In this document: in pieces, positions 1-64,000 of the stretch
Layout of the letters: every line of letters begins with the position of its first letter
Position numbering within the stretch: the stretch's first letter is position 1
The notes under the pieces: generated by a model
Seen by the model: the letters and a program-made list of their open reading frames with translations, nothing else
What the model was told of the DNA's origin: nothing
Databases searched by the model: none
DNA from: Candidatus Saccharibacteria bacterium UBA5150
Lineage (GTDB): Bacteria; Patescibacteriota; Saccharimonadia; Saccharimonadales; UBA4665
DNA: 64,000 nt
Direction of reading: 5' to 3'
Assembly (NCBI GenBank): GCA_002413795.1
Contig: DHXS01000009.1
Coordinates: 7,820-71,819, forward strand
Made by a program: the position numbers and the translations under genes

Positions 1-111
1 TACAACTACGGCGTTTTCCTGGCCCTGTTCGCCGGCGGCTTTATTGTCGGCCTGGTATTGGAACTGGCCGTCCACCTGGCCACCGCCTCGCGCCGCAAAG
101 GCTACGACTGA
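1..111 (+). CDS. 3' end of a membrane protein CDS (5' part lies outside the window)
   Basis: The frame is open from nt 1 (YNYGVFLALFAGGFIVGLVLELAVHLATASRRKGYD) and ends at TGA 109-111. It encodes a hydrophobic helix. Confidence 0.4.
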   Translation, partial: YNYGVFLALFAGGFIVGLVLELAVHLATASRRKGYD

Positions 112-3066
112 TTATTTATCGGGGGTTTCCGGGGCAACGCTAAAAGAGCCTTCATGATCTATGAAGATGGTGTCGTCACTGCCCGGTTCCAGGTCGGAAC
201 GGTGCTCGGTTTTAGCCGGCGGCCTAGCCGTAGGCCGGGCCTTTATGGTGTTAGGGCTGTCCAGCTGCTGGCGGAGCTCGTCGGCTATTTTATGAACTTC
301 GCCCTGCTCCAGCACATCGCTTGAGATGTTATTGCCGCTTGTGGACTGTGTTGACGAAGTCGGTGGCGTTGCAGTCGGTCGGAAGGCCTGAGAGGCAGCT
401 GACGGCCCGGCTGGCGGCGCTGCGGGCGGCTGGTCGGGCAAGGCCGTGCGGGTCTGGATGGCCGGCGCCGGCGCGGCCGGGGCTGAGCCGCCTTGACGGC
501 GTTTAGCCAGCCACTCGTCCAGGAATGAACCGCTGGCGGCAGGAGGCGCGGCCGGCGCCGGCGCGGTGGCTATAGCCGGCCGGGTACCGGCTGTTCCGCT
601 ATAGCCACCGCCGGTCATCGGCGTGATCTCACCCAAAGTCACCATCCGGGCATTAATTTCCCTCTCGATAATGGCCTTCGGCCGGCCGTATTTAGCCGCC
701 GACAGCTGTTTAAGGGCTTCCGACAACCGCGGATTGGGTGTGCCCAGCGGCGGCAGAGTGGCCATGCTGAAAGGCTGGGTCGGGATGCCGCCGATTAGGG
801 TGCGTACGATAGTGTTGTAGTTCGGTACTCTCAGCAAGTCATCGCTTTCGAAAGTCGGCTGGAAGTATTTGCCCAGGCTCTCGACGTCGTTCTGGCCGAT
901 CCTAAAGGACACGATGGTGCCCATATTACCGAAGACCGAGTCACGGACTTCCTGCGTCAGCTGGGTAGTGAACTGGTTGGCCACAATCAGGTTCAGGCGG
1001 TACTTGCGGGCCTCGGACATAATGGTGGCAAAGCTGTCGGTCGAGAAGTTCTGGAACTCGTCGACGTAAAGGCTGAAGTCCACCCGGTCGTCTTCCGGTA
1101 TATCGGAGCGGCTCATGGCGGCCGCCTGGAACTTCATCACAAAAACCATGCCCAACAGCTTGGAATTAAGCTCGCCGGTGCGCCCCTTGCTCAAATTGAC
1201 CAGCAGGATTTTCTTATTGTCCATAATATTGCGCAGGTCAAAAGCGCTCTTGGTCTGTCCGATTATGTTGCGCATCATTTCGTTACTCAGGAAAGCGCCG
1301 AACTTACTGACGAACCAACTGGTCACCTCACCGAACTCATTGGAGCGCTGGGAGGCCGGCATCTCCTTGTTCCAGAACTCCAGCACATTCATGTCTTTGA
1401 CATGTTGTAATTTCTGCTGTACAAACTTGGGGTCCCGGAATAACTTGGGAATATCTACGAAAGTACCCCCGTTAGGATCGGCCATAATAGTCAGCGCGGC
1501 ATTGCGGAACAAATGCTCGTAGCGCGGTCCCATGATGCCCTGGTGTTGTGGATCGTACAGCTTATACAGCATATTAAGGGCTTCCTGGATCAGGAAATCT
1601 TTCTGGTCCGGGTTGTTATATTCGAACAAATTAAGGCCCATGGGATAGTCCATGTCGGCTGGGCTGAAGTAGATAACATCCTCGGTGCGCTCTTTGGGTA
1701 CCATTGATAAAAGCTTCTCGGCGGTGTCGCCGTGCGGGTCTACAAAGGCAAAGCCGTTGCCGCTGAGCATGTCCTGCAGGGCCAGGTTTTCCAGAAAGGT
1801 CGACTTACCGGTACCGGTCTGTCCGACTACGTACATGTGCCGTTGGCGATCGGTCAGGCTGAGCCGGATCGGCTTCTTGGCCCCTCTAAACAGATTGTAG
1901 CCCAGCAGTAAGCCCTCCTCGGGCACGTTGCGCGGTCCGTCTACCTGCTTGGAGCTCTGGCGGGTCAGCTGGCTGGTCGGTATACTGCGCTCGTCCGGGA
2001 AATGGAACAGCGTGGCCAGCTCCACCGAGTTAAGGATGTTGCCGCCCTGGTGCTGAGGGAAAAAACGCATTATATAAGAGGTTATCAGCCCTTCTATATC
2101 CTTGGCCGGCGTATATTTGAAGCCGTTCTTACCGGGGGCGTCGTACAGGCTGAAGCTGGCCACGATATTACCAAGGATAGCCTGCGCCCGCTGGCTGATG
2201 TTGGAAGAGGCTATTACCCTTATAACCACCTCGTAACCGGGGTGGCGGGTCTTTTCGTCTATAGCGTCCAGGGTGGCCTGCTCCAGGTTGGATAACTCGG
2301 GCTTTTTGGAATCGCCGTCACTACTGCCCTGCGGCGGCTTATTAAAGGCCACTAACAGATCCCTGATTATACCGCTTAAGCCAAGCCCTTTATCGCCCCT
2401 GCGCTTGTTGCTGGCTATGTTGGCGGCGCTTTTGCGCCAGCCGGGATTGGCCGGCCGCATCATTATCTGAATGCCGGCGCCATCCTCTTTGCCCAGGGTC
2501 GACAGGGCGTTTAGAAGAGCCTGCATGCTGTCGCGCTTGAGGTCCTGGAAAGTCGCTATAGGATAGGCGAAGTGCTCTTTAAGAGTCAGCTCGCCGCCGA
2601 GAGTGCCGGAAACCTTGCCCACCGGGCTGAAGATGTTGTGTTCGGCTACTTCCTCCAGCCGGGCAGTGGGATAAGCGCTGTTAATGGCCTGCTTGACTAC
2701 CTCTAAAAGGGCAATCGGCACGGCCGCGTAGAAGTAAACGAACCCCTGGCTGCCGACAATTTCAAAGGCGAAGTGCCTCTGGCCGTAGAAGCTGCTCTTA
2801 AAGTTCTTCTGATAAGTACTGGCGATGATGTTATAGACGGTCTGGGCCTTGCTGATAGTCTCATCGGTAACGTCACGGGCATCGCGGCTGCCGACTTCGA
2901 TGTCATCGCTTGGCGGCGGCAAGTGGATGAACAGCGGCACCATCTTAAGGCCCCGTTCATAGTTTTTTTGTTCACGAAAAGTCCGCCGAGTCTGCAAAAA
3001 AACTATCGGTGCGGCCACTAATATCATCACAAAAATGATGGCCAGGATAGTAAGGAGTGCTGTCAT
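112..3066 (-). CDS. Type IV secretion coupling-protein-like ATPase (TraD/TraG/VirD4 family) with an N-terminal TM helix and a Pro/Ala-rich tail
   Basis: 984-aa ORF. Motifs: Walker A GQTGTGKST, FAFVDPHGD, Walker B-like LYVDEFQNF. The N-terminus is hydrophobic and the C-terminal ~200 aa are A/P/S low complexity. Confidence 0.8.
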   Translation of the reverse strand: MTALLTILAIIFVMILVAAPIVFLQTRRTFREQKNYERGLKMVPLFIHLPPPSDDIEVGSRDARDVTDETISKAQTVYNIIASTYQKNFKSSFYGQRHFAFEIVGSQGFVYFYAAVPIALLEVVKQAINSAYPTARLEEVAEHNIFSPVGKVSGTLGGELTLKEHFAYPIATFQDLKRDSMQALLNALSTLGKEDGAGIQIMMRPANPGWRKSAANIASNKRRGDKGLGLSGIIRDLLVAFNKPPQGSSDGDSKKPELSNLEQATLDAIDEKTRHPGYEVVIRVIASSNISQRAQAILGNIVASFSLYDAPGKNGFKYTPAKDIEGLITSYIMRFFPQHQGGNILNSVELATLFHFPDERSIPTSQLTRQSSKQVDGPRNVPEEGLLLGYNLFRGAKKPIRLSLTDRQRHMYVVGQTGTGKSTFLENLALQDMLSGNGFAFVDPHGDTAEKLLSMVPKERTEDVIYFSPADMDYPMGLNLFEYNNPDQKDFLIQEALNMLYKLYDPQHQGIMGPRYEHLFRNAALTIMADPNGGTFVDIPKLFRDPKFVQQKLQHVKDMNVLEFWNKEMPASQRSNEFGEVTSWFVSKFGAFLSNEMMRNIIGQTKSAFDLRNIMDNKKILLVNLSKGRTGELNSKLLGMVFVMKFQAAAMSRSDIPEDDRVDFSLYVDEFQNFSTDSFATIMSEARKYRLNLIVANQFTTQLTQEVRDSVFGNMGTIVSFRIGQNDVESLGKYFQPTFESDDLLRVPNYNTIVRTLIGGIPTQPFSMATLPPLGTPNPRLSEALKQLSAAKYGRPKAIIEREINARMVTLGEITPMTGGGYSGTAGTRPAIATAPAPAAPPAASGSFLDEWLAKRRQGGSAPAAPAPAIQTRTALPDQPPAAPPAGPSAASQAFRPTATPPTSSTQSTSGNNISSDVLEQGEVHKIADELRQQLDSPNTIKARPTARPPAKTEHRSDLEPGSDDTIFIDHEGSFSVAPETPDK

Positions 3067-3071
3067 TTGGT

Positions 3072-3503
3072 CTACTTATTAAGTTTAATGGCCTTGTTGT
3101 AGCGCTGTTGCATATAATCAGCCTTGACCACTGTTAACTCCTCGCTTTGCTTGTAAGGATCCTCGCGGGTGTTGTCGACAATCCTCTTCGCTTTGTTAAC
3201 CCACTCTTTTTCAATAAGATCACCATCATCCGCCAGGGGTGAATCAGCTGCCGGCGTTGTGCCGGACACACCGCTTTGGGGCAGCGCGGCGGTCGGCGCC
3301 GGCGGCACCGGTATGGTCAGGGGTGGCACCGCTGCGCCCGGCCGGGCTGGCGCAGGTGCCTTTTCAGCAGTAGCGGCCTGAGACTGCTCAACAACCGAAC
3401 CGTCTTCTTCGACCGTTAGATCAATTGACGGTGCCCGTTCTTGAACCGCAGGCGGCAACTGATTTCCACTGGCTTCGTTGTTTGGCGGGTTCATACTACC
3501 CAT
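3072..3503 (-). CDS. Hypothetical protein with an A/P-rich N-half and a charged C-terminus
   Basis: 143-aa ORF lying 5 nt upstream of the coupling-ATPase start, which suggests an operon. No motif recognised. Confidence 0.55.
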   Translation of the reverse strand: MGSMNPPNNEASGNQLPPAVQERAPSIDLTVEEDGSVVEQSQAATAEKAPAPARPGAAVPPLTIPVPPAPTAALPQSGVSGTTPAADSPLADDGDLIEKEWVNKAKRIVDNTREDPYKQSEELTVVKADYMQQRYNKAIKLNK

Positions 3504-3511
3504 TATACAAC

Positions 3512-3886
3512 TTAGCTACTTAAATTGCGCTGGCTGGTTTTAAGATAAGCGCTATAAAAATAACCTAAGATTGACAGGGGCAATAAGACCGTCAGGTCGC
3601 GCCGATTGAGCTCGCCGATCGACTGCAGAGCTATTAAGCCGGCCGTGATAAGCGTCAGGTAGACCGCCAGCGAGCGCTGGCGTTTTATAGTTACCCCGTA
3701 TAACCTGCCCAGCCTCAGCAAACCGCGAACTAGCTGGTAGAGAGTCAGGCTAAGCAAGCCGAAACCGATGATCACCACGAATGAAGGCACCTTGCTAACA
3801 TCGGTGGTACAGAATAATAAAACGTCCGCCAGGAGTAGGCAGACGGTTTGGCGGATAGATTGATTAGAGGTTATTTTCATGATCAA
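3512..3886 (-). CDS. Small integral membrane protein
   Basis: 124-aa ORF with several hydrophobic helices. It sits 8 nt from the next gene on the same strand. Confidence 0.55.
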   Translation of the reverse strand: MIMKITSNQSIRQTVCLLLADVLLFCTTDVSKVPSFVVIIGFGLLSLTLYQLVRGLLRLGRLYGVTIKRQRSLAVYLTLITAGLIALQSIGELNRRDLTVLLPLSILGYFYSAYLKTSQRNLSS

Positions 3887-4186
3887 AATGGTGCCGGGGC
3901 GACAAATCCGCTCATAATTATTAGACTATTGGAGCGCTTGCCGCCCAACGGCGAGACTGACCGCTCTATCGGCTTTTAGGGCCAAACAGAGCGCCATACG
4001 GATTAACTCCGTTGTAAGTCTGCCCCCGCGAGGGCTACGTGAGGCTAAATTGTACGAACCTTTTTGTTTTTGGACTTACAGATTTATGCTAGCATGACGG
4101 GCTCAAAATGTCAATCTGCTTATGCTTCCCGGACGCGGCCTCAAAAGTTATGCACAGGTTTATGAAAAAATTAAGCATAATTGTTA

Positions 4187-4215
4187 TTGACGGCCTTAAT
4201 TCGATTCTATAAGAT
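4187..4215 (+). promoter_or_regulatory. Sigma70-like promoter candidate
   Basis: TTGACG (4187-4192), a 17-nt spacer, then TAAGAT (4210-4215). Confidence 0.4.
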
Positions 4216-4220
4216 AACAA

Positions 4221-4390
4221 TAGCACTTGAACAAATTAAGTGCTCAAAAACAAAAAGACCCCTGGAGACAACAATTTCTCGCAAGTTGTTGTCTCCACCA
4301 AAAAAGAACAAACCCCAAAACCTTAAAAGCCAAACAAAAACATTAAATAATCGTTAAAACACCTTGTCTTTCCCGGGACAAGGTGTTTTA
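4221..4390 (+). ncRNA. Candidate small RNA or structured comM leader (class unknown)
   Basis: Three perfect hairpins: 4222-4244 (7 bp), 4264-4296 (11 bp) and 4356-4389 (13 bp, 3' arm ending in TTTT). They are separated by G-free C/A-rich linkers. There is no ORF. Confidence 0.3.
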
Positions 4391-4440
4391 CTTTGTCTTG
4401 AAAAGAGCGCGGTGGGCCGCAAATGGAGGTTTAAAGGCCT

Positions 4441-5976
4441 ATGGGTGCCAGCGTGCAGAGTATTATCAGTAACGGCAGTGACGGAACTATAGTTGATATC
4501 GAATGTCACCTCTCAAATAACCTACCAAACATCATAATTGTTGGTTTTGCTAACAAGGCTGTCGATGAAGCCCGCGAACGTATCAGGGGTGCATTCGCAA
4601 CTAGCCTAATAATGCTACCTCGCAAAAGGGTCATTATTAACCTGGCGCCGGCCGACATCCCCAAAGCCGACAGCGGCTTCGATCTGGCCATCGCCGTAGC
4701 CATCTTACTGGCCAACGGCCAGCTGAGCGGCTTGCCCAGGGGTAAACAGGCTTTTATCGGCGAATTAGGCTTAGATGGCACTACTAGAGCTGTTCGTGGC
4801 ATCATAGGTAAACTGCTGACCGGACGAGCCAACGGCATCAGAACCTTCTATATCCCGGCGACCAATCTGCCGCAAGCCCAATTAGTCCCTAAAGTTACTC
4901 TAGTACCTGTTAAGAACCTCCAGCAACTGTATGGCCACTTAACCCATTTGCTGCCAATCAAACCTGTTAAAACCGGTTCGGGCCGCTACCGCTTGCCTGC
5001 CACCAAAGCTCCTACGGTGAATGTGCACCTGAGCGAGGTGGTTGGCCAGGAGCAAGCCAAGCGAGCCCTCGAAATCGCCGCGGCCGGCGGCCACAATGTC
5101 TTTTTCGGTGGACCTCCGGGCACCGGCAAAAGCATGCTAGCCAAAGCCCTGGCCTCCATTTTGCCGCCCCTTAACGGAGAAGAGATTTTAGAAGTTACTC
5201 ATCTGCACAGCTTGGCCGGCCGCGATTACGAGCATATCGTCACCGAGCGCCCCTTTCGATCACCGCATCACAGCGCCAGCCACGCAGCAGTGTTAGGTGG
5301 CGGCAACAAGCTGCGGCCGGGTGAAATCAGCCTAGCCCACCGCGGGGTACTGTTTTTCGACGAATTACCGGAGTTCAGCCGCGAAACCCTCGAGGCCTTG
5401 CGCCAACCGCTTGAAGATCGCGTTATCAGCATTGCCCGAGTCAAAGAGACAGCCGAATACCCGGCCAATTTCATGCTGGTAGCCACAGCTAACCCCTGTC
5501 CTTGCGGCTATTATGGCACCGACAAGGGCTGTCGCTGCCTGCCATCGGCAATGTTGCGCTATCGTGGCAAGTTATCTGGCCCCATTCTGGACCGCATCGA
5601 TCTCTATACCAGTGTTCATAAAATCGAGCACGACAAACTCCTGGTACAGGCGCTCGACCTCAAGGCCGAAGAAAAGGTAAGGCAGCGGGTTATCCGGGCC
5701 CGCAAACAGCAAGCCAAGCGCTTCAGGCATTCCGGTAAGCTTAACGCCGACATGACTAACGGTGATATCAGGCAGCTTAGTCGTATCAATCCCGAGGCCG
5801 GCGTTCTTCTCAACCGGGCCGCAGTTAAGAGGGGCTTGTCAGCCCGTGGTTATATGAGAACTATAAAAGTTGCCCGTACCATCGCCGACCTCGAAGCCTC
5901 ATTAATAATTACTGTGGCGCACATCAGCGAAGCCCTGGGTTACTGTTCGACTCAAAATTTCTTCTCCAAGCCATGA
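4441..5976 (+). CDS. comM: YifB/ComM family Mg-chelatase-like AAA+ ATPase
   Basis: 511 aa. The N-terminal Lon-like domain, Walker A GGPPGTGKSML and the CPCGYYG..CRC zinc motif are typical of ComM. GGAGG lies upstream. Confidence 0.9.
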   Translation: MGASVQSIISNGSDGTIVDIECHLSNNLPNIIIVGFANKAVDEARERIRGAFATSLIMLPRKRVIINLAPADIPKADSGFDLAIAVAILLANGQLSGLPRGKQAFIGELGLDGTTRAVRGIIGKLLTGRANGIRTFYIPATNLPQAQLVPKVTLVPVKNLQQLYGHLTHLLPIKPVKTGSGRYRLPATKAPTVNVHLSEVVGQEQAKRALEIAAAGGHNVFFGGPPGTGKSMLAKALASILPPLNGEEILEVTHLHSLAGRDYEHIVTERPFRSPHHSASHAAVLGGGNKLRPGEISLAHRGVLFFDELPEFSRETLEALRQPLEDRVISIARVKETAEYPANFMLVATANPCPCGYYGTDKGCRCLPSAMLRYRGKLSGPILDRIDLYTSVHKIEHDKLLVQALDLKAEEKVRQRVIRARKQQAKRFRHSGKLNADMTNGDIRQLSRINPEAGVLLNRAAVKRGLSARGYMRTIKVARTIADLEASLIITVAHISEALGYCSTQNFFSKP

Positions 5977-6057
5977 GACTATCAACAATAAAATTTGAAG
6001 GTACCTACATAAAACGTACATATTATGTAGGTGTTAAGGGTATGGTATGGGGTAATC

Positions 6058-6270
6058 ATGTATGGAATATGTATGGACAGCAAAACTATTAATCTAACAA
6101 TCCCTGCCAATCTTCTTGCCGAACTAGATGAGGCGGCCAAAGCAAACTACACCTCGCGAAGCGACTATATACGTGAGTCCGTAGTGCTGCGTCTCAAAAA
6201 GCAGCATGTCGTCGATAATTCCACCGAGAATGAACCTTCCCCGGCTGGCGGTTCATTGTTTGACCTCTGA
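6058..6270 (+). CDS. Ribbon-helix-helix (CopG/MetJ-like) DNA-binding protein
   Basis: The sequence INLTIPANLLAELDEAAKANYTSRSDYIRESVVLRL fits the RHH pattern. The start is uncertain (6031 GTG, 6058 ATG or 6073 ATG); GGGG precedes 6058. Confidence 0.6.
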   Translation: MYGICMDSKTINLTIPANLLAELDEAAKANYTSRSDYIRESVVLRLKKQHVVDNSTENEPSPAGGSLFDL

Positions 6271-6331
6271 GGTGTCATCTGTTAGAATGGCTTTACGTCA
6301 AAACTAATAATGTTTAACGGGAGATCAGGTC

Positions 6332-6871
6332 ATAGCCAAATACACCCGCCTGAATGATCAAATTCGGGCACCCAAGCTGCGTGTTATAGATGAAAACGGC
6401 AAGCAGCTCGGCATCTTGAGCAAGCAGGAAGCCTTGGCCATGGCCCAGGAACGCGACCTAGATCTGGTGGAGATTTCGCCGGATGCCGATCCGCCGGTTT
6501 GCAAAATCGTCGATTGGGGCAAGTACAATTACCAGCGTACCAAGCAGCTTCAAAAGAACCGCAAAACCGCCAAAACGCTCGATATGAAACAGATGCGTTT
6601 CGGACTCAAGATCGGCGCCCACGACCTGGCTATCAAGATGGGCAAGGTCACCAAGTTCCTGGAGATTGGCCATAAAGTTAAAATCACCATCGTTTACCGG
6701 GGACGCGAGCAAGCCCACAAGGAAATCGGCTTTAACATCGCTCAAAAGGTAATCGAGAGCTTCGGTGATACAATAATAGTCGACCAGCAGCCGCAATTAG
6801 CCGGCCGCCAACTCAATTTCGTCATAAGACACAGTGGAAGGAAACAAGATGCCAAAACTGAAAACCCATAG
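6332..6871 (+). CDS. infC: Translation initiation factor IF-3, probable non-AUG (ATA) start
   Basis: The ORF-track fragment starts at TTG 6416. Conserved IF-3 N-terminal sequence (RLNDQIRAPKLRVIDENGKQLGI) continues in frame upstream to stop TAA 6308-6310. GGGAGA (6318-6323) precedes ATA 6332. Confidence 0.8.
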   Translation: MAKYTRLNDQIRAPKLRVIDENGKQLGILSKQEALAMAQERDLDLVEISPDADPPVCKIVDWGKYNYQRTKQLQKNRKTAKTLDMKQMRFGLKIGAHDLAIKMGKVTKFLEIGHKVKITIVYRGREQAHKEIGFNIAQKVIESFGDTIIVDQQPQLAGRQLNFVIRHSGRKQDAKTENP

Positions 6872-7043
6872 CGGTACCAAAGACCGCGTTAGAGTCAGCA
6901 AGAACGGTAAGGTCCGGGTCGGCAGTGCCAACCTGAACCACTTTTTGGGCAAGAAAAGCGGCAGCCGTAAGCGCGCTCTGCGCGGCCTGACCACGCGAAA
7001 AGGCAAAATGGCCAAGAACATTAAGAAGAATCTGGGAGTTTAA
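6849..7043 (+). CDS. rpmI: 50S ribosomal protein L35
   Basis: MPKLKTHSGTKDRVRVSKNGKV is the classic L35 N-terminus. GGAAGGA lies upstream. The gene overlaps the infC 3' end. Confidence 0.9.
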   Translation: MPKLKTHSGTKDRVRVSKNGKVRVGSANLNHFLGKKSGSRKRALRGLTTRKGKMAKNIKKNLGV

Positions 7044-7046
7044 CAG

Positions 7047-7391
7047 ATGCGAGTCAAACGCGGCGTCACCGGGCACGCCAAGCACAAGAAGATCCGGAAA
7101 GCCACCAAGGGCTTCAGCCACCCCAACCGGGTCAGTGTTAAGCGCGGCAAGCAAGCCGTTACCAAGTCACTTCAGCACGCCACCCGCGACCGCAAGAACC
7201 GCAAGCGCACCTTCCGTGAACTGTGGAACGCCCGCATCAATGCCGCCGCCCGCTTAAACGGCACTACCTATAGCAAGCTGATCGCCGGCCTCAAAAAGGC
7301 CAATATCACCCTGGACCGCAAAGTCCTGGCCGAACTGGCCGTCAACGAACCAAAGGCCTTCACGGCCGTCGTCAAGGCCGCCCTAAAATAA
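7047..7391 (+). CDS. rplT: 50S ribosomal protein L20
   Basis: [18 protein letters not shown].. is the L20 signature. The gene follows rpmI in the infC-rpmI-rplT order. Confidence 0.95.
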
Positions 7392-7394
7392 AAA

Positions 7395-7413
7395 GCCCCT
7401 CACGGGGCTTTTT
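7395..7413 (+). terminator. Intrinsic terminator, probably bidirectional (rplT / rnpB)
   Basis: GCCCC-tcac-GGGGC followed by TTTTT. An A-run on the other side gives a U-tract on the minus strand too. Confidence 0.7.
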
Positions 7414-7418
7414 AAGCG

Positions 7419-7785
7419 GCCAGATTATCTGTAAGCCGGGTTCTGTCGAGCCTGGTCATCTATCTAGGCGGCGCATTACTGCGCAACTCGAGCGGTTTTT
7501 GTGATGGGTCCTTAGCGGGACGCTTTAGGCTTTAGGCCTCAAAGTATCCATCTCCTTGCAGCAGGCAGGGTTTACCTCTTTCCGGCGTCACCGCCGGAAA
7601 CTGCGGGCTTTTACCCCGCTCGTTTCACCCTTACCCATGCACCTTTGTTGATAAAGGTGCTGGGCGGTTTCGTTTCTGTGGCACTTTCCCTGGGGTTGCC
7701 CCCGGTCGCCGTTAGCGACTGCCATTTCCCTTTGCTGCCCGGACTTTCCTCGTGCCGGAGCACGCGACCAGTCAATAATCTGACC
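7419..7785 (-). ncRNA. rnpB: RNase P RNA, bacterial type A
   Basis: The reverse complement contains GAGGAAAGTCCGGGC (7741-7751 region), GCCACAGAAA, GGGTAAGGGTGAAA and ACAGAACCCGGCTTA. A 5'/3' P1 pairing is possible (GGTCAGATTAT / ATAATCTGGCC). Confidence 0.9.
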
Positions 7786-7809
7786 ACTGTTGATTATAGC
7801 ACTTATGGC

Positions 7810-8511
7810 TTAATCTGTCACGTCGGTTTGCTCGGGCACAATGCCCAGCTGTTGGTCCAGCGCGCGGTTGACGGCGGCGTCGGCCAGCTTGTTGAACTCG
7901 CGCGGCACATGGCTAAAGCTGATCTTTTCAAACTTTTCAGCCATTTGCCGGATAGCGTCGTGGATCGGCCAAAGGTCGCGGTTCTTAACTTTAAAGATGC
8001 CTTTCATCTGGTTAACCACCAGCAAGCTGTCCAGGTAGACCTGTACCTCGCGGACGCCCATCTTGAGACATTCTTCGAGGGCCAGTTTCAAGGCCGTGTA
8101 TTCGGCCTGGTTGTTGGTGGTAACGCCCAGGTAAACACCCTTGTCGACCAGTATGGTATCTTCCAGGTCGAGCACCACGAAGCCGCTGGCGCTAGGGCCG
8201 GGGTTGCCGCGCGAGCCGCCGTCGGCAAAGACTTTAACCTTTTCGGGATGCGGCTCAACATCGGCCGCGGCTGGCCGGCCGGCCACCAGCTCGTCAATGG
8301 CCTCGGCCATTTCATAGTCTTTATCGGTGATCTTCTTGCCGCCTTCGTGGGTGATCAGCCAGATCTGCACCACGCTCCACTCGTTTTCCCAGCGCGGGTG
8401 GTGCTGGGCCTCTTCGGCCAGCTCGGCCACCTTGGTCATAAAAGCCCACGCTTCTTTGAAATTTTCGAAGTTAAATTGCTTATAAAGCCCGTGTTTGGTT
8501 TCTTTCCACAT
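7810..8511 (-). CDS. Fusion protein: N-terminal PCD/DCoH-like domain plus C-terminal RNase HI
   Basis: The N-terminal sequence EEAQHHPRWENEWSVVQIWLITHEGG matches the pterin-4a-carbinolamine dehydratase motif. The C-terminal sequence FADGGSRGNPGPSA..AEYTALKLALEE..DSLLVVNQM..NKLADAA shows the RNase H DEDD pattern. Confidence 0.8.
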   Translation of the reverse strand: MWKETKHGLYKQFNFENFKEAWAFMTKVAELAEEAQHHPRWENEWSVVQIWLITHEGGKKITDKDYEMAEAIDELVAGRPAAADVEPHPEKVKVFADGGSRGNPGPSASGFVVLDLEDTILVDKGVYLGVTTNNQAEYTALKLALEECLKMGVREVQVYLDSLLVVNQMKGIFKVKNRDLWPIHDAIRQMAEKFEKISFSHVPREFNKLADAAVNRALDQQLGIVPEQTDVTD

Positions 8512-8672
8512 GCTCTCTATCTTAACATGGTCGGCCTTCAGACCTTACGCTTGAACTTAATCACATTATAATAGCTACTCGCAAGTACAAGCGATTCAAC
8601 AATCAGCTTCGTGATCTGCTGGAAATGCCCGAACGTGATAAGCCGGAGCAACCAGTAATGTTATAATTATAG

Positions 8673-8903
8673 GTGTTATTACAAGGGGTTGCAGCATTGA
8701 GTAATAAAAATAACCATTCCGAACTCACTAGGCTTCTGCTAAAAGCTAAGAAGCAGATTGAGGCTGGCGAAAATACTAGCAAGCGCAGTCAAACCGAGCT
8801 GACGAACGTGAAGCTCGACGAACATACGATTATCGGCAAGGATGGTATTCCGGTCAAAGAAACCGACCAGTCATCTGAAGATAAGACCATCGTTGCTGAA
8901 TAA
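8673..8903 (+). CDS. Hypothetical small protein (island)
   Basis: 76-aa ORF with a GTG start. An alternative TTG start near 8698 follows AAGGGG. No motif recognised. Confidence 0.35.
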   Translation: MLLQGVAALSNKNNHSELTRLLLKAKKQIEAGENTSKRSQTELTNVKLDEHTIIGKDGIPVKETDQSSEDKTIVAE

Positions 8904-8941
8904 CTATAAGCCAGACATAGCTTGAACTATAGAAAGAGACT

Positions 8942-9928
8942 ATGGCACAGCATCATTTTGTACCTCAGACGTACCTTAGAGGATTCGCCACAGACGACGA
9001 CAGTGAGCGTGTTTACTTTTATGATCGACGGATTGCCAACAAGGGTGTTACAAAGCGTCTGATTCAGGACGTGTGCAGCCAGAACAACCTGTATCGTCTA
9101 CTCATGGACGATGGTAAATATAAAGACGACTTGGAGCAAGATTTTGCCACAATAGCCGAACCGACATTTAAGGAAATAGTAGTTAAGCTCCTGGACTGTG
9201 AGCCACTATCACCAGAAGAAAAGAGTGAGTTTGCAGCATATATTAGTCTACAGATAATTAGAACTCCTGCTTCAAGGGAAATGTATAACGCTATGTCTAC
9301 AGAAATCATGAACAGAGCCGCAAACAAACAGTGGGAGAAATTGCTTGATGACCAGGAAAGACAAAGAGTTATGAGTGAGGTGAAAGAAGAAACAGGCTTT
9401 GATACCGGTGTACTGACGAAGGAGGATATTCAAGGCATTATTGATGGCACGAAGTTTAAGACTACGTGGACAATTCCGAAGGAGAACTGGCTCAAGCATA
9501 CGATGGAAACTATGGGTATGATTTTCAGAGCCTTTGAGAGAATGCACTGGCGAGTGTATTTCGCTGCTCCTGGCACGGCTTTCATTACGTCTGATAATCC
9601 AGTATCAGTGCTTGTACCAAAGCCCGATGGATTTTATGTTGGTTCAGGCTTTCTGAACAGAGGTTCGATACGCTTCTTTCCGCTTGCGAAAAACGCCTGT
9701 TTAACGATTACTGATAACGAACCGTCTGGCTTCAGCTTTGCTGATGCTAACAAGCGTCGAGTTCAGCAGATAAATAATGTTACCGCATTGTCGCACCATA
9801 AGATTATAATTAGTCATAGCCCACAGCTACTTGCTCGATGGGTGAAGCGGATTCCTGACGGCTTCAGTCTTACCGAAGCGGTTAAGGATTACCAAGCCCA
9901 AGACATACTCATGGGTAAGTACGATTGA
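8942..9928 (+). CDS. DUF4238-family protein
   Basis: The N-terminus MAQHHFVPQTYLRGF matches the characteristic H-(F/Y)-V-P-Q-x-Y-L-R-x-F start of DUF4238. 328 aa. Confidence 0.7.
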   Translation: MAQHHFVPQTYLRGFATDDDSERVYFYDRRIANKGVTKRLIQDVCSQNNLYRLLMDDGKYKDDLEQDFATIAEPTFKEIVVKLLDCEPLSPEEKSEFAAYISLQIIRTPASREMYNAMSTEIMNRAANKQWEKLLDDQERQRVMSEVKEETGFDTGVLTKEDIQGIIDGTKFKTTWTIPKENWLKHTMETMGMIFRAFERMHWRVYFAAPGTAFITSDNPVSVLVPKPDGFYVGSGFLNRGSIRFFPLAKNACLTITDNEPSGFSFADANKRRVQQINNVTALSHHKIIISHSPQLLARWVKRIPDGFSLTEAVKDYQAQDILMGKYD

Positions 9929-10074
9929 ACAGGTGTTCAGGAAATGTATAGGGTTTTGCTAGTCAATCCCCTAATGATTTAGATTTAAGCAAGTCTGTAA
10001 AGGGTCTAGCGAGGGTAAACGAGGGCGATGGAGATAAGAATAAGGGGTGGAGTGCAAACTGGGGTGGACTACTG

Positions 10075-10584
10075 ATGAAAAGTTCTAGCATAATGCTTGT
10101 CACTGAAGTGCCGGAGATTGATCTGTTTGAGTGCCTGAAATACGACCAAATGCGGAACTTAGGTCAGCTACGAACGTACTTACCGCATCCGTATAAAGGT
10201 TACGTATACATACAGCTTTGCCGGTCAAGAGTACGCTACGGTTGGCGTATCTGGTTTCAAGCTCCCTGCTGTCAACGGCGAACGACCAAGCTGTACATTT
10301 ACGGCACTCGCATTGCTTGCCGACAATGCCTAGACCTGAAATACCCAAGCCAGTACCGAAAAGATGCATTTGGTAGGTCAGGTATGACCCACCGCAAGCT
10401 AGTTCGCTTACAGAAACAAAAACGCCGATTAGGATATGGCGACTACCCGACACGATTCGGGGTTCAGTATAAAAAGCTCATGAACGAGAGTGAGATACAG
10501 ACCATTGAGACGTTTAGCCTTTTACAGCAGAAGCGTATGAAGTTGGATTTCGAACTGGCACGTACCGAACTTGCCGACGGTTAG
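10075..10584 (+). CDS. Hypothetical protein with a putative CxxC..CxxC zinc ribbon
   Basis: 169 aa with PCCQRRTTKLYIYGTRIACRQCLDLKY. Basic and low-GC. Confidence 0.5.
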   Translation: MKSSSIMLVTEVPEIDLFECLKYDQMRNLGQLRTYLPHPYKGYVYIQLCRSRVRYGWRIWFQAPCCQRRTTKLYIYGTRIACRQCLDLKYPSQYRKDAFGRSGMTHRKLVRLQKQKRRLGYGDYPTRFGVQYKKLMNESEIQTIETFSLLQQKRMKLDFELARTELADG

Positions 10585-10699
10585 TTTATTACGTGTTCAC
10601 GAAGCTGTTAAACGTCTCCAGAGGCTTAAACCACTATTCATACCTCTGCACTGATAAAACGCAGTACAGAGAAAATATAGAGTGATAACGAAAAAACAG

Positions 10700-11695
10700 C
10701 TAGGCATTCTTCTTGTGTTTCTTGCCTCGCTTTTTAGCAGGGTCTAATTTGAAGCTGAATGAGCTTTCGCTAACAGTATCAGGTTGAAACGGACTGTCAT
10801 TATTTTTGATAATCTTCAGCAGGTCAAGTTGATCGAATAGCTTCATTTCGTACTCGCCATTACTGTATCGCCAGTTACCGATACCGACGATTTGTTCGAG
10901 CATTGGCGTAAGTATATGAACGAACGCCCATTTCTGTTCCCAGCGAGTGAAAGTGTAGTTTCGTTGCAGTTGCTTGTAGCCAGCGTGGTCTTTATCGCTA
11001 ACGTAGCTCAGAAACACTAGAGCGTCGTCTTTATCGACTTTCATGATCTCACCGAGGCTGAAACCGAACTCGTCGCTGAACATTGCCAGCCCATGCTTGT
11101 AGCTGTTATAGGCATAGCTTTTGAGTAAATCACGCCCGAAGTAATCGAGGAAGACTGATAGATTATCTAGGCTCTTGTCCCAGACCTTTTTTGGCACAGT
11201 CTTTGGCTTATCAGTACGGCTGTAGAAAATCAAGCTCAGGCCAGTCTTGTGATCCACCGTGAAGTATTCCTGTTTGGTAAATGATTCGACGTCGGCCTTA
11301 AACTCCGAAAAGTTGTTGTTAATCGTTAGTTCGACCCAGGGGCAGTCTTTCGCTCGAACGTGAGCGAACATTATGCGGAATAGAGTCTCGATAGCATGAA
11401 AGTACGTTGTGGCGATCTCAGCCTTGAGGTTCTGTTCCAGTTTGTCTGATAGCAATTTAGCATCTTGCTCATCGTCGATTTTGACTCGTAATCGCTTAAA
11501 CGATACGCCCTGCTTGAGAATGTCTGTTGTAGATTTAGGATTGCCAAGCAATGCTAGAAGGTAAAAGCACTTCTGCAAAAAGTATTGAGTGTCGAATGAA
11601 ACGTAAAACTGCTTATTCAGTTTTGCGATTTCGGCAGATACTTTAGGGTCTTGCTTTGTCATTGCTTCAGTTGGCATTTGGTATGATTTTACCAT
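10700..11695 (-). CDS. Hypothetical protein (island cargo, unknown family)
   Basis: 331-aa ORF with a Lys-rich C-terminus, divergent from the 11739 gene. No recognisable motif. Confidence 0.6.
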   Translation of the reverse strand: MVKSYQMPTEAMTKQDPKVSAEIAKLNKQFYVSFDTQYFLQKCFYLLALLGNPKSTTDILKQGVSFKRLRVKIDDEQDAKLLSDKLEQNLKAEIATTYFHAIETLFRIMFAHVRAKDCPWVELTINNNFSEFKADVESFTKQEYFTVDHKTGLSLIFYSRTDKPKTVPKKVWDKSLDNLSVFLDYFGRDLLKSYAYNSYKHGLAMFSDEFGFSLGEIMKVDKDDALVFLSYVSDKDHAGYKQLQRNYTFTRWEQKWAFVHILTPMLEQIVGIGNWRYSNGEYEMKLFDQLDLLKIIKNNDSPFQPDTVSESSFSFKLDPAKKRGKKHKKNA

Positions 11696-11738
11696 TTTTG
11701 ACTTGCCAAAATAAACGACTTATGCTATGATAGCAAAC

Positions 11739-12818
11739 ATGACAGAACAACTACGCCCACAAGAAACCCAAGTATCACCAGAGCAAGTATTACAAGCTGG
11801 TTCTGAGTTCCTACAGCACTTCGGTGTTGAAGTAAGTCCTACTGAGCAACCAGACCAATTTATGGAAGCTATGAAGCAGTTAGACCCTCGTTATGAAGGT
11901 GGTCGTGAGTTGGTTCGCTATGAACTAGCTGAAGACCAGCGTGAATGGCCCGAAGAAACTAAGCAAGTAATTATGAACGGTGCTGAAAGCATGGGAATGC
12001 TGAAGCCCGAAACCCCTCTAGTTGGTGATATTGATGTTGTTATCGCTCTTGGTGGAGCTAACCAGCAAAACCACGAACGCCCTCGTTATGCACTTGAGGC
12101 TATGAAAAAGGGCGAAGCCACATTTAAGCAGTTAGTAATTGCTGGCTCAAGCCGTAAATTAAAAGAAGGCGAACAAAAGAATACTGCAAATTATGCTCCT
12201 GGTGCTGAAACTGAGTTTGACCTTTGTGTCGCTGGCGCAGCCATGCTTGCAAAGGAATATCCAGGTGTTCCAATTAGCGTATTGTTCGTAGATGATGAAA
12301 AAGCTGGCACACCTGACGTTATTGAGGGTGTCTTAGCAGCCGAACAAGCTAACGGTACTCTACAGCCAAACAGTCGTGTTGCTGCGATAACTACTCAAAT
12401 CTACCAAGAATCAACAGAACTTGACCTTGCACGTGTATCAAACAAGTTTGGTATTGCTGAGACTCAAACTGCTGGCATTCCTTCACCTGCTAAAACCATT
12501 GAGGGTCGTACCCCTGCTACTTATAAGAGCGAGATTATACGAACTCTTAAAGCTGCTGCCAATGGAGCAGTAGCTGAAAAAGTTGCAAAAGTTGCTCATG
12601 CTGAAAAAGTCGGTCAAATTGCTACAGCTACGGCGGCTAATCGTGCAGAACAGATAAAAATTGCCAATGCAAATAACGCTAATAACTCAGATATGCTACT
12701 TGATGAGAACGGAGTAGACCAGTGGGGATTTACTCTTGAGGATCATGAAGCTGGAAGATATCGTAGTGGTGGTCTTGTCTACAATGGCTGGAATGACCCA
12801 GGAATGTACGACGAGTAG
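11739..12818 (+). CDS. Hypothetical protein, weak DUF218/YdcF-ElyC-like core
   Basis: The stretch DVVIALGGANQQN..RPRYALEAMKKG..LVIAGSS..AETEFDLCVAGAAMLAKEYPGVP resembles the DUF218 pattern. The track start at 11727 lies inside the -10 element (CTTATGCTATGAT), so ATG 11739 is preferred. Confidence 0.55.
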   Translation: MTEQLRPQETQVSPEQVLQAGSEFLQHFGVEVSPTEQPDQFMEAMKQLDPRYEGGRELVRYELAEDQREWPEETKQVIMNGAESMGMLKPETPLVGDIDVVIALGGANQQNHERPRYALEAMKKGEATFKQLVIAGSSRKLKEGEQKNTANYAPGAETEFDLCVAGAAMLAKEYPGVPISVLFVDDEKAGTPDVIEGVLAAEQANGTLQPNSRVAAITTQIYQESTELDLARVSNKFGIAETQTAGIPSPAKTIEGRTPATYKSEIIRTLKAAANGAVAEKVAKVAHAEKVGQIATATAANRAEQIKIANANNANNSDMLLDENGVDQWGFTLEDHEAGRYRSGGLVYNGWNDPGMYDE

Positions 12819-12909
12819 ATATCCCACAGTGTCCTGTTAGTAAGATGTGTAATATAGTACTGTTTTAACCGATTATTAGTGCTAGTTAAGATGCAAGGAG
12901 ATATAAGTT

Positions 12910-13182
12910 ATGAGCGGAGAAGGCCAACCAAGATTTGATATTGAAGCTGAACGAGCAAGGTATGAAGCTGTGCCAGAGTTTCAAGAACTACAGGCACAAG
13001 TTCCTGACGCTTTAGAAATGGTTACTTCAACTCGTGGTGAAGAAGGTTTACGAGGTCAAGAACTTGCTGATTATTGGGACAATATAGGCAAAGATTCGGG
13101 TGGTTTTTATGATGACATTAGAGAGAATGGCTGCTCAAGCTGTGGCTCTCACACACCTGGCTGTTGCGACGGTTGCGCATAA
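12910..13182 (+). CDS. Small acidic protein with a C-terminal Cys cluster
   Basis: 90 aa. AGGAGA lies upstream. It ends in NGCSSCGSHTPGCCDGCA (6 Cys in the last 16 residues). Confidence 0.5.
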   Translation: MSGEGQPRFDIEAERARYEAVPEFQELQAQVPDALEMVTSTRGEEGLRGQELADYWDNIGKDSGGFYDDIRENGCSSCGSHTPGCCDGCA

Positions 13183-13214
13183 GCTAGTTACATCATCAAT
13201 AAACTAGGCTTATA

Positions 13215-14075
13215 ATGTCTGAAGTGTCTAAAACGCCAGAAAACTCTTACAACCAATTCTTTGAAGAAGCCCTATATCAACCTGTGCCTGACATGGGTGA
13301 ACTACGAGAGCGTAAAAAGGGGTATAACGAGCTGTCTATTGATACGATTAACCCCTTGTTCACTGAGCCTGTCGTTGATATTGCCGACTATGACATCGCT
13401 GGGCAAGCCTACTATTCACGATCTAACGCCACAACAGAAGAGACTGTACTTGGTGTGCCGACTAGCTTATATCTTCGCAAGTCAATAGCTGAGACGTTGG
13501 CTAAGATAAACGCCTCTTTGCAAAATCCTGCTGTTGCGAAGTTCTTTGATGGAGAGGTTGAGCTTTACGTTGAGGATGCTCTGCGACCTGTATCACTGCA
13601 AACACGTCTCCACGATGAGCTTATACCAACACTCCTGCATAAAAATCACCCCGAAATGAGCGATGACGAGATTGCCGATCGTATCAAGGATATTATCGCC
13701 GTACCTTCAACTGACCTGAAAAAGCCTTCACCGCACTCGACTGGCGGTGCTTTGGATATAATCTTGAGGTACAGACAGCCCTTGCCTGGCTATGTTGACG
13801 GAGTTAGTATATCCGTTGGACACGTTGACGGTGAAACCAGTACGAGGATAAATCCTGATTACTTTGAGCAACATGAGCCACAATCTGATGAAGACAAGCT
13901 GGCTCAACGCAACCGCCGTGCTTATTATGCGATTATGACTGGTGCTGCATTTGGTACTGAGACAGGTTTAGTAAATAACCCGACCGAGTGGTGGCATTGG
14001 GGTAGAGGCGACCAGCTTTCCGCAAAGGTACACGGCGATTATACAGCTTACTACTCTCTAGTAGAACCGTCCTGA
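13215..14075 (+). CDS. VanX/DdpX-type D-alanyl-D-alanine dipeptidase (peptidase M15D)
   Basis: SPHSTGGALD matches SxHxxGxAxD, and EWWHW is also present. 286 aa. Confidence 0.8.
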   Translation: MSEVSKTPENSYNQFFEEALYQPVPDMGELRERKKGYNELSIDTINPLFTEPVVDIADYDIAGQAYYSRSNATTEETVLGVPTSLYLRKSIAETLAKINASLQNPAVAKFFDGEVELYVEDALRPVSLQTRLHDELIPTLLHKNHPEMSDDEIADRIKDIIAVPSTDLKKPSPHSTGGALDIILRYRQPLPGYVDGVSISVGHVDGETSTRINPDYFEQHEPQSDEDKLAQRNRRAYYAIMTGAAFGTETGLVNNPTEWWHWGRGDQLSAKVHGDYTAYYSLVEPS

Positions 14076-14263
14076 CCTACCGTCCAGCTTTATCACTAGT
14101 GTACTTGTACTTGTTATCAGGTAGAGCTGGCAAGAAAACGGAATCAAAAGCAGTAGAAGCCTGATACGCACATTTTATTAACCGCTAAAATTAGTTCAGC
14201 TTGCCGATCATATTGTAGTTAGTTATTGTGGTAAAAAACTTTTGTTTACCCATGTTAAAAACA

Positions 14264-14291
14264 TTGACATCAGTGTGGTCAAAGTTACAAT
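14264..14291 (+). promoter_or_regulatory. Near-consensus sigma70 promoter
   Basis: TTGACA (14264-14269), a 16-nt spacer, TACAAT (14286-14291). AGGAGG (14315-14320) precedes GTG 14326. Confidence 0.5.
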
Positions 14292-14325
14292 AATACATAC
14301 ACACACTAAATAGCAGGAGGCAACC

Positions 14326-15282
14326 GTGCAGCAAAAAATGTTAAAAAATGAGGTAAAGGCTCTAGTGCCATTTTCACCGTCATTGTTAAAGTCAGCAATT
14401 CAGAAGTCAGTACGGAGAGGCGACGTAGACAAGGCAGTCAGGACAGCCAAGAGTCTTATCCAATTAAACGAAGTCGATGCGTTGCGTAGGCTCATGATAA
14501 TCCCAGTGGAAGACTGTATATTGCCACCGGATTACGATAAATACGCAGCCATGCTTACTAAGGTTAGCGCAAAAGGCAGCCAGCCATTGACTGAAGATGA
14601 AAAGACTTCGGCACTTTCAATAATTGGAGACGTAGCCTGGTGTGAATGGCGTGACCTGGATGTTGGCAATCTGGATGATGAGGGCAAAGATTACGCTATG
14701 CAACCAGTTCAAGGCAATAAAGAGAACGATCTGGTAAACGCCCTGCTCTACAGGGCTAGAGCTGGTGGCTCTCGGTGGGATGTGCCAATGTTAAATCAGA
14801 TGGCTAGAGTGTGGAACAAACGGTTCGCTGAAAAGAGTTGGGATATTGAAAAAATGAAGTCGTATTTTACTGGCAAAGTCATCAACTGGAACGATGTTCC
14901 TTACGCAACCGTAGACGACATCATGCTTGAAGCGGTAGATTTTCACTGCAGTGGCATACTGTACACTCTTTTGAAGATAGATTGGATAAAAGACCTATTG
15001 AGAAAAGAGATACCGTTTAATAAAAGGAATTGGTTAGGCTCTGATATGAGCTACGTTAATCTGTTAGAACAGATAATGTGGACTACCAGATCGAGCATCA
15101 ATTACAAGAAAAATATATGGGAAACTCAGGTTGGCAAAGACCAGCCGGTTAGTTGGCTGTGGGCTGATAACGTACCGGAAGCAATGTGGCCGGTGTATGA
15201 GCATATAACAGAGGCGATACGTGAAGAAACAGATAACATCAGTCGATGGATTATTCGCACACAAGGTGAAAAGGTGTTATGA
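14326..15282 (+). CDS. Hypothetical protein; the N-terminus weakly resembles the MgsA/RarA C-terminal helical domain
   Basis: 318 aa. SLLKSAIQKSVRRGDVDKAVRTAKSLI..ALRRLMIIPVEDCILP resembles the RarA lid region. Its stop overlaps the integrase start (ATGA). Confidence 0.6.
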   Translation: MQQKMLKNEVKALVPFSPSLLKSAIQKSVRRGDVDKAVRTAKSLIQLNEVDALRRLMIIPVEDCILPPDYDKYAAMLTKVSAKGSQPLTEDEKTSALSIIGDVAWCEWRDLDVGNLDDEGKDYAMQPVQGNKENDLVNALLYRARAGGSRWDVPMLNQMARVWNKRFAEKSWDIEKMKSYFTGKVINWNDVPYATVDDIMLEAVDFHCSGILYTLLKIDWIKDLLRKEIPFNKRNWLGSDMSYVNLLEQIMWTTRSSINYKKNIWETQVGKDQPVSWLWADNVPEAMWPVYEHITEAIREETDNISRWIIRTQGEKVL

Positions 15283-16169
15283 CCACTGACTTAGTGTCGA
15301 TGCCAAAACGCAACGTAGATGACATCATCGGTGCGTTAGATGTCAGCCAGAACACCAGGGATGAATACAAGAACCGAATCAAGCCATTCCTGGCGTTCGT
15401 GCAAGCCGAAGGTTTGTCGCTGAACGTGCTACTGGAATACAAACGAACTCTGAGCGCTCGTGAGGATTATAGCGTGTCTACTCGCAACAAATACCTGGCA
15501 ACAGCTAGGGTGTTTATGAAAGAATGCTATTGCCTCGGCATTGTGGATCGTGATGTAACGTCAAATGTACGGAGCTTCAAGCAAGACCGGCAACATAAGG
15601 TCACCGGCCTGACTAATGAGGAGGTGTTGCTAATCTGTGTGTGGCTTCGTCAGAACCCTGAAAAGCTGCGTGAACGTGCATTACTCTGTCTACTGCTGTT
15701 CCAGGGGCTGAGACAGGCCGAAATCTGCAATATAAGGCTCAGGGACGTTGATCTGAAAGAAGGTACAATGTTTATACTCGGTAAGGGTCGGGATGACTAT
15801 GAACGAGTACATCTGCACCCGAACACCACTAGAGCGTTGAGACGCTTTTGCCGAAGCCTCAAGTTACAATCCGGTGATTACTTGTTCACTAGCAAACGAA
15901 GGCAAAGCAAAGCCGTGAAGCTCACTACCAGAGGTTTGCAAGGTATTGTTAAGGGGGTTTTTGAGGAATTAGGTATTGACCGAACCGTTCATGGTTGCCG
16001 TCATTTCCATGCCTCAAAGCTCATACAAGCTATGCCAGGCGAATTATCAGTGGTTGCCCGATTTACTAGGCATAGAAGCCTCGAAACTCTCAGAATATAC
16101 GATGATAACCGGCTAATGCTAAGGGACGTTGAACACTACCGGAGAGCCTTCAGTGATCTCAAAATATAG
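15279..16169 (+). CDS. Tyrosine recombinase / phage-type integrase
   Basis: The catalytic pattern is present: GLRQAE (R), HGCRHFHAS (HxxR), RHRSLETLRIYDD (H..Y). Confidence 0.85.
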   Translation: MTTDLVSMPKRNVDDIIGALDVSQNTRDEYKNRIKPFLAFVQAEGLSLNVLLEYKRTLSAREDYSVSTRNKYLATARVFMKECYCLGIVDRDVTSNVRSFKQDRQHKVTGLTNEEVLLICVWLRQNPEKLRERALLCLLLFQGLRQAEICNIRLRDVDLKEGTMFILGKGRDDYERVHLHPNTTRALRRFCRSLKLQSGDYLFTSKRRQSKAVKLTTRGLQGIVKGVFEELGIDRTVHGCRHFHASKLIQAMPGELSVVARFTRHRSLETLRIYDDNRLMLRDVEHYRRAFSDLKI

Positions 16170-16264
16170 CCACTTATTTCGCATAATACTCATTACACGA
16201 AATAACCTGAATCTTTTTACCAGCACTGTTTTACAGCTATAATTAAGGTAATTGGAGGCAACCA

Positions 16265-17971
16265 GTGGACGACGGCAACAAAGCTAAAGATTATATTATT
16301 CAGACTATTCGGGACATGATAGGTGAAGACCAGGATGAAATCGCCTTCTCGGAACTTAAATACGTGCTGTACGCTCGTAAATCTACAACCGGCAAGAATA
16401 AGAAGAACCGTGAACGCCAAGAACAGTCGATTCCTTCACAGATTAAAGCCTGTAAAGAAGCTGCTATGCGTGACCCAAAAATCCATATTGCAAAGATCAT
16501 CATCGAGAAACGCTCTGCCAAAGAGCCTGGCATCAGGAAAAAGTTCAACAAAATTATCGACCAGATTAAAGTTGGCACTTATGATGGCATAATTACGTAC
16601 GCCCCTGATCGTCTCGCCAGAAACATGAAGGAAGGAGGTGAAATTATAGATATGCTCGACCGGCGTGAGATTAAAGACCTCAGGTTCGCCACATACAGTT
16701 TCGAGAACACTCCGATGGGTAAGATGCTACTTGGCGTGTCATTCGTATTGTCTAAGCAGTATTCCGACCATCTGAGCGTTGTGGTAAAGCGTGGCAACAA
16801 AGATGCAATAGAGGTAGCCAACTTTATCGGTAAGTTTAAGCATGGGTACTACAAGAATAAGGATGGCCGGCTTTATCCTGACATGACTAACGGTAATTGG
16901 GAGCTTATAAAAAACGTGTTCGATATGCGTCTGAATGATAACGCAACAGGTACTGAGCTGGCTAAGTACCTGAACAGGAACGGTTATGAAATCCACCGAG
17001 CTGATGGGAGACATAAGTACATATTTACCGACAAACGTGTGTCAGAGATGCTGCGTGACCCATTTTACGCCGGTATTCTGGTTTACGGTTCTCAGATCAT
17101 AGATTTGCAGGAGGTTTACGATTTCACGCCCATAATTGAGCCTGACGATTTTCTGAAGATCAATAAGGCTGACAGTTTCCTAAACACTAACTTCCGATTG
17201 GCTCGGAAAGCTCTAACACCGGTGGGAGTTAGTGCTAACATGATGAACGGCATGATTATCTGTAACGACTGTAAAGAGCCGATGTCTGCCGGTATAATGA
17301 AGAAGTACCAGGGTTCTGGCGACAGTAAAAGGCTCATCGAACTTCGACTGTTGTACCGTTGCGATACAGAAGACTGCAGGTTCTTTAACAAGTCGTGCCG
17401 AGCCAAGTATGTTACTGACTTCATTTATGATTTTCTGGACAAGCACAAGTTTACCAGCAGAGAGGAATATGAGCATTACCTGGAAGATATGACCGAGGAA
17501 GTCGAGCGCAAGACAGCAGATATTACGCAGGAAATAAGATCGCTCATACGCCAGCGAACTGAAAAAGATAAAGATTACAAAAATACCAAAGCTCTGCTTA
17601 GAGAGGAGCCGGAGGAAGCTAAGCACTTTAAGGACGACTTGGATGAGCTGAAGGCAGACCTAAAGTCTATTAACGATGATATTGATACTAACGAGAAGCT
17701 GAAAGTCGAGCTGAGCGATACAAAGCTCAATTATGAGGAATATCTTGAACTTTTTGGAAAAGTGACCGATCTACTCAAGAAAACTTACTATATTGATGAC
17801 AAGGATGCGATTATCCGAAAGTTCTACTTGAACTTCACGGTTCAGGGCGAAATGCAGCCGAGCGGAAAGCAAGTAAAACAGTGGTCAGTAGTCGATTATG
17901 AGCTTGCTGAACCATTCGCTACATTCGTAAAAACCCATAATTCCCTGTCTGGTCGGGGTGACAGGACTTGA
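16265..17971 (+). CDS. Large serine recombinase
   Basis: YARKSTTGK and DRLARN match the resolvase domain. A recombinase domain, a Cys-rich zinc ribbon (CNDCKE..CDTEDC) and a coiled coil follow. The stop TGA 17969-17971 lies inside tRNA-Pro. Confidence 0.9.
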   Translation: MDDGNKAKDYIIQTIRDMIGEDQDEIAFSELKYVLYARKSTTGKNKKNRERQEQSIPSQIKACKEAAMRDPKIHIAKIIIEKRSAKEPGIRKKFNKIIDQIKVGTYDGIITYAPDRLARNMKEGGEIIDMLDRREIKDLRFATYSFENTPMGKMLLGVSFVLSKQYSDHLSVVVKRGNKDAIEVANFIGKFKHGYYKNKDGRLYPDMTNGNWELIKNVFDMRLNDNATGTELAKYLNRNGYEIHRADGRHKYIFTDKRVSEMLRDPFYAGILVYGSQIIDLQEVYDFTPIIEPDDFLKINKADSFLNTNFRLARKALTPVGVSANMMNGMIICNDCKEPMSAGIMKKYQGSGDSKRLIELRLLYRCDTEDCRFFNKSCRAKYVTDFIYDFLDKHKFTSREEYEHYLEDMTEEVERKTADITQEIRSLIRQRTEKDKDYKNTKALLREEPEEAKHFKDDLDELKADLKSINDDIDTNEKLKVELSDTKLNYEEYLELFGKVTDLLKKTYYIDDKDAIIRKFYLNFTVQGEMQPSGKQVKQWSVVDYELAEPFATFVKTHNSLSGRGDRT

Positions 17972-18025
17972 ACCTGCGACCTCACGGCCCCCAGCCGTAC
18001 GCGCTACCAACTGCGCCACACCCCG
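17950..18025 (-). tRNA. tRNA-Pro (anticodon GGG), CCA encoded
   Basis: The reverse complement folds as a cloverleaf: acceptor CGGGGTG/CACCCCG, anticodon loop CTGGGGG, T-loop TTCAAGT. 76 nt. Confidence 0.9.
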
Positions 18026-18046
18026 AAGTCTTGTGGCATGAATAGA

Positions 18047-18189
18047 GTCGGGCACCGGGTTTGATCACCTGAGGGATCCCAGGTGGGTGCCCGCACGTCC
18101 CGACCACGGTCGGCACAAATATTGGACTCCCTAATGATTAATATCAGATAATCATTCGCCCGGCGGGGGCTTATTAGGCCCTGCCCGAC
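18047..18189. ncRNA. Structured intergenic element, candidate ncRNA (class and strand unknown)
   Basis: Closing helix GTCGGGCA (18047-18054) / TGCCCGAC (18182-18189). Internal hairpins: 18066-18085 (6 bp), 18133-18156 (8 bp), 18158-18170 (4 bp) and 18087-18116. Confidence 0.35.
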
Positions 18190-18197
18190 CCTAGCCA

Positions 18198-18827
18198 TTA
18201 TACCAGCAGAAATTGCAGGATGGAGTTTTCGAGATTAATGATCGGTCCGGAGGCAAACTGGAAAATGAGCAGAATAAAAACCAGAATGGCCAGAAAGCCG
18301 GCGCCCTCGATCTGGCGCATCAGATCCTGGAGCGGTTCGGGCGCGAAAGCGTACAACAGCCGTGAGCCGTCAAGCGGCGGGAACGGGATCATATTAAAGA
18401 TAAAGAACCCGACATTGACCGCCGTAAAGATGCCGATAATGTTATTAACATCACTACTCAGCCCTGGGCCCCACAGGCGGAAAACGGCCGCCGCCAGGCA
18501 GGCCAGCGCCAGGTTGGTTAGCGGCCCGGCCACGCCCACCAGGGCGGCGCCGAACTCGTCGAACTTCAGGCGGTCCGGATTAAATGGCACCGGCTTGGCC
18601 GCGAAAATCGGCAGCGCGCCGGCCAGCAGTAGCACCATTGGCAGCAGTACGGTAGTAAACAGGTCAATGTGCTTGAGCGGGTTAAGAGTCAGGCGGCCGG
18701 CGTGGAAGGCCGTGTCATCGCCCAGCCAGTGCGCCACGTAGCCGTGCGTGGCCTCATGGATAGCCATGGAAATAATAATCGAAACCAGCACTATTACCAG
18801 GTCACCACCGGACAAATTGCTAAGCAT
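18198..18827 (-). CDS. Site-2 protease family (M50) membrane metalloprotease
   Basis: HEATHG contains an HExxH motif within a TM helix. The protein is polytopic and has PPLDGSRLL. Confidence 0.8.
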   Translation of the reverse strand: MLSNLSGGDLVIVLVSIIISMAIHEATHGYVAHWLGDDTAFHAGRLTLNPLKHIDLFTTVLLPMVLLLAGALPIFAAKPVPFNPDRLKFDEFGAALVGVAGPLTNLALACLAAAVFRLWGPGLSSDVNNIIGIFTAVNVGFFIFNMIPFPPLDGSRLLYAFAPEPLQDLMRQIEGAGFLAILVFILLIFQFASGPIINLENSILQFLLV

Positions 18828-18881
18828 AGCCCTTAGTATACCAGTTGACGTAAGAAGTTAAATTAGCTACAATTAACCCCT

Positions 18882-19085
18882 ATGCAAAAGTGTGATCTCA
18901 CCGGCAAGGGCAAGCAGTACGGCAGTAATGTCAGTTTCTCTCAGCGCCACACCAAAAAAGTCTGGAAGCCCAACCTCCAGGCTAAGACCGTCGTGGTCAA
19001 CGGCAAAAAAGTCCAGATGAAGCTCAGCACCCAGGCCATTCGCACTCTCAAGAAAAAGGGTCTGCTCGACCCTGCCGCCAAGTAG
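18882..19085 (+). CDS. rpmB: 50S ribosomal protein L28
   Basis: MQKCDLTGKGKQYGSNVSFSQRHTKKVWKPNLQ is the L28 signature. Confidence 0.9.
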   Translation: MQKCDLTGKGKQYGSNVSFSQRHTKKVWKPNLQAKTVVVNGKKVQMKLSTQAIRTLKKKGLLDPAAK

Positions 19086-19086
19086 C

Positions 19087-19710
19087 CTAAGACTTTTCTA
19101 AAATAATCAGTTGTGTAACATCGGCCAGTTCGGCCGGCTTAACCTTGAGCTTGCTGACCGTTTCTTTGGGCTCCATAGCCAGTTCCTTGAGGGCGTGGGC
19201 CAGATCCTGCTGGGGTACGGGGAACTTGAAGGCCTTGTCGTCATAATGCGTCGGGATAACCAGCTTGGGTTCGACCTTTTTTATAAGCGTTAGGGCGCCG
19301 ACCGGGTCTACGGTGTAGCCGTTGCCGCCGATGGGCACTATAAGGACATCGACCAAGCCGATGGCTTCCAGCTGAGCTTCGCTTAGCTCGGGATAAATAT
19401 GGCCGGTGATCAGCACGCTTTGCTCACCAACAATAAGTTTGAACATGGTGGCGCTCAGGCCGTCAGGCTCATCAACATGCGCCCTGGCCGGTATACCGAC
19501 TACCGAAACATCGGAGATCTCATATTCGCCGGGCCCGTCAAATACCAGGCGGGCTTTGTCGGCACCGCCGTGGGCACCCGTAAACAGGGCGGCGTCGTCG
19601 GGTTTGATAACGCCTTTGGCGCCCAGATCGGCAAGGTTATCGTCGATTACTATTCGGGAACCTTTATGCGTTACGCTAACACAGTTCGCGCCGTAGAACT
19701 GCAGGTCCAT
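19087..19710 (-). CDS. MBL-fold (Lactamase_B_2/3-like) hydrolase, metal motif not obvious
   Basis: The C-terminal sequence IVPIGGNGYTVDPVGALTLIKKVEPKLVIPTHY is typical of the family. No clear HxHxDH motif. Confidence 0.55.
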   Translation of the reverse strand: MDLQFYGANCVSVTHKGSRIVIDDNLADLGAKGVIKPDDAALFTGAHGGADKARLVFDGPGEYEISDVSVVGIPARAHVDEPDGLSATMFKLIVGEQSVLITGHIYPELSEAQLEAIGLVDVLIVPIGGNGYTVDPVGALTLIKKVEPKLVIPTHYDDKAFKFPVPQQDLAHALKELAMEPKETVSKLKVKPAELADVTQLIILEKS

Positions 19711-20358
19711 TTACTTCTCTTCCTTGGCTTCAGGCGCAGGCGTTTCGGCTTCTTCGGGTGTGTCTTTCTTGGTTTCGGTTAACAGGTTGTGCTCGTCTAC
19801 CAACACCTGCTTTTTGGCGCGGTTAATGCCGGTGATAAAGCGGTCGCGGACTTGCTGGCGGTACTTATAATCGGCCAGGCTCATGACCGTGTAGCGCAAT
19901 GACTTGCCTTCTTGGGCTTCCAGCTCATCGACGTATTTGCGGAGGGCGTTCTTATTAACCTCGCCAACAACCAGGAAATCGACGCCAGCCGTGTCATCAC
20001 GGGTAAATTGACCGGTGTAAATAGCCAGGTCAACGTGCCCGACGGCCCTTAGGCCGGTTTCCTCGCCGGCTTCGTCGGCTGCGGCCTGGCGGGCTTTTTT
20101 GATGCCCCCGCCAAAAATTTCTTGTAAGGGCTTATAGTATTCGTACTTCTGGTTGACTTCGTAATAAAGCTTGTTGTTGTTGTTGTCGGACGTGATGATG
20201 CCGATGGACAGCAAGTTGCTGAGCTCGCGGCGGACGGAATTTATCTGCTCGTCGATTTTGCGGGTGATCTCGCGGACATAAAAAGAGCGGTTTGGATTGC
20301 TGAAAAACAGCTGCAAAAGCTTGACCCGCGTTTTTGACCCAAAGAGTTGCTCAATCAT
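19711..20358 (-). CDS. Winged-helix (ArsR-like) transcriptional regulator with a C-terminal domain
   Basis: FGSKTRVKLLQLFFSNPNRSFYVREITRKIDEQINSVRRELSNL fits a wHTH. Confidence 0.6.
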   Translation of the reverse strand: MIEQLFGSKTRVKLLQLFFSNPNRSFYVREITRKIDEQINSVRRELSNLLSIGIITSDNNNNKLYYEVNQKYEYYKPLQEIFGGGIKKARQAAADEAGEETGLRAVGHVDLAIYTGQFTRDDTAGVDFLVVGEVNKNALRKYVDELEAQEGKSLRYTVMSLADYKYRQQVRDRFITGINRAKKQVLVDEHNLLTETKKDTPEEAETPAPEAKEEK

Positions 20359-20395
20359 GAATCAAGTGTAGCAAAGTTTGGGGCTATAGTGAACC

Positions 20396-21271
20396 TTAGT
20401 TATCCAAAAATGTTGTGACAGTCTCTACAACAGATAGCCAATTAACAGGGGTATTTATCCATTGAATACTTTTGTTTCGCCTAAACCAGGTGCGCTGGCG
20501 TTTGGCCAAATCAAGGCTGGCTTTGATGATCTTTTGACGGGCCTGGCCGGACGTTTCCGTGTCATTTAAGTGGCCTTGCCACTGCGCATAGCCGACGCCT
20601 TTAAGAGCCTCGCAGTCCCAGCCGTAACGCCCGGCCAGGCCCCGCACCTCAGCCTCCAAACCGGCCGCCAACATGGCATCCACCCGGGCGGCAATTCTCT
20701 GCTCCAGCTCCGGGCGTTCAACTTTTAAGCCCAGGATCAAAGTATTGGACCTCAGCTCCTGCCGGCTGGCCACGGCGCCATTAGTCTCGATTAGCCGGAT
20801 CAGGCGGCGCTTGTTGCGCTTATCAACGCCGCCCGGATCAATCCCCAGGCCATCAATCTTCTCCAGCAGCTCCTTAATACTCAACCGGTTCAGCTCTTCC
20901 CTGTCGCCGCGGTCGCCGGCCGGCAGAAAGCCAAAATCGTACAGCACGCCGTCTATATAAAGGCCGGTGCCGCCGACCATAATCGGCAATTTACCCCTGT
21001 CAGAGATGTCTTTAATAGCTTGATTAGCCAGTTTCTTAAAGACCGCTGCCGTGAAGTCTTCGCAGGGCCCAGCTACATCTAATAGATGGTGAGGTACCAA
21101 AGCTTGCTCCTCGGCGGTCGGCTTGGCCGTGCCGATATCAACCTCACGGCGCACCGTCCAGCTGTCGGCACAGATAATTTCACCGTTAAACTTCTGGGCC
21201 AGCTCCAACGCCAGCGCCGACTTCCCCGACGCCGTCTCCCCCACCACCACTACCAGCTTAGGCGGCACCAC
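20396..21271 (-). CDS. miaA: tRNA dimethylallyltransferase
   Basis: The P-loop GETASGKSALA and IPT-family layout are present (PHHLLDV, GGTGLY). Confidence 0.9.
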   Translation of the reverse strand: MVPPKLVVVVGETASGKSALALELAQKFNGEIICADSWTVRREVDIGTAKPTAEEQALVPHHLLDVAGPCEDFTAAVFKKLANQAIKDISDRGKLPIMVGGTGLYIDGVLYDFGFLPAGDRGDREELNRLSIKELLEKIDGLGIDPGGVDKRNKRRLIRLIETNGAVASRQELRSNTLILGLKVERPELEQRIAARVDAMLAAGLEAEVRGLAGRYGWDCEALKGVGYAQWQGHLNDTETSGQARQKIIKASLDLAKRQRTWFRRNKSIQWINTPVNWLSVVETVTTFLDN

Positions 21272-21612
21272 TACCTTACCTTCGTCTTTTGGACCAGGCC
21301 TTCAGGCAACCATAAGAGTTTATCAATATCGACCTTGTAATCTTCGGAAACGGCCACGCCCTCGGCCTCCAGCACCTGCTTGTGGCCTGCCCGGCCGCCG
21401 GGATAACCGCTGGCCAGACCGCCCTGCTTGTTAACCACCCTCTGCCATGGCAGAGCCGGGTCACCAAAGTGGGCAATGCCACCGACGATGCGGGCCGCCC
21501 GGGCGTTGCCGCACAGCCCTGCCAGCTGGCCGTAGGTCATCACCCGGCCGCGCGGAATCCGAGCCACCAAAGCCTCCACCCGCTGGCGAAAGTCGGCTTC
21601 AACCTCTCTCAT
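21271..21612 (-). CDS. Alkyltransferase-like (ATL) protein: MGMT DNA-binding domain without the acceptor Cys
   Basis: 113 aa. The motif LPWQRVV replaces the MGMT PCHRV (Cys to Trp). Confidence 0.75.
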   Translation of the reverse strand: MREVEADFRQRVEALVARIPRGRVMTYGQLAGLCGNARAARIVGGIAHFGDPALPWQRVVNKQGGLASGYPGGRAGHKQVLEAEGVAVSEDYKVDIDKLLWLPEGLVQKTKVR

Positions 21613-21616
21613 AAAT

Positions 21617-23461
21617 CTATAACGACGACTTTAAGACCCGGCTCCGGGCCTCGTTGACCACCGTTTTCAGGAACTGCTCAACCGGCACGGTCAGCGGCAC
21701 GTCCATCACTGCCATGTCCTTGCGGATGCGCGGCACCACTTCCCCGCCGGCAATTTCCTTCTCGCCAATCACGACAGTGTAGGGGACTTTTAGCAGTTCG
21801 GCGGCCCGGATCTTCTTGCCAACCGATTCGCTGGACTCATCTATCGTCAGCCTGAGCCCCTGGCCCCGAGCCTCGGCCGCCACCTTCCGGGCAAAGGCTA
21901 CGGTGGCCTTTTCCTGGTTAACGGTAATTAGCCGGATCTGTTCCGGCGCCAGCCAAACCGGGAACCGCCCGGCCGTATGCTCTATATAAACCGCCAGGAA
22001 CCGCTCCACCGACCCCAGCAAAGCACAATGAATCATAACCGGACGCTGTTCCTTGCCATCTTCAGCGATATACTTGAGCCCAAAACGTTCGGGCATTACA
22101 AAATCCAGCTGGACGGTCGCCACCTGATGCTCGCGGCCGATGGCGTCGGTTGCCATAAAGTCGATTTTGGGGCCGTAGAAGGCGGCCTCGCCGGCTTCCT
22201 CAAAGAAGTCCAGCTTATTGGCCACCACGGCGTTTTTAAGCTGCTGCTGGGCGCTTTTCCAAAGCCCGGGCTCGCCAAGATAGGCATCGGTTTCGTCTCT
22301 GTAGCTAAGCCGGACCCTCAGGGCCATGCCGATGGTGCTGTACAGCTCGTGCGCGGCCGTTAAGAGATTGTTGATCTCGCCTTCAATCTGGTCCTGCCGG
22401 CAAAAGACGTGACTGTCGTCCATGCTGATTGATCGGACCCTGCTTAATCCCCCCAGCTCACCGCTCTTTTCGTCCCTATAGACGGTAGCAGTTTCAAGAT
22501 ATCTTAGCGGCAGGTCGCGATAACTGCGCGGCTGGGACTCATATATCCGCGTATGGTGCGGGCAGTTCATCGGTTTCAGCACCAGCTCGTCGCTGGTCTC
22601 CTGACTCTTAACCAGGAACAGCTCGTCGCCAAACTTATCCCAGTGACCGGAGGCTTCATAAAGCGCCTTCTTGGTCATGTGTGGCGTCCAGACTTTTTGG
22701 AAACCATTGCGCTGACGTAACTGATTGGAAAAGTCAGTCAACCGGTCACGCAGAATGGTGCCACGGGGCGTGAACATCGGCAATCCCGAGCCCACCAGAT
22801 CCGAAAAGACAAACAGGTCCAGCTCCTGCCCCAGCCGGCGATGGTCGCGCTTTTTGGCTTCTTCGAGCATTGTCAGATGGTCTTTTAGCTCCTTATCACT
22901 GGCGAAAGCCACGCCGTAAAGCCGCTGCATCTGGGGATTCTTTTCACTGCCCCGCCAATAGGCGCCGGCCACCCGCATCAGCTTAAAGGCGCCGACCTTG
23001 CCGGTAGAAGCCACGTGCGGCCCCCGGCAGAGGTCCGTAAAGTCGCCGTTTTGGTAGAAAGAAACGTTGCTAACCTGCGCTTCGCCCTCGGCAATGGTGC
23101 CCAGCTCGGCGGCGTCCAGATCTTTGGCCACGGTGGTGCCGGCCCGCTTTAGGTCGTTCAAAAGCTCTTCTTTATAAGGTTGTTTGGCCTCGCGCGCCCA
23201 GGCAATGGCCTCGTCTATCGGCTTTTCCAGCCGCTCGAAGGGCTGGTCGGCCTCTATAATCTTACGCATTTCGGCCTCGATTTTGGCAAAATCCTCTACC
23301 GAAAGATTGGCCTCTCCCAGATCAATATCATAATAAAAGCCGTTACCTACGGCCGGGCCGACCCCGAACTTGGCCTCCGGCCACAACTTCTGGACCGCCG
23401 ACGCCATAACGTGCGCCAGGCTGTGCCTCATTGCTTGTAATTGATCTGTTTCCGCCGCCAT
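21617..23461 (-). CDS. thrS: Threonine--tRNA ligase, short form without the N-terminal TGS domain
   Basis: RHSLAHVMA is the editing-domain motif; class II core and anticodon-binding domain follow. The track start TTG 23494 lies upstream of the -10 element TGCTATACT (23472-23480), so ATG 23461 with GGGGA is preferred. Confidence 0.9.
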   Translation of the reverse strand: MAAETDQLQAMRHSLAHVMASAVQKLWPEAKFGVGPAVGNGFYYDIDLGEANLSVEDFAKIEAEMRKIIEADQPFERLEKPIDEAIAWAREAKQPYKEELLNDLKRAGTTVAKDLDAAELGTIAEGEAQVSNVSFYQNGDFTDLCRGPHVASTGKVGAFKLMRVAGAYWRGSEKNPQMQRLYGVAFASDKELKDHLTMLEEAKKRDHRRLGQELDLFVFSDLVGSGLPMFTPRGTILRDRLTDFSNQLRQRNGFQKVWTPHMTKKALYEASGHWDKFGDELFLVKSQETSDELVLKPMNCPHHTRIYESQPRSYRDLPLRYLETATVYRDEKSGELGGLSRVRSISMDDSHVFCRQDQIEGEINNLLTAAHELYSTIGMALRVRLSYRDETDAYLGEPGLWKSAQQQLKNAVVANKLDFFEEAGEAAFYGPKIDFMATDAIGREHQVATVQLDFVMPERFGLKYIAEDGKEQRPVMIHCALLGSVERFLAVYIEHTAGRFPVWLAPEQIRLITVNQEKATVAFARKVAAEARGQGLRLTIDESSESVGKKIRAAELLKVPYTVVIGEKEIAGGEVVPRIRKDMAVMDVPLTVPVEQFLKTVVNEARSRVLKSSL

Positions 23462-23471
23462 ATTCCCCGTT

Positions 23472-23480
23472 AGTATAGCA
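23472..23480 (-). promoter_or_regulatory. Extended -10 promoter element of thrS
   Basis: The reverse complement reads TGCTATACT, 10 nt upstream of ATG 23461. Confidence 0.4.
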
Positions 23481-23498
23481 TTTAACAGAGGCAAACTA

Positions 23499-23536
23499 AA
23501 AGGGTCAAGTGATCTCGCAATGTCACTTGACCCTTT
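23499..23536 (-). terminator. Strong hairpin / intrinsic terminator on the minus strand, just upstream of the thrS promoter
   Basis: A 14-bp perfect stem (AAAGGGTCAAGTGA / TCACTTGACCCTTT) with a 10-nt loop. The minus strand continues TTTTAGTTT. Confidence 0.5.
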
Positions 23537-23593
23537 GAAACACTCGTTTTGTCGAGGTAAAACAATCTCGGCAAAACCGCACCTGTGACGAAC

Positions 23594-23603
23594 ATCATAG
23601 CAA
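23594..23603 (-). promoter_or_regulatory. Orphan extended -10 element (rc TTGCTATGAT)
   Basis: It has the same motif class as other promoters in the window. It points toward the 23499-23536 terminator. Confidence 0.35.
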
Positions 23604-23752
23604 GGCTGGTACTATATGGCTAGCCTATTTATGCTGTAAAACCTACATTTATGCTGGGGAAAACTATTTTCAAATTAACGTCATGGCTGGCGTTAGCGAC
23701 ACATATTCTTGCTAATGAGCCCGAATTCCTGTAGTTTATATCTGTTACATAA

Positions 23753-23829
23753 GGGCGATTAGCTCATTTGGCTAGAGCGCCGCATTGACGTTGCGGAGGT
23801 GATAGGTTCGAATCCTATATCGCCCACCA
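23753..23829 (+). tRNA. tRNA-Val (anticodon GAC), CCA encoded
   Basis: Cloverleaf: acceptor GGGCGAT/ATCGCCC, anticodon loop TTGACGT, T-loop TTCGAAT. 77 nt. Confidence 0.9.
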
Positions 23830-23832
23830 GAC

Positions 23833-23861
23833 TTGACCGGCCGTCTTATTTTTGTTAGGAT
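23833..23861 (+). promoter_or_regulatory. Sigma70-like promoter candidate
   Basis: TTGACC (23833-23838), a 17-nt spacer, TAGGAT (23856-23861). Confidence 0.45.
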
Positions 23862-23867
23862 AGTCCG

Positions 23868-24058
23868 GTTAAACGAGGAAGTTTTGTTATTCGTAAAAGT
23901 AGTGCCCTAGACACATTTCATTTGTTCTACGAAGAGTTAATCTCTTCCAAACCGATCAACAATCGGATTCGCCGCCTCCGCTCCGCCTCTAAATAAGAGG
24001 CAAAAGCCGGCCCCGGACCGCGATCCACCCCGAGAAGCCAAGCTTTCTCGGGCTTTTT
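23868..24058 (+). ncRNA. Candidate ~190-nt structured RNA or attenuator leader upstream of nrdR (class unknown)
   Basis: It is bounded by the promoter above and the terminator at 24029-24058. It contains no ATG. Perfect hairpins occur at 23931-23947, 23952-23966 and 23985-24001. Confidence 0.35.
24029..24058 (+). terminator. Intrinsic terminator
   Basis: CCCGAGAA..TTCTCGGG stem followed by CTTTTT. Confidence 0.6.
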
Positions 24059-24142
24059 ATTTGGGTTGGAGGATCATCTTTTCCACGTTTGGAGGCTTAT
24101 TATCCACTGGCCTTTTAAACAGCTGTATGTCAATATGTTGTC

Positions 24143-24544
24143 ATGGTTTGTACATACTGTGGGGGTGAAACCAAGGTTACCAACTCCCGTCATCAGAAGA
24201 AAAGCAACCAGGTTTGGCGGCGGCGTCAGTGCCTAGCCTGCGGAGCTACCTTTAGCACCTCGGAGGCGGTTGACTACGAACTGGCCTGGCTGGTTAGCAA
24301 AGGCGGTAAGGCTCTGAGGCCCTTTTCGCGCGATAAACTGTTCCTTAGCCTCTATGACAGCTGTGCGCACCGTAAAACGGCCCTGAGCGACGCCAGGGGC
24401 CTTACAGAGACCGTTATTAGCAAGCTGACGGGTTATTTATCCAACGGCACCCTCCAAGCAGGCGATATTGCCCGGGCGGCTCAGGTGGCCCTAAACCGTT
24501 TCGACAAAGCGGCCAGCGTCCACTACCGGGCCCGGCACCCCTAA
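24143..24544 (+). CDS. nrdR: NrdR-like transcriptional repressor (zinc ribbon plus ATP-cone)
   Basis: CTYCGGETKVTNSR...RRRQCLACGATFST is the NrdR zinc ribbon, followed by PFSRDKLFLSL. At 133 aa it is somewhat short. Confidence 0.75.
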   Translation: MVCTYCGGETKVTNSRHQKKSNQVWRRRQCLACGATFSTSEAVDYELAWLVSKGGKALRPFSRDKLFLSLYDSCAHRKTALSDARGLTETVISKLTGYLSNGTLQAGDIARAAQVALNRFDKAASVHYRARHP

Positions 24545-24550
24545 GTAAAG

Positions 24551-26182
24551 CTACTTGCCGGGGTCGGCCTGGGTAGTAATTGTTTTGCCGCCGGTGGTGC
24601 GGACGGCCTTTTCGGTAACATCAAAGCGGCTGAGGTAGCGCTTGAACATCAGACGGCTTTGCGAGTTCAGGGCCGCCAGTGAGCCGAAGGCAATACTGGT
24701 TACCGGCAGGAAGATCCACTGGGTCAGCATAAAGATGGAACGGTGCCGCTTGTGGCGGGCCGGCCGCGGCGGCAGGGTTACCAGGCAGACATACAGCGAC
24801 ACCAGCAGGCCGGCAATGCCGATGCGCTGGACGCGGCTGACCACCAGCGGCAGTTCGTTGGCCGCCAGATTTTGCGGGTGTAACAGGGGCGGAATGAAGG
24901 CCGCGAAGTAAACCAGCAAGGTGCCGGTAGCCCAGGTAACGTGGCCTTCCAGGGTGCGGAAGAACTTAGCCAGCACGTCGGCCTTGGGAGCCTTATTCTT
25001 GTGCCAGAAGCCCTTATCGGCGATGTAGGCAATGTCCGAGGCACCGTAGGTCCAGCGCCTCAGCTGGACGAACTGGGCCTTGATGGTCCGCCAGTAGCCG
25101 TCGGCCAGCACGGCGTCCTGGTAAATCGGGATGCTAAAGGGGTAAACCCGGTAATCGCCGTCGTACTTGAAGTAGCTGCGCCAGAACTGGTGGCCGTCTT
25201 CCACCACTGTTCGGGTGCTCCAAAAGTCCATTTCTATCAGGGCCTGCATGGGCTGGGCGTGGGCCGAAAAGTTGCGCGACAGGTGCGGGCGCTGGGTGTT
25301 GACGATATAGAAAAGATTGTTGCCGGTGGCGATAACCCGCATCATGGTCGGGGCGTCCCAAATGTTGTTGGTGTACATGGCCAGCGGCTGGTAGGAAGCC
25401 CGCAGCGGCTTGGGCACCACGCAGTACAGGTAGCTCAGGGCGGCGAAATAACTTCGGTCGGGGCGGTTGTCGGAGTCCAGGCTGGTGACCAGCACGGTGG
25501 TCGGGTCAATCTTGGCTTTTTTGAGATATTTATGCAGAGCCCGCCCGGCGCAGGTTATATTGGAGCCCTTGCCTACAATCTCGCCCGGCACGTCGGCGGG
25601 GTGCTTAACGGCCATGGCGTGGCCGAACTCCCCCTTATATAATTCCAGCAGTTCCAGCACCCGCTCTTCGGTACCCTTGCCGGCCCGACCTTCGTAGGCC
25701 AGCACCAGGATCATCCTTTTGGGATCATAGTCGGCGCCCAGAATGGCCTGGATAGTCGGCTCCAGCACTTCGCGGCTCTCGTTAACGGTAGCCACAATAA
25801 CGGCATGGGTCAGCTTGCCAGGCGTGAATTGGTGCTCGCGCAAGTGCAGCCGCGACAGGTTTTTATAGTGCCACTTGGGCCGTTCGATCTTTTTACCGAC
25901 CGGTTTGCCAGCCTCCAGGTCGGCGCCCAGACTGTTCCAGTCCAGCTTCATGTGGTGCTTCATGGTGCGGTAGCCGGCAATGGCCCGGCTGGAGTAAGCC
26001 AGCGACCGGACAAAGAAAATTAACAGATAGAAAAGCACGAAAAAAACCGCCGCCTTGACGCTGATAAAAGTTAGGATCAGCGGTAAAAGTATCAGGCCAT
26101 AGCTGAGCGCGCCGGGCAGAATTTCAAAAAAACGATAGTGACCCTTGCGGTCTTTTTCGAAAGGAATCTCCAGATCCGTCAT
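24551..26182 (-). CDS. Membrane GT2 processive glycosyltransferase (cellulose/chitin-synthase-like)
   Basis: SLDSDN and the QLRRW (QxxRW) motif are present, flanked by TM helices. 543 aa. Confidence 0.8.
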   Translation of the reverse strand: MTDLEIPFEKDRKGHYRFFEILPGALSYGLILLPLILTFISVKAAVFFVLFYLLIFFVRSLAYSSRAIAGYRTMKHHMKLDWNSLGADLEAGKPVGKKIERPKWHYKNLSRLHLREHQFTPGKLTHAVIVATVNESREVLEPTIQAILGADYDPKRMILVLAYEGRAGKGTEERVLELLELYKGEFGHAMAVKHPADVPGEIVGKGSNITCAGRALHKYLKKAKIDPTTVLVTSLDSDNRPDRSYFAALSYLYCVVPKPLRASYQPLAMYTNNIWDAPTMMRVIATGNNLFYIVNTQRPHLSRNFSAHAQPMQALIEMDFWSTRTVVEDGHQFWRSYFKYDGDYRVYPFSIPIYQDAVLADGYWRTIKAQFVQLRRWTYGASDIAYIADKGFWHKNKAPKADVLAKFFRTLEGHVTWATGTLLVYFAAFIPPLLHPQNLAANELPLVVSRVQRIGIAGLLVSLYVCLVTLPPRPARHKRHRSIFMLTQWIFLPVTSIAFGSLAALNSQSRLMFKRYLSRFDVTEKAVRTTGGKTITTQADPGK

Positions 26183-26185
26183 GGC

Positions 26186-26551
26186 CTAGCGCAATACGAG
26201 CAACGAGTTAGCAACAATGATGCTCAGCACCAGCAACAAAGTACCGAGGCTCAGTATGGCAATCGTAACCTGCCGGTGAATACGATAGGTGCGGAAGCTG
26301 AGCATGACGTGAGTGGCCAGAACCAGCAGCATAAAGGCCACGAAGCTCAACAGGTTGACCACGCCGCCGTTGGTAAACTTGTTGACGGCATCGGTGTTGG
26401 AACAGTCACGGCATTGCACGATATAAGTACTGCTATGGCCGCTGCTCAAGCTGGCCAGCACGAAAATGCTGCCGGCAATGGCCAGGAAGGCGTTAATGCT
26501 GAGCAGTAAAAGCACCAGGTGATCGTGAAAATACTTCTTTGAGGCGGCCAT
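26186..26551 (-). CDS. Small membrane protein
   Basis: 121 aa with 3-4 hydrophobic helices. It lies 3 nt upstream of the GT2 gene. Confidence 0.55.
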   Translation of the reverse strand: MAASKKYFHDHLVLLLLSINAFLAIAGSIFVLASLSSGHSSTYIVQCRDCSNTDAVNKFTNGGVVNLLSFVAFMLLVLATHVMLSFRTYRIHRQVTIAILSLGTLLLVLSIIVANSLLVLR

Positions 26552-26575
26552 AAGTTAGGGTAATTGTACCATTCC

Positions 26576-26650
26576 TGGTGCGGGTAGAGAGAATCGAACT
26601 CTCCTCTTAACCTTGGGAAGGTTACATATTAGCCACTATACGATACCCGC
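26576..26650 (-). tRNA. tRNA-Gly (anticodon CCC), CCA encoded
   Basis: Reverse complement GCGGGTA..TAACC-TTCCCAA-GGTTA..TTCGATT..TACCCGCACCA. 75 nt. Confidence 0.9.
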
Positions 26651-26651
26651 C

Positions 26652-26728
26652 TGGAGCCACCTAACGGATTCGAACCGTTGACCTCCGCTTTACGAAAGCG
26701 GCGCTCTAGCCAACTGAGCTAAGGTGGC
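26652..26728 (-). tRNA. tRNA-Thr (anticodon CGT), CCA encoded
   Basis: Reverse complement GCCACCT..CCGCT-TTCGTAA-AGCGG..TTCGAAT..AGGTGGCTCCA. 77 nt. Confidence 0.9.
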
Positions 26729-26760
26729 CCATGGCAAACCACCGAAGTATTATAGCAGTC

Positions 26761-27303
26761 CTAGTTGGCCATCATGGAGATCAGGGTCTGGCTGAAAGCC
26801 GGTACGTCGTCGGGCTTGCGGCTGGTAATAATGTTGCCGTCGACTACCACTTCTTCGTCGACCCACTCGGCACCGGCATCGCGCAGGTCATCCTGAATCG
26901 TAAAGAAACTCGTCAGTCGGCGGCTTTTGGCCAGACCGGCGCTGACCAGCACCCACGGCGCGTGGCAGATCATGGCCAGCGGTTTCTTCTGGGAAGTCAT
27001 ACTTCGTACCCATTGCCGGGCTTTATATTCCATGCGTAACTGGTCGACGTTGATGGCGCCGCCGGGCAGGACCAGCGCGTCATAATCGTCTATATCGGCT
27101 TCTTCCAGCGTTTTATCTATCGGGAACCGCCGGCTTTTATCTATATGGTTCATGGACTGGACCTGCCCGTCCTTCGGCCCGGAAGCAATCACTTCGACAG
27201 TGGCGCCGACTTCTCTCAGAGCATCGATCGGCCCCGTAAATTCGGCCTCCTCAAAATAATTATCTACCAGCACGGCCACTTTCTTGCCCGTTAAATCAGC
27301 CAA
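26761..27303 (-). CDS. DJ-1/PfpI family protein
   Basis: The nucleophile-elbow motif AMICHAPWVL and the PfpI layout are present. 180 aa. Confidence 0.85.
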   Translation of the reverse strand: MADLTGKKVAVLVDNYFEEAEFTGPIDALREVGATVEVIASGPKDGQVQSMNHIDKSRRFPIDKTLEEADIDDYDALVLPGGAINVDQLRMEYKARQWVRSMTSQKKPLAMICHAPWVLVSAGLAKSRRLTSFFTIQDDLRDAGAEWVDEEVVVDGNIITSRKPDDVPAFSQTLISMMAN

Positions 27304-27368
27304 TTTTCATCCCTTCGCTTATTTAACCTCAGCATGACGCACCGGCTTCCCCGCCGTCAGTAAGATAT

Positions 27369-28583
27369 TTAGCTCTGGGCGGCGGCAACAAGCTGCCTCA
27401 TTTGAGGGATGGTCAGCGCCCGCTTGTGGAATTCGTCTAGGCCTTGCTTGCGCTTCTCGGGATCGCTGACCTTGAAAAGAGGAGCCATGAGCTCGTAAGA
27501 GAATTGGTAGGTGGGTATAACTGCCCGGGCTTCTGGCAGATCGCGACTTTGTAGAATAATGGTTCTAATGCGCTCCGGTTCTTCTCGCAATAGAAGGTCT
27601 TGAGCCTCTTTAATAACCTGCTTTTCAGGCACGCCGCTGTTAATATCAATGGTTGCGTTATGGATTACCGCTGTGAATGTCTTCGCTGAAGTACGCTCCA
27701 GCTCAAAATTATTTCTCTCTTCCTCGCTTTGAGCCAGATCGGGCAGTTTATCTTCACTCGGGCCGGCTCCCCCCTCCAGTTGCACGGTTTCAGGCGATGC
27801 CATGCCGGTCAGATTAGCAGCCGGGCTCATCCTGCGACTTGCCACTGATTCTGCCCGTTCGTCGAAGTGGTCGTAGTGTTCGCCTTCATGTAAGCACCAT
27901 TGCAAAATTCTTGCCCGTGTATAGCGCCGCGAGGGATTAATGTTGGCAGTTACCTGCATATTGCCATAGTTGTCGCTGAATATATAACCAGACCAGAACA
28001 CTTTAGGAAGATTAACAGGTTTAATATCAATGTGTGGGGTTATAAGCCGAGAATGGGGCCGCAGGGCGGTTCTTGCCAAGGGCATTGCCAGCTTAAAAGC
28101 CTCTTTAATCTTCGCGGGATCCGTCAGCAGATGCTCTTCATGGTATTTCTTTACGCCCTCTTCGTCATAGCGAAGGCCAAACAACCCGAAGCGGTTATCG
28201 AGGGTGGTTAACAAAAGATCGATTTCTTTGCCGGGTACTTTTTCCGGAATGAACCCGGCGGTTGCCAGCATATATTCATCATATGGAACATTTACTCCCT
28301 GTAGCTCCAGGCTTAGAATGCTATCGGCTATCAATTGCTGTTCTATAACATCGTGGTCTGGTTCGTCAGCCGGCAGCCTTTCTTTTAGGGAATGGTACTT
28401 GCGGTCAATCTCGAGGAAACTGGAAAATTCGGTCGGGCGGAACATGCCCGAGCGGTTAATATCAACTACCAGCTGCCCGTTATGTATGTTAGGGTTAGCC
28501 TCTCGATTTTCAAGCACATACTCGTCGAAACCCTGGCGAGCACCTATAACTTCGTGCGAAAACGGTGTTCCTCTCTGTTGCAT
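27369..28583 (-). CDS. Hypothetical protein with an HExxH motif (putative zinc metallopeptidase)
   Basis: CLHEGEHY is present. The track start GTG 28601 lies inside the extended -10 element TGTTATATT (28592-28600), so ATG 28583 is preferred. Confidence 0.55.
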   Translation of the reverse strand: MQQRGTPFSHEVIGARQGFDEYVLENREANPNIHNGQLVVDINRSGMFRPTEFSSFLEIDRKYHSLKERLPADEPDHDVIEQQLIADSILSLELQGVNVPYDEYMLATAGFIPEKVPGKEIDLLLTTLDNRFGLFGLRYDEEGVKKYHEEHLLTDPAKIKEAFKLAMPLARTALRPHSRLITPHIDIKPVNLPKVFWSGYIFSDNYGNMQVTANINPSRRYTRARILQWCLHEGEHYDHFDERAESVASRRMSPAANLTGMASPETVQLEGGAGPSEDKLPDLAQSEEERNNFELERTSAKTFTAVIHNATIDINSGVPEKQVIKEAQDLLLREEPERIRTIILQSRDLPEARAVIPTYQFSYELMAPLFKVSDPEKRKQGLDEFHKRALTIPQMRQLVAAAQS

Positions 28584-28670
28584 AGAAGCACAATATAACA
28601 CAAAGCCGCTGTTTTGTCTATGGTGAGCCGGGGAGGCGTATAATAATTGGTATTAACCTAGGAGGATCGT

Positions 28671-28856
28671 ATGGCAGAACCGGAAAACAATTCACCAGCA
28701 CCCCAAAAACCCGAAAAAGGCTACGGCAAGCGCCCGGTCTGGCAATGGGTAGTCATTTACCTGATCGTGGCCATAATCGTCTACGGGCTTATTTACCTGC
28801 TCTTCATCCGCAAAACCGGCGGTAGTTCGGGCTCCGGCTCCGGCGGCCTCTACTAA
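28671..28856 (+). CDS. Small single-pass membrane protein
   Basis: 61 aa. AGGAGG lies upstream. One TM helix, then a Gly/Ser tail. Confidence 0.5.
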   Translation: MAEPENNSPAPQKPEKGYGKRPVWQWVVIYLIVAIIVYGLIYLLFIRKTGGSSGSGSGGLY

Positions 28857-28871
28857 ATCTGAAGCTCGCTT

Positions 28872-29243
28872 CTAGCTGTGCTCGGAACGAGACCTTTTGA
28901 TAAGCTGGCGGCCCCAATTACGTGCCTGAGCCGGCTGAGGTACTTTTTTAGGTTGCTTCTCACGGACTGAAACTTCCGTACCGATCTGCTGGAAAGCAAC
29001 TTTAATCTTACGCGTCTCGCTGTCTAATCTAGGTCCGTCGATATGCTCGTAGCCGTAGGTTATGGTTCCGCCGTTTTTATCCTCACGGTCACCCACTTGA
29101 CTGACACCATCCAGATCTTTAACTACCGTTTGAGCTTCCTCATATGACATGGGGTTTAGTTCTATAGAGCCGTGGCCTTTACCGCCAAGATGGGTTTCTA
29201 TTGTTAGTTTTGGTTGTATTTCTGATTCTGACATGAGGGGCAT
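28872..29243 (-). CDS. Hypothetical protein
   Basis: 123-aa ORF with no motif recognised. Confidence 0.45.
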   Translation of the reverse strand: MPLMSESEIQPKLTIETHLGGKGHGSIELNPMSYEEAQTVVKDLDGVSQVGDREDKNGGTITYGYEHIDGPRLDSETRKIKVAFQQIGTEVSVREKQPKKVPQPAQARNWGRQLIKRSRSEHS

Positions 29244-29424
29244 ATTCAGTATTGTTAATTAAGGTTAAGTATACACTTATGGACGGCATGTGTCAAGTAT
29301 TAACGGGTCATGCCCAGCGAGATATTGGGCCGGTTTAGCCAAATTTGTGAAGATTATTACTGCTGAGCGCGTCGGTCAGCAGTACTGTTAGTATTCCATT
29401 ATTAACATTAATCAGGGGGTGCCT

Positions 29425-29787
29425 ATGCCTGTAAGATTTGAAAGCTTGTTTGCAAGCGAATTAGTTAGAGAAAGCGCCGGAAGAATGCAACCTCCTGTCA
29501 TGCAACCTGAGGATGTAGTCGAGTAGCGCGATGGCCAGGAACGCCGAGCCAAGTCACGTAGAGGAATAGACATAGTCTTTGGGCAGTTTGGGCTGCATCC
29601 GGAGGGCGATGAAGCAGAAAAACGGCGACAGATAGATCTTTTTCTAGTTCTAGGCTCTACTGGCCTTGGCGTCATGCTGCCGGAAGAGGAAGAAAACCGC
29701 TTAGGTCAGGTTGACCGGCGGGCTACGCCAGACCGCAGAGGCGACGACCTGCCCCCTGAGTATGCCGGCATGGTCCCGCTTCTTTAA
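29425..29787 (+). pseudogene. Reading frame of ~120 codons interrupted by one in-frame TAG (29524-29526)
   Basis: AGGGGG lies 5 nt before ATG 29425. The frame stays open after the TAG until TAA 29785-29787. Codons were checked by hand. Confidence 0.3.
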
Positions 29788-29798
29788 TAATTTCATCT

Positions 29799-29875
29799 TG
29801 GCGGGCCCGACCGGATTCGAACCGGCGATCTCCTCCGTGACAGGGAGGCGTGATAGGCCTCTTCACTACGAGCCC
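29799..29875 (-). tRNA. tRNA-Asp (anticodon GTC), CCA encoded
   Basis: Reverse complement GGGCTCG..CCTCC-CTGTCAC-GGAGG..TTCGAAT..CGGGCCCGCCA. 77 nt. Confidence 0.9.
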
Positions 29876-29928
29876 ATACCTATAACAGGGGTAATCATAG
29901 CAAGTTTAAGGTTAAAGAGCAACCGAGG

Positions 29929-31083
29929 CTAGACTGTGATGTAGCGGTGAACGGGGTGTTTGGCCTGGAACGGCGCCACGTATTCGGTGATGGGCTTCAG
30001 GTTGAACTGGATGTGGGCGGCGTGGACGCTGTTGCCGGTGGCATCGATAACTTTGACGATATCCAGGCTGTAGCCGGTGTTGACTACCCCGGAGACTTGG
30101 CCGGGCTTGAGTTTGAAAATGGCGGCTGTCAGGTCGGGCGGAATTTCGCGGGTGCTGGGCGTTATAGGAGCCGGGTATTGCCCGCCGTTGGCTTTGGTAG
30201 CCGGGTCGTCCGATAATTGGGTGGCCAGAGCCGCGAAATCGGCGCCGGCTTTGACCTGGGCCAGGGCTGATTGGGCCCGCTTTTGGGCGGCCGTGTCGAG
30301 CTTGGCGGCGACGGCCTGCTGCAGCATCTGCTGTTTGAGCTCGCGCCGGAAATCGGCTTCGCTCCAGCCCCAGAATTCGCTCAGCACCTCTTTAAAAACG
30401 CGGTCATTATTGCCTAGCCGGTTTTGGCCGCGTACCAGTTTTACCTCGTCGCCGACGGCCCGGTCGCCAACGCTTACCTGATTTTTGGTAGCCAGCTGTT
30501 TAACGTAAGCGTCCTGGATAACCTGGGCCATGGCCTGTTGTTTAAGGCGTTTTAGTTGTTCCCTGCCGTCTTTGGTTCCAAAATCGGTTTGCTGCTGGGT
30601 GTGGTAGTAGTGCATGTTGCGGCGCAGTTCAAACAGATAAGCCTCGTAACGTATCCAGCCGCCGTCGGTTTTGGCGACCGGGAACGGCACGATGCGCGTT
30701 ACGTCGTAGGCAAAGGTCGAGGTGCTCTGGAATTTATACAGCGCCAGCCCGGTGACGGCGAAAAAGCCCAGGATCACCAGCAGTAGTAATAGCAGTGAAA
30801 TGCGCACCACGCTGTGCTTGGAGTGCTGGAGGGGATAAATATATTTGCGGGCGCTGGACAGCACTTCTTCGCGGTGTTCGCCGACGGTTTCATTGGTGAT
30901 CCGCGGCACCGTGCTTAGAGCCTCGGCCATCTTTTCTTCGGTCGGTTTGGCGCGCTCAAAAGGCCGCTGGACGGCCTTATGCAGTTTAAGCTTCTTGAGT
31001 TTCTTGGGCTTGGGTATCTTCATTGTCCTTGCTTTGGTTCCTGGCTGAGCCGGCCGGATACTGATTGGTAGTGATTTCTTCAT
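29929..31083 (-). CDS. Membrane-anchored parvulin-type peptidyl-prolyl isomerase (PrsA/SurA-like)
   Basis: One TM helix; FAALATQLSDDPATKANGGQY..GQVSGVVNTGYSLDIVKV matches a PpiC domain. The start is uncertain (31083, 31023 or 30927). Confidence 0.7.
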   Translation of the reverse strand: MKKSLPISIRPAQPGTKARTMKIPKPKKLKKLKLHKAVQRPFERAKPTEEKMAEALSTVPRITNETVGEHREEVLSSARKYIYPLQHSKHSVVRISLLLLLLVILGFFAVTGLALYKFQSTSTFAYDVTRIVPFPVAKTDGGWIRYEAYLFELRRNMHYYHTQQQTDFGTKDGREQLKRLKQQAMAQVIQDAYVKQLATKNQVSVGDRAVGDEVKLVRGQNRLGNNDRVFKEVLSEFWGWSEADFRRELKQQMLQQAVAAKLDTAAQKRAQSALAQVKAGADFAALATQLSDDPATKANGGQYPAPITPSTREIPPDLTAAIFKLKPGQVSGVVNTGYSLDIVKVIDATGNSVHAAHIQFNLKPITEYVAPFQAKHPVHRYITV

Positions 31084-31579
31084 CGCGCAGAATGCCGAGG
31101 ATTCTCTTCTGGATCTGCGCCGGATGGTGCAGGTCGTGAAGGATCAGGTCTCCCACGTAGGTCTGCATCTTTATTGTACCAAATCCCAGCAGTGTTTCCT
31201 GTAGGCCGGCGACTTCATAATTAATGGCCTGAATCTGGGCCAGCCCTATGTCGGCCACCGCCCGGTGGAATAATCGCTTTTGGGTAATTTGGATGAAGCG
31301 CTGGTCGGTAACGATAAAGACGCTGAAGTACCAGCTGATCCAGCTGGGCAATAGCACCAGGGCGCCGAGCACGAAGCCGGCCGCCAGGCCGCCGAAGAAA
31401 ACGCCAAAGCCCAGGTCTGGCTTGACGGCCGCCGGCAGGACGCCTAACAGAGGTCCAAGCATGGCCAGAATCAGGCCGTTGCGCATAACTATCGGGTGGC
31501 GTCGGAACACGAACAGCACATTTTCGTCGTCGAGCTGGTCTTCAAAATATTTATCGGCTTTTTGTTTAGCTTCCGCCAT
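30986..31579 (-). CDS. Membrane bPH (YdbS/YdbT-like, DUF304) domain protein
   Basis: DENVLFVFRRHPIV followed by two TM helices and a PH-like region. Confidence 0.65.
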   Translation of the reverse strand: MAEAKQKADKYFEDQLDDENVLFVFRRHPIVMRNGLILAMLGPLLGVLPAAVKPDLGFGVFFGGLAAGFVLGALVLLPSWISWYFSVFIVTDQRFIQITQKRLFHRAVADIGLAQIQAINYEVAGLQETLLGFGTIKMQTYVGDLILHDLHHPAQIQKRILGILRDEEITTNQYPAGSARNQSKDNEDTQAQETQEA

Positions 31580-31597
31580 ACGCTCATTTTACCATTG

Positions 31598-31672
31598 TGG
31601 CGCCCCCAGAAGGATTCGAACCTCCAGCTTCTCCTTAGGACGGAGCTATTTTATCCATTGAACTATGGGGGC
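31598..31672 (-). tRNA. tRNA-Arg (anticodon CCT), CCA encoded
   Basis: Reverse complement GCCCCCA..CTCC-GTCCTAA-GGAG..TTCGAAT..TGGGGGCGCCA. 75 nt. Confidence 0.85.
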
Positions 31673-31712
31673 GTAATAAGTATTGTACTTTAACTTCGAT
31701 ATAAAAAATTCA

Positions 31713-31769
31713 CTGCCCATGCATAAAACATACATAAGTAATGCATGATATGTATGTTTTATGGGGCAG
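31713..31769 (-). terminator. Long hairpin terminator downstream of ndk
   Basis: A 15-bp perfect stem (CATAAAACATACATA / TATGTATGTTTTATG) plus an outer CTGCCC/GGGCAG pairing. The minus strand then reads GTGAATTTTTTAT. Confidence 0.55.
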
Positions 31770-31822
31770 TTATGTATGGCTTATGTAGGTAGTCAGGAAT
31801 TTGATGTGCACAAAGCGCTGCT

Positions 31823-32287
31823 TTATGTGCGTTCTGAGTCTTCGTATATATGGACGTATTCGGACTTGTCGTAGCTGAATAATTCTTCTTCTTTGAAGAA
31901 GCTGGCGACCTCGGCTTGGCCGGTGGCGGCCGAGTCGGAAGCGTGTATCAGGTTGCGGCCGGCGCCGATGGCCAGGTCTCCCCTGATAGAACCGGGATCG
32001 GCCTGGCGCGGATTCGTAGCCCCGACCAGGTTGCGGACCGATTCCACGCACTCAAAACCTTCCCAGGCCATCAGCACAACCGGCGAACTCTTCATAAATT
32101 GTTCAAGCCCGGCGTAGAAGTCTTTGTCGACATGCTCGGCGTAGTGACTGCGCAGCATGGCCTCGTCCAGGCTGGCCATTTTCATGCCTACCAGCTTAAG
32201 GCCCTTTTGTTCGAGTCGGGAGATAATTTCGCCGATGAGGCCGCGCTGGACGGCGTCGGGTTTGGCGATAATCAGGGTTCTTTCCAT
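31823..32287 (-). CDS. ndk: Nucleoside-diphosphate kinase
   Basis: MERTLIIAKPDAVQRGLIGEIISR..NLIHASDS. The longer track ORF is an upstream extension. Confidence 0.9.
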   Translation of the reverse strand: MERTLIIAKPDAVQRGLIGEIISRLEQKGLKLVGMKMASLDEAMLRSHYAEHVDKDFYAGLEQFMKSSPVVLMAWEGFECVESVRNLVGATNPRQADPGSIRGDLAIGAGRNLIHASDSAATGQAEVASFFKEEELFSYDKSEYVHIYEDSERT

Positions 32288-32324
32288 TAGCGAAATTATA
32301 ACAGAGACAGGCGCGGCTTCCAAT

Positions 32325-33251
32325 ATGTCGTACAATGTACTTATGCTATTCGCTAAAGCCAAAACCGACTTCCTGGAATATCTGGAAATCGAGCAGAACC
32401 GCTCGCAGAAAACCATCCAGAATTATGACCATTACCTGACCCGGCTGATCGATTTTGCCGGTGATATCAAGGTGAGCGAGATTGACCCGGAGTTGATCCG
32501 CAAGTGGCGGCTGTGGCTGAACCGCCTGGGCACCAACACCTCGGACGAGCTGGGTAAGACAACTCAGAACTACCACCTGATCGCCCTGCGCAGTTTCCTT
32601 AAATATTGTGCGAAGCGCGATATCCCCGCCCTGACGGCCGATAAGATCGAGTTGGCCCGCACCAAACGCAAACAGGTAACTTTCCTGAACGAAGATGAAT
32701 TAGCCCGCATTTTTGAACAGCCGGATACCGCCAGCTTGGCCGGTTTGCGCGACCGGGCCATTCTTGAACTACTATTCAGCTCGGGCCTGCGCGTCAGCGA
32801 GCTGGTCGGGCTGGACCGCGACCATATTAACCTGAAGCGCCGCGAATTCATGGTCCGCGGCAAAGGCCAGAAAGACCGGCCGATCTTCATCAGCGCCCAG
32901 GCGGCCGACTGGATCGAACAATATCTGGGTAGGCGGCAGGACAAGGCGCGGCCTTTGTTTATTCGCTACAGCGGCACCAAGGCGGTTGATACGTCGGGCA
33001 ACTTCCAGCGGCTGACGGCCCGCAGTATCCAGCGGCTGGTAGCCCGCTATGCCCTGCTGGCCGGTATTACCAAGCATGTCAGCCCGCACACCATGCGGCA
33101 CTCCTTTGCTACCGATCTGTTAATGAACGGCGCCGATCTGCGCTCGGTGCAGGCCATGCTGGGCCACAGCAACATCGCTACCACCCAAATTTATACGCAT
33201 GTTACCGACCCGCACCTGCGGGCCATCCACGAAAAGTTTCACCGCAAGTAG
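32325..33251 (+). CDS. Tyrosine recombinase XerC/XerD family
   Basis: FLEYLEIEQNRSQKTIQNY in the N-domain; GLRVSE, HTMRHSFAT and GHSNIATTQIYTH as catalytic residues. An alternative start at ATG 32343 lies 6 nt after TACAAT. Confidence 0.85.
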   Translation: MSYNVLMLFAKAKTDFLEYLEIEQNRSQKTIQNYDHYLTRLIDFAGDIKVSEIDPELIRKWRLWLNRLGTNTSDELGKTTQNYHLIALRSFLKYCAKRDIPALTADKIELARTKRKQVTFLNEDELARIFEQPDTASLAGLRDRAILELLFSSGLRVSELVGLDRDHINLKRREFMVRGKGQKDRPIFISAQAADWIEQYLGRRQDKARPLFIRYSGTKAVDTSGNFQRLTARSIQRLVARYALLAGITKHVSPHTMRHSFATDLLMNGADLRSVQAMLGHSNIATTQIYTHVTDPHLRAIHEKFHRK

Positions 33252-34379
33252 TTATTGGCCCGGGCAGGCGTCAGCCGTTGAACCCGGGAAAACCTGGATC
33301 TGTTTGCAGATGTTCTGGCCGGCTTCCAGGCTGTAATCGGGGTGCAGGTAGCCGTCGCGGACCGGCAGGCGCACCTGAATACGCCTTAAAACGTCCTGCG
33401 ACTTGCCGGTTGAATCGATTAAGGTTTGGGCGTGCTTAATGGCCAGCTGGTCGGCCGCTACGGTTGAAGCATGGCCGCCGCTATCCCTGAAAACGCTGAT
33501 CGACACCTTGGAATCGTGATAAATCGACCGTAGATCCACTAATATGCTTGTGGTGTTCAGCCCGGTAATGTTCACCGCGCAATTGAGCGGTTTGCGGTCG
33601 GCCTTACAGCTGCCGGCCAGAATCGGGCCGTTGCTGTCGTTGCTTAAATAAGCTTTGTAGTTATAGGTGACGGGATCCGACGAGCTGTTGATCGGGTATA
33701 CGAAGGCTTGCATGGCAAATTTGCTGGTCAGGCCAACAGCGCCAGAGGTGGAATCCAGCGAGGTTACGCTGAACCGGAGCACGCCCGTAGCGCTGGTCCA
33801 GTCTGCCAGCGGCGGCAATTTAGTGGGGTTGGCGGTGTAGTCGCTGTTATCGGCAAAGGTAGAGCCACCATCGCGGGCTTGCCAGTTGATCTGGATGGTA
33901 CCGATAGGAGTGTCAGCCAGAGTGGACGGGTCGCCACCGGTGATGGTGGTGACTTTGGACTGGTCGTTATTGACCGAGCCGTACTCCACAGTCGGCGGAT
34001 TCGGATTAATCAACAGGCAGCTGAAAGTAGTATCAGAGTTGCCTACCTGATTACTCTTAAGAAAAGCCGCGCCGATCCTTTGATCGGCAGGCAAGGCATT
34101 GATGTCACCGTCGCTCAGCACCCCGCAGTCCTTTTTTTCGGACGTGAAGCCGGCCGTAATAGCCTTGGTAGCCGTATTAACACCTGATTCGGCGGCGTAA
34201 TAAGCCTGCTGGCTCAGTTGTTTGTCCAGAGCCTGGCGCTGGTTGTCGCGCATCAGCTGGGCAAAACCGACCGTAATCAGGCTGAGCACCACTAATAAAA
34301 CAATGGCGATAATAATCGCCGCGAAGCCCTGCTGGTTGCCAGCCATTTGACGTCTCTTAACCATGAGCTTATTGTACAT
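33252..34379 (-). CDS. PilX-like pilus assembly / minor pilin-associated protein
   Basis: The N-terminus GFAAIIIAIVLLVVLSLITVGFAQLMRDNQRQA..AYYAAESG resembles the PilX_N pattern. Confidence 0.6.
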   Translation of the reverse strand: MYNKLMVKRRQMAGNQQGFAAIIIAIVLLVVLSLITVGFAQLMRDNQRQALDKQLSQQAYYAAESGVNTATKAITAGFTSEKKDCGVLSDGDINALPADQRIGAAFLKSNQVGNSDTTFSCLLINPNPPTVEYGSVNNDQSKVTTITGGDPSTLADTPIGTIQINWQARDGGSTFADNSDYTANPTKLPPLADWTSATGVLRFSVTSLDSTSGAVGLTSKFAMQAFVYPINSSSDPVTYNYKAYLSNDSNGPILAGSCKADRKPLNCAVNITGLNTTSILVDLRSIYHDSKVSISVFRDSGGHASTVAADQLAIKHAQTLIDSTGKSQDVLRRIQVRLPVRDGYLHPDYSLEAGQNICKQIQVFPGSTADACPGQ

Positions 34380-35110
34380 TAATTTAGCCGCCTTGTAGCC
34401 GAGGTGGATATTTCGGACACGGCGCAGTATTGGGTGCCCCGGTCACCGCTGCAGGTGGAATGACCGGGTTGAGCGCCGCTGTCGCCCTGGGTATTAACCA
34501 GATCGTCATCGCCATAAGCCATCCAAACGTCAATATTATAGATACCGCTGGCGGCCGGTGTCTGTTCAACCTTGAATCTTGTCAGGCGGACGTTGTGCGG
34601 CACCATTTCATAACCATCCCCGGAGGACTGAGAATCATTGGGCGCGCCGGGATCTAACAACTTGAGCGGCGGGCACTTATCGGTGGTTTTCATGGTATCA
34701 CGCCATAAAACGTGGTAAGACTCGTGATAAGTGTCGTCATTACGGGGGCTATCGCTTAACTTATGGCCCAGAATATAGCTGTAGCGCACTTTGCCTATAC
34801 AGTACGAATAAACCGGTACCTCGCCGGGGGTTACTTGGGTGTAACAGGTTGTTTTGGGCGATGGCGTGCCACAGCCGCCGGCCGGTGCCTGGCCGCTAAA
34901 CTCTAATGTCCCGGTTAAATCGGCCGTTACGCTGCGGGTGGCGTCCTGAATTTTGCTGGCATTAACACCCTTACTGTATAAATTGCCGATCTGAATCAAA
35001 ATAACACTGCTCATAACCAGCAAAACCGACAGCACCGACAGGGCTATCATTAGCTCAACGATCGTAAAGCCGGCTTGTTGGCTGTTTTTGTTAGTTTTGT
35101 GGTCCCACAT
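34379..35110 (-). CDS. Prepilin-type minor pilin
   Basis: QQAG/FTIVELMIALSVL is a class III signal with Glu at +5. The probable start is M17 of the track ORF. Confidence 0.7.
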   Translation of the reverse strand: MWDHKTNKNSQQAGFTIVELMIALSVLSVLLVMSSVILIQIGNLYSKGVNASKIQDATRSVTADLTGTLEFSGQAPAGGCGTPSPKTTCYTQVTPGEVPVYSYCIGKVRYSYILGHKLSDSPRNDDTYHESYHVLWRDTMKTTDKCPPLKLLDPGAPNDSQSSGDGYEMVPHNVRLTRFKVEQTPAASGIYNIDVWMAYGDDDLVNTQGDSGAQPGHSTCSGDRGTQYCAVSEISTSATRRLN

Positions 35111-35219
35111 AAGCGTTAGCATTCCCATCCTACTGTATAGTATCGGCCAGCTGATCACAAGAGTTACGACCCGTGTTATCGCTTGTGGTTAACCGAGATA
35201 CCGTGATACATTAGAGCGG

Positions 35220-35708
35220 ATGGCACGCAGAGGTAAACTACCTTCCCTGAAGAGGCTTAAAGAAGATCGGATGTACCGGCCGGTCTATATCGTTCTGGGC
35301 GTTATCATTATTGTTGTTTTAGTGGTTATGATTTACCCCGCTAAGAACAATTCGCCCTCCAAAAAGCTGCCCGATCAGGCTGAACTGCGCCGGCTGGCCA
35401 GTATCCCGCCCAAAGACAGCCCTACCGTCGTGGTCAGACACCTGAAAGACTACACCAACAAAGAGGTCACGCTGCGCGGCCGCTTCATCAGCATTCAAGG
35501 GATTGACCAGTACTACATTGTCGGCCTCGATAAGACCACCGCCTCTACCCTGGCCGTGGATTTTAGCAAATCCGGGCTGGACCCGACCAAATACGTTACG
35601 GTGTTGTCAAACACCGGTACCAGCGGCTCTAAAGGTCCCTACACCGTCAAAGGCCTGGTAAAAGTTACCGACAACGTGCCGGTGCTGGTCGTGGAGTCGG
35701 TCAAATAA
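35220..35708 (+). CDS. Membrane-anchored hypothetical protein, paralog A
   Basis: 162 aa with one TM helix. The C-terminal domain is ~30% identical by eye to the next ORF. Confidence 0.6.
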   Translation: MARRGKLPSLKRLKEDRMYRPVYIVLGVIIIVVLVVMIYPAKNNSPSKKLPDQAELRRLASIPPKDSPTVVVRHLKDYTNKEVTLRGRFISIQGIDQYYIVGLDKTTASTLAVDFSKSGLDPTKYVTVLSNTGTSGSKGPYTVKGLVKVTDNVPVLVVESVK

Positions 35709-36163
35709 TGATCAGCCGCCGCCTGGTGGTAGCTCTTATAGTGTTCATCGTGCTGGCCGTTGGTGCTTTCGCGGCGCTCAGCCTGACTCCTAAGTCTAAG
35801 CCGGCTGGCTCAACAAAAAGCACATCGAATACCATTAAATATCCTGCCCCTGTTAGTCCAACGGCCATTCTTAAGAACCACCTGCCTGAAAATATTGGCA
35901 AAAACATAGCCGTTAAGGGGTACGTTGTGTCACCGAAAGGTTCTCACAAATACTATGTTATAGACCCCGAGGATAAGCCCTCCGGCGCCCTACTGCTTGA
36001 TTTCAGTACATCGGACCTCAACCCGGATAAATACGCCAGCGTAATAGAAGCTACTTCCTCTCCCAAAAACTCCGTCTTAGCAGCCAAAGGTAAGCGCACG
36101 CTTCAAGGTGTGCTGCAATCAGAAACTAACAGCCCGGCCCTTCTGGTCAGATCTATATACTAG
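35708..36163 (+). CDS. Membrane-anchored hypothetical protein, paralog B
   Basis: 151 aa; its start overlaps the previous stop. It shares YY(I/V).., LDFS.S.L.P.KY and LVV.S(V/I) with paralog A. Confidence 0.6.
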   Translation: MISRRLVVALIVFIVLAVGAFAALSLTPKSKPAGSTKSTSNTIKYPAPVSPTAILKNHLPENIGKNIAVKGYVVSPKGSHKYYVIDPEDKPSGALLLDFSTSDLNPDKYASVIEATSSPKNSVLAAKGKRTLQGVLQSETNSPALLVRSIY

Positions 36164-37350
36164 TGCCGCAACCATGAGTCGGGGAACTCGGCTGGTCCGG
36201 ACGCGCCGGTGTAAACAAATGAGCCGAAGGGATAGAAACCGTTGTAGTAAGAGTACATGAGCCGGACCGGTTCGGTCTGGCCGGCTTGATGGTTGACCCT
36301 GGTAACTATTCTTAGAGTTTGCCAGCCATTGAAGCCAAAGTTGAGCTGGGCCGATGTATTGGTGCGAGTATCGATAATCTTATTACCGTTCAAAAATACT
36401 AGAGTTTGATTTCTGGGACTGGCATCAACCAGGTAAAGGGTCCAGCCTAAGTAGCTCCAGCCGGCACCATGAATCCAACACTGATAGTCGAGTGCGCAGT
36501 CGGCCATGTACACCTGGCCGTTCCATTCAACATAGGCATAGTCCGTAGTCGCGGCGTTCAGACCAACTCGTCTGGTAAGGGTGCTGGTGAAGTCGGGGTA
36601 CGAGCTTTCGCCGTTACCGATGTTTAAACCGATGTTTTTGTCGATAACCTGCATCTTGAAATCGGCCGTGCCATTTAGCGGATCGGGATCCCTTGCGGTT
36701 CCATGGTAGTAATTACCAATTAGGCCGGAGGGACAGTTGGGCGTACTGGTGGAGGGACAGGTGGTTACGTTCGGTGGTGGAGCGGCGGGCGCAATACCGC
36801 CGCCGGCATCAGAATTACCACCTGTAGGCTGGCCGTTGGCGATGGTGATATTGTTGTTGGTCGGGGAAACAGTGTAGAGACGGTAGTTCAGCGACTCCTG
36901 CTGAGCACCTAAGGTGCCTAAACCGGGCCAGCGCATCTTAACGGTGAAAAGGCCGCTGCCATCATAGGTAATGCTCTGGTAATACAGGCCGTTAACGACA
37001 CAAGCGCCGTAATTCGCGGCCGTCAGTTCATTCAAGTTTTCCTGGGACGCCGGTTTAAAACCGCTTAGGGTCACTAGATTGTGGGAGGAATCGAAGCAGA
37101 AGGCACTGGTAGTTTGCAGCACGCCGGCATTGGAGGCCGCGACGGCTGTCCTGACCTGCTCTATCTGGGAAGCCATCAGACTCAGGGCCTGGGAGTGCTC
37201 CTCGGCGGCCTGCGAGGTCTGCAGGCCCCTGTTAGCCGTGGCATAGGCTATGCTTAGGCCCAGGCCCAGCACCGCCAGTACGATCAGCACTTCAATAATG
37301 GTGTCGCCGGCCGATTTACGGGCGGGACTTTTGCGAAACAGATTGATCAT
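36160..37350 (-). CDS. Prepilin-type minor pilin with a C-terminal PA14/GLEYA-like lectin domain
   Basis: SAG/DTIIEVLIVLAV is the prepilin signal. GLIGNYYHG..YAYVEWNGQVY..LVFLNGNKIID matches the PA14 pattern. Confidence 0.7.
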   Translation of the reverse strand: MINLFRKSPARKSAGDTIIEVLIVLAVLGLGLSIAYATANRGLQTSQAAEEHSQALSLMASQIEQVRTAVAASNAGVLQTTSAFCFDSSHNLVTLSGFKPASQENLNELTAANYGACVVNGLYYQSITYDGSGLFTVKMRWPGLGTLGAQQESLNYRLYTVSPTNNNITIANGQPTGGNSDAGGGIAPAAPPPNVTTCPSTSTPNCPSGLIGNYYHGTARDPDPLNGTADFKMQVIDKNIGLNIGNGESSYPDFTSTLTRRVGLNAATTDYAYVEWNGQVYMADCALDYQCWIHGAGWSYLGWTLYLVDASPRNQTLVFLNGNKIIDTRTNTSAQLNFGFNGWQTLRIVTRVNHQAGQTEPVRLMYSYYNGFYPFGSFVYTGASGPAEFPDSWLRH

Positions 37351-38171
37351 GGCGTCCCCTTACAGCGGTCATCAATCGCGGTGCCAACTTTTATGCGGGC
37401 CACTAAGCGCTGGCCGTTAATGCCGCCTATTGTGACGCTGCCCGGCTGCTCGGTATTGGAATTCACGCAAATGGCTATATTGGGCTGATTAACCACATCG
37501 CCGTCGCTTATGCCGGGAATGACAGTATTGGCAAAGTCGGTTTGGGAACGCGATGAGGCACTGTTTTTAGGGACCACGAAGACAGTCGTTTGCGAGCCGG
37601 AATCCAGGGTGGCGCCGCCGCCGGTGCCGAAGCTACCGAAGAATCCTATGGCTCCCACAACGTCGGTACCGCTGTATAGCTTACTGACCGTTAAGCTCCA
37701 TTGGGCGTGTTTATTGTCCGTTAAACTGGTAGCCGCCACTGGTTTGGCCTCGGTGAAACTGCTGGATAATACGTTGGTGTTGGTATCGCTGGCGTAGCGC
37801 CGCCCGACTACCGTGTAAACGTTATAGCCGCTGCCGCTGTCGCCGGCAATGTCGAACTGCACCACTTTGCCCAGGAATATGCAGGCCTTGTTGGTCCCCT
37901 GCGTTGTGCCGTTGACCACCGCTGTCTGCGGGCTACCGCTGGCGCCGATGGTGCAAGACAGGCTATTAGTACTCGGGAAAAAGCCGTTGGCCACCTGGTT
38001 GGCAACGTTCTGCAATTGGGTAGCCAAGTCGTTCATGCCCTGCTTAAATTCAGCGTTGGATTGTTTGCCGGAAATAAAGATAGCCGCCAAGGTAAACATA
38101 AAACCCGAAACGGCCAAGAAAATCATGACTTCAATAATAGTGTAACCCCGAGAGTTTCGGCGGGCGCGCAT
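37347..38171 (-). CDS. Prepilin-type minor pilin
   Basis: RG/YTIIEVMIFLAV. ATG 38171 lies 6 nt after the -10 element TATACT. The track TTG 38177 abuts the -10. Confidence 0.7.
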   Translation of the reverse strand: MRARRNSRGYTIIEVMIFLAVSGFMFTLAAIFISGKQSNAEFKQGMNDLATQLQNVANQVANGFFPSTNSLSCTIGASGSPQTAVVNGTTQGTNKACIFLGKVVQFDIAGDSGSGYNVYTVVGRRYASDTNTNVLSSSFTEAKPVAATSLTDNKHAQWSLTVSKLYSGTDVVGAIGFFGSFGTGGGATLDSGSQTTVFVVPKNSASSRSQTDFANTVIPGISDGDVVNQPNIAICVNSNTEQPGSVTIGGINGQRLVARIKVGTAIDDRCKGTP

Positions 38172-38177
38172 GCTCAA

Positions 38178-38191
38178 AGTATAGCATAAGC
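38178..38191 (-). promoter_or_regulatory. Extended -10 promoter (rc GCTTATGCTATACT), leaderless configuration
   Basis: The motif is shared with 46548-46561 and 57400-57413. Confidence 0.45.
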
Positions 38192-38200
38192 ACTACCCTG

Positions 38201-39034
38201 TTAGAGCACCGGTGGCAAGAATGTTCGACGGTACCATAACAGGATGGTGTGACCGAACAGCTGTACAACAATTGCGCCCACGATCAGGAATGGCCCGAAA
38301 GGAATGGTGCTGTTGCGCTGCAGTTTTCTGGCGAGCAGTAGCGGCAGGCTGGCCAGACTGCCCAATAGGGCGGCACTGAAGATCATCAGCAGACTGCGGG
38401 CCGGCGTGGCGGCTATTAAGCCAAGCAGCCAGCCCAATTTAACGTCGCCGCCGCCAATCCACTTGCCGGCCGAAACCTGAAACAAAACGTAAAAGACTCC
38501 GCCGCCCACGGCCACCGCCAGTACGGTATTGAGCACTTCTCTGCCCGGATGGACCGCCGTAGCCGCCGCTACGCCGGCAAAAACCAGCGCCACGAGCGTC
38601 AGAGGATACAGCAGTCTGTCGGGCAGTAACAGCCAGCGTAAATCATACACAATCAAGGCCATAAAGCCGGTCAGTAAGGCCAGCCACAGCCCGAAAAGCA
38701 CTGTTTGGCTGCCCTGCACCGGCACTGGCCACCAGAAGTACGAAAGTACAAATAACAGGGCTGTAGCCGCTTCTACCAACGGATATTGACGTGATATCGG
38801 TTTATGGCAGTAGCGGCACTTGCCGCGCAGACTCAGCCAGCTGAACAGCGGCACCAAATCCCTAACGGCCAGCGCGTGCCTGCAGTGAGGGCACATGGAG
38901 CGGCCTTTCAGAATGGAAAGCTCCTGCCCGGTCTTTTTAGACTTTGCCTGCTCGTGGACCCTGTATACCACAGCATTCACAAAACTCCCCAGGGCCAGCC
39001 CCAACACCGCCAGAACAATATAAATCATTAGCAA
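38201..39034 (-). CDS. pilD: Prepilin peptidase (A24 family)
   Basis: CPHCRHAL..LRGKCRYCHKPIS zinc motif; polytopic; GGGDVKL. Confidence 0.85.
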   Translation of the reverse strand: MLMIYIVLAVLGLALGSFVNAVVYRVHEQAKSKKTGQELSILKGRSMCPHCRHALAVRDLVPLFSWLSLRGKCRYCHKPISRQYPLVEAATALLFVLSYFWWPVPVQGSQTVLFGLWLALLTGFMALIVYDLRWLLLPDRLLYPLTLVALVFAGVAAATAVHPGREVLNTVLAVAVGGGVFYVLFQVSAGKWIGGGDVKLGWLLGLIAATPARSLLMIFSAALLGSLASLPLLLARKLQRNSTIPFGPFLIVGAIVVQLFGHTILLWYRRTFLPPVL

Positions 39035-39046
39035 TATGGTAGCACA

Positions 39047-39073
39047 ACAAGAAAACAGGCCCCGAAGGGCCTG
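39047..39073 (-). terminator. Intrinsic terminator/attenuator between pilA and pilD
   Basis: The minus strand reads CAGGCCC-ttcg-GGGCCTG followed by TTTTCTTGTT. Confidence 0.55.
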
Positions 39074-39096
39074 CTCAAAGCTTATGGAAGACTAGC

Positions 39097-39600
39097 TTAC
39101 GTATCCAGACACTTGGCCTGGCTTGCCCCTGCTGTTTCAATAGCGTAAACGACTGAGGTTGCTCGACCGGATACCACAATAGTATATTGGGTTCCATTAT
39201 TAGCCGGAGCACCACACTTGGTGCCAAAGGTCACCGTTAATTCTCCAGCATTAGGAGTAACGCTAGTAGCGGTCTTGTCGGCGCCAAAGTTTACGGTAGT
39301 GCTTGCCTGTACCTTGGCAGTAGCGGCAGTACCGTTAGCGTCCTTCAAAGTGACTGCGCTCCCGGCTTGGCTAGAACCATTCTTCGTAGGGAGACCGCCA
39401 TCATTATTAGAGGCAAACTCGGACACGCCCCCGGCGATGGCTGCGGCGTCGTTCTTAATGGCCGTGTTGCGGCCGTTGCGCTGTAAGGCCGGTACGGCCA
39501 GTAAGACAACTAAAATAATTAAACCAGCGATGGCCAGCACGATCATCACTTCGATGATGGTAAAGCCTTCGTTCCTGGATTTTCGTACTCGATTAAGCAT
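39097..39600 (-). CDS. pilA: Major type IV pilin
   Basis: NEG/FTIIEVMIVLAIAGLI. 167 aa. AAAGGGGG serves as the RBS, and the gene has its own terminator. Confidence 0.8.
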   Translation of the reverse strand: MLNRVRKSRNEGFTIIEVMIVLAIAGLIILVVLLAVPALQRNGRNTAIKNDAAAIAGGVSEFASNNDGGLPTKNGSSQAGSAVTLKDANGTAATAKVQASTTVNFGADKTATSVTPNAGELTVTFGTKCGAPANNGTQYTIVVSGRATSVVYAIETAGASQAKCLDT

Positions 39601-39710
39601 TGCAAATGCCCCCTTTGCGTGCCTTTATTATGTGCTTATGCTTTGATCATATCTGGCAATTGGCCTAAATGCAAGCTGACTCGACCGTTTATCCACATCT
39701 TGCGTACCCC

Positions 39711-40940
39711 TTAGCCGCCGCCGGGATTGGTAAAGCCGGATTGGTTCACCAGGCCGTAAATTGGCAATAAAATGGCGGCCACGATAATCAGGGCTATGAT
39801 GCCCATAATCACCATCATGACCGGTTCGATGATGGTGCTGACGTTCTTAATCTCGTTGTCGACCTCTTTTTCGTAGTAGTCGGCTACCTTGGCCAGCATG
39901 GTTTCCATGGCGCCGGACTGCTCGCCGATGTGGAGCATGTTGGGGACCAGTTCCAGGAAATTCGGGTCTTTGCCGATGGCGTCGGATAAGGCCGTGCCGC
40001 CCTTCACTTTTTCGATGGCGTTCTTTAGAGATTTTTCGATGTGGACGTTGTCGACGGCTTCGCCGGTAATTTCCAGCACCTGAATCAGCGGTACGCCGCT
40101 GGCCACCAAGGTGGTGCCGGTGCGGGCAAAGCGGGCCATGTACATTTTCATAAATAGATTGCCGATCGGCCAAGCGCGCATTTTCACTTTATCGATTATA
40201 CTGCGACCGCCAAGGGTGCGAGCCCAGCGGCTGCCAAAGAAGATGGCCAAGCCGAGCAAAATCAGTACCGCCCACCAGCGGTGGGTTATAAAGTGCGAAA
40301 TGGCTAGCAAAAAGCGGGTTACGAACGGCAGTTGGGCGCCCGGCAGGCCGGCATAAATGTTCTGGACCTGCGGCAGGACCTTAACAATCATGAATGTCAC
40401 CACGGCTATCATGACCAGCAGGACGATTAGGGGGTAAATCATAGCGCCGCGGACCTTGCTGATAATGTCGGCGTCTTTTTCCTGCTGGTTGGCCAGGCGT
40501 TCCAGCCCGCTGTCGAGCGTACCGGAAGTCTCGCTGGCGGCTACCAGGCTGACGTAGACCCGGTTAAAGACCCGCGGGTGCTTTTCGAGGGCCACGCTGA
40601 AGGCTTTGCCGCCTTCGACATCGGCAATAACCTGGTTGATAACTACTTTTAGCGGCTTATTGGGCGTCTGCTGGGAAACACTGCGCAGGCTCTGCACCAG
40701 GGGCAGACCGGCGTTTATAAGCGTCGACAGCTGACGGCTGAACAGGACCTTATCTTTGGTCCTAATACGCCTTTTGAAGATTCGGCCACCGGCACTGTCC
40801 TTGGTGGGAACAATCGAAATCGGCGTCAGGCCTTCGTCGTGTATCAGCTTGGCGGCGGCCTGCTCGTTATCAGCCTGAACCTGCGCCTTAACCTTCTCGC
40901 CGGTGGCCGAGTTGCGAGCTTCGTAATTAAAGGTCAGCAT
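39711..40940 (-). CDS. pilC: Type IV pilus platform protein (GspF/PilC family)
   Basis: Duplicated T2SSF domains. 409 aa. Confidence 0.9.
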   Translation of the reverse strand: MLTFNYEARNSATGEKVKAQVQADNEQAAAKLIHDEGLTPISIVPTKDSAGGRIFKRRIRTKDKVLFSRQLSTLINAGLPLVQSLRSVSQQTPNKPLKVVINQVIADVEGGKAFSVALEKHPRVFNRVYVSLVAASETSGTLDSGLERLANQQEKDADIISKVRGAMIYPLIVLLVMIAVVTFMIVKVLPQVQNIYAGLPGAQLPFVTRFLLAISHFITHRWWAVLILLGLAIFFGSRWARTLGGRSIIDKVKMRAWPIGNLFMKMYMARFARTGTTLVASGVPLIQVLEITGEAVDNVHIEKSLKNAIEKVKGGTALSDAIGKDPNFLELVPNMLHIGEQSGAMETMLAKVADYYEKEVDNEIKNVSTIIEPVMMVIMGIIALIIVAAILLPIYGLVNQSGFTNPGGG

Positions 40941-40947
40941 GGGGGTG

Positions 40948-42024
40948 TTAGCTCCTCATCAGCCTGTCCAGCTCATCGATATCAACCGCGTAATTGCGGG
41001 CTTCGTCGTAGGTAATGGTGCCGGCGTGAATCAGGCTGACCAATTGCTTATCCATCGATTGCATGCCGAATTCGGTGCCGGTTTGGATAACGGCTTCCAG
41101 CTGGTGGCTCTTGCCTTCGCGGATGATGTTGCGCACCGCCGGGGTGGCCACCAGGATTTCGGCCGCCGCGATGCGGCCGCCGCCAATCGACGGTATCAGG
41201 CGCTGGGAAACGATAGCCATTAAAATATTGGACAGCTGAGCCCGGATTTGGGGCTGCTGGTGCGGCGGGAAGACGTCAATCATGCGGTCAATGCTCTGCG
41301 AGGCGCTGTTGGTATGCAGAGTGGCCAGCACCAGGTGGCCGGTTTCGGCGATGGTAATGGCGCTGGCGATGGTTTCCAGGTCGCGCATCTCGCCGATCAG
41401 CACAACGTCGGGGTCTTCGCGCAGGGCACTGCGCAGGGCGGCGCTGAACGAATAGGTATCGTAGTGGACTTCCCTCTGTACGATCACCGATTTTTGAGAT
41501 TTGTGGGTGAATTCGATCGGATCTTCGATGGTAATGATGTGCGAGGCCCGTTCCTGGTTGATTTTATGGATCATGGCCGACAGCGAAGTCGATTTGCCGG
41601 AGCCGGTCGGGCCGGTCACCAGCACCAGGCCGCGCGGGAACTCGGTGAATTTATTGACGATTTGCGGCAGACCGAGCTGTTCAATGCTCAGGATCTCGTT
41701 GGGAATCAGGCGCATGGCGGCGGCCAGATTGCCGCGCTCGTGGAAAGCGTTAACGCGGAAGCGGCCCAGGTCGCCATAAGCGAAGCTAAAGTCGAATTCC
41801 TTGTCTTTTAATAGGATTTGCTTCTGGTCTTCGTCCAGAATGGAAAAGACCAGCACTTCGACGGCTTCTTCATTAAGCGGATCGGCGCCGGTTACAGGGG
41901 TCAGAGCGCCGTCGACACGCAGCATCGGCGGCAAGCCTACCTGCAGGTGCAGGTCGGAAGCCTTCTTTTTAATAACTTCGTCGAGTAGGACCTCGATTCT
42001 TGGTTGCGCTGCTGCCATATCCAC
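40948..42024 (-). CDS. pilT: Twitching-motility retraction ATPase
   Basis: GPTGSGKSTS, the PilT-type AIRNIIREGK motif, and a size of 358 aa. Confidence 0.9.
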   Translation of the reverse strand: MDMAAAQPRIEVLLDEVIKKKASDLHLQVGLPPMLRVDGALTPVTGADPLNEEAVEVLVFSILDEDQKQILLKDKEFDFSFAYGDLGRFRVNAFHERGNLAAAMRLIPNEILSIEQLGLPQIVNKFTEFPRGLVLVTGPTGSGKSTSLSAMIHKINQERASHIITIEDPIEFTHKSQKSVIVQREVHYDTYSFSAALRSALREDPDVVLIGEMRDLETIASAITIAETGHLVLATLHTNSASQSIDRMIDVFPPHQQPQIRAQLSNILMAIVSQRLIPSIGGGRIAAAEILVATPAVRNIIREGKSHQLEAVIQTGTEFGMQSMDKQLVSLIHAGTITYDEARNYAVDIDELDRLMRS

Positions 42025-42036
42025 CCTTTCTAGTCT

Positions 42037-43854
42037 TTACAGGTTGTCATCGGCCGCTACCCGGTTAATTTCATCCAGCGTAGTCAGCCCGGCCAGAGCT
42101 TTCAGGTAACCGTCCTGCCGCATAGTCACCATGCCTTCTGCCTGAGCGGCGTGCTCGATTTCCGTGCTGGTAGACTGCTTCATGATCAGGCCCTGAATGG
42201 CCTCCGACACGTTAAAGGCCTCAAATAAGCCCACTCGACCCTTGTAGCCGCCTGGCGTGTCGGGGGTATCCGTACCCTTGCTTAAAGTATAAGCGGTTTG
42301 GCTCTTTAAGGGCAAGCTTTTATAGCCCAGATTGGGAGCCAGGCTAGCCGCTTGTTCGGCGGTATCCGGCAGGAGAGACCCGAGCGTGGCCTGGATGGCG
42401 GCCGTTTCGGCGGCCGTCGATTGATAGGTTTGGCGGCCTTCGGGGGCAATGCGCCGCACCAGCCGCTGGCCGATGACGGTACGGACGGTACTGGCAATCA
42501 GGAACGGTTCGACGCCCATATCTAAAAGGCGCGGCAGAATGCCGGCGGCGCTGTTGGTGTGCAGGGTGCTGAACACCAGGTGGCCGGTCAGGGCGGCCTG
42601 GACGGCCAATTGGGCGGTTTCTTTGTCGCGAATCTCGCCGACCATCACCACGTCGGGGTCCTGGCGCAGAATACTGCGCAGGCCCGAGGCAAAGGTCAGG
42701 CCGACCTCCGGGTTGACCTGAATCTGGTTAATGCCGTCCATTTTGTACTCTACCGGGTCTTCCAGGGTGACGATGTTAACGGCGTCGTTTTTGACCTCCT
42801 GGAGCATTGAGTACATCGAAGTCGACTTACCCGAGCCGGTCGGGCCGCTGGTCAGAATCATGCCGTTGGTCTGCTTGAGGCCCTCACGGATAACGTTGAG
42901 CGGCCGGCCGTTGTAGCCCATGTCTTCCAGTTTCAGCGAGGTCCCGGTTTTATCGAGCAAACGGATGACCACCTGCTCGCCCCAGACAATCGGCGCGATG
43001 GCAATACGCAGGTCGATGCTCTTATTATTACCAGCCAGAAAAGTAAACTGGCCGTCCTGCGGGGTGCGGTGTTCGTCGATTTTCAGGTTGGATAAAATTT
43101 TAATGCGCGAGATCAGCGCCGCTTCGGTGTTTTTGGGCAAACGCATGACTTCGCGCAGGACGCCGTCGACGCGGCAGCGTACCTTAACCTCTTTTTCCAT
43201 CGGCTCGATGTGAACGTCGCTGGCGCGGTTTTGGGCGGCGAATTCCAGGATGGCCGACAGGGCTTTGCTGATCGGCGAATCTTCGACCAGATCTTTAATG
43301 CTAATGACTTTGTTCTTGTTGCCTTTAACGGCCGCGGCCGTGCCCTCGGGCTCCTTGCCGGTAGCATCCAGGTGAGATTGCAGGGTGTCGTCAATTTGGG
43401 TGTCCAGGCGGGTACTGTATTGGCGTAATACCTGGCGGATGCCGGCCTCGCTGGCGGCATACACTTTTAGAGGCTTGGCGATGCGGTTGCTCAAAAAATC
43501 GACGGCCTGGACGTTATCGGCGTCCAGCATGGCTACCACCAGCCGGTGCTGCATTTGCCCCAGCGGCACGGCCATGTAGCGCTCGGCGATGTCCTGCGGC
43601 AGTAATTTAAGGATTTTGGGGTCGATTCGGGCCTGCGTCAGGTTAACGTAAGGCACTTTAGTAATGCCGGCGTGGGCTTTGGTCAGCTGTTCATCGGTAA
43701 TGTAGCTGTTCTTAACCATGTAACTAAGCAGGGGTTCACTGGCCTTGTCGGCTTCGGTCTTGGCCTGGGCCAGCTTGTCGGCCGTCACCATGCCGGCTTC
43801 CAACAAGGCAGCCTCTACTTGCTGCTGACTGCTGGCCGATAAAACAACACTCAT
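42037..43854 (-). CDS. pilB: Type IV pilus assembly ATPase (GspE/PilB)
   Basis: N-terminal GSPII-like domain, SGPTGSGKSTS. 605 aa. Confidence 0.9.
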   Translation of the reverse strand: MSVVLSASSQQQVEAALLEAGMVTADKLAQAKTEADKASEPLLSYMVKNSYITDEQLTKAHAGITKVPYVNLTQARIDPKILKLLPQDIAERYMAVPLGQMQHRLVVAMLDADNVQAVDFLSNRIAKPLKVYAASEAGIRQVLRQYSTRLDTQIDDTLQSHLDATGKEPEGTAAAVKGNKNKVISIKDLVEDSPISKALSAILEFAAQNRASDVHIEPMEKEVKVRCRVDGVLREVMRLPKNTEAALISRIKILSNLKIDEHRTPQDGQFTFLAGNNKSIDLRIAIAPIVWGEQVVIRLLDKTGTSLKLEDMGYNGRPLNVIREGLKQTNGMILTSGPTGSGKSTSMYSMLQEVKNDAVNIVTLEDPVEYKMDGINQIQVNPEVGLTFASGLRSILRQDPDVVMVGEIRDKETAQLAVQAALTGHLVFSTLHTNSAAGILPRLLDMGVEPFLIASTVRTVIGQRLVRRIAPEGRQTYQSTAAETAAIQATLGSLLPDTAEQAASLAPNLGYKSLPLKSQTAYTLSKGTDTPDTPGGYKGRVGLFEAFNVSEAIQGLIMKQSTSTEIEHAAQAEGMVTMRQDGYLKALAGLTTLDEINRVAADDNL

Positions 43855-43869
43855 GGCCGCGAGGTCCTT

Positions 43870-44121
43870 TTATGGCGCACTGGCACTAAAGGGATCAGGG
43901 TTGGGATTCTGACCGATAGTAATCTGCTTGGTGGGGTCGAAAGCCTTGTTGTTGAAGTAAGCGGGATTAGGCGTTGGGAAATCGGCGGTGATCGGCTGGA
44001 CGACTTCGGCCTGTTGTTGGCGGGTCTTGGGCGAGCCAAATAACAGATTGGAAGCCACCAGCGAGATTACGGCGCTTAGAAAAACGACTGCGGCCAGTAA
44101 GGCTAGATCTTTTTGCTTCAT
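43870..44121 (-). CDS. Small membrane-anchored pilus-locus protein
   Basis: 83 aa with one TM helix and a Pro/Asn-rich tail. It overlaps the upstream gene. Confidence 0.45.
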   Translation of the reverse strand: MKQKDLALLAAVVFLSAVISLVASNLLFGSPKTRQQQAEVVQPITADFPTPNPAYFNNKAFDPTKQITIGQNPNPDPFSASAP

Positions 44122-44795
44122 TTGACCACCTTCTTGGTAATATTAAGGCTTTTAGCGGGCTGGTAATAGGTATGTGCCTTGACGGTCAAGGTCAGGTTAT
44201 TGGCGCCGCCGGCCAGATTGATGGAATCGATCTGGATCGGGCGGATAGACTGCTGAAGAGCCGAGATTAGTTGCTGAACGGATAAATAGTTGGCGTTGCC
44301 GACGCTAAACGAGAACGGCATGGGCACCGGCTGGGGTGACGGGCTGGAGCTGTTGCCCTGCTGGGTCAGCTGGTCGTCAATACCGGTAATGTCAGTAACG
44401 TGCAGGTTGCGGTCGATCAGGATTTTTTCCAGGCTGGAGGTCAGCGCCGGGAAGTCGTAAGCGCTCGGCAAGGCATCCAGCACGATCTTGGTATTATGAC
44501 CGTCGTTATCGCCCTTGCCGTTGCTGCTGCCGCCAATTACGTTGGTAGACTTGCTGTCAAATGCCTGATACGAATCAGCCAGACTGCTAAAGGCTTTGAC
44601 GTTCTTCTGCAATTGGCTGTGGGCCTTTTCTTTAGCGGTGGTAACTTTGGCCTGGTAGCGGGTTTGGACCCATACCGAGTGGGCGGCGAACAGACAGAAG
44701 ATCGTTATGAACGAGGCCGCGGCCACAATGCCGACCACCTGGGCGTTGGCCTTGCCGATGGCGCCCCATTTATCGGAGATTTGTTTATTGGCCAT
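44118..44795 (-). CDS. PilO-like pilus assembly protein
   Basis: TM helix plus coiled coil, in the position after pilN. Confidence 0.55.
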   Translation of the reverse strand: MANKQISDKWGAIGKANAQVVGIVAAASFITIFCLFAAHSVWVQTRYQAKVTTAKEKAHSQLQKNVKAFSSLADSYQAFDSKSTNVIGGSSNGKGDNDGHNTKIVLDALPSAYDFPALTSSLEKILIDRNLHVTDITGIDDQLTQQGNSSSPSPQPVPMPFSFSVGNANYLSVQQLISALQQSIRPIQIDSINLAGGANNLTLTVKAHTYYQPAKSLNITKKVVK

Positions 44796-45495
44796 TGGTT
44801 GCTCCCTTGCTGGTTGGCGGCGCGGCCTGGAACAAATCGGTCGGTTGGGTGGCTTCGGAACGGGTGGTCACCTGGGTAGGTACATCCAGTTTAACTTTTT
44901 GGGTGATGTCGAAAATTGTCTTGTCATAAGACAAAGTAATGGTATAGGAAGCCGCCTGTGAGGGATTCTTGGTGTCGTTATTCAAAGCAAAACTACCCAG
45001 CACAATATTGTTAAAGGCCGCCGCGGCCTTGCTATTGGTGTCGGTGGTATATTTGGTGAACTTCAGTGTATCGACATACTTGTTGACGTTACTCAGGGCA
45101 TCGGCCGTGCCGGTAATGGTGACGGTCTGCTGGGTAAAATCAATATCGAAAGTGCTGATGGCGACCTGGGTCGGGGTAACCTGGTTCAGGTAATCAAACA
45201 GCTGTGAGGCGGCCGGCTTGGCGTCGTGCAGGGCGGTCAGGCTTTCCAGCTGGTTCTGGACGGTCAGAATTTTGGTAATCTGCGGCTCTTTCTGCAGTTT
45301 TTGGCTGTCGGTGGCAATATCGCGGCTCAAATCGGACAAATGTTTCTTTTGCAGGCCACTGACGCTCAATAATAAGAGTAAAAGCACCAGTGAGGCGGTG
45401 CCGACTATAAGGGCGATGCTGACCGCCAGGCGCCGGGCGCGCTGGGCCTTAATGTATTCCAGTTTGACGTCGGGAAGCAGGTTAAGCTGGATCAT
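44785..45495 (-). CDS. pilN: PilN-like pilus assembly protein
   Basis: MIQLNLLPDVK is the INLLP motif, followed by a TM helix. Confidence 0.75.
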   Translation of the reverse strand: MIQLNLLPDVKLEYIKAQRARRLAVSIALIVGTASLVLLLLLLSVSGLQKKHLSDLSRDIATDSQKLQKEPQITKILTVQNQLESLTALHDAKPAASQLFDYLNQVTPTQVAISTFDIDFTQQTVTITGTADALSNVNKYVDTLKFTKYTTDTNSKAAAAFNNIVLGSFALNNDTKNPSQAASYTITLSYDKTIFDITQKVKLDVPTQVTTRSEATQPTDLFQAAPPTSKGATNGQ

Positions 45496-46535
45496 GACGC
45501 ACTCCTCTGGGCCAGCCCGGCGGCCACGCCGAACTGGTTAGATACCGCCGCCAGCTCGTTCTGGCGCTCCAGGCTGAAGCCGACGTTGCGCCAGGCATTG
45601 CCAATCTCAACGCTCATACCGAACTTATTAGCCACGTACAGGGGGAATTCGGGCAGAACCGAGGCGCCGCCGCTGACAATAATGTGCTCCAGCTTGCTAC
45701 TGCTGTAGCGGGTCTGGAAGAACTTAATAGACTTTTCAATTTCGGCCGTTAACAGGTCGATTGTCGAGTTAATCGACTGGAAGACCTGCCCTTCCAGCTT
45801 GTCTTTGCTTAGGCCAAATTTAAAGACGAATTGCTCGGCCTGCTTGGCATCGATGTTAAGGTTTTGGGTGGCGGCCCGCACAATCGCTTCCACGCCGGTC
45901 GGAATACTGCGGGTTAGGCTGGGTACGCCGTTGCGCAAAATCACCAGGTCGGTCGACAAGCGACCCATATCGAGTATTAGTTGCGGTTCGGCATCCGGCG
46001 CGGCCAGGGCGCGGGCCATAGCCAGATTGTCCGGCTCAAAAGCAATAACGTTCAGCCCGATCGACTCCAGCAGGTCCAGCCGGCCCTCGATGAACTTGTT
46101 GGGAACAGAGGTCAGCAGGACTTCCTGTTTGGTCTTATCAACTTCCGAATCGCCGATCAGCGCCCAGTCAATCTTGGATTCGGCCAGCGGCGTCGGAATC
46201 AGCGAATCGGCCTGGTAACGGATAGCCTGGTCGAGTTCGGAGTTGGGCAGGCGGTCGGCATCGGCCACCGTCGTGAAAACCCGGCTGGAGGGAATGCCCA
46301 CGGCCACGTTCTTGGTGCCAACCTTGGCCTGGGCCACCAGCTGAGCGATTAACTTGGCCAGTTTCTGCTGGTCACCCTTGGCTTCGCTGAGCGATAAGTT
46401 GCCTTCCAGCGGCACGTAAGCGTACTTCAGCAAGGCCTTCGGCACGGTGTTACCACGCAGTTCGACCAGCCGCACGGCGGTTGAACCGATATCGAGGCCG
46501 AAAAAGTCGGCGTGGCCGGCGTCAAAAATGCTCAT
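45492..46535 (-). CDS. pilM: PilM, actin-like pilus assembly ATPase
   Basis: FGLDIGSTAVRLVEL..SGGAS shows the actin fold. 347 aa. Confidence 0.85.
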   Translation of the reverse strand: MSIFDAGHADFFGLDIGSTAVRLVELRGNTVPKALLKYAYVPLEGNLSLSEAKGDQQKLAKLIAQLVAQAKVGTKNVAVGIPSSRVFTTVADADRLPNSELDQAIRYQADSLIPTPLAESKIDWALIGDSEVDKTKQEVLLTSVPNKFIEGRLDLLESIGLNVIAFEPDNLAMARALAAPDAEPQLILDMGRLSTDLVILRNGVPSLTRSIPTGVEAIVRAATQNLNIDAKQAEQFVFKFGLSKDKLEGQVFQSINSTIDLLTAEIEKSIKFFQTRYSSSKLEHIIVSGGASVLPEFPLYVANKFGMSVEIGNAWRNVGFSLERQNELAAVSNQFGVAAGLAQRSAS

Positions 46536-46547
46536 AATCTAGCTCCG

Positions 46548-46561
46548 ATTATAGCATAAGC
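46548..46561 (-). promoter_or_regulatory. Extended -10 promoter of the pilM operon (rc GCTTATGCTATAAT)
   Basis: A perfect TGnTATAAT element 12 nt upstream of the pilM ATG. Confidence 0.5.
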
Positions 46562-46634
46562 GTGATCTGTTATGGTTATGGCCCACCCCATAGTTGCTGT
46601 TTATTTCCTGCTTACTTTTTACCCTTTAAGCTTA

Positions 46635-49600
46635 TCATAAGACCGGGGATAAGCTAGTGATCGAGTCGTAGACGCCGGCCGTCGGGCCGGAGTTCTTATT
46701 TATGGCCGGCTGGGCCAGGTAAATCGCCGGATTAAAGTTAAAGATTTCGCCGGCGCAGTCACCCAGGCTGGTCGTGGTGCTCAGCCCTGCGCCCTCGGTG
46801 CCCTTACTGCAGTCACGGTTGCCCGGAGTCTGGACGTTTTCACCATCCACACTGAACCTTAGCGAGCCGAAGGTACGGTCCAGGTGGACTTTATTGGCTA
46901 TGAAGGCCCCGTTCACCAGTAGCTGGCGGTGACAGGTGCTGTATTTACTGCCGTTATCGAAGCGGCCATTGGCCGAGGCACACGAATCAATATTGCCGCC
47001 ACTGCCGCTAGACGGCTGGGCTACCAGAATGGCATCCAGCCGGCTGACCGCCGGGTCAATGTAGATGTTGCCGCCCTTGGCAATAATGTACACCGAAGGT
47101 ATATCACCGGTTTTAGTCCACGAGCTGTTCTGGAAAACAATGTCGGAGGTTATGTAGGCATTGCCCTTCACGTAAATGGCAATCGCCTTGCCGTCGGCAA
47201 TCAGGCCGCCGTTAATCTTCTGGGACGTGCTGGCCGGCGGCTGGTAATAGGAGGCTTTGTCCAAAGAACTCACGTTAATATCGGCCCCGGACGTGTTTGG
47301 TGTAGCCAGGCTGGCCGGTTTGGTGGCAAAGTAATCCGATATGCAGTGCGTGCCGCCCAGCAGGCCGCCATTATTGGGGGCCGGCAGGCTACTGCCGCTA
47401 ATCCCCTTGGTATTGGAGAACGTTAGCCCTATCGGCGCCAGCGCAAATGGATTGGGATCGGTCGGTTTCTGGGTCCGCAGGTTGGCACTGCTAAAGCCCA
47501 GAATCTGGTTAATCGACAAGGCCCCAAACTGCGTGCCGGAGCCCCGCTTCTTACCATCATAGGTATAGGTGTAAATACTGCCATCGCTGGTACAGGTGCT
47601 ATCCGCGAAACTGCCTCCCGCCGACACATCACTGCCAAAGGCATGGGTGTACGGCTCGTTGACAATGTTCGACGAACAAACTTCCGGCGCGCCGTAGCTG
47701 CCACTCTGTGAGACGTGCACGATGCGACCGTCATAATTATCAACCAGTCCGGTCAGCCAAGATGCCGTCAGATCCATACATATACGGTCGCCTATTCTAA
47801 GCGGCGGAACGCTAACACTTGCCGAATCGGTAGCTTGCGTGCTGGTATTGCCGGATGCCGGTAAAGCAGGTGGAATAACCGTCCCGCCGCCGGATGACTT
47901 GCTATAAAGCGAAACTGCCGAGCCATCTACGCTACGCACAAGGTAGTTGGCCGCCCAATCCATCTCGCGCTGAATAGGCACCCGTACCGGTGCGTTCGGA
48001 TCGGGCGGCGTCCACGGCAAATATCCAGGCTTAGGCGACTCCAGACCATAATTAATGGCTAGGGTGCTGGAGAAATTAACGGTATTGGGATCCTCATTAC
48101 TAGGACTCAACAGGACGTTATTGCCATGCGTACCGCCGGTATCCATATTAAAATTGCGGTTGTAGCACGGGGACAGGTCCTTGGGATGATATATGAACGG
48201 CAAGCCCTGGTTGGGAGTAATGCCGGTAAGGCTCCATGAACCGCCCGTAACATTACCTTCGGCATCGTAAGTGGCGTTATATACCGCATCCCAGCGATAG
48301 TAATATTCGGTGTAGTAGATGGACATGTGGTGCATGTCGTACGGATACTGCTCTATGAAGTCCGTATAGTCCGCCGAAAATGGATTAGGATGCTGCCCTT
48401 TCGGACTCCATTTATCAGACGTTTGCCCAAATTGATCGTAAAAGGCATCTATCTCGTAATTACCGTTTGGTATATAAGCAGTCGCGGTTTGTCCATCGCT
48501 TGGATTGCCCGGCAAGCCGCCTTGTACACCGCTATCGGGTAGATTGAATGCATAGTTGGGATCGGGCATGCTGGGACAACCGATTCCCTGACAACCTGGT
48601 TGCCCTGGTGTGCACGATCCACCACAGGGTATGGTGCCTACATCTCCCGAATCTTGATAGGGGGGCCAAGTAGCCGGATTACTAGGATCACCGCCATTAT
48701 GATAATGCCGCTCTATTACCCAATGCAGGTCGCCCTTGGCATTATAGTTCCAGGTTTTACTGACGCCTTGTCCTAAATGGTATTTATATGCAATGAAGCC
48801 ATTAGCATCGGCGATTGACACATAAGTATTGGTGCTATAGGTTTTCCCGTTAACTGTGTGTGTGCGATCATCGGTGACTGTCATTTGATAACAACCTGGG
48901 GTAGGTCCACCGCAACTTGCTTTCGCAGTATATGGTGGTCCCGTACTCGTTGGAGGTTGCCATTGACCGTTATCATCTTGTAATATCAAATAATAATTTT
49001 TGCCACTTATGCCGTTTGGTATAGTGCCAGAGGCATAGCCAGCCTTGTTAGTGGAACTGTCAACGTCTGTACTGAAGCCGTTGCGAGATGAATTTTGATG
49101 AACAATTTTAAATCGCGTCGGTAAACCAGGATCGTCAGCATCGGATCCGGCGACAATGTAATCAATTTGACCCCCATTGCATTGGAGATTGATACTACCT
49201 TGCGGGTTGCTATTTTTCACCGTGAAGCACTGGGGTTTTGACTGCTTTACGACGTGCGAAGCAACGACATTTTCCTCGTGAGGGTTCCAGCCATTAGGAT
49301 CGTAGTCTGGGAAGTATTTAATATTGCGCGTAAACCTTACTGACACATTCAGCCTGGCACAAAAACCCCCTTCCACTGACTTAGGTAAGTTCAAGTCAAA
49401 AGAATAACCATTGGAGCTATTTGTAGCATTTTCCCAATAAACCATCTGGCCCTGTTTAAGGCAGTCCTCTACTCCATTGACATGGTCGTTTGGATTGTAT
49501 GCTATCGGGCTTGAATTGTCTCCGTTTTTTATTTTCGAATCATCATAACTGGACCCAGTACCGATATCTCTATAGTTATAGACTGTGCCGAAGGTTTTGT

Positions 49601-50087
49601 TTCCGTCTCCTGGGCAAGTAGAGGCATGCCCATGATCTGAGCCCCCTGGCTCATTTATATGCTGAATATTGTTAAAGTTTTGCGGCTCTTGACTGCCATT
49701 AGGCGAGCCCAAAAGTTGGGGTTCACCGTCTATGGTAACCCATACTAGTACTTCTGTATTCTGTCGATTATTATTTTTAGGCCCACCAGTAGTCGAATTA
49801 TATCCTCCTGTAAAATGTATAGTGCTACCAATATTACGAATAGTCTGGCCATATGCGGTTCCGTACTTACCACTATCTTGATCTTGACCAACTAAGTTAA
49901 TATTATCTGTGTATGCGGGATCGGATCCGCACAAAAAACTGTAAGGGAAGTTGTCAACGTCATTTGGCTTTGAGCCTCCCTGACAAACAGACCCAAACCC
50001 ACGAGTTGCGTATGTAGTGCTATGGCTTAAAGAAAAAAGGCCAAGGAGCGCAAGTAAACCAACCACCACCAAATATATTTTTTTCAT
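46635..50087 (-). CDS. Large secreted protein of unknown function, upstream of the pilus operon
   Basis: 1150-aa ORF with signal peptide MKKIYLVVVGLLALLGLFSLSHSTTYA. Rich in G/N/P/Y/S. No prepilin motif. Confidence 0.8.
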   Translation of the reverse strand: MKKIYLVVVGLLALLGLFSLSHSTTYATRGFGSVCQGGSKPNDVDNFPYSFLCGSDPAYTDNINLVGQDQDSGKYGTAYGQTIRNIGSTIHFTGGYNSTTGGPKNNNRQNTEVLVWVTIDGEPQLLGSPNGSQEPQNFNNIQHINEPGGSDHGHASTCPGDGNKTFGTVYNYRDIGTGSSYDDSKIKNGDNSSPIAYNPNDHVNGVEDCLKQGQMVYWENATNSSNGYSFDLNLPKSVEGGFCARLNVSVRFTRNIKYFPDYDPNGWNPHEENVVASHVVKQSKPQCFTVKNSNPQGSINLQCNGGQIDYIVAGSDADDPGLPTRFKIVHQNSSRNGFSTDVDSSTNKAGYASGTIPNGISGKNYYLILQDDNGQWQPPTSTGPPYTAKASCGGPTPGCYQMTVTDDRTHTVNGKTYSTNTYVSIADANGFIAYKYHLGQGVSKTWNYNAKGDLHWVIERHYHNGGDPSNPATWPPYQDSGDVGTIPCGGSCTPGQPGCQGIGCPSMPDPNYAFNLPDSGVQGGLPGNPSDGQTATAYIPNGNYEIDAFYDQFGQTSDKWSPKGQHPNPFSADYTDFIEQYPYDMHHMSIYYTEYYYRWDAVYNATYDAEGNVTGGSWSLTGITPNQGLPFIYHPKDLSPCYNRNFNMDTGGTHGNNVLLSPSNEDPNTVNFSSTLAINYGLESPKPGYLPWTPPDPNAPVRVPIQREMDWAANYLVRSVDGSAVSLYSKSSGGGTVIPPALPASGNTSTQATDSASVSVPPLRIGDRICMDLTASWLTGLVDNYDGRIVHVSQSGSYGAPEVCSSNIVNEPYTHAFGSDVSAGGSFADSTCTSDGSIYTYTYDGKKRGSGTQFGALSINQILGFSSANLRTQKPTDPNPFALAPIGLTFSNTKGISGSSLPAPNNGGLLGGTHCISDYFATKPASLATPNTSGADINVSSLDKASYYQPPASTSQKINGGLIADGKAIAIYVKGNAYITSDIVFQNSSWTKTGDIPSVYIIAKGGNIYIDPAVSRLDAILVAQPSSGSGGNIDSCASANGRFDNGSKYSTCHRQLLVNGAFIANKVHLDRTFGSLRFSVDGENVQTPGNRDCSKGTEGAGLSTTTSLGDCAGEIFNFNPAIYLAQPAINKNSGPTAGVYDSITSLSPVL

Positions 50088-50170
50088 AAAACAATGTCGT
50101 TTATGCTTTTAAGCATACACAACTGTTGGTATAGGTGTAAATAGTAATAGGGGCTTGCTTTACTTCTGGC

Positions 50171-50797
50171 TTATACGGGTTTGGCGTATACAGCAAACTC
50201 TGTTGCTGCTTTAGGAGCGGTAATGTCCATATTATCTCGATAATGTCCTGCGGTTCGAGTATGGCTCGTAGGCTTAGGGAAATAGAAATGATGATCGTTC
50301 GTAATCTTCATTATTGCGCATAATTTAGCACGCTTAAGATGATAACTATAATCGACAAGGCTAGGTGCGTATTCTGTTACATCAATAGCTATACCGTGGC
50401 TTCCCTTGCGTTTGTAACCCGAGGTCTTACGATGCTTATAGCCAGGTATACCTAGGGAAGTTCCTAATACAATCGGACAGCTTCTGCTTAACTCTTTCTC
50501 TTTTTTTATTACATTCGGGTCAGTTGCAGTATGTTGGTTGTCGCTCGATAACTTACGGGGTGCTTCGGGGGACATAAATGAGCTGGCAGTGTGGCCAGGC
50601 ATGGCTTCTGCGGAAACAGTTGCGGCTTTAGCGATACCTAAAGTCGCTATAACGGCACCCCCGATAGCCAGAGCTTTATTCAAAGTTAAAAACCGACTCT
50701 GCTCTTCTGGAGCAGCTTCAATTGTGGATGCTGGGGCGTACTCTGGAGGGGTCATGGAACCCGCCTCGTTTACATAATTACAAGGCAATAGTACCAC
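50171..50797 (-). CDS. Hypothetical secreted/membrane-anchored protein (low GC)
   Basis: 208-aa ORF with one hydrophobic segment. No motif recognised. Confidence 0.45.
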   Translation of the reverse strand: MVLLPCNYVNEAGSMTPPEYAPASTIEAAPEEQSRFLTLNKALAIGGAVIATLGIAKAATVSAEAMPGHTASSFMSPEAPRKLSSDNQHTATDPNVIKKEKELSRSCPIVLGTSLGIPGYKHRKTSGYKRKGSHGIAIDVTEYAPSLVDYSYHLKRAKLCAIMKITNDHHFYFPKPTSHTRTAGHYRDNMDITAPKAATEFAVYAKPV

Positions 50798-50837
50798 GCA
50801 ATGTCAATAAAAGCAAGGTGCTTATGGAATTACTACG

Positions 50838-51209
50838 TTAAGCTGTAACCGGATCAAATAAACGAAGATTTGGTATCTTTTCAAAATCCTCAGTATTGTG
50901 TGTCCATAAGGTAAGGTCGTTAACCAGTGCTGTGGCGGCAATGATTGAGTCAGGCAGTTCGGCGTTCACCGTTCGTCGAATCTCAATGACTTTACCTGTA
51001 ATTGCATCGTCAAATAGATGATTCTTCATGGTGACAAATAAATCTTCAAAATACTGTGCATCGGTGTTGTCTATATCCTTATAGCCAAGCACCTCGGCAA
51101 TGACAATATTACAGGTATGCAGTCTTGCATCATGTAATTGGGCAGCAATTTTCTCGCCTAGCTCAGGATCACGAAGATAAATCAGTATATTACTATCCAG
51201 CAGGGTCAA
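50838..51209 (-). CDS. vapC: PIN-domain toxin
   Basis: MTLLDSNILIYL and acidic residues typical of PIN domains. 123 aa. Confidence 0.8.
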   Translation of the reverse strand: MTLLDSNILIYLRDPELGEKIAAQLHDARLHTCNIVIAEVLGYKDIDNTDAQYFEDLFVTMKNHLFDDAITGKVIEIRRTVNAELPDSIIAATALVNDLTLWTHNTEDFEKIPNLRLFDPVTA

Positions 51210-51460
51210 GGCTTTATTTCTTTCCGCGGGTCACTCCATAAGCGCTGTTTGCGTTGCCAGTCTACGGGATTGGCTATGCCCTTAATAGCTCCAGACTTTT
51301 TACCATAACTAACGAGAGCGGCTAGAGCCTGCCGTTGTTTATCAAGAGGCTCTTCTATAGTAACTTTGTCGCCCAGCTTGAGGTTATTATCATCAATGTA
51401 GCGCTTCGGTACACGAAGTGCGTATGAATTGCCTGTTTTGGTAACAATGCCTTGTGTCAT
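51206..51460 (-). CDS. vapB: AbrB/MazE (SpoVT-AbrB) type antitoxin
   Basis: GNSYALRVPKRYIDDNNLKLGDKVTIEE. It overlaps vapC by 4 nt. The track's N-terminal extension overlaps the neighbouring gene. Confidence 0.7.
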   Translation of the reverse strand: MTQGIVTKTGNSYALRVPKRYIDDNNLKLGDKVTIEEPLDKQRQALAALVSYGKKSGAIKGIANPVDWQRKQRLWSDPRKEIKP

Positions 51461-51522
51461 ACGTTCAATTGTACTTACACGTACTAACAAAGTCAAGCGC
51501 TTGTGGTTATCCTTGTGCATAT

Positions 51523-52827
51523 CTAAGCCATGCACTGCGGGTTGGTTTCGCTCATCCAGAGCGGCGGCACAAAAAATGGCACGCCGGGTTTGCCGTAGCG
51601 GTTTATCAGCGCGGTGTTCCATTCTTCGTTCACATTAGAGTCCAGCTGGTATAGTGACAGTCTTTTAATATTTGGATCGGCGCATACGTTACTAAGGACT
51701 GCTGTCAAAAGTCTTGCCCAGTTAGCGGCCGATATGATACCGGCCTGCATGCCGTACTCATCTATTAAAACGCCCGGCTTCTGGTTAGCCGTGGTGGCCA
51801 GCAGACCATTCTTATAGGCCGCCGTAATGAATGACTCGTAGGTCGCCAAAGAATCAATGCCGATTTCAGGAGCGGTCGGCGGCAATTGAAGATTTAGCGG
51901 CGGCAAGGGGCCGTCGCCCCAATCTTTAAAGCGTTTGTAGGGGTGAATGGCGATACCGTCTGCCGGTAGCGGAGTGCAGTGCGGGCCTTCTTTTGGCGGG
52001 CATTCCAGCACCTGTTGCTCAAAAACCAGCGGCGAGTCCGAAGAACTTAGTTCGCCCTGCACTACTTCGTCGTTCGGGTTGACTGCCTTAATGGCGTTGT
52101 AGGCGGCTATGTGCATGGCGCGTTCGGTTTGCGGCAGGCTTTTGCTCGGTAAAGCTTGCAGCCATTTATCTTCTACGTTATTCGGTTCATTGCATGAAGT
52201 AAGTTCGCTTACCAGCCCGTCATAACGCCGCGCTACCCGGCCCGCGAAACTGCCGTATTGGTCAGCCGATTCCCATTGGCGATGATTGCAGGCCAGTGTT
52301 ACTTCTACTTTGTAGCCACAATCCACGGCGGCCTTTATGGCCGTGGTGGAATTTGTTCGGAAAGCCGGGTCACTATATCGGTCAGGATAGATTATAAACC
52401 TCTGCCACTTGGCGCCAAGACCGCGGCCCAGCATCAGCAACGCCTCACGGCGGCCCTGGTTGTTTAAAACAATGCCGCCATCGTCCTCAACACCCAGCTC
52501 CAGGTGCGGTGCGGTAGTTTCGGTAGATGTGTCGCTGATATGGCTATTTACAATTTGCCGGGCTAGATAGTGATTATCCGAGCCCGATTGGTAATGCTTC
52601 AATTGATTCAGCCCGCTGGGAGTGACGCAAGAGGGCGGCAACGATGTGACTGCCTCGGGTTGAGGTAACAGACTGACAGCCGGCGGCAAAGCACCGGGTG
52701 CGGCCGGGGTTTCGGCGCTGGCTGTGCTGGGGTTTGGGCCCATTAAGGCGATCGTGGACAGGCCGGCTATTAGCAGTCGGCGAGCGGCGCTCGAACCGTG
52801 AGGGAGTTCCGGGCCATGTTCAATCAT
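51523..52827 (-). CDS. Secreted glycoside-hydrolase-like protein (TIM-barrel, GH5-like NEP motif)
   Basis: Signal-like N-terminus (RRLLIAGLSTIALMG..ASA). SCNEPNN and LIDEYG are candidate catalytic Glu motifs. This is a weak call. Confidence 0.5.
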   Translation of the reverse strand: MIEHGPELPHGSSAARRLLIAGLSTIALMGPNPSTASAETPAAPGALPPAVSLLPQPEAVTSLPPSCVTPSGLNQLKHYQSGSDNHYLARQIVNSHISDTSTETTAPHLELGVEDDGGIVLNNQGRREALLMLGRGLGAKWQRFIIYPDRYSDPAFRTNSTTAIKAAVDCGYKVEVTLACNHRQWESADQYGSFAGRVARRYDGLVSELTSCNEPNNVEDKWLQALPSKSLPQTERAMHIAAYNAIKAVNPNDEVVQGELSSSDSPLVFEQQVLECPPKEGPHCTPLPADGIAIHPYKRFKDWGDGPLPPLNLQLPPTAPEIGIDSLATYESFITAAYKNGLLATTANQKPGVLIDEYGMQAGIISAANWARLLTAVLSNVCADPNIKRLSLYQLDSNVNEEWNTALINRYGKPGVPFFVPPLWMSETNPQCMA

Positions 52828-52911
52828 GTTGTGGCTACTACCTGCCCACCGTTAACTTAGTCGTGAAAATACGACCTCATCATAGCATGCCGCGCCACAG
52901 TTACAAGCAGA

Positions 52912-54387
52912 TTATACGGGGACGGCGGCTTCGCCGTGGCTGGGGTCGGCTTTAACTTTTTGGTTCTTGATGACCAGCAGGCCGATTAGCGAGGCGGTGG
53001 CGGCAAAGCACGAGGCAATTAAGTAACCGTCGTGGAAGCCCTGGACGGTGGCGGCGGCGATCTGGTGGTGGGTCGGCGCAGCCTGCAGGTGCAGGTTAGC
53101 AATATATTTAGTGCTGGCCGAGACGGCAATTCCGGTCAGCACGGCCAGGCCGGTGGCGCCGCCGATTTGTTGGGCGGTGTTCAATATACCGGAAGCCAGG
53201 CCTGACTCGTGGTGCGGCACGCCCGAGGTAGCGGCGATGGTAACACTAACGAAAGTCGCGCCCATGCCCAGCGCCATGACCATCATGCCGGGCGCCACGT
53301 TGCCCCAAAAGGTACCGTCAACCGGGATGTGCGACAGCCAAAACAGGCCGCTGGAAACGATTAATGGCGCCACAACCAGAATGGGCTTGTAGCCGATCTT
53401 TTGGATTAGGCGCGGGATGTTGGTGGCCGTGATGCCGATGATGGCCGGAATAACCAGGAAGCTAAAGCCGGTCTTAACAGGTGTGAAACCCAGCACCTGC
53501 TGTAAGTAGAGCGTGGTGAAGAAAAAGACCGAAAACATGCCGGCCGTCATAAAAAACATCAGGCTATCGGCGCCCGACAGGTTGCGGATCTTGAAGATGT
53601 GCAGCGGCATCAGCGGATGCTTGGCGCGCTTTTCGTTGATTATGAAGCCGGCCAGAGCGGCGGCGCTGATAGCAAAGTAAAGCAGTGTGCTGTGGGCCGT
53701 CCAGCCGTGCGTGGGCGCCTTAACCAGGGCGTAAACCAGCATCATCAGGCCGCCCGTACCCAGCACAGCACCGGGTAGGTCAAGGTTATTGTGCTCGAGT
53801 GTCGATTCGTGGCGGTCCAGGATGCGCAGGGCCGTAATTATAACGAATATCCCGACCGGGAGGTTCACAAAGAAGTTCCAGCGCCAGTTTAGGTATTGAG
53901 TCAGAATGCCCCCGGCCAGCACGCCCACAGCCGCGCCGCCGGCCGCCACGGCGCCCCAAACACTCAGAGCCACGTTACGTTCGTGGCCTTCTTTATAAGT
54001 CACCAGGATGATCGACAACGCCGCCGGCGACATAAAGGCCCCGGCCAGACCTTGCATAGCCCGGAATAAAATAATCATGCCGCCGGACTGGCTGACCCCG
54101 CTGCCTAGTGAAGCGATGGTGAACAGCACTACCCCGCCCAGGAATATCTTACGCCGGCCGAACAGATCGGCCGCCCGGCCGCCCAGCAGTAAAAAGCCGC
54201 CAAATGCCAACGTATATATGGTCACGATCCACTGCAGGCTGGTCTGCGACATGCTAAAAGTCCGCTGGATTGAAGGCAAGGCCACGTTAACAATCGAAAT
54301 GTCGAGCACCACCATGAACTGCGCCAGGGCTACCAGGATTAAAATCAACCAGTGGTTGGTCTGTTTCTTCGCCATATTACTATACAT
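52912..54387 (-). CDS. MFS transporter, DHA2/EmrB-like (14 TMS)
   Basis: GGRAADLFGRRKIF is MFS motif A. 491 aa. Confidence 0.85.
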   Translation of the reverse strand: MYSNMAKKQTNHWLILILVALAQFMVVLDISIVNVALPSIQRTFSMSQTSLQWIVTIYTLAFGGFLLLGGRAADLFGRRKIFLGGVVLFTIASLGSGVSQSGGMIILFRAMQGLAGAFMSPAALSIILVTYKEGHERNVALSVWGAVAAGGAAVGVLAGGILTQYLNWRWNFFVNLPVGIFVIITALRILDRHESTLEHNNLDLPGAVLGTGGLMMLVYALVKAPTHGWTAHSTLLYFAISAAALAGFIINEKRAKHPLMPLHIFKIRNLSGADSLMFFMTAGMFSVFFFTTLYLQQVLGFTPVKTGFSFLVIPAIIGITATNIPRLIQKIGYKPILVVAPLIVSSGLFWLSHIPVDGTFWGNVAPGMMVMALGMGATFVSVTIAATSGVPHHESGLASGILNTAQQIGGATGLAVLTGIAVSASTKYIANLHLQAAPTHHQIAAATVQGFHDGYLIASCFAATASLIGLLVIKNQKVKADPSHGEAAVPV

Positions 54388-54442
54388 AGTAAAGTAAAGC
54401 CCCCTAGCCTGTCAAACCGGCAGTGTCTGCTCTGTTAATAAC

Positions 54443-54709
54443 CTATTTATACAGTTGGCTGTGCGTGCCGCAAGCCACGAACCAAGCCACCGCACCATTA
54501 TCAGTGAGTTCAAAATGAGCTCGCCAGTCACCGCCAAAGGCAATAGACCGATAGCCGTTCCATTCGCCCGTCAATTGGTGATTGTACAAGTCGGGGTGCT
54601 GGGGTTCCTCTTGAAATAGCTCCATGGCTGCCCGAAGTCGCTTTTTTTGGGCCGGCTTCAGCTTTGCCGCCTGTTTGACGAAGTCCTTATGAAGCTTGAT
54701 GATTATCAT
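54443..54709 (-). CDS. RelE/YafQ-family toxin
   Basis: 88 aa with LTGEWNGYRSIAFGGDWRAHFE..GTHSQLY. Confidence 0.75.
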   Translation of the reverse strand: MIIIKLHKDFVKQAAKLKPAQKKRLRAAMELFQEEPQHPDLYNHQLTGEWNGYRSIAFGGDWRAHFELTDNGAVAWFVACGTHSQLYK

Positions 54710-54981
54710 ATGGTCTTGAAGAAGTCTTCTAGTTCGGCCTTGTTTTTGACTGTTGTGTAGTTACGACCTGCTTTGCGATCGGCGCGGGCCTTGCGCATAA
54801 TCTTTTCGAGGTAAGGCGTAGGTTCAAGTGTGGGTGATAGCACCACACGACCCTCCCGCACAGCCTGTTTTAGAATGACCGTTACAAAGGCACTAACAGA
54901 TAAGCCAACGGAGCTAGCAAAGTCCGCTATCTCTTTTTTGGTTTTATCGTCGGTTCTGATACTTAATAATGCGTTGCTCAT
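54706..54981 (-). CDS. DinJ/RelB-family antitoxin
   Basis: SIRTDDKTKKEIADFASSVGLSVSAFVTVILKQ. It overlaps the toxin by 4 nt. Its -10 element is TTGCTATACAAT (54991-55002). Confidence 0.75.
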   Translation of the reverse strand: MSNALLSIRTDDKTKKEIADFASSVGLSVSAFVTVILKQAVREGRVVLSPTLEPTPYLEKIMRKARADRKAGRNYTTVKNKAELEDFFKTI

Positions 54982-55064
54982 AATGTTTACATTGTATAGC
55001 AAACGTAATCACCTTGTCAATGCACCACCATGAATTGCGCCGAACCCCAATCTGCTATGATTGA

Positions 55065-55661
55065 TTGGTGATACGAGCTATTTTCTTTGATTTTTACGGT
55101 GTCTGGACCCCGGATTTATTTTCGGAGTATCTGGCCGAAGCCGAGCGGCACGGCCCGGAAGCCGTAACCGAATTGCGAGCTGTTGTTGAGCAGTATTTTC
55201 GTGGCCAGGCCGGGCCCCAGGAAGTAGCCCAGGCCTTCCGCTATAGATTGGGCCGCCCCGACATCGACAGTCGCCAATTCACCCTGCGCGAACAGGACAT
55301 CTACCCGGCGATTGTTGAATTCATGCGCGGCCTGCACGGCCACTTCTTGAAAGTAGGTGTGCTGGCTAACCTGGGCCCCCAGGAATACAAAATGCTCTCC
55401 AGCTTCAATCAGCACGACCAGGTGTTCGAGGCCATTGCCGGCCCCCTGCCTTTTAAGCTGGACGCGCCCCTGCTCAGTCAGGACGTCTTCGCGCAAGCGC
55501 TGCAAGCTATAGGCGAACCGCCCCCCTCCTGTCTGGTAGTATCGGGCAGTAACGAATATCTGAGCTTTGCCCAAGGCCTGGGCATGACCACCCTGGCTTA
55601 CGAAGGCTTCCCTAAATTACAGCAGTACCTGAACGATCTGTTAGCCAGCGAAGCGGCTTAA
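55065..55661 (+). CDS. HAD-superfamily-like protein with a degenerate motif I
   Basis: IFFDFYGV stands in for the canonical DxDGT/V, so the second Asp is replaced by Tyr. TTG start. Confidence 0.55.
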   Translation: MVIRAIFFDFYGVWTPDLFSEYLAEAERHGPEAVTELRAVVEQYFRGQAGPQEVAQAFRYRLGRPDIDSRQFTLREQDIYPAIVEFMRGLHGHFLKVGVLANLGPQEYKMLSSFNQHDQVFEAIAGPLPFKLDAPLLSQDVFAQALQAIGEPPPSCLVVSGSNEYLSFAQGLGMTTLAYEGFPKLQQYLNDLLASEAA

Positions 55662-55665
55662 CGGC

Positions 55666-57345
55666 CTAGGCCGTGTGGTCTTTGTCCTGTTTGATCTTGA
55701 GCGGGTCGGTCTGAGGATGTTCAACCGCCTGGACGATGTTCTTGACCGGATCCTCGATCATTGCCCCGGCGCCACTAGCCCAGCCCGAGGGCTTAGCCTC
55801 GGGCTTGACTGTTGGGGCGTCAGCCGATGTGCCGTAGCTCGAATGAGTCGGGAAGTTGAATTGCGCGGCAGACGCTATAGGGCCGGAATCGTGGAAACCA
55901 CTTCTGGCCGGAGTGTCACCGCCGGGGTTGCCGGCATGGTGAGCAGGTTGTCGGTGAGGATTAGGGCCGGAATCGTGGGGGTGACTTTGCGCGGGTTGGT
56001 CGCCGCCGGGGTTGCCGAGTGTGTGAGCAGGTTGTCGGTGAGGATTAGGGCCGGAGTCGTGGGGAGTGCCGCCTGTGGGGCGAGGGTCGGGCCGCCAGAC
56101 TTTCGGAGCGCTGTGGTGTCCGCCAACCTTGGGGCCTGAATCATGGGGAGTACCGCCCGTGGGGCGATGGTCAGGATGAGGACCGGCATTGGCAGCAGGA
56201 CCAGGTCCGGAATCGTGGCGAGTGCCGCCAGTGGGGCGATGGTCGGGATGAGGGCCGGCATTAGCTTTAGGACCGACGCCGGAATCGTGGGGAGTACCTA
56301 CCGCAGCGGGACGATGATCAGGCTGGGCGCCAGCATTACCCTTAGGGCCAACGCCGGAATCGTGGGGATGACTGACCGCGGGGGTGTCGCCTCCGGGGTT
56401 GCCGAGTGTGTGAGCGGGTTGTCGGTGAGCAATAGGGCCGGAATCGTGAAAAGCGGTGGTGCTGCCACTCGAACCGGTGCCGTTAGAATTGGCTGAGCCG
56501 CCGCCACTGTTAGAGCCACCCAGGTTTATCTTTTCGCCGGGATGGATCAAATTGGGATTCTTAATCTGGGGGTTGAGGGCTTCCAGCTGTGACAGCGACA
56601 TGCCATGCGCCTGGGCTATGGCATACATACTGTCGCCAGAGGCTACCGTGTGAGCCGAGCCGCTGGAAGGTGCAGATGACGGTGAAGATGCAGGTGAAGG
56701 TGCAACTCCAGCCGCGCCTGTCTGCCCGTGCTGTGGAGTACTGACACCAGCGCCCTGCCTTCCTTGATGAGAAGGCGCCGGAGCGACACCACCGGTGTTG
56801 GTTGGTCCCGCTTGGGAAGGTGCCGAGGGAGACACCACCGTTCCCGCACCCGGTACGGGGTTGGCAGTGCTTTCACCCAAGCCGGCTGTCGGGTCGAGAA
56901 AAATCGGTTTGCCGCCATTATCACCCGCGAATTTGGGCCGGTCAGGCTTGGCAACAAACACTTTTCTATCATCGGGATAGATATGCCAGTCGCCGGCGTC
57001 GCCGGCACTGCTGTAACCTTGTACGACCTTATATGCCGCGCCGGGAACATCGCTGGGGCTGGCGGCAACTGGCGCCGGAGCAACTGGCGCTGAAGCATCT
57101 GGGGTTGGAGGTGGAGCCGCGGCAATCGGCGTGTTCTGCATGACGTCCGGGGGAAGCATAGCTGTAGGCCCGGGACTGCCACTCTGCCCAGGGTCGGCTG
57201 AACCGCCGGCGCGTTCGGGCTTCGCCACGAACACCGTTTTACCATCATAAATATGGAAGTCGCCGGGCACGCCTGCGCTGTTGGTGCCGCTCTGCACTTC
57301 GTACTGCTGGCCGCTCCGATCGTTACCTGTGTTATTTATAGGCAT
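55666..57345 (-). CDS. LysM-domain protein with an N-terminal duplicated module and C-terminal HDSG tandem repeats
   Basis: LysM: HTVASGDSMYAIAQAHGMSLSQLEALNP..GEKINLG. The module (Y(E/K)V..G..SAG..GD(F/W)HIY..VFVAKP(E/D)R) occurs twice. HDSG(P/V)(G/N/I/K) occurs about nine times. Confidence 0.8.
   Translation of the reverse strand: MPINNTGNDRSGQQYEVQSGTNSAGVPGDFHIYDGKTVFVAKPERAGGSADPGQSGSPGPTAMLPPDVMQNTPIAAAPPPTPDASAPVAPAPVAASPSDVPGAAYKVVQGYSSAGDAGDWHIYPDDRKVFVAKPDRPKFAGDNGGKPIFLDPTAGLGESTANPVPGAGTVVSPSAPSQAGPTNTGGVAPAPSHQGRQGAGVSTPQHGQTGAAGVAPSPASSPSSAPSSGSAHTVASGDSMYAIAQAHGMSLSQLEALNPQIKNPNLIHPGEKINLGGSNSGGGSANSNGTGSSGSTTAFHDSGPIAHRQPAHTLGNPGGDTPAVSHPHDSGVGPKGNAGAQPDHRPAAVGTPHDSGVGPKANAGPHPDHRPTGGTRHDSGPGPAANAGPHPDHRPTGGTPHDSGPKVGGHHSAPKVWRPDPRPTGGTPHDSGPNPHRQPAHTLGNPGGDQPAQSHPHDSGPNPHRQPAHHAGNPGGDTPARSGFHDSGPIASAAQFNFPTHSSYGTSADAPTVKPEAKPSGWASGAGAMIEDPVKNIVQAVEHPQTDPLKIKQDKDHTA
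55881..56453. repeat. In-frame tandem coding repeats (HDSG units)
   Basis: CCGGAATCGTG or a close variant occurs at 55881, 55965, 56049, 56133, 56205, 56278, 56352 and 56437. Three ~57-bp near-identical copies occur at 55924-55980, 56008-56064 and 56395-56453. Confidence 0.8.
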
Positions 57346-57399
57346 TTCTAGTTTCCTTATTGTTTGTTTTAAGTTATTTGTTTTTTAACCTATGCGCGA

Positions 57400-57413
57400 A
57401 TGATAGCATAAGC
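57400..57413 (-). promoter_or_regulatory. Extended -10 promoter (rc GCTTATGCTATCAT)
   Basis: It lies ~55 nt upstream of the LysM gene start and shares the motif seen at the pilM and minor pilin genes. Confidence 0.4.
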
Positions 57414-57434
57414 GTCTTATAAAGTCAATCTGTT

Positions 57435-59342
57435 TTACAGCTGGCCGGCGACCTGCAGCTGGTAGACGTAGCGTTCCAGGCCGCCGAACTCCTCGACATC
57501 GGTCAGATGCCCGTCCTGCAGGACGTAGATTTTGTCCATCAGGCTGAGGAGCGGTACACGGTGTGTCACCAGCAGAACTGTTTTGTCCTGGATGAGCGAG
57601 CCGATCGAGTCATGGATCAGTTTTTCCGATTTGTCGTCAAGCGCCGAGGTCGGCTCGTCCATACAGATAATCGGGGCGTTCTTGAGCAAGGCGCGGGCGA
57701 TCGAAATCCGCTGGCGCTGGCCGCCGCTCAGGCTGGAGCCGCCTTCGCCGGCGATCGACTCCATGCCCATCGGCAGTTTGTCAACGAATTCGGTTATATT
57801 GGCGGCTTGAGATGCCCAGGCGATTTCCTGCTGGGTCATCGCCCGACTGATGTCGCCGTCCTGCATATTTTCATAGATGGAGGTCGCGAATAGCTGGGGG
57901 GACTGGCTTATCCAGGCGATGTTGCGGCGCAGGTCTTGAAGGCTGACGGTCTGGATGTCGTGATCATCGACTAAAATCCGGCCGGCTGTTGGCTCGATAT
58001 AGAGGTCTAACAGGCGCAGCAGCGTGCTCTTGCCCGCCCCGCTCGGCCCGACGATACCGATTTTTTGGCCCGGTTCGATTGTTAGGCTGACCTGGTCGAG
58101 CACGTTAGTGCCCCGGTAAGCGTACGAAACGTTTTGAAACTTTATCCTGCCTTGCACCTGCGGTAAGGCCTTGCCTTCGCGCAGACGCTCAACCCCCTCA
58201 TGGTCGCTCAAAACCTCATAGACCCGTTTAACGTTCACCAGTTTTTGGCGGCGGATCGTAATTTGCGAGGTAATATCCTGGATCGGACCTATAAGATAGC
58301 CCATGTAGGTCATGAAGATCAGCAATTTACCCAGCGAAAATTGACCGTTAAGCGCCGCGGTGCCGCCAAAGTATATAACCATCGAGGTGCCGAGGATTAC
58401 CACCAGACTGTCACTGAACTGGAAAAGCTTGCCCCATAGCAGGCCTTTGCGGGAAATGACATAGGTCTGCTGCCAAAGGTCTTTTAGTTTTTGAACCTGG
58501 CGTTCCTGCAGGGTAAAGGCTTGGACGGCTTCAGTGTTATCGATCGACTCGGCGATTAAAGACGCCGTCTGACTGAATAATTTGACTAGCGCCTGGCCCA
58601 GCCGGCCCAGAATAGGCCCGAAGACGGCAACTGAAAATATCAGGAAAGGAATCACCACCAGCGTGATAATGGTCAGCTTGGCGTTGAGCGTCAGCATAAT
58701 TGCCGTCACGCCAATAATTAATATGACCGAGCCGATAATCTCGGATGTCGAATTGAGCACCAGGTCGGATAAGCTATTGGTGACGTCATTTTGCCGATAA
58801 ATATAGTCGCCCTTGGGCAGGCGCCCTTCGTGATAAAGAGGCAGATGCAGAATGTGCCGAAAAGATTCTTCTTTTATGGAACGGTTCAGCCGATAGCCTA
58901 TCTTCAGCAGTAATAAGTCTTTAAGAACGCCGAAGGCCTGCCCCAGCAAAAAAATCAGCAGGGTCAGCAGAGACACGATCAGGATGAGTGTCGGTGTATG
59001 CGTATAAGCCCGGAGCAGCCCCGGCGCCGGTATGATCCCAAAAACCGAGTCAGCCAGTATTTTAAGAGGCCAGGGCTGGAGCAGGGCTATGGCCGAGGCA
59101 ATGGTGTTGAGGATGACCATCAGGATGATGGCCGGTTTGGCCTGTAGGTAATATTTCTTCAGCCACGCCGTGAAGTCGGTGGTTTTTTGGCGGCGGCCAT
59201 TCTCCAGCATCCAGGCATCGACGGCCTCTTTGACCAACTGTACCGGCCAGCCGGCCCGGTTCAGGCTGTAGGTAATAAAATCGACCGGGACACCCTTGGC
59301 TACCCCTTCTTCAATCGCTTTTTTCAGTCTCTCGTCTTGCAT
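57435..59342 (-). CDS. ABC exporter, fused permease/ATPase (MsbA-like) with an N-terminal extension
   Basis: GPSGAGKST, LSGGQRQR and ICMDEPTSALD, with a six-TM domain. 635 aa. Confidence 0.85.
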   Translation of the reverse strand: MQDERLKKAIEEGVAKGVPVDFITYSLNRAGWPVQLVKEAVDAWMLENGRRQKTTDFTAWLKKYYLQAKPAIILMVILNTIASAIALLQPWPLKILADSVFGIIPAPGLLRAYTHTPTLILIVSLLTLLIFLLGQAFGVLKDLLLLKIGYRLNRSIKEESFRHILHLPLYHEGRLPKGDYIYRQNDVTNSLSDLVLNSTSEIIGSVILIIGVTAIMLTLNAKLTIITLVVIPFLIFSVAVFGPILGRLGQALVKLFSQTASLIAESIDNTEAVQAFTLQERQVQKLKDLWQQTYVISRKGLLWGKLFQFSDSLVVILGTSMVIYFGGTAALNGQFSLGKLLIFMTYMGYLIGPIQDITSQITIRRQKLVNVKRVYEVLSDHEGVERLREGKALPQVQGRIKFQNVSYAYRGTNVLDQVSLTIEPGQKIGIVGPSGAGKSTLLRLLDLYIEPTAGRILVDDHDIQTVSLQDLRRNIAWISQSPQLFATSIYENMQDGDISRAMTQQEIAWASQAANITEFVDKLPMGMESIAGEGGSSLSGGQRQRISIARALLKNAPIICMDEPTSALDDKSEKLIHDSIGSLIQDKTVLLVTHRVPLLSLMDKIYVLQDGHLTDVEEFGGLERYVYQLQVAGQL

Positions 59343-59393
59343 AAGCTTTTTCTAAGCATAACAGATAGGGTTCGCTATGATAAGGTAAAAGGT

Positions 59394-60473
59394 ATGTTAT
59401 CCATCGCTATCGCCGGTCTGCCCAATGTTGGCAAGTCTACCCTGTTTAATGCCCTGACCGGCAGTAATATTCTGGCGGCCAACTACCCGTTTGCCACCAT
59501 CGAGCCCAATACCGGCGTGGTGCCGGTGCCCGATGAACGGCTGAGCAAGCTGGCCGAGTTATATAAGACCAATAAAATCATTCCCGCTACCGTGACTTTC
59601 TTGGATATCGCCGGGCTGGTGGCCGGCGCCAGCGAGGGCGAGGGGCTGGGCAACCAGTTCCTGAGCCATATCCGGACTACCAACGCCATCGTCCAGGTGG
59701 TGCGGGCCTTTGACGACCCGAACGTAATGCATGTCGACGAAGCCCACGATCCGCGCAAAGACATAGATGTCATAAACACCGAGCTGGTGCTGGCCGACCT
59801 GCAAACCCTGTCAAAACGCCTGCCGCAGTTCGCCAAAGAGGCCCGCGCCAACCCCAAATTGCAGCCCGTTTTAGACGTTTACGAGCAAGTGAACAAGCTT
59901 TTGAACGATGGCCAGCCGCTCTGGAATTACCCTGATATCGACCGTGAAATTATTGCCGACCTGCAATTGCTGACCGTTAAGCCGGTCATCTATTTATTCA
60001 ACCTCGATGAGGCCGGCCTGGCCGACCAAAAGCGCCAACGCGAGCTGGCCGATTTGGTGTCGCCTGCCCGGGCGCTGTTCGTCTGCGCCAAGCTGGAAAG
60101 CGAGCTCAAAGACCTCGATGAGGCCGACGCCGCCGAGCTATTGGCCAGCTACGGCCAGGCCGAATCCGGGTTACTGCAATTGATCCATGCCGCCTACGAC
60201 AGCCTGGGCCTGCAAAGCTACCTGACGGCCGGGCAAAAAGAGGTCCGCGCCTGGACCGTAACCCAAGGCGCCACGGCCCCGCAGGCCGCCGGTGTCATCC
60301 ACGGCGACTTCGAACACGGCTTCATCGCCGCCGAAATAGTTAATTACGACGACTTGCTTGCCGCCGGTTCGCTGGCGGCCGCCCGCAGTGCCGGCAAAGT
60401 CCGCACCGAAGGTAAAAACTACATTATGCAGTCCAACGACGTCGTCGAATTCCGTTTTAACGTTAACAAGTAG
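59394..60473 (+). CDS. ychF: Redox-regulated ATPase YchF
   Basis: MLSIAIAGLPNVGKSTLFNALT and the C-terminal TGS region. The track's N-terminal extension is antisense to the ABC gene. Confidence 0.9.
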   Translation: MLSIAIAGLPNVGKSTLFNALTGSNILAANYPFATIEPNTGVVPVPDERLSKLAELYKTNKIIPATVTFLDIAGLVAGASEGEGLGNQFLSHIRTTNAIVQVVRAFDDPNVMHVDEAHDPRKDIDVINTELVLADLQTLSKRLPQFAKEARANPKLQPVLDVYEQVNKLLNDGQPLWNYPDIDREIIADLQLLTVKPVIYLFNLDEAGLADQKRQRELADLVSPARALFVCAKLESELKDLDEADAAELLASYGQAESGLLQLIHAAYDSLGLQSYLTAGQKEVRAWTVTQGATAPQAAGVIHGDFEHGFIAAEIVNYDDLLAAGSLAAARSAGKVRTEGKNYIMQSNDVVEFRFNVNK

Positions 60474-61451
60474 CTAGATTTCGGCAGTCGGGGCCGATAT
60501 TTTCGGCAGGTTCGGATCGGCGACGCGCGGAACGTGCGGGTGGAACGACGGCCGGTTGAATTTACGGTGGCGCAACAGCGTCGGCAGTTTGGAATAGGCT
60601 ACTTTTAGCGGATTGACCTCTAATGAGTGGTCGCTAACGGCCAGAGTGACCATCGGGGTCGGCTGTGGTTTACCGAAAATCTCTTGCATGCCCTCGCTGT
60701 ATATCTCATTCATTTGCGGGCTGGCGGCGCTGGCGGGCGGCAAAGCGGGCGGCAAAGCAGGTGCTACCGGCTGTTGCCAGGCCGTCTGGAGTTGCGCCGG
60801 TTGTAGCGAAGGATGGCTGACGCCGGTTTGGGCCTGGTGCTGGGCTAAAAGGCTCTGGGCAAACAGGTAATCCGACAGTTCGGGGCTGGGCCTTACCGGT
60901 TCGGGCAACGGCGTAGCCGGCTGAATACCGGCCTGCTGGGCCTGCTGTATTTGCTGGACCTGCAATTGGTACTGGCTTTGGGAGATTAAGTAGGTCTGCA
61001 ACTGCTCCTTGATTTTCTCGAGGTGCTGGTTCTGGTCTTCCTGGTGGCTGGTCTGCTTCTTCTTAGCTTCAGCCATGCAGTGCTGGACGTGGCTTATAAC
61101 CTTGCGCAGTCTCTGCTGGTTATAACTGCGCACTACCAGGTTCCTGTTGCCGGTCGCGATACTGATCTGCGCTCCCAACAAACGGTGACTGTAGTCTATT
61201 TCGTTAATCATGTCGAAGCGCAGGTCTTCGACCGTCAGATAGTTCAGCGGTTTCTTATCAACCAATAAAACGCGGACATCTGTCGCCACTAAAAGGGCAA
61301 ATCCGCCCTCGTAAATACCGTTAACGACCTCGTAAATTTCTTCGCCGGGAATAATGATGTTATGGAGTTCGGCCACTTCACGCCGGCCCCAGCCGTTCGG
61401 TTTAAAACCAAGTTTCTTCAACTGTTTATTAACGGATTGCTCAGTAACCAT
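60474..61451 (-). CDS. PH-like (YokE/bPH) domain protein with a Gln/Pro-rich C-terminus
   Basis: GWGRREVAELHNIIIPGEEIYEVVNGIYEGGFALLVATDVRVLLVD. GGGAGG lies 6 nt before ATG 61451. Confidence 0.6.
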   Translation of the reverse strand: MVTEQSVNKQLKKLGFKPNGWGRREVAELHNIIIPGEEIYEVVNGIYEGGFALLVATDVRVLLVDKKPLNYLTVEDLRFDMINEIDYSHRLLGAQISIATGNRNLVVRSYNQQRLRKVISHVQHCMAEAKKKQTSHQEDQNQHLEKIKEQLQTYLISQSQYQLQVQQIQQAQQAGIQPATPLPEPVRPSPELSDYLFAQSLLAQHQAQTGVSHPSLQPAQLQTAWQQPVAPALPPALPPASAASPQMNEIYSEGMQEIFGKPQPTPMVTLAVSDHSLEVNPLKVAYSKLPTLLRHRKFNRPSFHPHVPRVADPNLPKISAPTAEI

Positions 61452-61543
61452 AGCGGACCTCCCGTAGCTACATACATAGTACCCCGCGCCGAAAAAACAA
61501 GTCGTGAAAATGTTCACCTCGCAAATGCGATTTTGATCACAAA

Positions 61544-61572
61544 TTGACATCAAGGCCCAACTCTATCATAAT
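61544..61572 (+). promoter_or_regulatory. Canonical sigma70 promoter driving a leaderless crp-family mRNA
   Basis: TTGACA (61544-61549), a 17-nt spacer, CATAAT (61567-61572), 7 nt, then ATG 61580. Confidence 0.6.
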
Positions 61573-61579
61573 AAACCCT

Positions 61580-62233
61580 ATGTTAGCGACGCTGAAGCAG
61601 ACGGCGGAACTGGTGGAATTTTTCAGACTTCACGGTGTTAAGCAGACCTTCAGAAAAGGCGATTTCATCATTCGTCCGGGTGACGCCCCCCACGGGGTGT
61701 TTTTTATATACGAGGGACTGGTCAAGGCCTACGATATCACCAAATACAACGAAGAAAACCTGCTGATAATCCGCAAGCAGGACGAAATTTTCCCGCTCAT
61801 TTGGGCCATGACCGGCAAAGAGCACCATATCATTTACCAGACACTAGCGCCGACCACCACCTACCGCCTGAGCCGCGAGGCTTTCCTGGATTTTATCAAG
61901 ACCAGCCCCGAAGCCCTGGCGCCACTGCTCGACATGACCATGGAAATGTACCGCCTGCACGGCGAACGCATCCTGACGCTGGAGTACCGCTCGGTGCGGG
62001 AACGCATCATCTCTTTCCTGCTGACCATGTGCCAGCGTTTCGGCGTCCAAACCGAAGACGGCATGCTGATCGAGGTGCCCTTGCGCCACCAGGACATCGC
62101 CAGTTCGGTCAACGCCACCCGCGAGACTACCAGCCGCGAATTATCGGCCCTGGAGCGCAAAGGCCTGCTCAGAAACAAGCAATCTTTAATCTTACTAAAA
62201 GATTTGGACGCCCTGCACAAGCACCTCACCTAA
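61580..62233 (+). CDS. Crp/Fnr family transcriptional regulator
   Basis: cNMP-binding-like beta-roll plus a C-terminal HTH (ETTSRELSALERKGLL). The track start TTG 61544 is the -35 box. Confidence 0.8.
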   Translation: MLATLKQTAELVEFFRLHGVKQTFRKGDFIIRPGDAPHGVFFIYEGLVKAYDITKYNEENLLIIRKQDEIFPLIWAMTGKEHHIIYQTLAPTTTYRLSREAFLDFIKTSPEALAPLLDMTMEMYRLHGERILTLEYRSVRERIISFLLTMCQRFGVQTEDGMLIEVPLRHQDIASSVNATRETTSRELSALERKGLLRNKQSLILLKDLDALHKHLT

Positions 62234-62244
62234 GCTGGCTTGGC

Positions 62245-62964
62245 TTATGCTTTTCTTAACAGGTAGAAGCGCTCCAGGTTGCCCTTGGCGCCGGCCACCG
62301 CCGAATCAGCCTTATCAACCACTACGAACCGCTTTATTGCCCAGCTTTCAAAGTCTTTAAGGATCTGGCGCCGCATTTTATCGTTCTTGATAACGCCTTT
62401 ATGCTTCAGCCCGGCCTGCTCCGCCTCGAATTGCGGCTTTACCATGGCCACGATCTCGGTCCGCTCCGACACCAGATCGGCCACGTGCGGCAATATGTCG
62501 CGCAGACTTATAAAGGACACGTCTATAACGACTACGTCCGGCTGGCTGCTCAGCGCGTTAAGGTCGCGGATATCGGTTTGCTCGTGCAATTCGATGCCGG
62601 AGTTATTTCGTAAGCTGGGATGCAGCTGGTCGGTACCGGCTTCAACGGCTATCACTTTGCCGGCGCCATGCTGTAGGGCGTAATCCGTGAAGCCGCCGGT
62701 GCTACTGCCGACATCCAGAACCGTTTTGTCTTTAAAATCGAGCTTTAGGGCTTCGGCCACGCTGGCCAGCTTCAGCGCCGCCCGGCTGACGTACCGCTCC
62801 TCGGCCGTCACCTCAATTTTGTCACTTTTGTTTACCGGATAACCGGGTTTACTGATAATTTTGCCCTCAACTTTTACCTCGCCGAGCTTAATATAGCTCT
62901 CGGCCTGGCTGCGCGTGCTCACCAACCCCAGTTCTACAAGCCTTTGATCGAGTCTGGATTTCAT
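62245..62964 (-). CDS. tlyA: TlyA family rRNA 2'-O-methyltransferase
   Basis: S4 domain (RLDQRLVELGLVSTRSQAESYIKLGEVKV) plus FtsJ-like VLDVGSSTGGFTD. Confidence 0.85.
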   Translation of the reverse strand: MKSRLDQRLVELGLVSTRSQAESYIKLGEVKVEGKIISKPGYPVNKSDKIEVTAEERYVSRAALKLASVAEALKLDFKDKTVLDVGSSTGGFTDYALQHGAGKVIAVEAGTDQLHPSLRNNSGIELHEQTDIRDLNALSSQPDVVVIDVSFISLRDILPHVADLVSERTEIVAMVKPQFEAEQAGLKHKGVIKNDKMRRQILKDFESWAIKRFVVVDKADSAVAGAKGNLERFYLLRKA

Positions 62965-63085
62965 TTTCTAAGTCTAGCACGAACTTTTACACATGTTGTG
63001 GATGCATCAACGCCAGTTTGCGTATGTTCCCTGTAAGTACCTGCTTAAAGTGGTGTATAACGTGTGTATATGATACGTTAAGTGC

Positions 63086-63460
63086 ATGACTTTAAGCAAT
63101 GGCCGAAACGGACAAAGTGGTGAGGGAAGTGGGCAAGATAGTCAGGCTGGCGAACACGGCAAGGCCAAAGCCAGGCCGATCAAAAAACGCCGCAGATACG
63201 GGGCCAAAATGACACGGGTCAGTTTAAGCCTCCCTCAAGGCCTGCTGGACATGGCTGATAAAGCGGCCGAGCAGGATTTTACTACCCGCAGTGACATAGT
63301 TCGAATGTCGGTCCTCTGGTATCTGCGGCCGCAAGGGCGGGATCTTGATCAAACGGACCCAGATTACATCTTCAAAACCCTCCAGCACCGCAAGGCCCGC
63401 GTAGGCATTAAGCAAATAATCGAGAACATTGATAAATTCGACGACGTTTACGACGTCTAG
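63086..63460 (+). CDS. Ribbon-helix-helix (CopG-like) protein, paralog of 6058-6270
   Basis: VSLSLPQGLLDMADKAAEQDFTTRSDIVRMSVLWYL. An alternative start at ATG 63209 follows GGGG. Confidence 0.6.
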   Translation: MTLSNGRNGQSGEGSGQDSQAGEHGKAKARPIKKRRRYGAKMTRVSLSLPQGLLDMADKAAEQDFTTRSDIVRMSVLWYLRPQGRDLDQTDPDYIFKTLQHRKARVGIKQIIENIDKFDDVYDV

Positions 63461-64000
63461 TCTTTGACGCGTTCGCGGTAGGCGCCGGTGGTGGTATCGA
63501 CCGATATAACGTCGCCCTGCTTTATAAAGGCGGGCACTTTAATGGTCAGGCCGGTTTCGAGCGTGGCGTCTTTGGTAATCGACGAGCTGGTGTCGCCTTT
63601 AACGGCATCTTCGGTGTAAGTTACCAGCAGTGGCACGTTCTTGGGCAGCTCGACGCTGATCGGCCGGCCGTTAAACAGCTGCAGCTGGACGCGGTCGCCT
63701 TCTTTTAGGTAGCCGGCACCGTCACCGACCAGGTCGGCCGCAATCTCGAACTGGTTAAAGCTGTCTTCGTTCATAAAGAAAAAATTACTGCCGTCGTTAT
63801 ACAGATATTGGGCGGCCTGGCCGGTAACATCGGCGCTGTCCAGCTGTTCGTTGCCCTTAAACGTCTTCTCCAGCACCTTGCCGCTGAGCAGGCTTTTGAT
63901 GCGGACGTTAACGATCGAGCCGCCGCGGCCCATAACCTTCTGCTTGTAGTCAACCACCTTAAAAGGCTCCCCTTCCCACTGGAAGAGAGTACCTTTCTTA
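63457..64000 (-). CDS. efp: Elongation factor P (5' end outside the window)
   Basis: KVPAFIKQGDVISVDTTTGAYRERV is the EF-P C-terminus. The frame stays open past track start 63957 to the window edge (..KKGTLFQWEGEPFKVVDYK). Confidence 0.85.
   Translation of the reverse strand, partial: KKGTLFQWEGEPFKVVDYKQKVMGRGGSIVNVRIKSLLSGKVLEKTFKGNEQLDSADVTGQAAQYLYNDGSNFFFMNEDSFNQFEIAADLVGDGAGYLKEGDRVQLQLFNGRPISVELPKNVPLLVTYTEDAVKGDTSSSITKDATLETGLTIKVPAFIKQGDVISVDTTTGAYRERVKD

What the first reader, a model, noticed from the sequence alone, without database searches (positions are those of the whole stretch)
16265..18025. The large serine recombinase ORF ends inside tRNA-Pro, sharing its last 22 nt with the tRNA 3' end
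Seen: the ORF ends ..TCT GGT CGG GGT GAC AGG ACT TGA (stop at 17969-17971). Nucleotides 17950-17971 are also the reverse complement of the tRNA T-arm/acceptor 3' end (CCTGTCACCCCGACCA). Inference: the element side of the junction supplies the tRNA 3' end, so the attachment site lies at or within the recombinase C-terminus. Excision would then change both the protein tail and the tRNA end. From established knowledge, insertion at a tRNA 3' end is classic for tyrosine integrases and uncommon for large serine recombinases. Both enzymes are adjacent here, so it is unclear which one catalysed the insertion or whether one is cargo or a remnant of a nested element.
Basis: partly seen in the sequence, partly recalled or inferred. 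Interest (0 to 1): 0.6.

Follow-up and report, generated by a model that had tools for sequence, protein, structure and literature searches.

The report
Serine integrase gene spanning its attP
A 9.4-kb mobile island in a tiny Saccharibacteria genome was inserted at the very end of a tRNA-Pro gene by its own large serine recombinase, whose recombination site lies inside its own gene, so insertion replaces the enzyme's last 43 residues with four residues read off the tRNA.

Summary
The 568-aa large serine recombinase (LSR) ORF (16265-17971) ends 22 nt inside tRNA-Pro(GGG) (17950-18025, minus strand).

It is the right end (attR) of a 9.4-kb low-GC island (8528-17949). A relative (G020) has the empty site. 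The heptamer TGGTCGG flanks the island at 8528 and 17950.

Joining the two ends keeps the LSR frame open, giving a 607-aa free form. Its 43-aa tail is coding: a 92%-identical copy elsewhere differs at 7 sites, all third codon positions.

Three other genera carry unrelated islands at the same spot. They share only an LSR (31-34% identity) and have no tyrosine recombinase, so the LSR made the insertion and the Xer-like tyrosine recombinase is cargo.

The layout is family-wide in Patescibacteria. In 66 of 80 species-level loci the LSR ORF runs into an antisense tRNA (48 tRNA-Pro). Across 41 islands the attL/attR identity narrows to GTCG (C71-C74).

The tRNA T-loop motif CTYGAAC lies at +17..+23 in attB and 5 bp further out in attP. 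This is the known zinc-ribbon-motif signature of serine integrases. The tRNA sequence is unchanged.

The role of the tail is unknown. I found no published description. This scan has already reported the same family at other tRNAs on other DNA.

The parts
8528..8534 (+). attL core TGGTCGG, identical to the tRNA 3' end; this is the left end of the island
   Evidence: TGGTCGG occurs only at 8528 and 17950 within 8000-18100. Homology to the left flank in relatives stops at about 8530-8532. Homology of the island's left end in L036, L127 and L128 starts at 8525-8528 with three other upstream contexts.
8535..8560 (+). P' arm of the element's attP, now in attL, with CTTGAAC at 8550-8556 (GAAC at +25..+28 from the core T)
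   Evidence: GAAC sits at +25 in all 10 attP-type junctions that were found without using this motif. The consensus of 43 islands is CTcGAACT at +22..+29. There is no substitution in the first 60 nt when compared with L036.
8529..8666 (+). Detached 3' end of the LSR gene: codons G-R plus a 43-aa tail (PSDLTLELNHIIIATRKYKRFNNQLRDLLEMPERDKPEQPVML) and TAA at 8664-8666. It is preceded by an in-frame TAA at 8523-8525, so it is read only when joined to an LSR gene.
   Evidence: The LSR frame is open for 45 codons, against 8 and 13 in the other frames. P0121 carries this tail, 42 of 43 residues identical, fused to another LSR. All 7 nucleotide differences are at third codon positions and 6 are synonymous. 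It is the best of 2209 six-frame segments for an HMM built from 31 tails of other genomes, E=0.0026.
8697..8903 (+). orf68, a small ORF that would lie 30 nt downstream of the full-length LSR gene in the circular form; function unknown, a candidate regulator or directionality factor
   Evidence: Against L036 it shows 8 synonymous and 4 non-synonymous differences. A small ORF occupies this position in most of the related islands. It has no hit in Pfam, PHROGs or PADLOC.
8942..15282 (.). Cargo genes: DUF4238 (8942-9928), 169-aa (10075-10584), 331-aa (10700-11695, minus strand), 363-aa (11727-12818), 90-aa (12910-13182), VanX/M15-like peptidase (13215-14075), 318-aa (14326-15282)
   Evidence: Pfam, PHROGs, PADLOC and NCBIfam scans. 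GC is 43-47% against 50-62% in the flanks. All except the 331-aa ORF have counterparts (64-93% aa identity) in the sister island L031, whose contig breaks off inside the DUF4238 gene. None is shared with the islands of G023, G012 or G009.
15279..16169 (+). Xer-like tyrosine recombinase (296 aa), part of the island's cargo and not the integrase of this junction
   Evidence: Pfam Phage_integrase. The best NCBIfam matches are XerA, XerC and XerD, all below the curated cut-offs. Close homologues (39-46%) occur in only 3 of 40 relatives, at other loci without an LSR match or a tRNA in the 3.8-kb loci fetched. It is absent from the G023, G012 and G009 islands.
16216..16243 (+). Promoter-like site (TTTACC, 16-nt spacer, TATAAT) upstream of the LSR start codon
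   Evidence: Consensus scan only, 10 of 12 positions matched.
16265..17971 (+). Integrated form of the large serine recombinase gene, 568 aa: residues 1-564 come from the element and GDRT plus the stop are read from antisense tRNA-Pro
   Evidence: All residues invariant in the 20-sequence alignment are present, including Y36, R38 and S40 of the motif that holds the catalytic serine and four cysteines, C333, C336, C366 (90% or more) and C371. An AlphaFold model of homologue P0060 is confident up to the GR codons.
17950..17982 (+). attR: core TGGTCGG (17950-17956) and the B' arm, which is the tRNA acceptor and T arm, with CTTGAAC at 17967-17973 (GAAC at +20..+23, the complement of G53-T54-T55-C56)
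   Evidence: Sequence read directly and the consensus of 43 islands. The motif is 5 bp closer to the core than in the P' arm, as described for serine-integrase attB versus attP (PMC3783163).
17950..18025 (-). tRNA-Pro(GGG), intact, with an encoded CCA
   Evidence: ARAGORN. The tRNA is 97-100% identical in most relatives, up to and including the TGG (CCA) at its end.

Best explanation
Window 8528-17949 is an integrated copy of a small integrative element of Candidatus Saccharibacteria. Its own large serine recombinase (LSR) inserted it at the 3' end of tRNA-Pro(GGG).

In the free circular form the LSR gene has 607 codons and runs across attP. The P arm is the codons just before G563-R564. The crossover lies in GTCG within those two codons. 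The P' arm is the first roughly ten codons of a 43-aa tail.

The enzyme pairs this attP with an attB whose specific half is the tRNA itself: CCA, discriminator, acceptor strand and T arm. The T-loop motif CTYGAAC serves as the zinc-ribbon-domain motif. It lies 5 bp closer to the crossover in attB than in attP.

Exchange within GTCG (tRNA C71-C74) leaves the tRNA sequence unchanged. It moves the tail codons 9.4 kb away to the left junction (8529-8666), where they are silent. It also gives the integrated gene a new end, GDRT-stop, read from antisense tRNA. Excision would restore the 607-aa gene.

Shown here by comparative sequence analysis: the boundaries, the empty site, the shared core, the coding nature of the tail, the family-wide layout, and the absence of any link between the tyrosine recombinase and this site. 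Inferred: the catalysis itself, the exact dinucleotide (GT, TC or CG), and that the element is still active.

My working guess, held at about one in three, is that the two isoforms differ in activity, direction or stability, so the enzyme senses whether its element is integrated.
For: Island and empty site:
- GC falls to 43-47% between about 9 and 18 kb.
- The left flank (infC to the PCD/RNase H gene) and tRNA-Pro plus the S2P protease gene are neighbours in relatives. In G020 they are separated by the 41-nt spacer between the PCD/RNase H start codon and the tRNA.

Core and tail:
- TGGTCGG occurs exactly twice per locus in G000, G023 and G012, at the left junction and at the tRNA.
- Joining the ends leaves the LSR frame open for 45, 48 and 55 codons, against 8-38 in the other frames.

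The LSR as the agent:
- The islands of G023, G012 and G009 share only an LSR (31-34% identity) with G000 and have no tyrosine recombinase.
- One LSR lineage (82-91% identity over about 540-557 residues) carries five different sequences after GR, and the homology ends at, or (where the next residues also agree) a few residues past, GR.

Left boundary and mobility:
- The island's left end occurs at 91-95% identity behind three other upstream contexts (L036, L127, L128). Homology starts at 8525-8528 each time.

Tail is translated:
- All 7 differences from L036 are at third codon positions (P about 5e-4) and 6 are synonymous.
- The tail length is conserved: 23 of 33 tails have 44-45 codons.
- An HMM built from other genomes' tails picks 8526-8663 as the best segment in the window.

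Family scale:
- In 66 of 80 loci the LSR ORF overlaps an antisense tRNA 3' end.
- TGGTCG-N19-GAAC lies upstream on the LSR strand in 33 of 48 tRNA-Pro loci, against 1 hit on the opposite strand in 391 kb.
- The attL/attR identity across 41 islands intersects to GTCG.

Serine-integrase site anatomy:
- The CTYGAAC motif is 5 bp further from the core in P' than in B'. This matches the attP/attB rule of Rutherford et al. 2013 (PMC3783163).
Against: - No recombination was observed.
- The exact attP joint of this element was not found in JGI metagenome contigs or IMG/VR.
- No attP-type contig could be shown to be circular. These joints could be junctions inside tandem arrays rather than free circles.
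- The left half-sites (B and P arms) show no shared motif or dyad symmetry, which is unusual for serine-integrase sites.
- A GTTC in the P arm of many members would place the symmetry centre at +0.5, outside the GTCG block. It coincides with conserved G-F codons and may reflect coding alone. This remains unexplained.
- The tail is modelled with low confidence (pLDDT 32-48), and its function is not shown.
Confidence: 0.88

Rival explanations
1. The adjacent Xer-like tyrosine recombinase inserted the island at the tRNA 3' end, as in classic tRNA-targeting islands. On this view the LSR is cargo or a remnant of a nested element.
For: A tyrosine recombinase gene (15279-16169) lies within 1.8 kb of the tRNA. 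tRNA 3' ends are the textbook target of tyrosine integrases. The gene is conserved at 91% in the sister island L031.
Against: The only direct repeat flanking the island is 7 nt. No tRNA-segment duplication was found. Islands at the identical position in G023, G012 and G009 have no tyrosine recombinase. Homologues of this enzyme in relatives lie at other loci, with no tRNA or LSR match in the 3.8-kb loci fetched. The breakpoints fall in the LSR reading frame and show the serine-integrase 5-bp motif shift.
Confidence: 0.03
2. The LSR made the insertion, but the 43-aa tail has no role of its own. The frame stays open only because the P' arm and downstream DNA are constrained, and the two protein forms are equivalent.
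For: The first 60 nt after the core are invariant against L036, as expected for a DNA site. The Glu codon at +25 is explained by the GAAC motif. The tail is poorly modelled. Tails are very diverse, and a 6-sequence HMM failed to find this one. The same LSR lineage tolerates several unrelated tails.
Against: The open frame extends about 100 nt beyond any plausible 25-30 bp half-site in more than 40 islands, with a narrow length distribution of mostly 44-45 codons. Substitutions beyond the arm are all third-position and mostly synonymous. Conserved features include LLELF.YI, a later L.R motif and a non-polar C-terminus. In SPbeta SprA the extreme C-terminus affects directionality (Abe et al. 2021, as cited in PMC11722253).
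Confidence: 0.3
3. The island is a fixed fossil: the LSR inserted it in the past but it can no longer move.
For: There is no direct evidence of excision (closed; negative). The island has no recognisable transfer, replication or phage structural genes.
Against: The LSR ORF is intact and all family-invariant residues are present. Both junctions and the detached tail frame are intact. Near-identical or sister copies sit in other genomes with different flanks, including one on the opposite side of the locus (L031, L047, L127, L128).
Confidence: 0.12
4. The 22-nt overlap is a chance read-through past the true end of the LSR gene.
For: None beyond the fact that the last four codons are not conserved as protein.
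Against: The same phase and position recur in 66 of 80 loci and across several tRNA species. There is no conserved upstream stop.
Confidence: 0.01

Closest known systems
Large serine integrases of phages and integrative elements (Listeria A118/LI Int, phiC31, Bxb1, SPbeta SprA)
   Same: The domain set is the same: resolvase catalytic domain, recombinase domain, Cys4 zinc ribbon and a long coiled-coil insert. The att sites are short with a very short crossover identity. The zinc-ribbon-domain motif lies 5 bp further from the centre in attP than in attB (PMC3783163).
   Different: attP lies inside the integrase's own coding sequence, so integration changes the protein. The target is the 3' end of a tRNA gene. 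Only the tRNA-side half of attB is conserved. The hosts are Patescibacteria. The elements are 2.5-9.4 kb with no phage genes.
Integration-dependent immunity of mycobacteriophage BPs and relatives (attP inside repressor gene 33; PMC4557955)
   Same: attP lies within an ORF, so the free and integrated forms encode proteins with different C-termini. In BPs the free form is 33 residues longer.
   Different: In BPs the split gene is the repressor and the enzyme is a tyrosine integrase. The lost tail is a proven ssrA-like degradation tag. Here the split gene is the serine recombinase itself and no function of the tail is shown.
SSV1-type fusellovirus integrases (from established knowledge)
   Same: attP lies inside the integrase gene, and integration into a tRNA gene partitions that gene.
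   Different: They belong to the tyrosine recombinase family and occur in archaeal viruses. The split divides the gene into two large parts, whereas here only the last 43 codons are exchanged.
P4-like tyrosine-integrase genomic islands at tRNA 3' ends
   Same: An island abuts the 3' end of an intact tRNA gene, with a recombinase gene next to the tRNA.
   Different: Those islands are flanked by direct repeats of a tRNA 3' segment (typically 15 nt or more) and use tyrosine chemistry. Here the repeat is 7 nt and the tyrosine recombinase is not linked to the site.
SprA extreme C-terminal element and engineered integrase-RDF fusions (Abe et al. 2021, cited in PMC11722253; PMC5737554)
   Same: Changes or additions at the C-terminus of a large serine integrase alter its directionality.
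   Different: Those are laboratory mutations and fusions. Here nature alternates two C-termini according to integration state, and the effect has not been tested.
tRNA-end serine-recombinase elements of Patescibacteria reported earlier by this scan (at tRNA-Met, Glu, Gln, Thr, Lys, Leu)
   Same: The layout is the same: the LSR gene spans attP, insertion is at the CCA end, and the tail is swapped.
   Different: This copy is at tRNA-Pro(GGG), is large (9.4 kb), carries an extra tyrosine recombinase, and has no spare inverted attP.

Membership tests
Large serine recombinases (serine integrases) | N-terminal resolvase-type catalytic domain with the catalytic serine | tested here: met
   Pfam PF00239, E=5e-18. 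Y36, R38 and S40 of the YARKS motif are invariant in the 20-sequence alignment.
Large serine recombinases (serine integrases) | Recombinase domain (PF07508) following helix E | tested here: met
   PF07508, E=2e-10, residues 212-301. PHROG 95 'integrase', E=6e-45.
Large serine recombinases (serine integrases) | Cys4 zinc-ribbon domain with an inserted coiled coil | tested here: met
   C333, C336 and C371 are invariant and C366 is present in 90% or more of sequences. PF13408 is recorded for many homologues, though it did not reach threshold for the window protein itself. The AlphaFold model of homologue P0060 has long paired helices at 391-474 between beta elements.
Large serine recombinases (serine integrases) | Short att sites with minimal crossover identity, and a zinc-ribbon motif shifted 5 bp between attP and attB | tested here: met
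   The shared block is 7 nt here and intersects to 4 nt (GTCG) over 41 islands. CTYGAAC lies at +17..+23 in B' and at +22..+28 in P' (rule from PMC3783163). This holds only for the tRNA-side half-sites. The other half-sites show no motif.
Large serine recombinases (serine integrases) | Catalyses attP x attB recombination without host factors | not testable with these tools
   This needs a recombination assay.
Tyrosine-integrase tRNA islands (P4-like) | Island flanked by direct repeats of a tRNA 3' segment | tested here: not met
   There is no second copy of the tRNA 3' 27-mer with up to 3 mismatches. No long direct repeat links the two ends. Only TGGTCGG is shared.
Tyrosine-integrase tRNA islands (P4-like) | The tyrosine integrase is consistently associated with the target site in related islands | tested here: not met
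   It is absent from the G023, G012 and G009 islands at the same site. Homologues in G018, G007 and G037 lie elsewhere, with no tRNA or LSR match in the 3.8-kb loci fetched.
Integration-dependent (attP-in-ORF) switches such as BPs gp33 | attP inside an ORF, so that free and integrated forms have different C-termini | tested here: met
   The free form is 607 aa and the integrated form 568 aa.
Integration-dependent (attP-in-ORF) switches such as BPs gp33 | The lost tail carries a degradation tag that makes the free form unstable | tested here: inconclusive
   Tails end in non-polar residues (LVF, LVY, VAL, VML and similar). No tmRNA was found in the 88.5%-complete assembly for comparison, and protein stability cannot be tested here.
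Integration-dependent (attP-in-ORF) switches such as BPs gp33 | The split gene is the immunity repressor and the enzyme is a tyrosine integrase | tested here: not met
   The split gene is the serine recombinase itself.

The most novel reading that the evidence does not exclude
The tail swap is a built-in integration-state sensor. The 607-aa free form and the 568-aa integrated form of the recombinase would differ in directionality, activity or half-life, with the roughly 43-aa two-helix tail acting in cis on the zinc-ribbon/coiled-coil hinge, or as a C-terminal degron. A minimal 2.5-9 kb element could then control integration versus excision with little or no separate directionality factor. Because only the tRNA-side half of attB is specific, new elements could also insert next to resident ones, building tandem arrays and reshuffling tails.
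Probability: 0.3. Interest if true: 0.85.

Novelty: new variant of a known kind. Interest (0 to 1): 0.62.

Why it matters
Serine integrases are major genome-engineering tools, and how their direction is controlled is an active structural question. Three points make this family worth attention.

- It is a very large natural family: more than 2000 database homologues, and 66 of the 80 species-level loci examined show the layout. The enzyme's own gene crosses attP, so the protein differs between the free and integrated states.
- The target is one of the most conserved sequences in biology, the tRNA acceptor end plus the GTTC of the T loop. It is read with the canonical 5-bp attP/attB offset.
- One half of attB appears to be unspecific.

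This gives a directly testable system for studying C-terminal control of directionality and half-site requirements. It also identifies the main small mobile elements of Patescibacteria, a group for which few genetic tools exist.

For this window specifically, the analysis settles which of the two adjacent recombinases made the island and fixes its boundaries to the nucleotide block.

Tried and rejected
- Free form: the exact attP joint of this element was absent from JGI metagenome contigs and IMG/VR.
- Circularity: none of the small contigs with attP-type joints has terminal overlaps.
- First tail HMM: a model built from six database attP-type tails did not detect the window's tail. Only the 31-tail HMM did, and part of that score comes from the GR and LEL residues that the search pattern selects for.
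- Dyad symmetry: scans of the reconstructed attP and attB gave nothing above background.
- P-arm motif: a GTTC in the P arm, mirror to GAAC, would centre the site at +0.5. This is inconsistent with the GTCG block and coincides with conserved G-F codons, so I do not use it.
- Solved structures: the PDB profile search aligned only up to the zinc ribbon and coiled coil of A118 Int, so it says nothing about the C-terminus.
- Structure prediction: AlphaFold gave low confidence for the tail, so docking cannot be inferred.
- Degron comparison: ARAGORN found no tmRNA in the assembly.
- Spare inverted attP: earlier scan reports on other elements describe one. I looked for it here and found none.
- Cargo: PADLOC and PHROGs gave only DUF4238 and the two recombinases.
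- Literature: seven full-text searches found no description of this layout.
Full report
**1. The observation**

The ORF 16265-17971 (+, 568 aa) ends TCT GGT CGG GGT GAC AGG ACT TGA. ARAGORN places tRNA-Pro(GGG) at 17950-18025 on the minus strand. The last 22 nt of the ORF are therefore the reverse complement of the tRNA's CCA, discriminator, 3' acceptor strand, 3' T-stem strand and part of the T loop.

Pfam finds Resolvase and Recombinase domains in this ORF. It finds a Phage_integrase domain in the ORF just upstream, 15279-16169.

**2. The island and its empty site**

GC content is 43-47% from about 9 kb to 18 kb, against 50-62% on both sides. The genome is about 0.7 Mb in 25 contigs. Near-identical and related loci are labelled Candidatus Saccharibacteria.

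Searching 40 relatives with each flank shows that the flanks are neighbours in many genomes. The left flank is infC-rpmI-rplT and the gene for a pterin-dehydratase/RNase H fusion (7810-8511, minus strand). The right flank is tRNA-Pro plus the S2P protease gene.

In G020 only the 41-nt spacer after the fusion gene's start codon separates it from the tRNA 3' end. This is an empty site. No relative's left-flank match goes beyond window position about 8532.

In every relative the tRNA is conserved up to and including TGG (the CCA end). The sequence diverges immediately beyond that point.

**3. The junctions**

TGGTCGG occurs at only two places between 8000 and 18100: at 8528 and at 17950. No longer copy of the tRNA 3' end exists in the window.

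Three further genera carry an LSR gene ending ...GRGDRT-stop inside the same tRNA. These are G023, G012 and G009.

In G023 and G012 the same heptamer again occurs exactly twice, once at the tRNA and once at the far end of a 4-5 kb insert. Those islands share no gene with the island here except the LSR, at 31-34% identity. They have no tyrosine recombinase.

**4. The LSR gene crosses attP**

Joining the sequence left of 17950 to the sequence from 8528 onward keeps the LSR frame open.
- G000: 45 more codons, giving 607 aa.
- G023: 48 more codons, giving 596 aa.
- G012: 55 more codons, giving 573 aa.
- The other two frames close after 8-38 codons.

A database search with the joined protein's last 63 residues found P0121. 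This is a different LSR, only 33% identical in its body. After the same G-R it carries a tail matching the peptide encoded at 8535-8663 at 42 of 43 residues.

Its contig (L036) is 92% identical to window 8525-8831, and the similarity begins at the core. Within the tail all 7 nucleotide differences are at third codon positions (P about 5e-4). Six are synonymous and one is Asp to Glu. The first 60 nt after the core are invariant. The tail is therefore a translated coding sequence, although in this genome an in-frame TAA (8523-8525) precedes it.

Two more metagenome contigs (L127, L128) carry the island's left end at 91-95% identity behind two further, unrelated upstream sequences. In L127 that upstream sequence is the S2P-protease side of the locus. 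Homology again starts at 8526-8528.

In all there are four different left contexts with one breakpoint. This fixes the boundary and shows that this type of element has inserted more than once.

**5. The layout is the rule for a large clade**

The LSR has more than 2000 database homologues at E<=1e-10. I classified the tails of the best 120.
- 42 end GRGxRT-stop.
- 31 read on through antisense tRNA-Pro (GRGERTRTFDLTVPNRAR...).
- 17 end at GRG.
- Six have long non-tRNA tails after GR.
- Several have tails derived from other tRNAs.

A scan of one genome per species returned 80 loci, mostly Saccharibacteria/Saccharimonadales plus many other Patescibacteria lineages. In 66 of them the LSR ORF's 3' end overlaps the 3' end of an antisense tRNA.
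- tRNA-Pro: 48.
- Other tRNAs (18 in all): Leu 5, Asp 4, Val 3, Ala 3, Gly 2, Arg 1.

In 33 of the 48 tRNA-Pro loci the signature TGGTCG-N19-GAAC lies upstream on the LSR strand, 36 hits in total. The opposite strand of the same 391 kb has 1 hit.

Behind these hits the LSR-phase frame is open for 34-49 codons. In 23 of 33 cases it is 44 or 45 codons. It encodes a recognisable tail family: GR......LEL-F.YI....., a later L.R, and a non-polar C-terminus.

An HMM built from 31 such tails picks window 8526-8663 as the best of 2209 six-frame segments (E=0.0026). Part of that score is built in by the search pattern.

Core-to-core island lengths are 2.5-9.3 kb. The island here, at 9,422 bp, is the largest.

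**6. Where the exchange happens and how the site is read**

I relaxed the search pattern to GTCG-N19-GAAC. Over 41 islands, the block of identity shared by the two junctions intersects to positions +2..+5, counting the T of TGG as 0. This block is GTCG, corresponding to tRNA C71-G72-A73-C74. The crossover dinucleotide must be GT, TC or CG. The element can therefore contribute at most the last few nucleotides of the tRNA, and these are identical.

On the tRNA side, the consensus of 43 islands shows ACTcGAACCT with GAAC at +20..+23. This is the complement of the universal G53-T54-T55-C56.

The element's P' arm has CTcGAACT with GAAC at +25..+28. All ten attP-type junctions found without using this motif have GAAC at exactly +25. 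These are seven database ORFs plus G000, G023 and G012.

At the protein level this appears as six unconserved residues after GR followed by Glu and then Pro, Leu or His. That pattern points to a DNA-level constraint.

A motif 5 bp further from the centre in attP than in attB is the published hallmark of zinc-ribbon-domain placement by serine integrases. The motif occupies positions 16-24 in attP against 11-19 in attB (Rutherford et al. 2013, PMC3783163).

The other half-sites behave differently. The host-side B arm is merely T-rich and unconserved. The P arm's conservation coincides with conserved codons. No dyad symmetry is detectable. I leave this unexplained. It suggests that the tRNA half carries the specificity.

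**7. Hybrid joints and arrays**

One LSR lineage (82-91% identical over about 540-557 residues) is found with five different continuations after GR: three tRNA-derived and two unrelated long tails. Similarity ends at GR, or a few residues beyond where the next residues also agree.

G009, L067 and L123 carry two or three P' arms in series. L036 joins a foreign LSR to this element's left end.

These facts fit insertion of one element next to another, or exchange between elements at the core. As a consequence, the database "attP forms" may be array junctions rather than free circles. None could be shown to be circular.

**8. The tyrosine recombinase**

The tyrosine recombinase is Xer-like but below every NCBIfam cut-off. 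It is 24-28% identical to the single chromosomal Xer of these genomes.

Close homologues (39-46% identity) occur in only 3 of 40 relatives, at other loci, with no tRNA or LSR match in the 3.8-kb loci fetched. It travels with this island lineage: the sister island L031 has it at 91% identity. It is not linked to the tRNA-Pro site. I read it as cargo with an unknown role, possibly multimer resolution of the circular form. That last suggestion is inference.

**9. The tail**

An AlphaFold model of homologue P0060 was built on a 67-sequence alignment. Its mean pLDDT is 84.

The model is confident up to the GR residues at 549-550. The last confident elements are two beta strands and a short helix that follow the coiled coil. 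The integrated form therefore keeps every folded domain.

The tail itself has pLDDT 32-48 and forms two short helices. Nothing can be said about where it docks.

Published work shows that the extreme C-terminus of SPbeta SprA influences directionality, and that the essential helix of its directionality factor packs beside that region (PMC11722253). Fusing a directionality factor to an integrase's C-terminus reverses its preference (PMC5737554). Mycobacteriophage BPs uses an attP inside its repressor gene to remove a degradation tag on integration (PMC4557955).

These are analogies, not tests. I put about 0.3 on the tail being a state-dependent regulator and about 0.3 on it having no role of its own.

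**10. What kind of element this is**

No phage structural, replication or conjugation genes were found. The cargo comprises:
- a DUF4238 protein, which matches a candidate-defence model in PADLOC;
- a VanX/M15-like peptidase;
- several proteins of unknown function;
- the tyrosine recombinase.

In related islands a small ORF and often a roughly 135-aa helix-turn-helix protein follow the tail directly. The island here has only the small ORF (8697-8903). In the circular form this would sit 30 nt behind the full-length LSR gene. How the element moves between cells is unknown.

**11. Novelty**

Seven full-text searches found no description of serine integrases whose gene spans attP at tRNA 3' ends. 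The large LSR survey I checked does not mention tRNA targets.

This scan has already reported the same family on other DNA, at tRNA-Met, Glu, Gln, Thr, Lys and Leu. I read those notes after reaching my own reading.

This case adds:
- the tRNA-Pro branch;
- the narrowing of the crossover to GTCG;
- the 5-bp T-loop motif shift;
- the codon-position evidence that the tail is translated;
- a copy that lacks the "spare inverted attP" described for other members.

**12. Limits**

Everything here is comparative sequence analysis. No recombination, excision or expression was observed.

Noticed in passing
window 17950-18025 and relatives G005, G007, G014, G015, G026, G027, G032, G035; L127: In at least eight relatives the tRNA-Pro gene is inverted relative to both flanks, so its 3' end faces the S2P protease gene instead of the RNase H fusion gene. 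L127 shows an island of this type inserted on that side.
   Followed up: partly
G017:C45, G029:C3/C10/C16, G031:C13/C21, G034:C8/C11: Several assemblies have contigs that end inside this tRNA-Pro, at about nt 50-56 from either end. This may reflect population heterogeneity or repeated copies at this insertion hot spot.
   Followed up: no
L015 (G001), L016 (G018), L018 (G024), L019 (G008): The space downstream of tRNA-Pro is variable even without an LSR. It holds 1.9 kb in the same-genus G001, 4 kb with a 901-aa protein in G018, and 12 kb of repetitive surface-like proteins in G024.
   Followed up: no
L028 (G009) reverse strand 81 and 1666; L067; L123: Two or three P'-arm/tail modules lie in series upstream of one LSR. 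These are tandem arrays or LSR-less remnants, and some have decayed frames.
   Followed up: partly
Related islands, e.g. L085 347-757, L090 371-781, L027 3077-3499, L035 12043-12456: A small ORF (54-96 aa) followed by a conserved helix-turn-helix protein of about 135 aa (HTH_23 in L035) sits directly after the LSR tail in at least 11 islands. These are candidates for a regulator or directionality factor. The island here has only the small ORF.
   Followed up: partly
window 7810-8511 (-): The left-flank gene is a fusion of pterin-4a-carbinolamine dehydratase with an RNase H/RVT_3 domain (Pfam). It is conserved across the family.
   Followed up: no
window 18078-18157: The non-coding stretch between tRNA-Pro and the S2P protease gene is conserved at 79% in metagenome contig L127. 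This is consistent with a structured or regulatory element there.
   Followed up: no
whole assembly G000: ARAGORN finds 42 tRNAs but no tmRNA in the 88.5%-complete assembly.
   Followed up: no
L059, L080, L081, L091, L093, L096, L098, L099, L103, L105, L109-L111, L113-L115, L119, L120: Members of the same LSR clade end inside tRNA-Ala, Leu, Asp, Arg, Gly and Val genes in the same manner. Target switching between tRNAs has therefore occurred repeatedly.
   Followed up: no

What the first reader, a model, noticed from the sequence alone, without database searches (positions are those of the whole stretch)
46635..50087. The giant secreted protein next to the pilus operon shows a GC-composition break within the ORF
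Seen: a 1150-aa ORF with a clear signal peptide lies directly upstream of pilM, and no family is recognisable. Hand-counted 60-nt lines give ~53-57% GC in the 3' part (e.g. 47041, 47701, 48001). In the 5' part the average is roughly 40-45%, with individual lines from 30% to 55% (48781, 48901, 48961, 49081, 49381, 49801). The low-GC tract continues into the neighbouring genes up to ~51.5 kb. Inference: the N-terminal ~450 residues may have been replaced by recombination or horizontal transfer together with the adjacent genes, giving a conserved C-terminal anchor with a variable N-terminal module. That pattern is expected for a surface protein under diversifying selection, such as a host-contact factor. 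The C-terminal half contains repetitive beta-rich segments (..GNAYITSDIVFQNSS..GGNIYIDPAVSRLDAILVAQ..).
Basis: partly seen in the sequence, partly recalled or inferred. Interest (0 to 1): 0.6.

Follow-up and report, generated by a model that had tools for sequence, protein, structure and literature searches.

The report
Mosaic secreted protein beside pilus operon
A 1150-residue secreted protein next to the type IV pilus genes of a tiny Saccharibacteria genome has a conserved tail and a swappable, AT-richer head, which makes it a candidate for how these bacteria recognise their host cells, although its function is untested.

Summary
The composition shift is real. Third-codon-position GC is 0.39 in codons 1-570 and 0.66 after that (LLR 40, against a maximum of 10.7 in 2000 shuffles). 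A smooth ramp fits as well as a step. The low-GC block (GC3 0.37-0.42) continues through the upstream 208-aa gene and a vapBC pair to about 51.5 kb.

The ORF belongs to a large unannotated protein family (1739 representatives, no Pfam, NCBIfam or PDB match). In relatives of this genome the family gene sits directly upstream of pilM, and often does so in other Patescibacteria classes. Only residues ~800-1150 and an almost invariant C-terminal peptide (...ITSL[S/P]PVL) are shared by all members. Same-genus orthologs share nothing upstream of residue ~750.

The N-terminal Cys-rich module (aa 1-300) occurs in about 13% of members, always beside an orf208-type gene. Its tree conflicts with the C-domain tree (AU tests, p ≤ 3e-4). 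One family member is a clear recent chimera.

Low GC3 in the N-part recurs in orthologs (24 of 29), so it is a family-wide trait and not one datable transfer.

Best reading: a pilus-locus-linked surface protein with a recombining N-terminal cassette. PilY1/MshQ-like docking to the pilus tip is inferred, not shown.

The parts
46635..50087 (-). Full 1150-aa ORF (P0001). The public gene call starts only at M402 (749 aa).
   Evidence: The N-terminal 300 aa are conserved in about 28 family members, so they are coding.
50007..50087 (-). Sec-type signal peptide, aa 1-27 (MKK + 16 hydrophobic residues + ..TYA). It is not a prepilin leader.
   Evidence: Read from the sequence. There is no N_methyl hit. 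The alignment consensus has KK...AARG.
49188..50006 (-). N-module, aa 28-300. A Cys-rich domain with invariant C35, C53, C158, C209, C243 and C287. GC3 is 0.40.
   Evidence: The AlphaFold model was poor (pLDDT 43.5).
48528..49187 (-). aa 301-520, a nearly orphan stretch shared by only 3-17 of 206 relatives. GC3 is 0.39.
48353..48410 (-). Support interval for the best single GC3 change-point (codons 559-578). A ramp fits equally well.
47688..48527 (-). aa 521-800, a semi-conserved all-beta stalk (Ig/FnIII-like sandwiches). GC3 is 0.55.
46686..47687 (-). Conserved C-domain, aa 801-1134, which defines the family. The core at aa ~920-1130 is modelled at pLDDT above 90. GC3 is 0.70.
46638..46685 (-). 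Extreme C-terminal peptide (...GVYDSITSLSPVL-COOH). It is nearly invariant across the family yet modelled as disordered.
50171..50797 (-). orf208, a small membrane-anchored protein (public aa). Its family always lies next to big genes that carry the N-module. GC3 is 0.38.
50838..51209 (-). vapC (PIN toxin) inside the low-GC block. GC3 is 0.37.
51206..51520 (-). vapB (MazE/AbrB-type antitoxin, 104 aa). This is the upstream end of the low-GC block.
46548..46561 (-). Promoter-like box GCTTATGCTATAAT just upstream of pilM, suggesting that pilM has its own promoter.
39711..46535 (-). pilM-pilN-pilO-(83 aa)-pilB-pilT-pilC core of the type IV pilus operon, directly downstream. GC3 is 0.67-0.74 for the named pil genes and 0.60 for the 83-aa ORF.
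33252..34379 (-). 375-aa PilX_N / GspK-like minor pilin, the candidate docking partner for the C-terminal peptide.
   Evidence: The Southlakia counterpart SEML1_0116 maps to the GspK fold.
50128..50143 (-). Upstream copy of an exact 16-nt direct repeat (TATTTACACCTATACC), 56-41 nt before the ATG.
47562..47577 (-). Second copy of the 16-nt direct repeat, at codons 836-841 near the start of the C-domain.

Best explanation
The ORF encodes a Sec-exported modular surface protein. It belongs to a large uncharacterised Patescibacteria family that is genomically tied to the type IV pilus operon.

The protein has five parts:
- a signal peptide;
- a variable N-terminal 'head', here a Cys-rich module of about 300 aa plus an orphan stretch;
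- an Ig-like beta stalk;
- a conserved C-terminal domain of about 330 aa;
- an almost invariant C-terminal peptide.

The head, together with one or two small membrane-protein genes just upstream (here orf208, with a vapBC module alongside), forms a hypervariable cassette. Homologous recombination exchanges or replaces this cassette between lineages, with crossovers in the conserved C-domain and in the conserved upstream flank (MFS / 434-aa gene).

The low GC3 marks this cassette. In high-GC Saccharibacteria, core genes and the C-domain sit near GC3 0.7. The cassette stays near 0.4, either because it comes from an AT-richer accessory pool or because it escapes whatever force raises GC in recombining core DNA. 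GC3 therefore climbs along the gene in step with conservation.

Shown here: the mosaic architecture, the linkage to pilM, the family-wide GC3 pattern, and recombination within the family.

Inferred: the conserved C-domain and C-terminal peptide dock the protein to a conserved partner, most plausibly the pilus tip complex through the GspK-like minor pilin, as PilC/PilY1/MshQ do. The variable head would then contact the host bacterium.
For: GC3 and the extent of the low-GC block.

Family size and lack of annotation.

Graded conservation along the protein. All 206 relatives cover aa ~850-1075, 25-80 cover aa 525-750, 3-13 cover aa 300-500, and about 28 cover aa 1-300. In 50-codon bins GC3 correlates with this coverage (Spearman 0.84).

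Synteny. The order MFS-[variable]-big gene-pilMNO-83aa-pilBT is kept across the family. The C-domain profile hits 64 of 301 Patescibacteria genomes and 13 of 14 genomes of the same order. In 9 of 14 sampled loci, including other classes, the hit ORF lies in a pilus cluster, mostly directly upstream of pilM.

Cassette linkage. An orf208-family gene lies next to the N-module in 7 of 7 loci. Relatives with other heads (G001, G002, G023) carry other low-GC3 small membrane genes in the same place.

Recombination. P0176 is 96-100% identical to P0161 over aa 1-600, then switches to 86-100% identity with P0167. P0056 and P0080 have C-domains 98% identical but N-modules only 28% identical. AU tests reject congruence of the two trees in both directions, including for the window's own protein (p = 1.7e-4).

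Family-wide GC3. The N-part is lower than the C-domain in 24 of 29 orthologs (means: N-part 0.475, C-domain 0.547, core 0.573). It never exceeds core GC3, and the deficit grows with core GC3.

C-terminal peptide. It is nearly invariant yet modelled as disordered. The PilC/PilY1/MshQ/CpaL precedent for C-terminal beta-strand complementation of PilK/GspK pilins is in PMC12918778. A GspK-like minor pilin is present in the locus.
Against: - Nothing places the protein on the pilus or on the cell surface.
- pilM appears to have its own promoter.
- The cultivated Saccharibacterium Southlakia epibionticum has a functional, essential T4P1 locus that starts at pilM, with no such gene upstream. The protein is therefore not a universal pilus component.
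- The locus already holds a minor pilin with an extra domain (396 aa) that could serve as tip adhesin.
- The C-domain shows no fold or sequence similarity to the PilY1 propeller.
- For this genome no donor or close N-module relative is known, so exchange is inferred from the family and not observed here.
- A ramp fits GC3 as well as a step, so no discrete crossover point is visible.
Confidence: 0.6

Rival explanations
1. One recent horizontal transfer into this genome. A single ~3.2-kb low-GC segment (vapBC, orf208 and the 5' half of the ORF) was imported from a lower-GC donor and has not yet ameliorated.
For: GC3 is uniformly 0.37-0.42 across four unrelated coding units from 48.5 to 51.5 kb. 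vapBC modules are typically mobile (established knowledge). The same-genus genomes lack orf208, vapBC and the N-module. An exact 16-nt direct repeat brackets the variable part.
Against: No integrase, tRNA or other island mark was seen at the tract. The nearest N-module relative is only 38% identical. The same GC3 deficit appears in orthologs with unrelated heads (G001, G002, G018, G023, G025). A ramp fits as well as a step. N-part GC3 never exceeds core GC3 in any of 29 genomes and partly tracks it, which is not what random imports from a shared pool would give.
Confidence: 0.25
2. The low GC3 is purely an in-place compositional steady state. The hypervariable part is too divergent to take part in homologous recombination or is under weak codon selection. 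It therefore drifts towards the AT-biased mutational equilibrium while the recombining core is pushed to high GC. No transfer is needed.
For: GC3 ramps along the gene in step with conservation. The deficit appears only where core GC3 is high and is absent in low-GC genomes. N-part GC3 is never above core.
Against: The 434-aa neighbour is as divergent between same-genus genomes (29% identity) yet keeps GC3 0.60. Recombination and module swapping are directly seen in the family. The force that raises GC in these genomes is unknown.
Confidence: 0.35
3. The protein is a cell-envelope-anchored adhesin or surface-layer-like protein that is only co-located with the pilus genes. The C-domain would anchor it to the cell wall, not to the pilus.
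For: It has a Sec signal, a beta-rich stalk and a variable outer part. pilM has its own promoter box. Southlakia builds its pilus without a gene at this position.
Against: Adjacency to pilM is kept across Patescibacteria classes, which is hard to explain without a functional tie. No known wall-anchoring domain (LysM, SLH, sortase signal) was detected.
Confidence: 0.3
4. Artefact: a chimeric metagenome assembly, or a shift caused by amino-acid composition or a translation ramp at the 5' end.
For: The genome is a 25-contig metagenome-assembled genome. One Logan contig ends at 48956, inside the low-GC part.
Against: Two further assemblies agree across the junction. The reading frame is open throughout, and both halves have homologs within single proteins elsewhere. 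The shift is at third codon positions, with similar amino-acid composition along the protein. It spans 570 codons, far more than a start-proximal ramp.
Confidence: 0.03

Closest known systems
PilC / PilY1 tip adhesins of type IVa pili (Neisseria, Pseudomonas, Myxococcus)
   Same: Both are large (~1000-1200 aa), Sec-exported, non-pilin proteins encoded in a type IV pilus locus. Both have a divergent N-terminal part and a conserved C-terminal domain. Both have a short conserved extreme C-terminal peptide; in PilC/PilY1 that peptide complements the beta-sheet of the PilK/GspK-family minor pilin (PMC12918778).
   Different: There is no sequence or fold similarity to the PilY1/PilC beta-propeller. 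The gene sits upstream of pilM and not inside the minor-pilin operon. The host has no secretin. Docking is untested here.
MshQ of the Vibrio cholerae MSHA pilus
   Same: MshQ is a ~1200-residue protein with no PilY1 homology, recognised only by synteny and by a modelled C-terminal strand that complements the PilK homolog. The same kind of argument is used here.
   Different: MshQ lies directly after the minor pilins mshDOP, whereas this gene lies before pilM, about 8-12 kb from the minor pilins.
PilX1 / PilX2 of Nanosynbacter lyticus TM7x (PMC11623550)
   Same: These are Saccharibacteria pilus-locus proteins proposed as host-binding tip adhesins, with lectin-like extra domains and no PilD-type signal.
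   Different: PilX1 and PilX2 are pilin-fold 'lollipop' proteins with an N-terminal helix. The window's likely counterpart is the 396-aa minor pilin, not this ORF. The ORF has no pilin domain and is three times larger.
Allelic pilin / minor-pilin islands and low-GC surface-antigen cassettes (for example Pseudomonas pilA groups, O-antigen loci). This comparison is from my own knowledge.
   Same: Variable, often AT-richer gene cassettes lie between conserved flanks and are exchanged by homologous recombination in those flanks, together with cognate accessory genes.
   Different: Here one crossover flank lies inside the gene itself (the conserved C-domain), so the exchange produces chimeric proteins.

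Membership tests
PilC/PilY1 (Pfam PF05567 Neisseria_PilC) | C-terminal beta-propeller domain homologous to PF05567 | tested here: not met
   No Pfam or NCBIfam hit. A profile search against PDB sequences gave 0 hits. Foldseek on the aa 480-1150 model gave only generic Ig/FnIII matches.
PilC/PilY1 (Pfam PF05567 Neisseria_PilC) | Sec-exported non-pilin protein encoded in a type IV pilus locus | tested here: met
   Signal peptide without a prepilin motif. The gene is directly upstream of pilM in most loci.
PilC/PilY1 (Pfam PF05567 Neisseria_PilC) | Extreme C-terminal ~10-residue strand that complements the PilK/GspK-family minor pilin | not testable with these tools
   A nearly invariant C-terminal peptide, disordered in the model, is present, and a GspK-like pilin is in the locus. 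No multimer modelling was available.
PilC/PilY1 (Pfam PF05567 Neisseria_PilC) | Encoded within the minor-pilin operon (pilVWX-Y1 order) | tested here: not met
   The gene lies upstream of pilM. The minor pilins lie at 33.2-38.2 kb, downstream of pilD.
Type IV pilins / minor pilins | Class III (prepilin) leader with an N-methylation motif and a hydrophobic N-terminal helix | tested here: not met
   No N_methyl or TIGR02532 hit, whereas four neighbouring pilins do hit N_methyl.
Integrative genomic island | Integrase, tRNA target and flanking att repeats, with deviant composition | tested here: not met
   Composition is deviant. None of the genes called in the tract is an integrase, and no tRNA gene lies near it. 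The only repeat is one 16-nt pair inside the gene, and it is not recurrent.
Polymorphic toxin / contact-dependent inhibition systems | Conserved N-terminal delivery part, variable C-terminal toxin, immunity gene immediately downstream | tested here: not met
   The polarity is reversed. The variable part is N-terminal and the linked small gene is upstream. No toxin domain was detected.
Diversity-generating retroelement target | Reverse transcriptase and template repeat near a variable region | tested here: not met
   No RVT_1 match in the 88.5%-complete genome. No internal or nearby template-like repeats.

The most novel reading that the evidence does not exclude
This family is the Patescibacteria counterpart of PilY1/MshQ. 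It would be a non-pilin pilus-tip protein that locks into the GspK-like minor pilin through its invariant C-terminal peptide. Its recombining N-terminal cassette, together with a cognate small membrane protein, would set which host bacterium the episymbiont can attach to.
Probability: 0.3. Interest if true: 0.75.

Novelty: new variant of a known kind. Interest (0 to 1): 0.55.

Why it matters
How ultrasmall episymbiotic bacteria choose their host cells is largely unknown. Type IV pili are the one appendage already shown to matter in the few cultivated strains.

This work points to a widespread, completely unannotated secreted protein family fixed next to pilM. Its outer part is hypervariable, is shuffled by recombination, and is paired with a cognate small gene. 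That is a concrete candidate for a host-specificity determinant in the uncultivated, mostly environmental Saccharibacteria. The published models do not cover it, because Southlakia has no gene at this position.

There is also an annotation consequence. The atypical composition made the public gene caller drop the first 401 residues, signal peptide included. Members of this family are therefore probably truncated in databases.

The GC shift on its own is ordinary. It is the usual signature of accessory or hypervariable DNA in a GC-richer genome.

Tried and rejected
Read-level checks of the junction and of strain variants could not be done.
- Structure of the N-terminal half (aa 1-500, six-sequence alignment) came out at pLDDT 43.5 and was unusable. 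It was not sent to fold search.
- Two collection scans for more N-module loci found only 3. One large alignment failed internally.
- Fold searches of the aa 480-1150 model against PDB and viral libraries gave only generic tandem Ig/FnIII hits and nothing for the C-domain.
- Profile searches of the PDB with the N-module and with the C-half gave 0 hits.
- Pfam on distant homologs found only an incidental beta/gamma-crystallin domain.
- PilD of this genome ends ...LPPVL like the family tail. Only 2 of 2813 ORFs end this way, but PilD orthologs do not, so this was rejected as coincidence.
- The 16-nt direct repeat bracketing the variable part was tested in 28 orthologous loci and is not recurrent. 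It is left unexplained.
- No reverse transcriptase is present, so a DGR is rejected.
- Self-BLAST found no sequence repeats in the protein.
- A sharp change-point is not favoured over a ramp.
- The papers read on Saccharibacteria pili do not mention this protein.
Full report
**What is there**

The window lies on contig C12 of a 696-kb, 25-contig, 54.7%-GC genome that is 88.5% complete. Homologs are labelled Candidatus Saccharibacteria / Saccharimonadales.

The ORF at 46635-50087 (-) encodes 1150 aa. It starts with a Sec-type signal peptide and not a prepilin leader. Directly downstream on the same strand lie pilM, pilN, pilO, an 83-aa ORF, pilB, pilT, pilC, a pilin, the prepilin peptidase and four minor pilins. 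There is no secretin.

Upstream on the same strand lie a 208-aa membrane-anchored orphan (orf208), a vapBC pair, a 434-aa protein and an MFS transporter.

**The observation**

GC3 is 0.39 over codons 1-570 and 0.66 afterwards. The one-step LLR is 40.1, against a maximum of 10.7 in 2000 permutations. GC1 shows no detectable shift (LLR 1.1) and GC2 only a small one (0.41 to 0.51, LLR 4.8), and amino-acid composition is similar along the protein, so this is a nucleotide-level effect.

By segment, GC3 runs as follows:

| Segment | GC3 |
|---|---|
| vapB | 0.42 |
| vapC | 0.37 |
| orf208 | 0.38 |
| aa 1-300 | 0.40 |
| aa 301-520 | 0.39 |
| aa 521-800 | 0.55 |
| aa 801-1150 | 0.70 |
| pilM/B/T/C and the MFS gene | 0.73-0.74 |

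The tract is at the 1st-2nd percentile of the genome. A linear ramp fits at least as well as one or two steps (BIC 1526.6, 1531.8 and 1535.3). If one step is forced, it falls at codon 570 (window 48353-48410), not near codon 450.

Two other assemblies reproduce the sequence across the transition, so a chimera is unlikely.

**The family**

Curated libraries and the PDB give nothing. An exhaustive search finds 1739 representative proteins at E ≤ 1e-3, of which 328 reach E ≤ 1e-30. All are unnamed or 'hypothetical'.

Conservation is strongly graded along the query:
- all 206 collected relatives align to aa ~850-1075;
- 25-80 align to aa 525-750;
- 3-13 align to aa 300-500;
- about 28 align to aa 1-300.

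GC3 in 50-codon bins follows this coverage (Spearman 0.84; the bins are autocorrelated).

The N-module is a real domain. It has six invariant cysteines and motifs such as FPYGFxCGSD and EDCGxxGKMVYW. This also shows that the public 749-aa gene call starting at M402 is truncated.

**Structure**

An AlphaFold model of aa 480-1150, built on a 57-sequence alignment, reached pLDDT 79 and pTM 0.70. It is all-beta, with sandwich domains over aa ~510-800 and a C-domain core modelled above pLDDT 90. The last 16 residues are disordered although they are the most conserved part of the alignment (...YDxITSL[S/P]PVL).

Fold searches returned only generic Ig/FnIII tandem matches. The N-half model failed (pLDDT 43.5).

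**Orthologs are not collinear**

In 29 related loci the order MFS-[variable]-big gene-pilMNO-83aa-pilB-pilT is kept. The same-genus genomes G001 and G002 match the query only over aa ~750-1150, at 44-48% identity. Their PilM, PilB, PilT and MFS proteins are 77, 79, 92 and 92% identical.

On a PilMNO tree the N-module is confined to one subclade of the family but is patchy within it, needing at least four changes. The window has the module and its sister same-genus genomes do not.

**The adjacent gene travels with the head**

A profile of orf208 relatives finds a member directly upstream of the big gene in all seven loci that carry the N-module. Among about 24 loci without the module it finds none, except one weak hit.

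Relatives with other heads (G001, G002, G023) carry other small membrane-anchored ORFs (147-159 aa, GC3 0.39-0.46) plus a 300-400-aa ORF at the same place.

**Recombination**

- P0176 is 96-100% identical to P0161 over residues 1-600. It then switches to 86-100% identity with P0167, whose N-part is unrelated.
- P0056 and P0080 share a 98%-identical C-domain but have N-modules only 28% identical.
- Trees of the N-module and the C-domain for 25 holders conflict at well-supported branches.
- AU tests reject the other partition's groupings in both directions. On C-domain data, the window's protein with its nearest N-module relative is rejected at p = 1.7e-4. On N-module data, P0056+P0080 is rejected at p = 7.6e-11. 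Three further tests gave p ≤ 3.3e-4.
- Caveat: the tested groups were chosen after both trees had been seen.

**Why the low GC**

The N-part has lower GC3 than the C-domain in 24 of 29 orthologs (means: N-part 0.475, C-domain 0.547, core 0.573). The deficit is large where core GC3 is high (window 0.45 against 0.74; G001 0.48 against 0.72; G002 0.48 against 0.77) and absent in low-GC genomes.

The N-part never exceeds core GC3 (range -0.30 to +0.01). It tracks the core with slope 0.48, while the C-domain tracks it with slope 0.85. So the shift is a standing, family-wide property of the cassette.

The data do not separate two causes:
- repeated import from an AT-richer accessory pool;
- escape of the hypervariable stretch from whatever force raises GC in the core.

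The ramp and the one-sided deficit lean towards the second. The uniform 0.37-0.42 block that includes a vapBC module, and the 434-aa neighbour that is equally divergent yet has GC3 0.60, lean towards the first.

No integrase or tRNA gene lies at the tract. The only notable repeat is an exact 16-nt direct repeat. It brackets the segment from 56 nt upstream of the ATG to codon 841. It is unlikely by chance but is not recurrent in orthologs, and it remains unexplained.

**Function**

A C-domain profile hits 64 of 301 Patescibacteria genomes and 13 of 14 genomes of the same order. In 9 of 14 sampled loci, several from other classes, the hit ORF lies in a pilus cluster, usually directly upstream of pilM. 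Distant members carry a related conserved tail (...YDGRVxxNPPPG...W.EVVP).

This deep synteny, the Sec export, the conserved C-terminus and the variable head parallel PilC/PilY1 and MshQ. In those proteins the last ~10 residues complement the beta-sheet of the PilK/GspK minor pilin (PMC12918778). The window has a PilX_N/GspK-like minor pilin at 33252-34379. Its Southlakia counterpart maps to the GspK fold.

Against an obligatory pilus role:
- Southlakia's essential T4P1 locus begins at pilM with no such gene upstream.
- pilM appears to have its own promoter.
- A 396-aa minor pilin with an extra domain could itself be the tip adhesin.

I put tip docking at about 0.3-0.35 and a non-pilus surface adhesin at about 0.3. 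A DGR is excluded, since no reverse transcriptase is present.

**Verdict**

The mosaic / co-replacement reading is largely borne out at the family level, but not as a single datable transfer. Function is inferred only.

The GC shift itself is ordinary. The family it exposes is new and unannotated, and resembles PilY1/MshQ in architecture but not in sequence or fold.

Noticed in passing
window 48885-50087: The public gene call for this ORF starts at M402 (749 aa) and leaves about 1.3 kb uncalled. The dropped 401 residues include the signal peptide and a conserved Cys-rich domain. The atypical composition probably misled the gene caller, and other family members may be truncated in databases in the same way.
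   Followed up: yes
window 50128-50143 and 47562-47577: An exact 16-nt direct repeat (TATTTACACCTATACC on the gene strand) brackets the promoter region plus the whole variable part of the ORF. Chance expectation is about 0.006 for the 7-kb region. There is no flanking similarity, and it is not found in 28 orthologous loci.
   Followed up: yes
window 50171-50797; L029, L033, L034, L035, L054, L055: orf208 belongs to a divergent family of ~190-230-aa proteins with one hydrophobic anchor and two conserved cysteines. It is always encoded directly upstream of big genes that carry the same N-module, and G024 has two tandem copies. Its role is unknown; it may be a cognate partner of the N-module.
   Followed up: partly
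window 31598-34379: The order GspK-like minor pilin, xerC-like recombinase, ndk, tRNA-Arg at the end of the pilus locus matches SEML1_0116-0119 of Southlakia epibionticum. At the other end, that organism has ychF directly before pilM, with no MFS transporter or big gene.
   Followed up: partly
L039 (G004), L040 (G049), L066 (G191): Some genomes carry two tandem copies of the family gene upstream of pilM.
   Followed up: no
window 38201-39034: The prepilin peptidase ends ...TFLPPVL, resembling the family's C-terminal ...TSL[S/P]PVL. Only these 2 of 2813 ORFs in the genome end this way, but PilD orthologs elsewhere do not, so it is probably coincidence.
   Followed up: yes
G000:C12 ~131-146 kb (outside the window): Three further long ORFs (1013, 1005 and 1135 aa) have uniformly low GC3 (0.48-0.55). 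They may be other accessory surface proteins.
   Followed up: no
L056-L069 (other Patescibacteria classes): Large ORFs (600-1800 aa) that share only the core of the C-domain also sit directly upstream of pilM and end in a different conserved tail (...YDGRVxxNPPPG...W.EVVP). One carries a beta/gamma-crystallin domain.
   Followed up: partly
window 51206-51622: The mechanical 138-aa ORF for the antitoxin overlaps the end of the 434-aa gene. The public 104-aa call (start near 51520) is the more likely vapB.
   Followed up: partly
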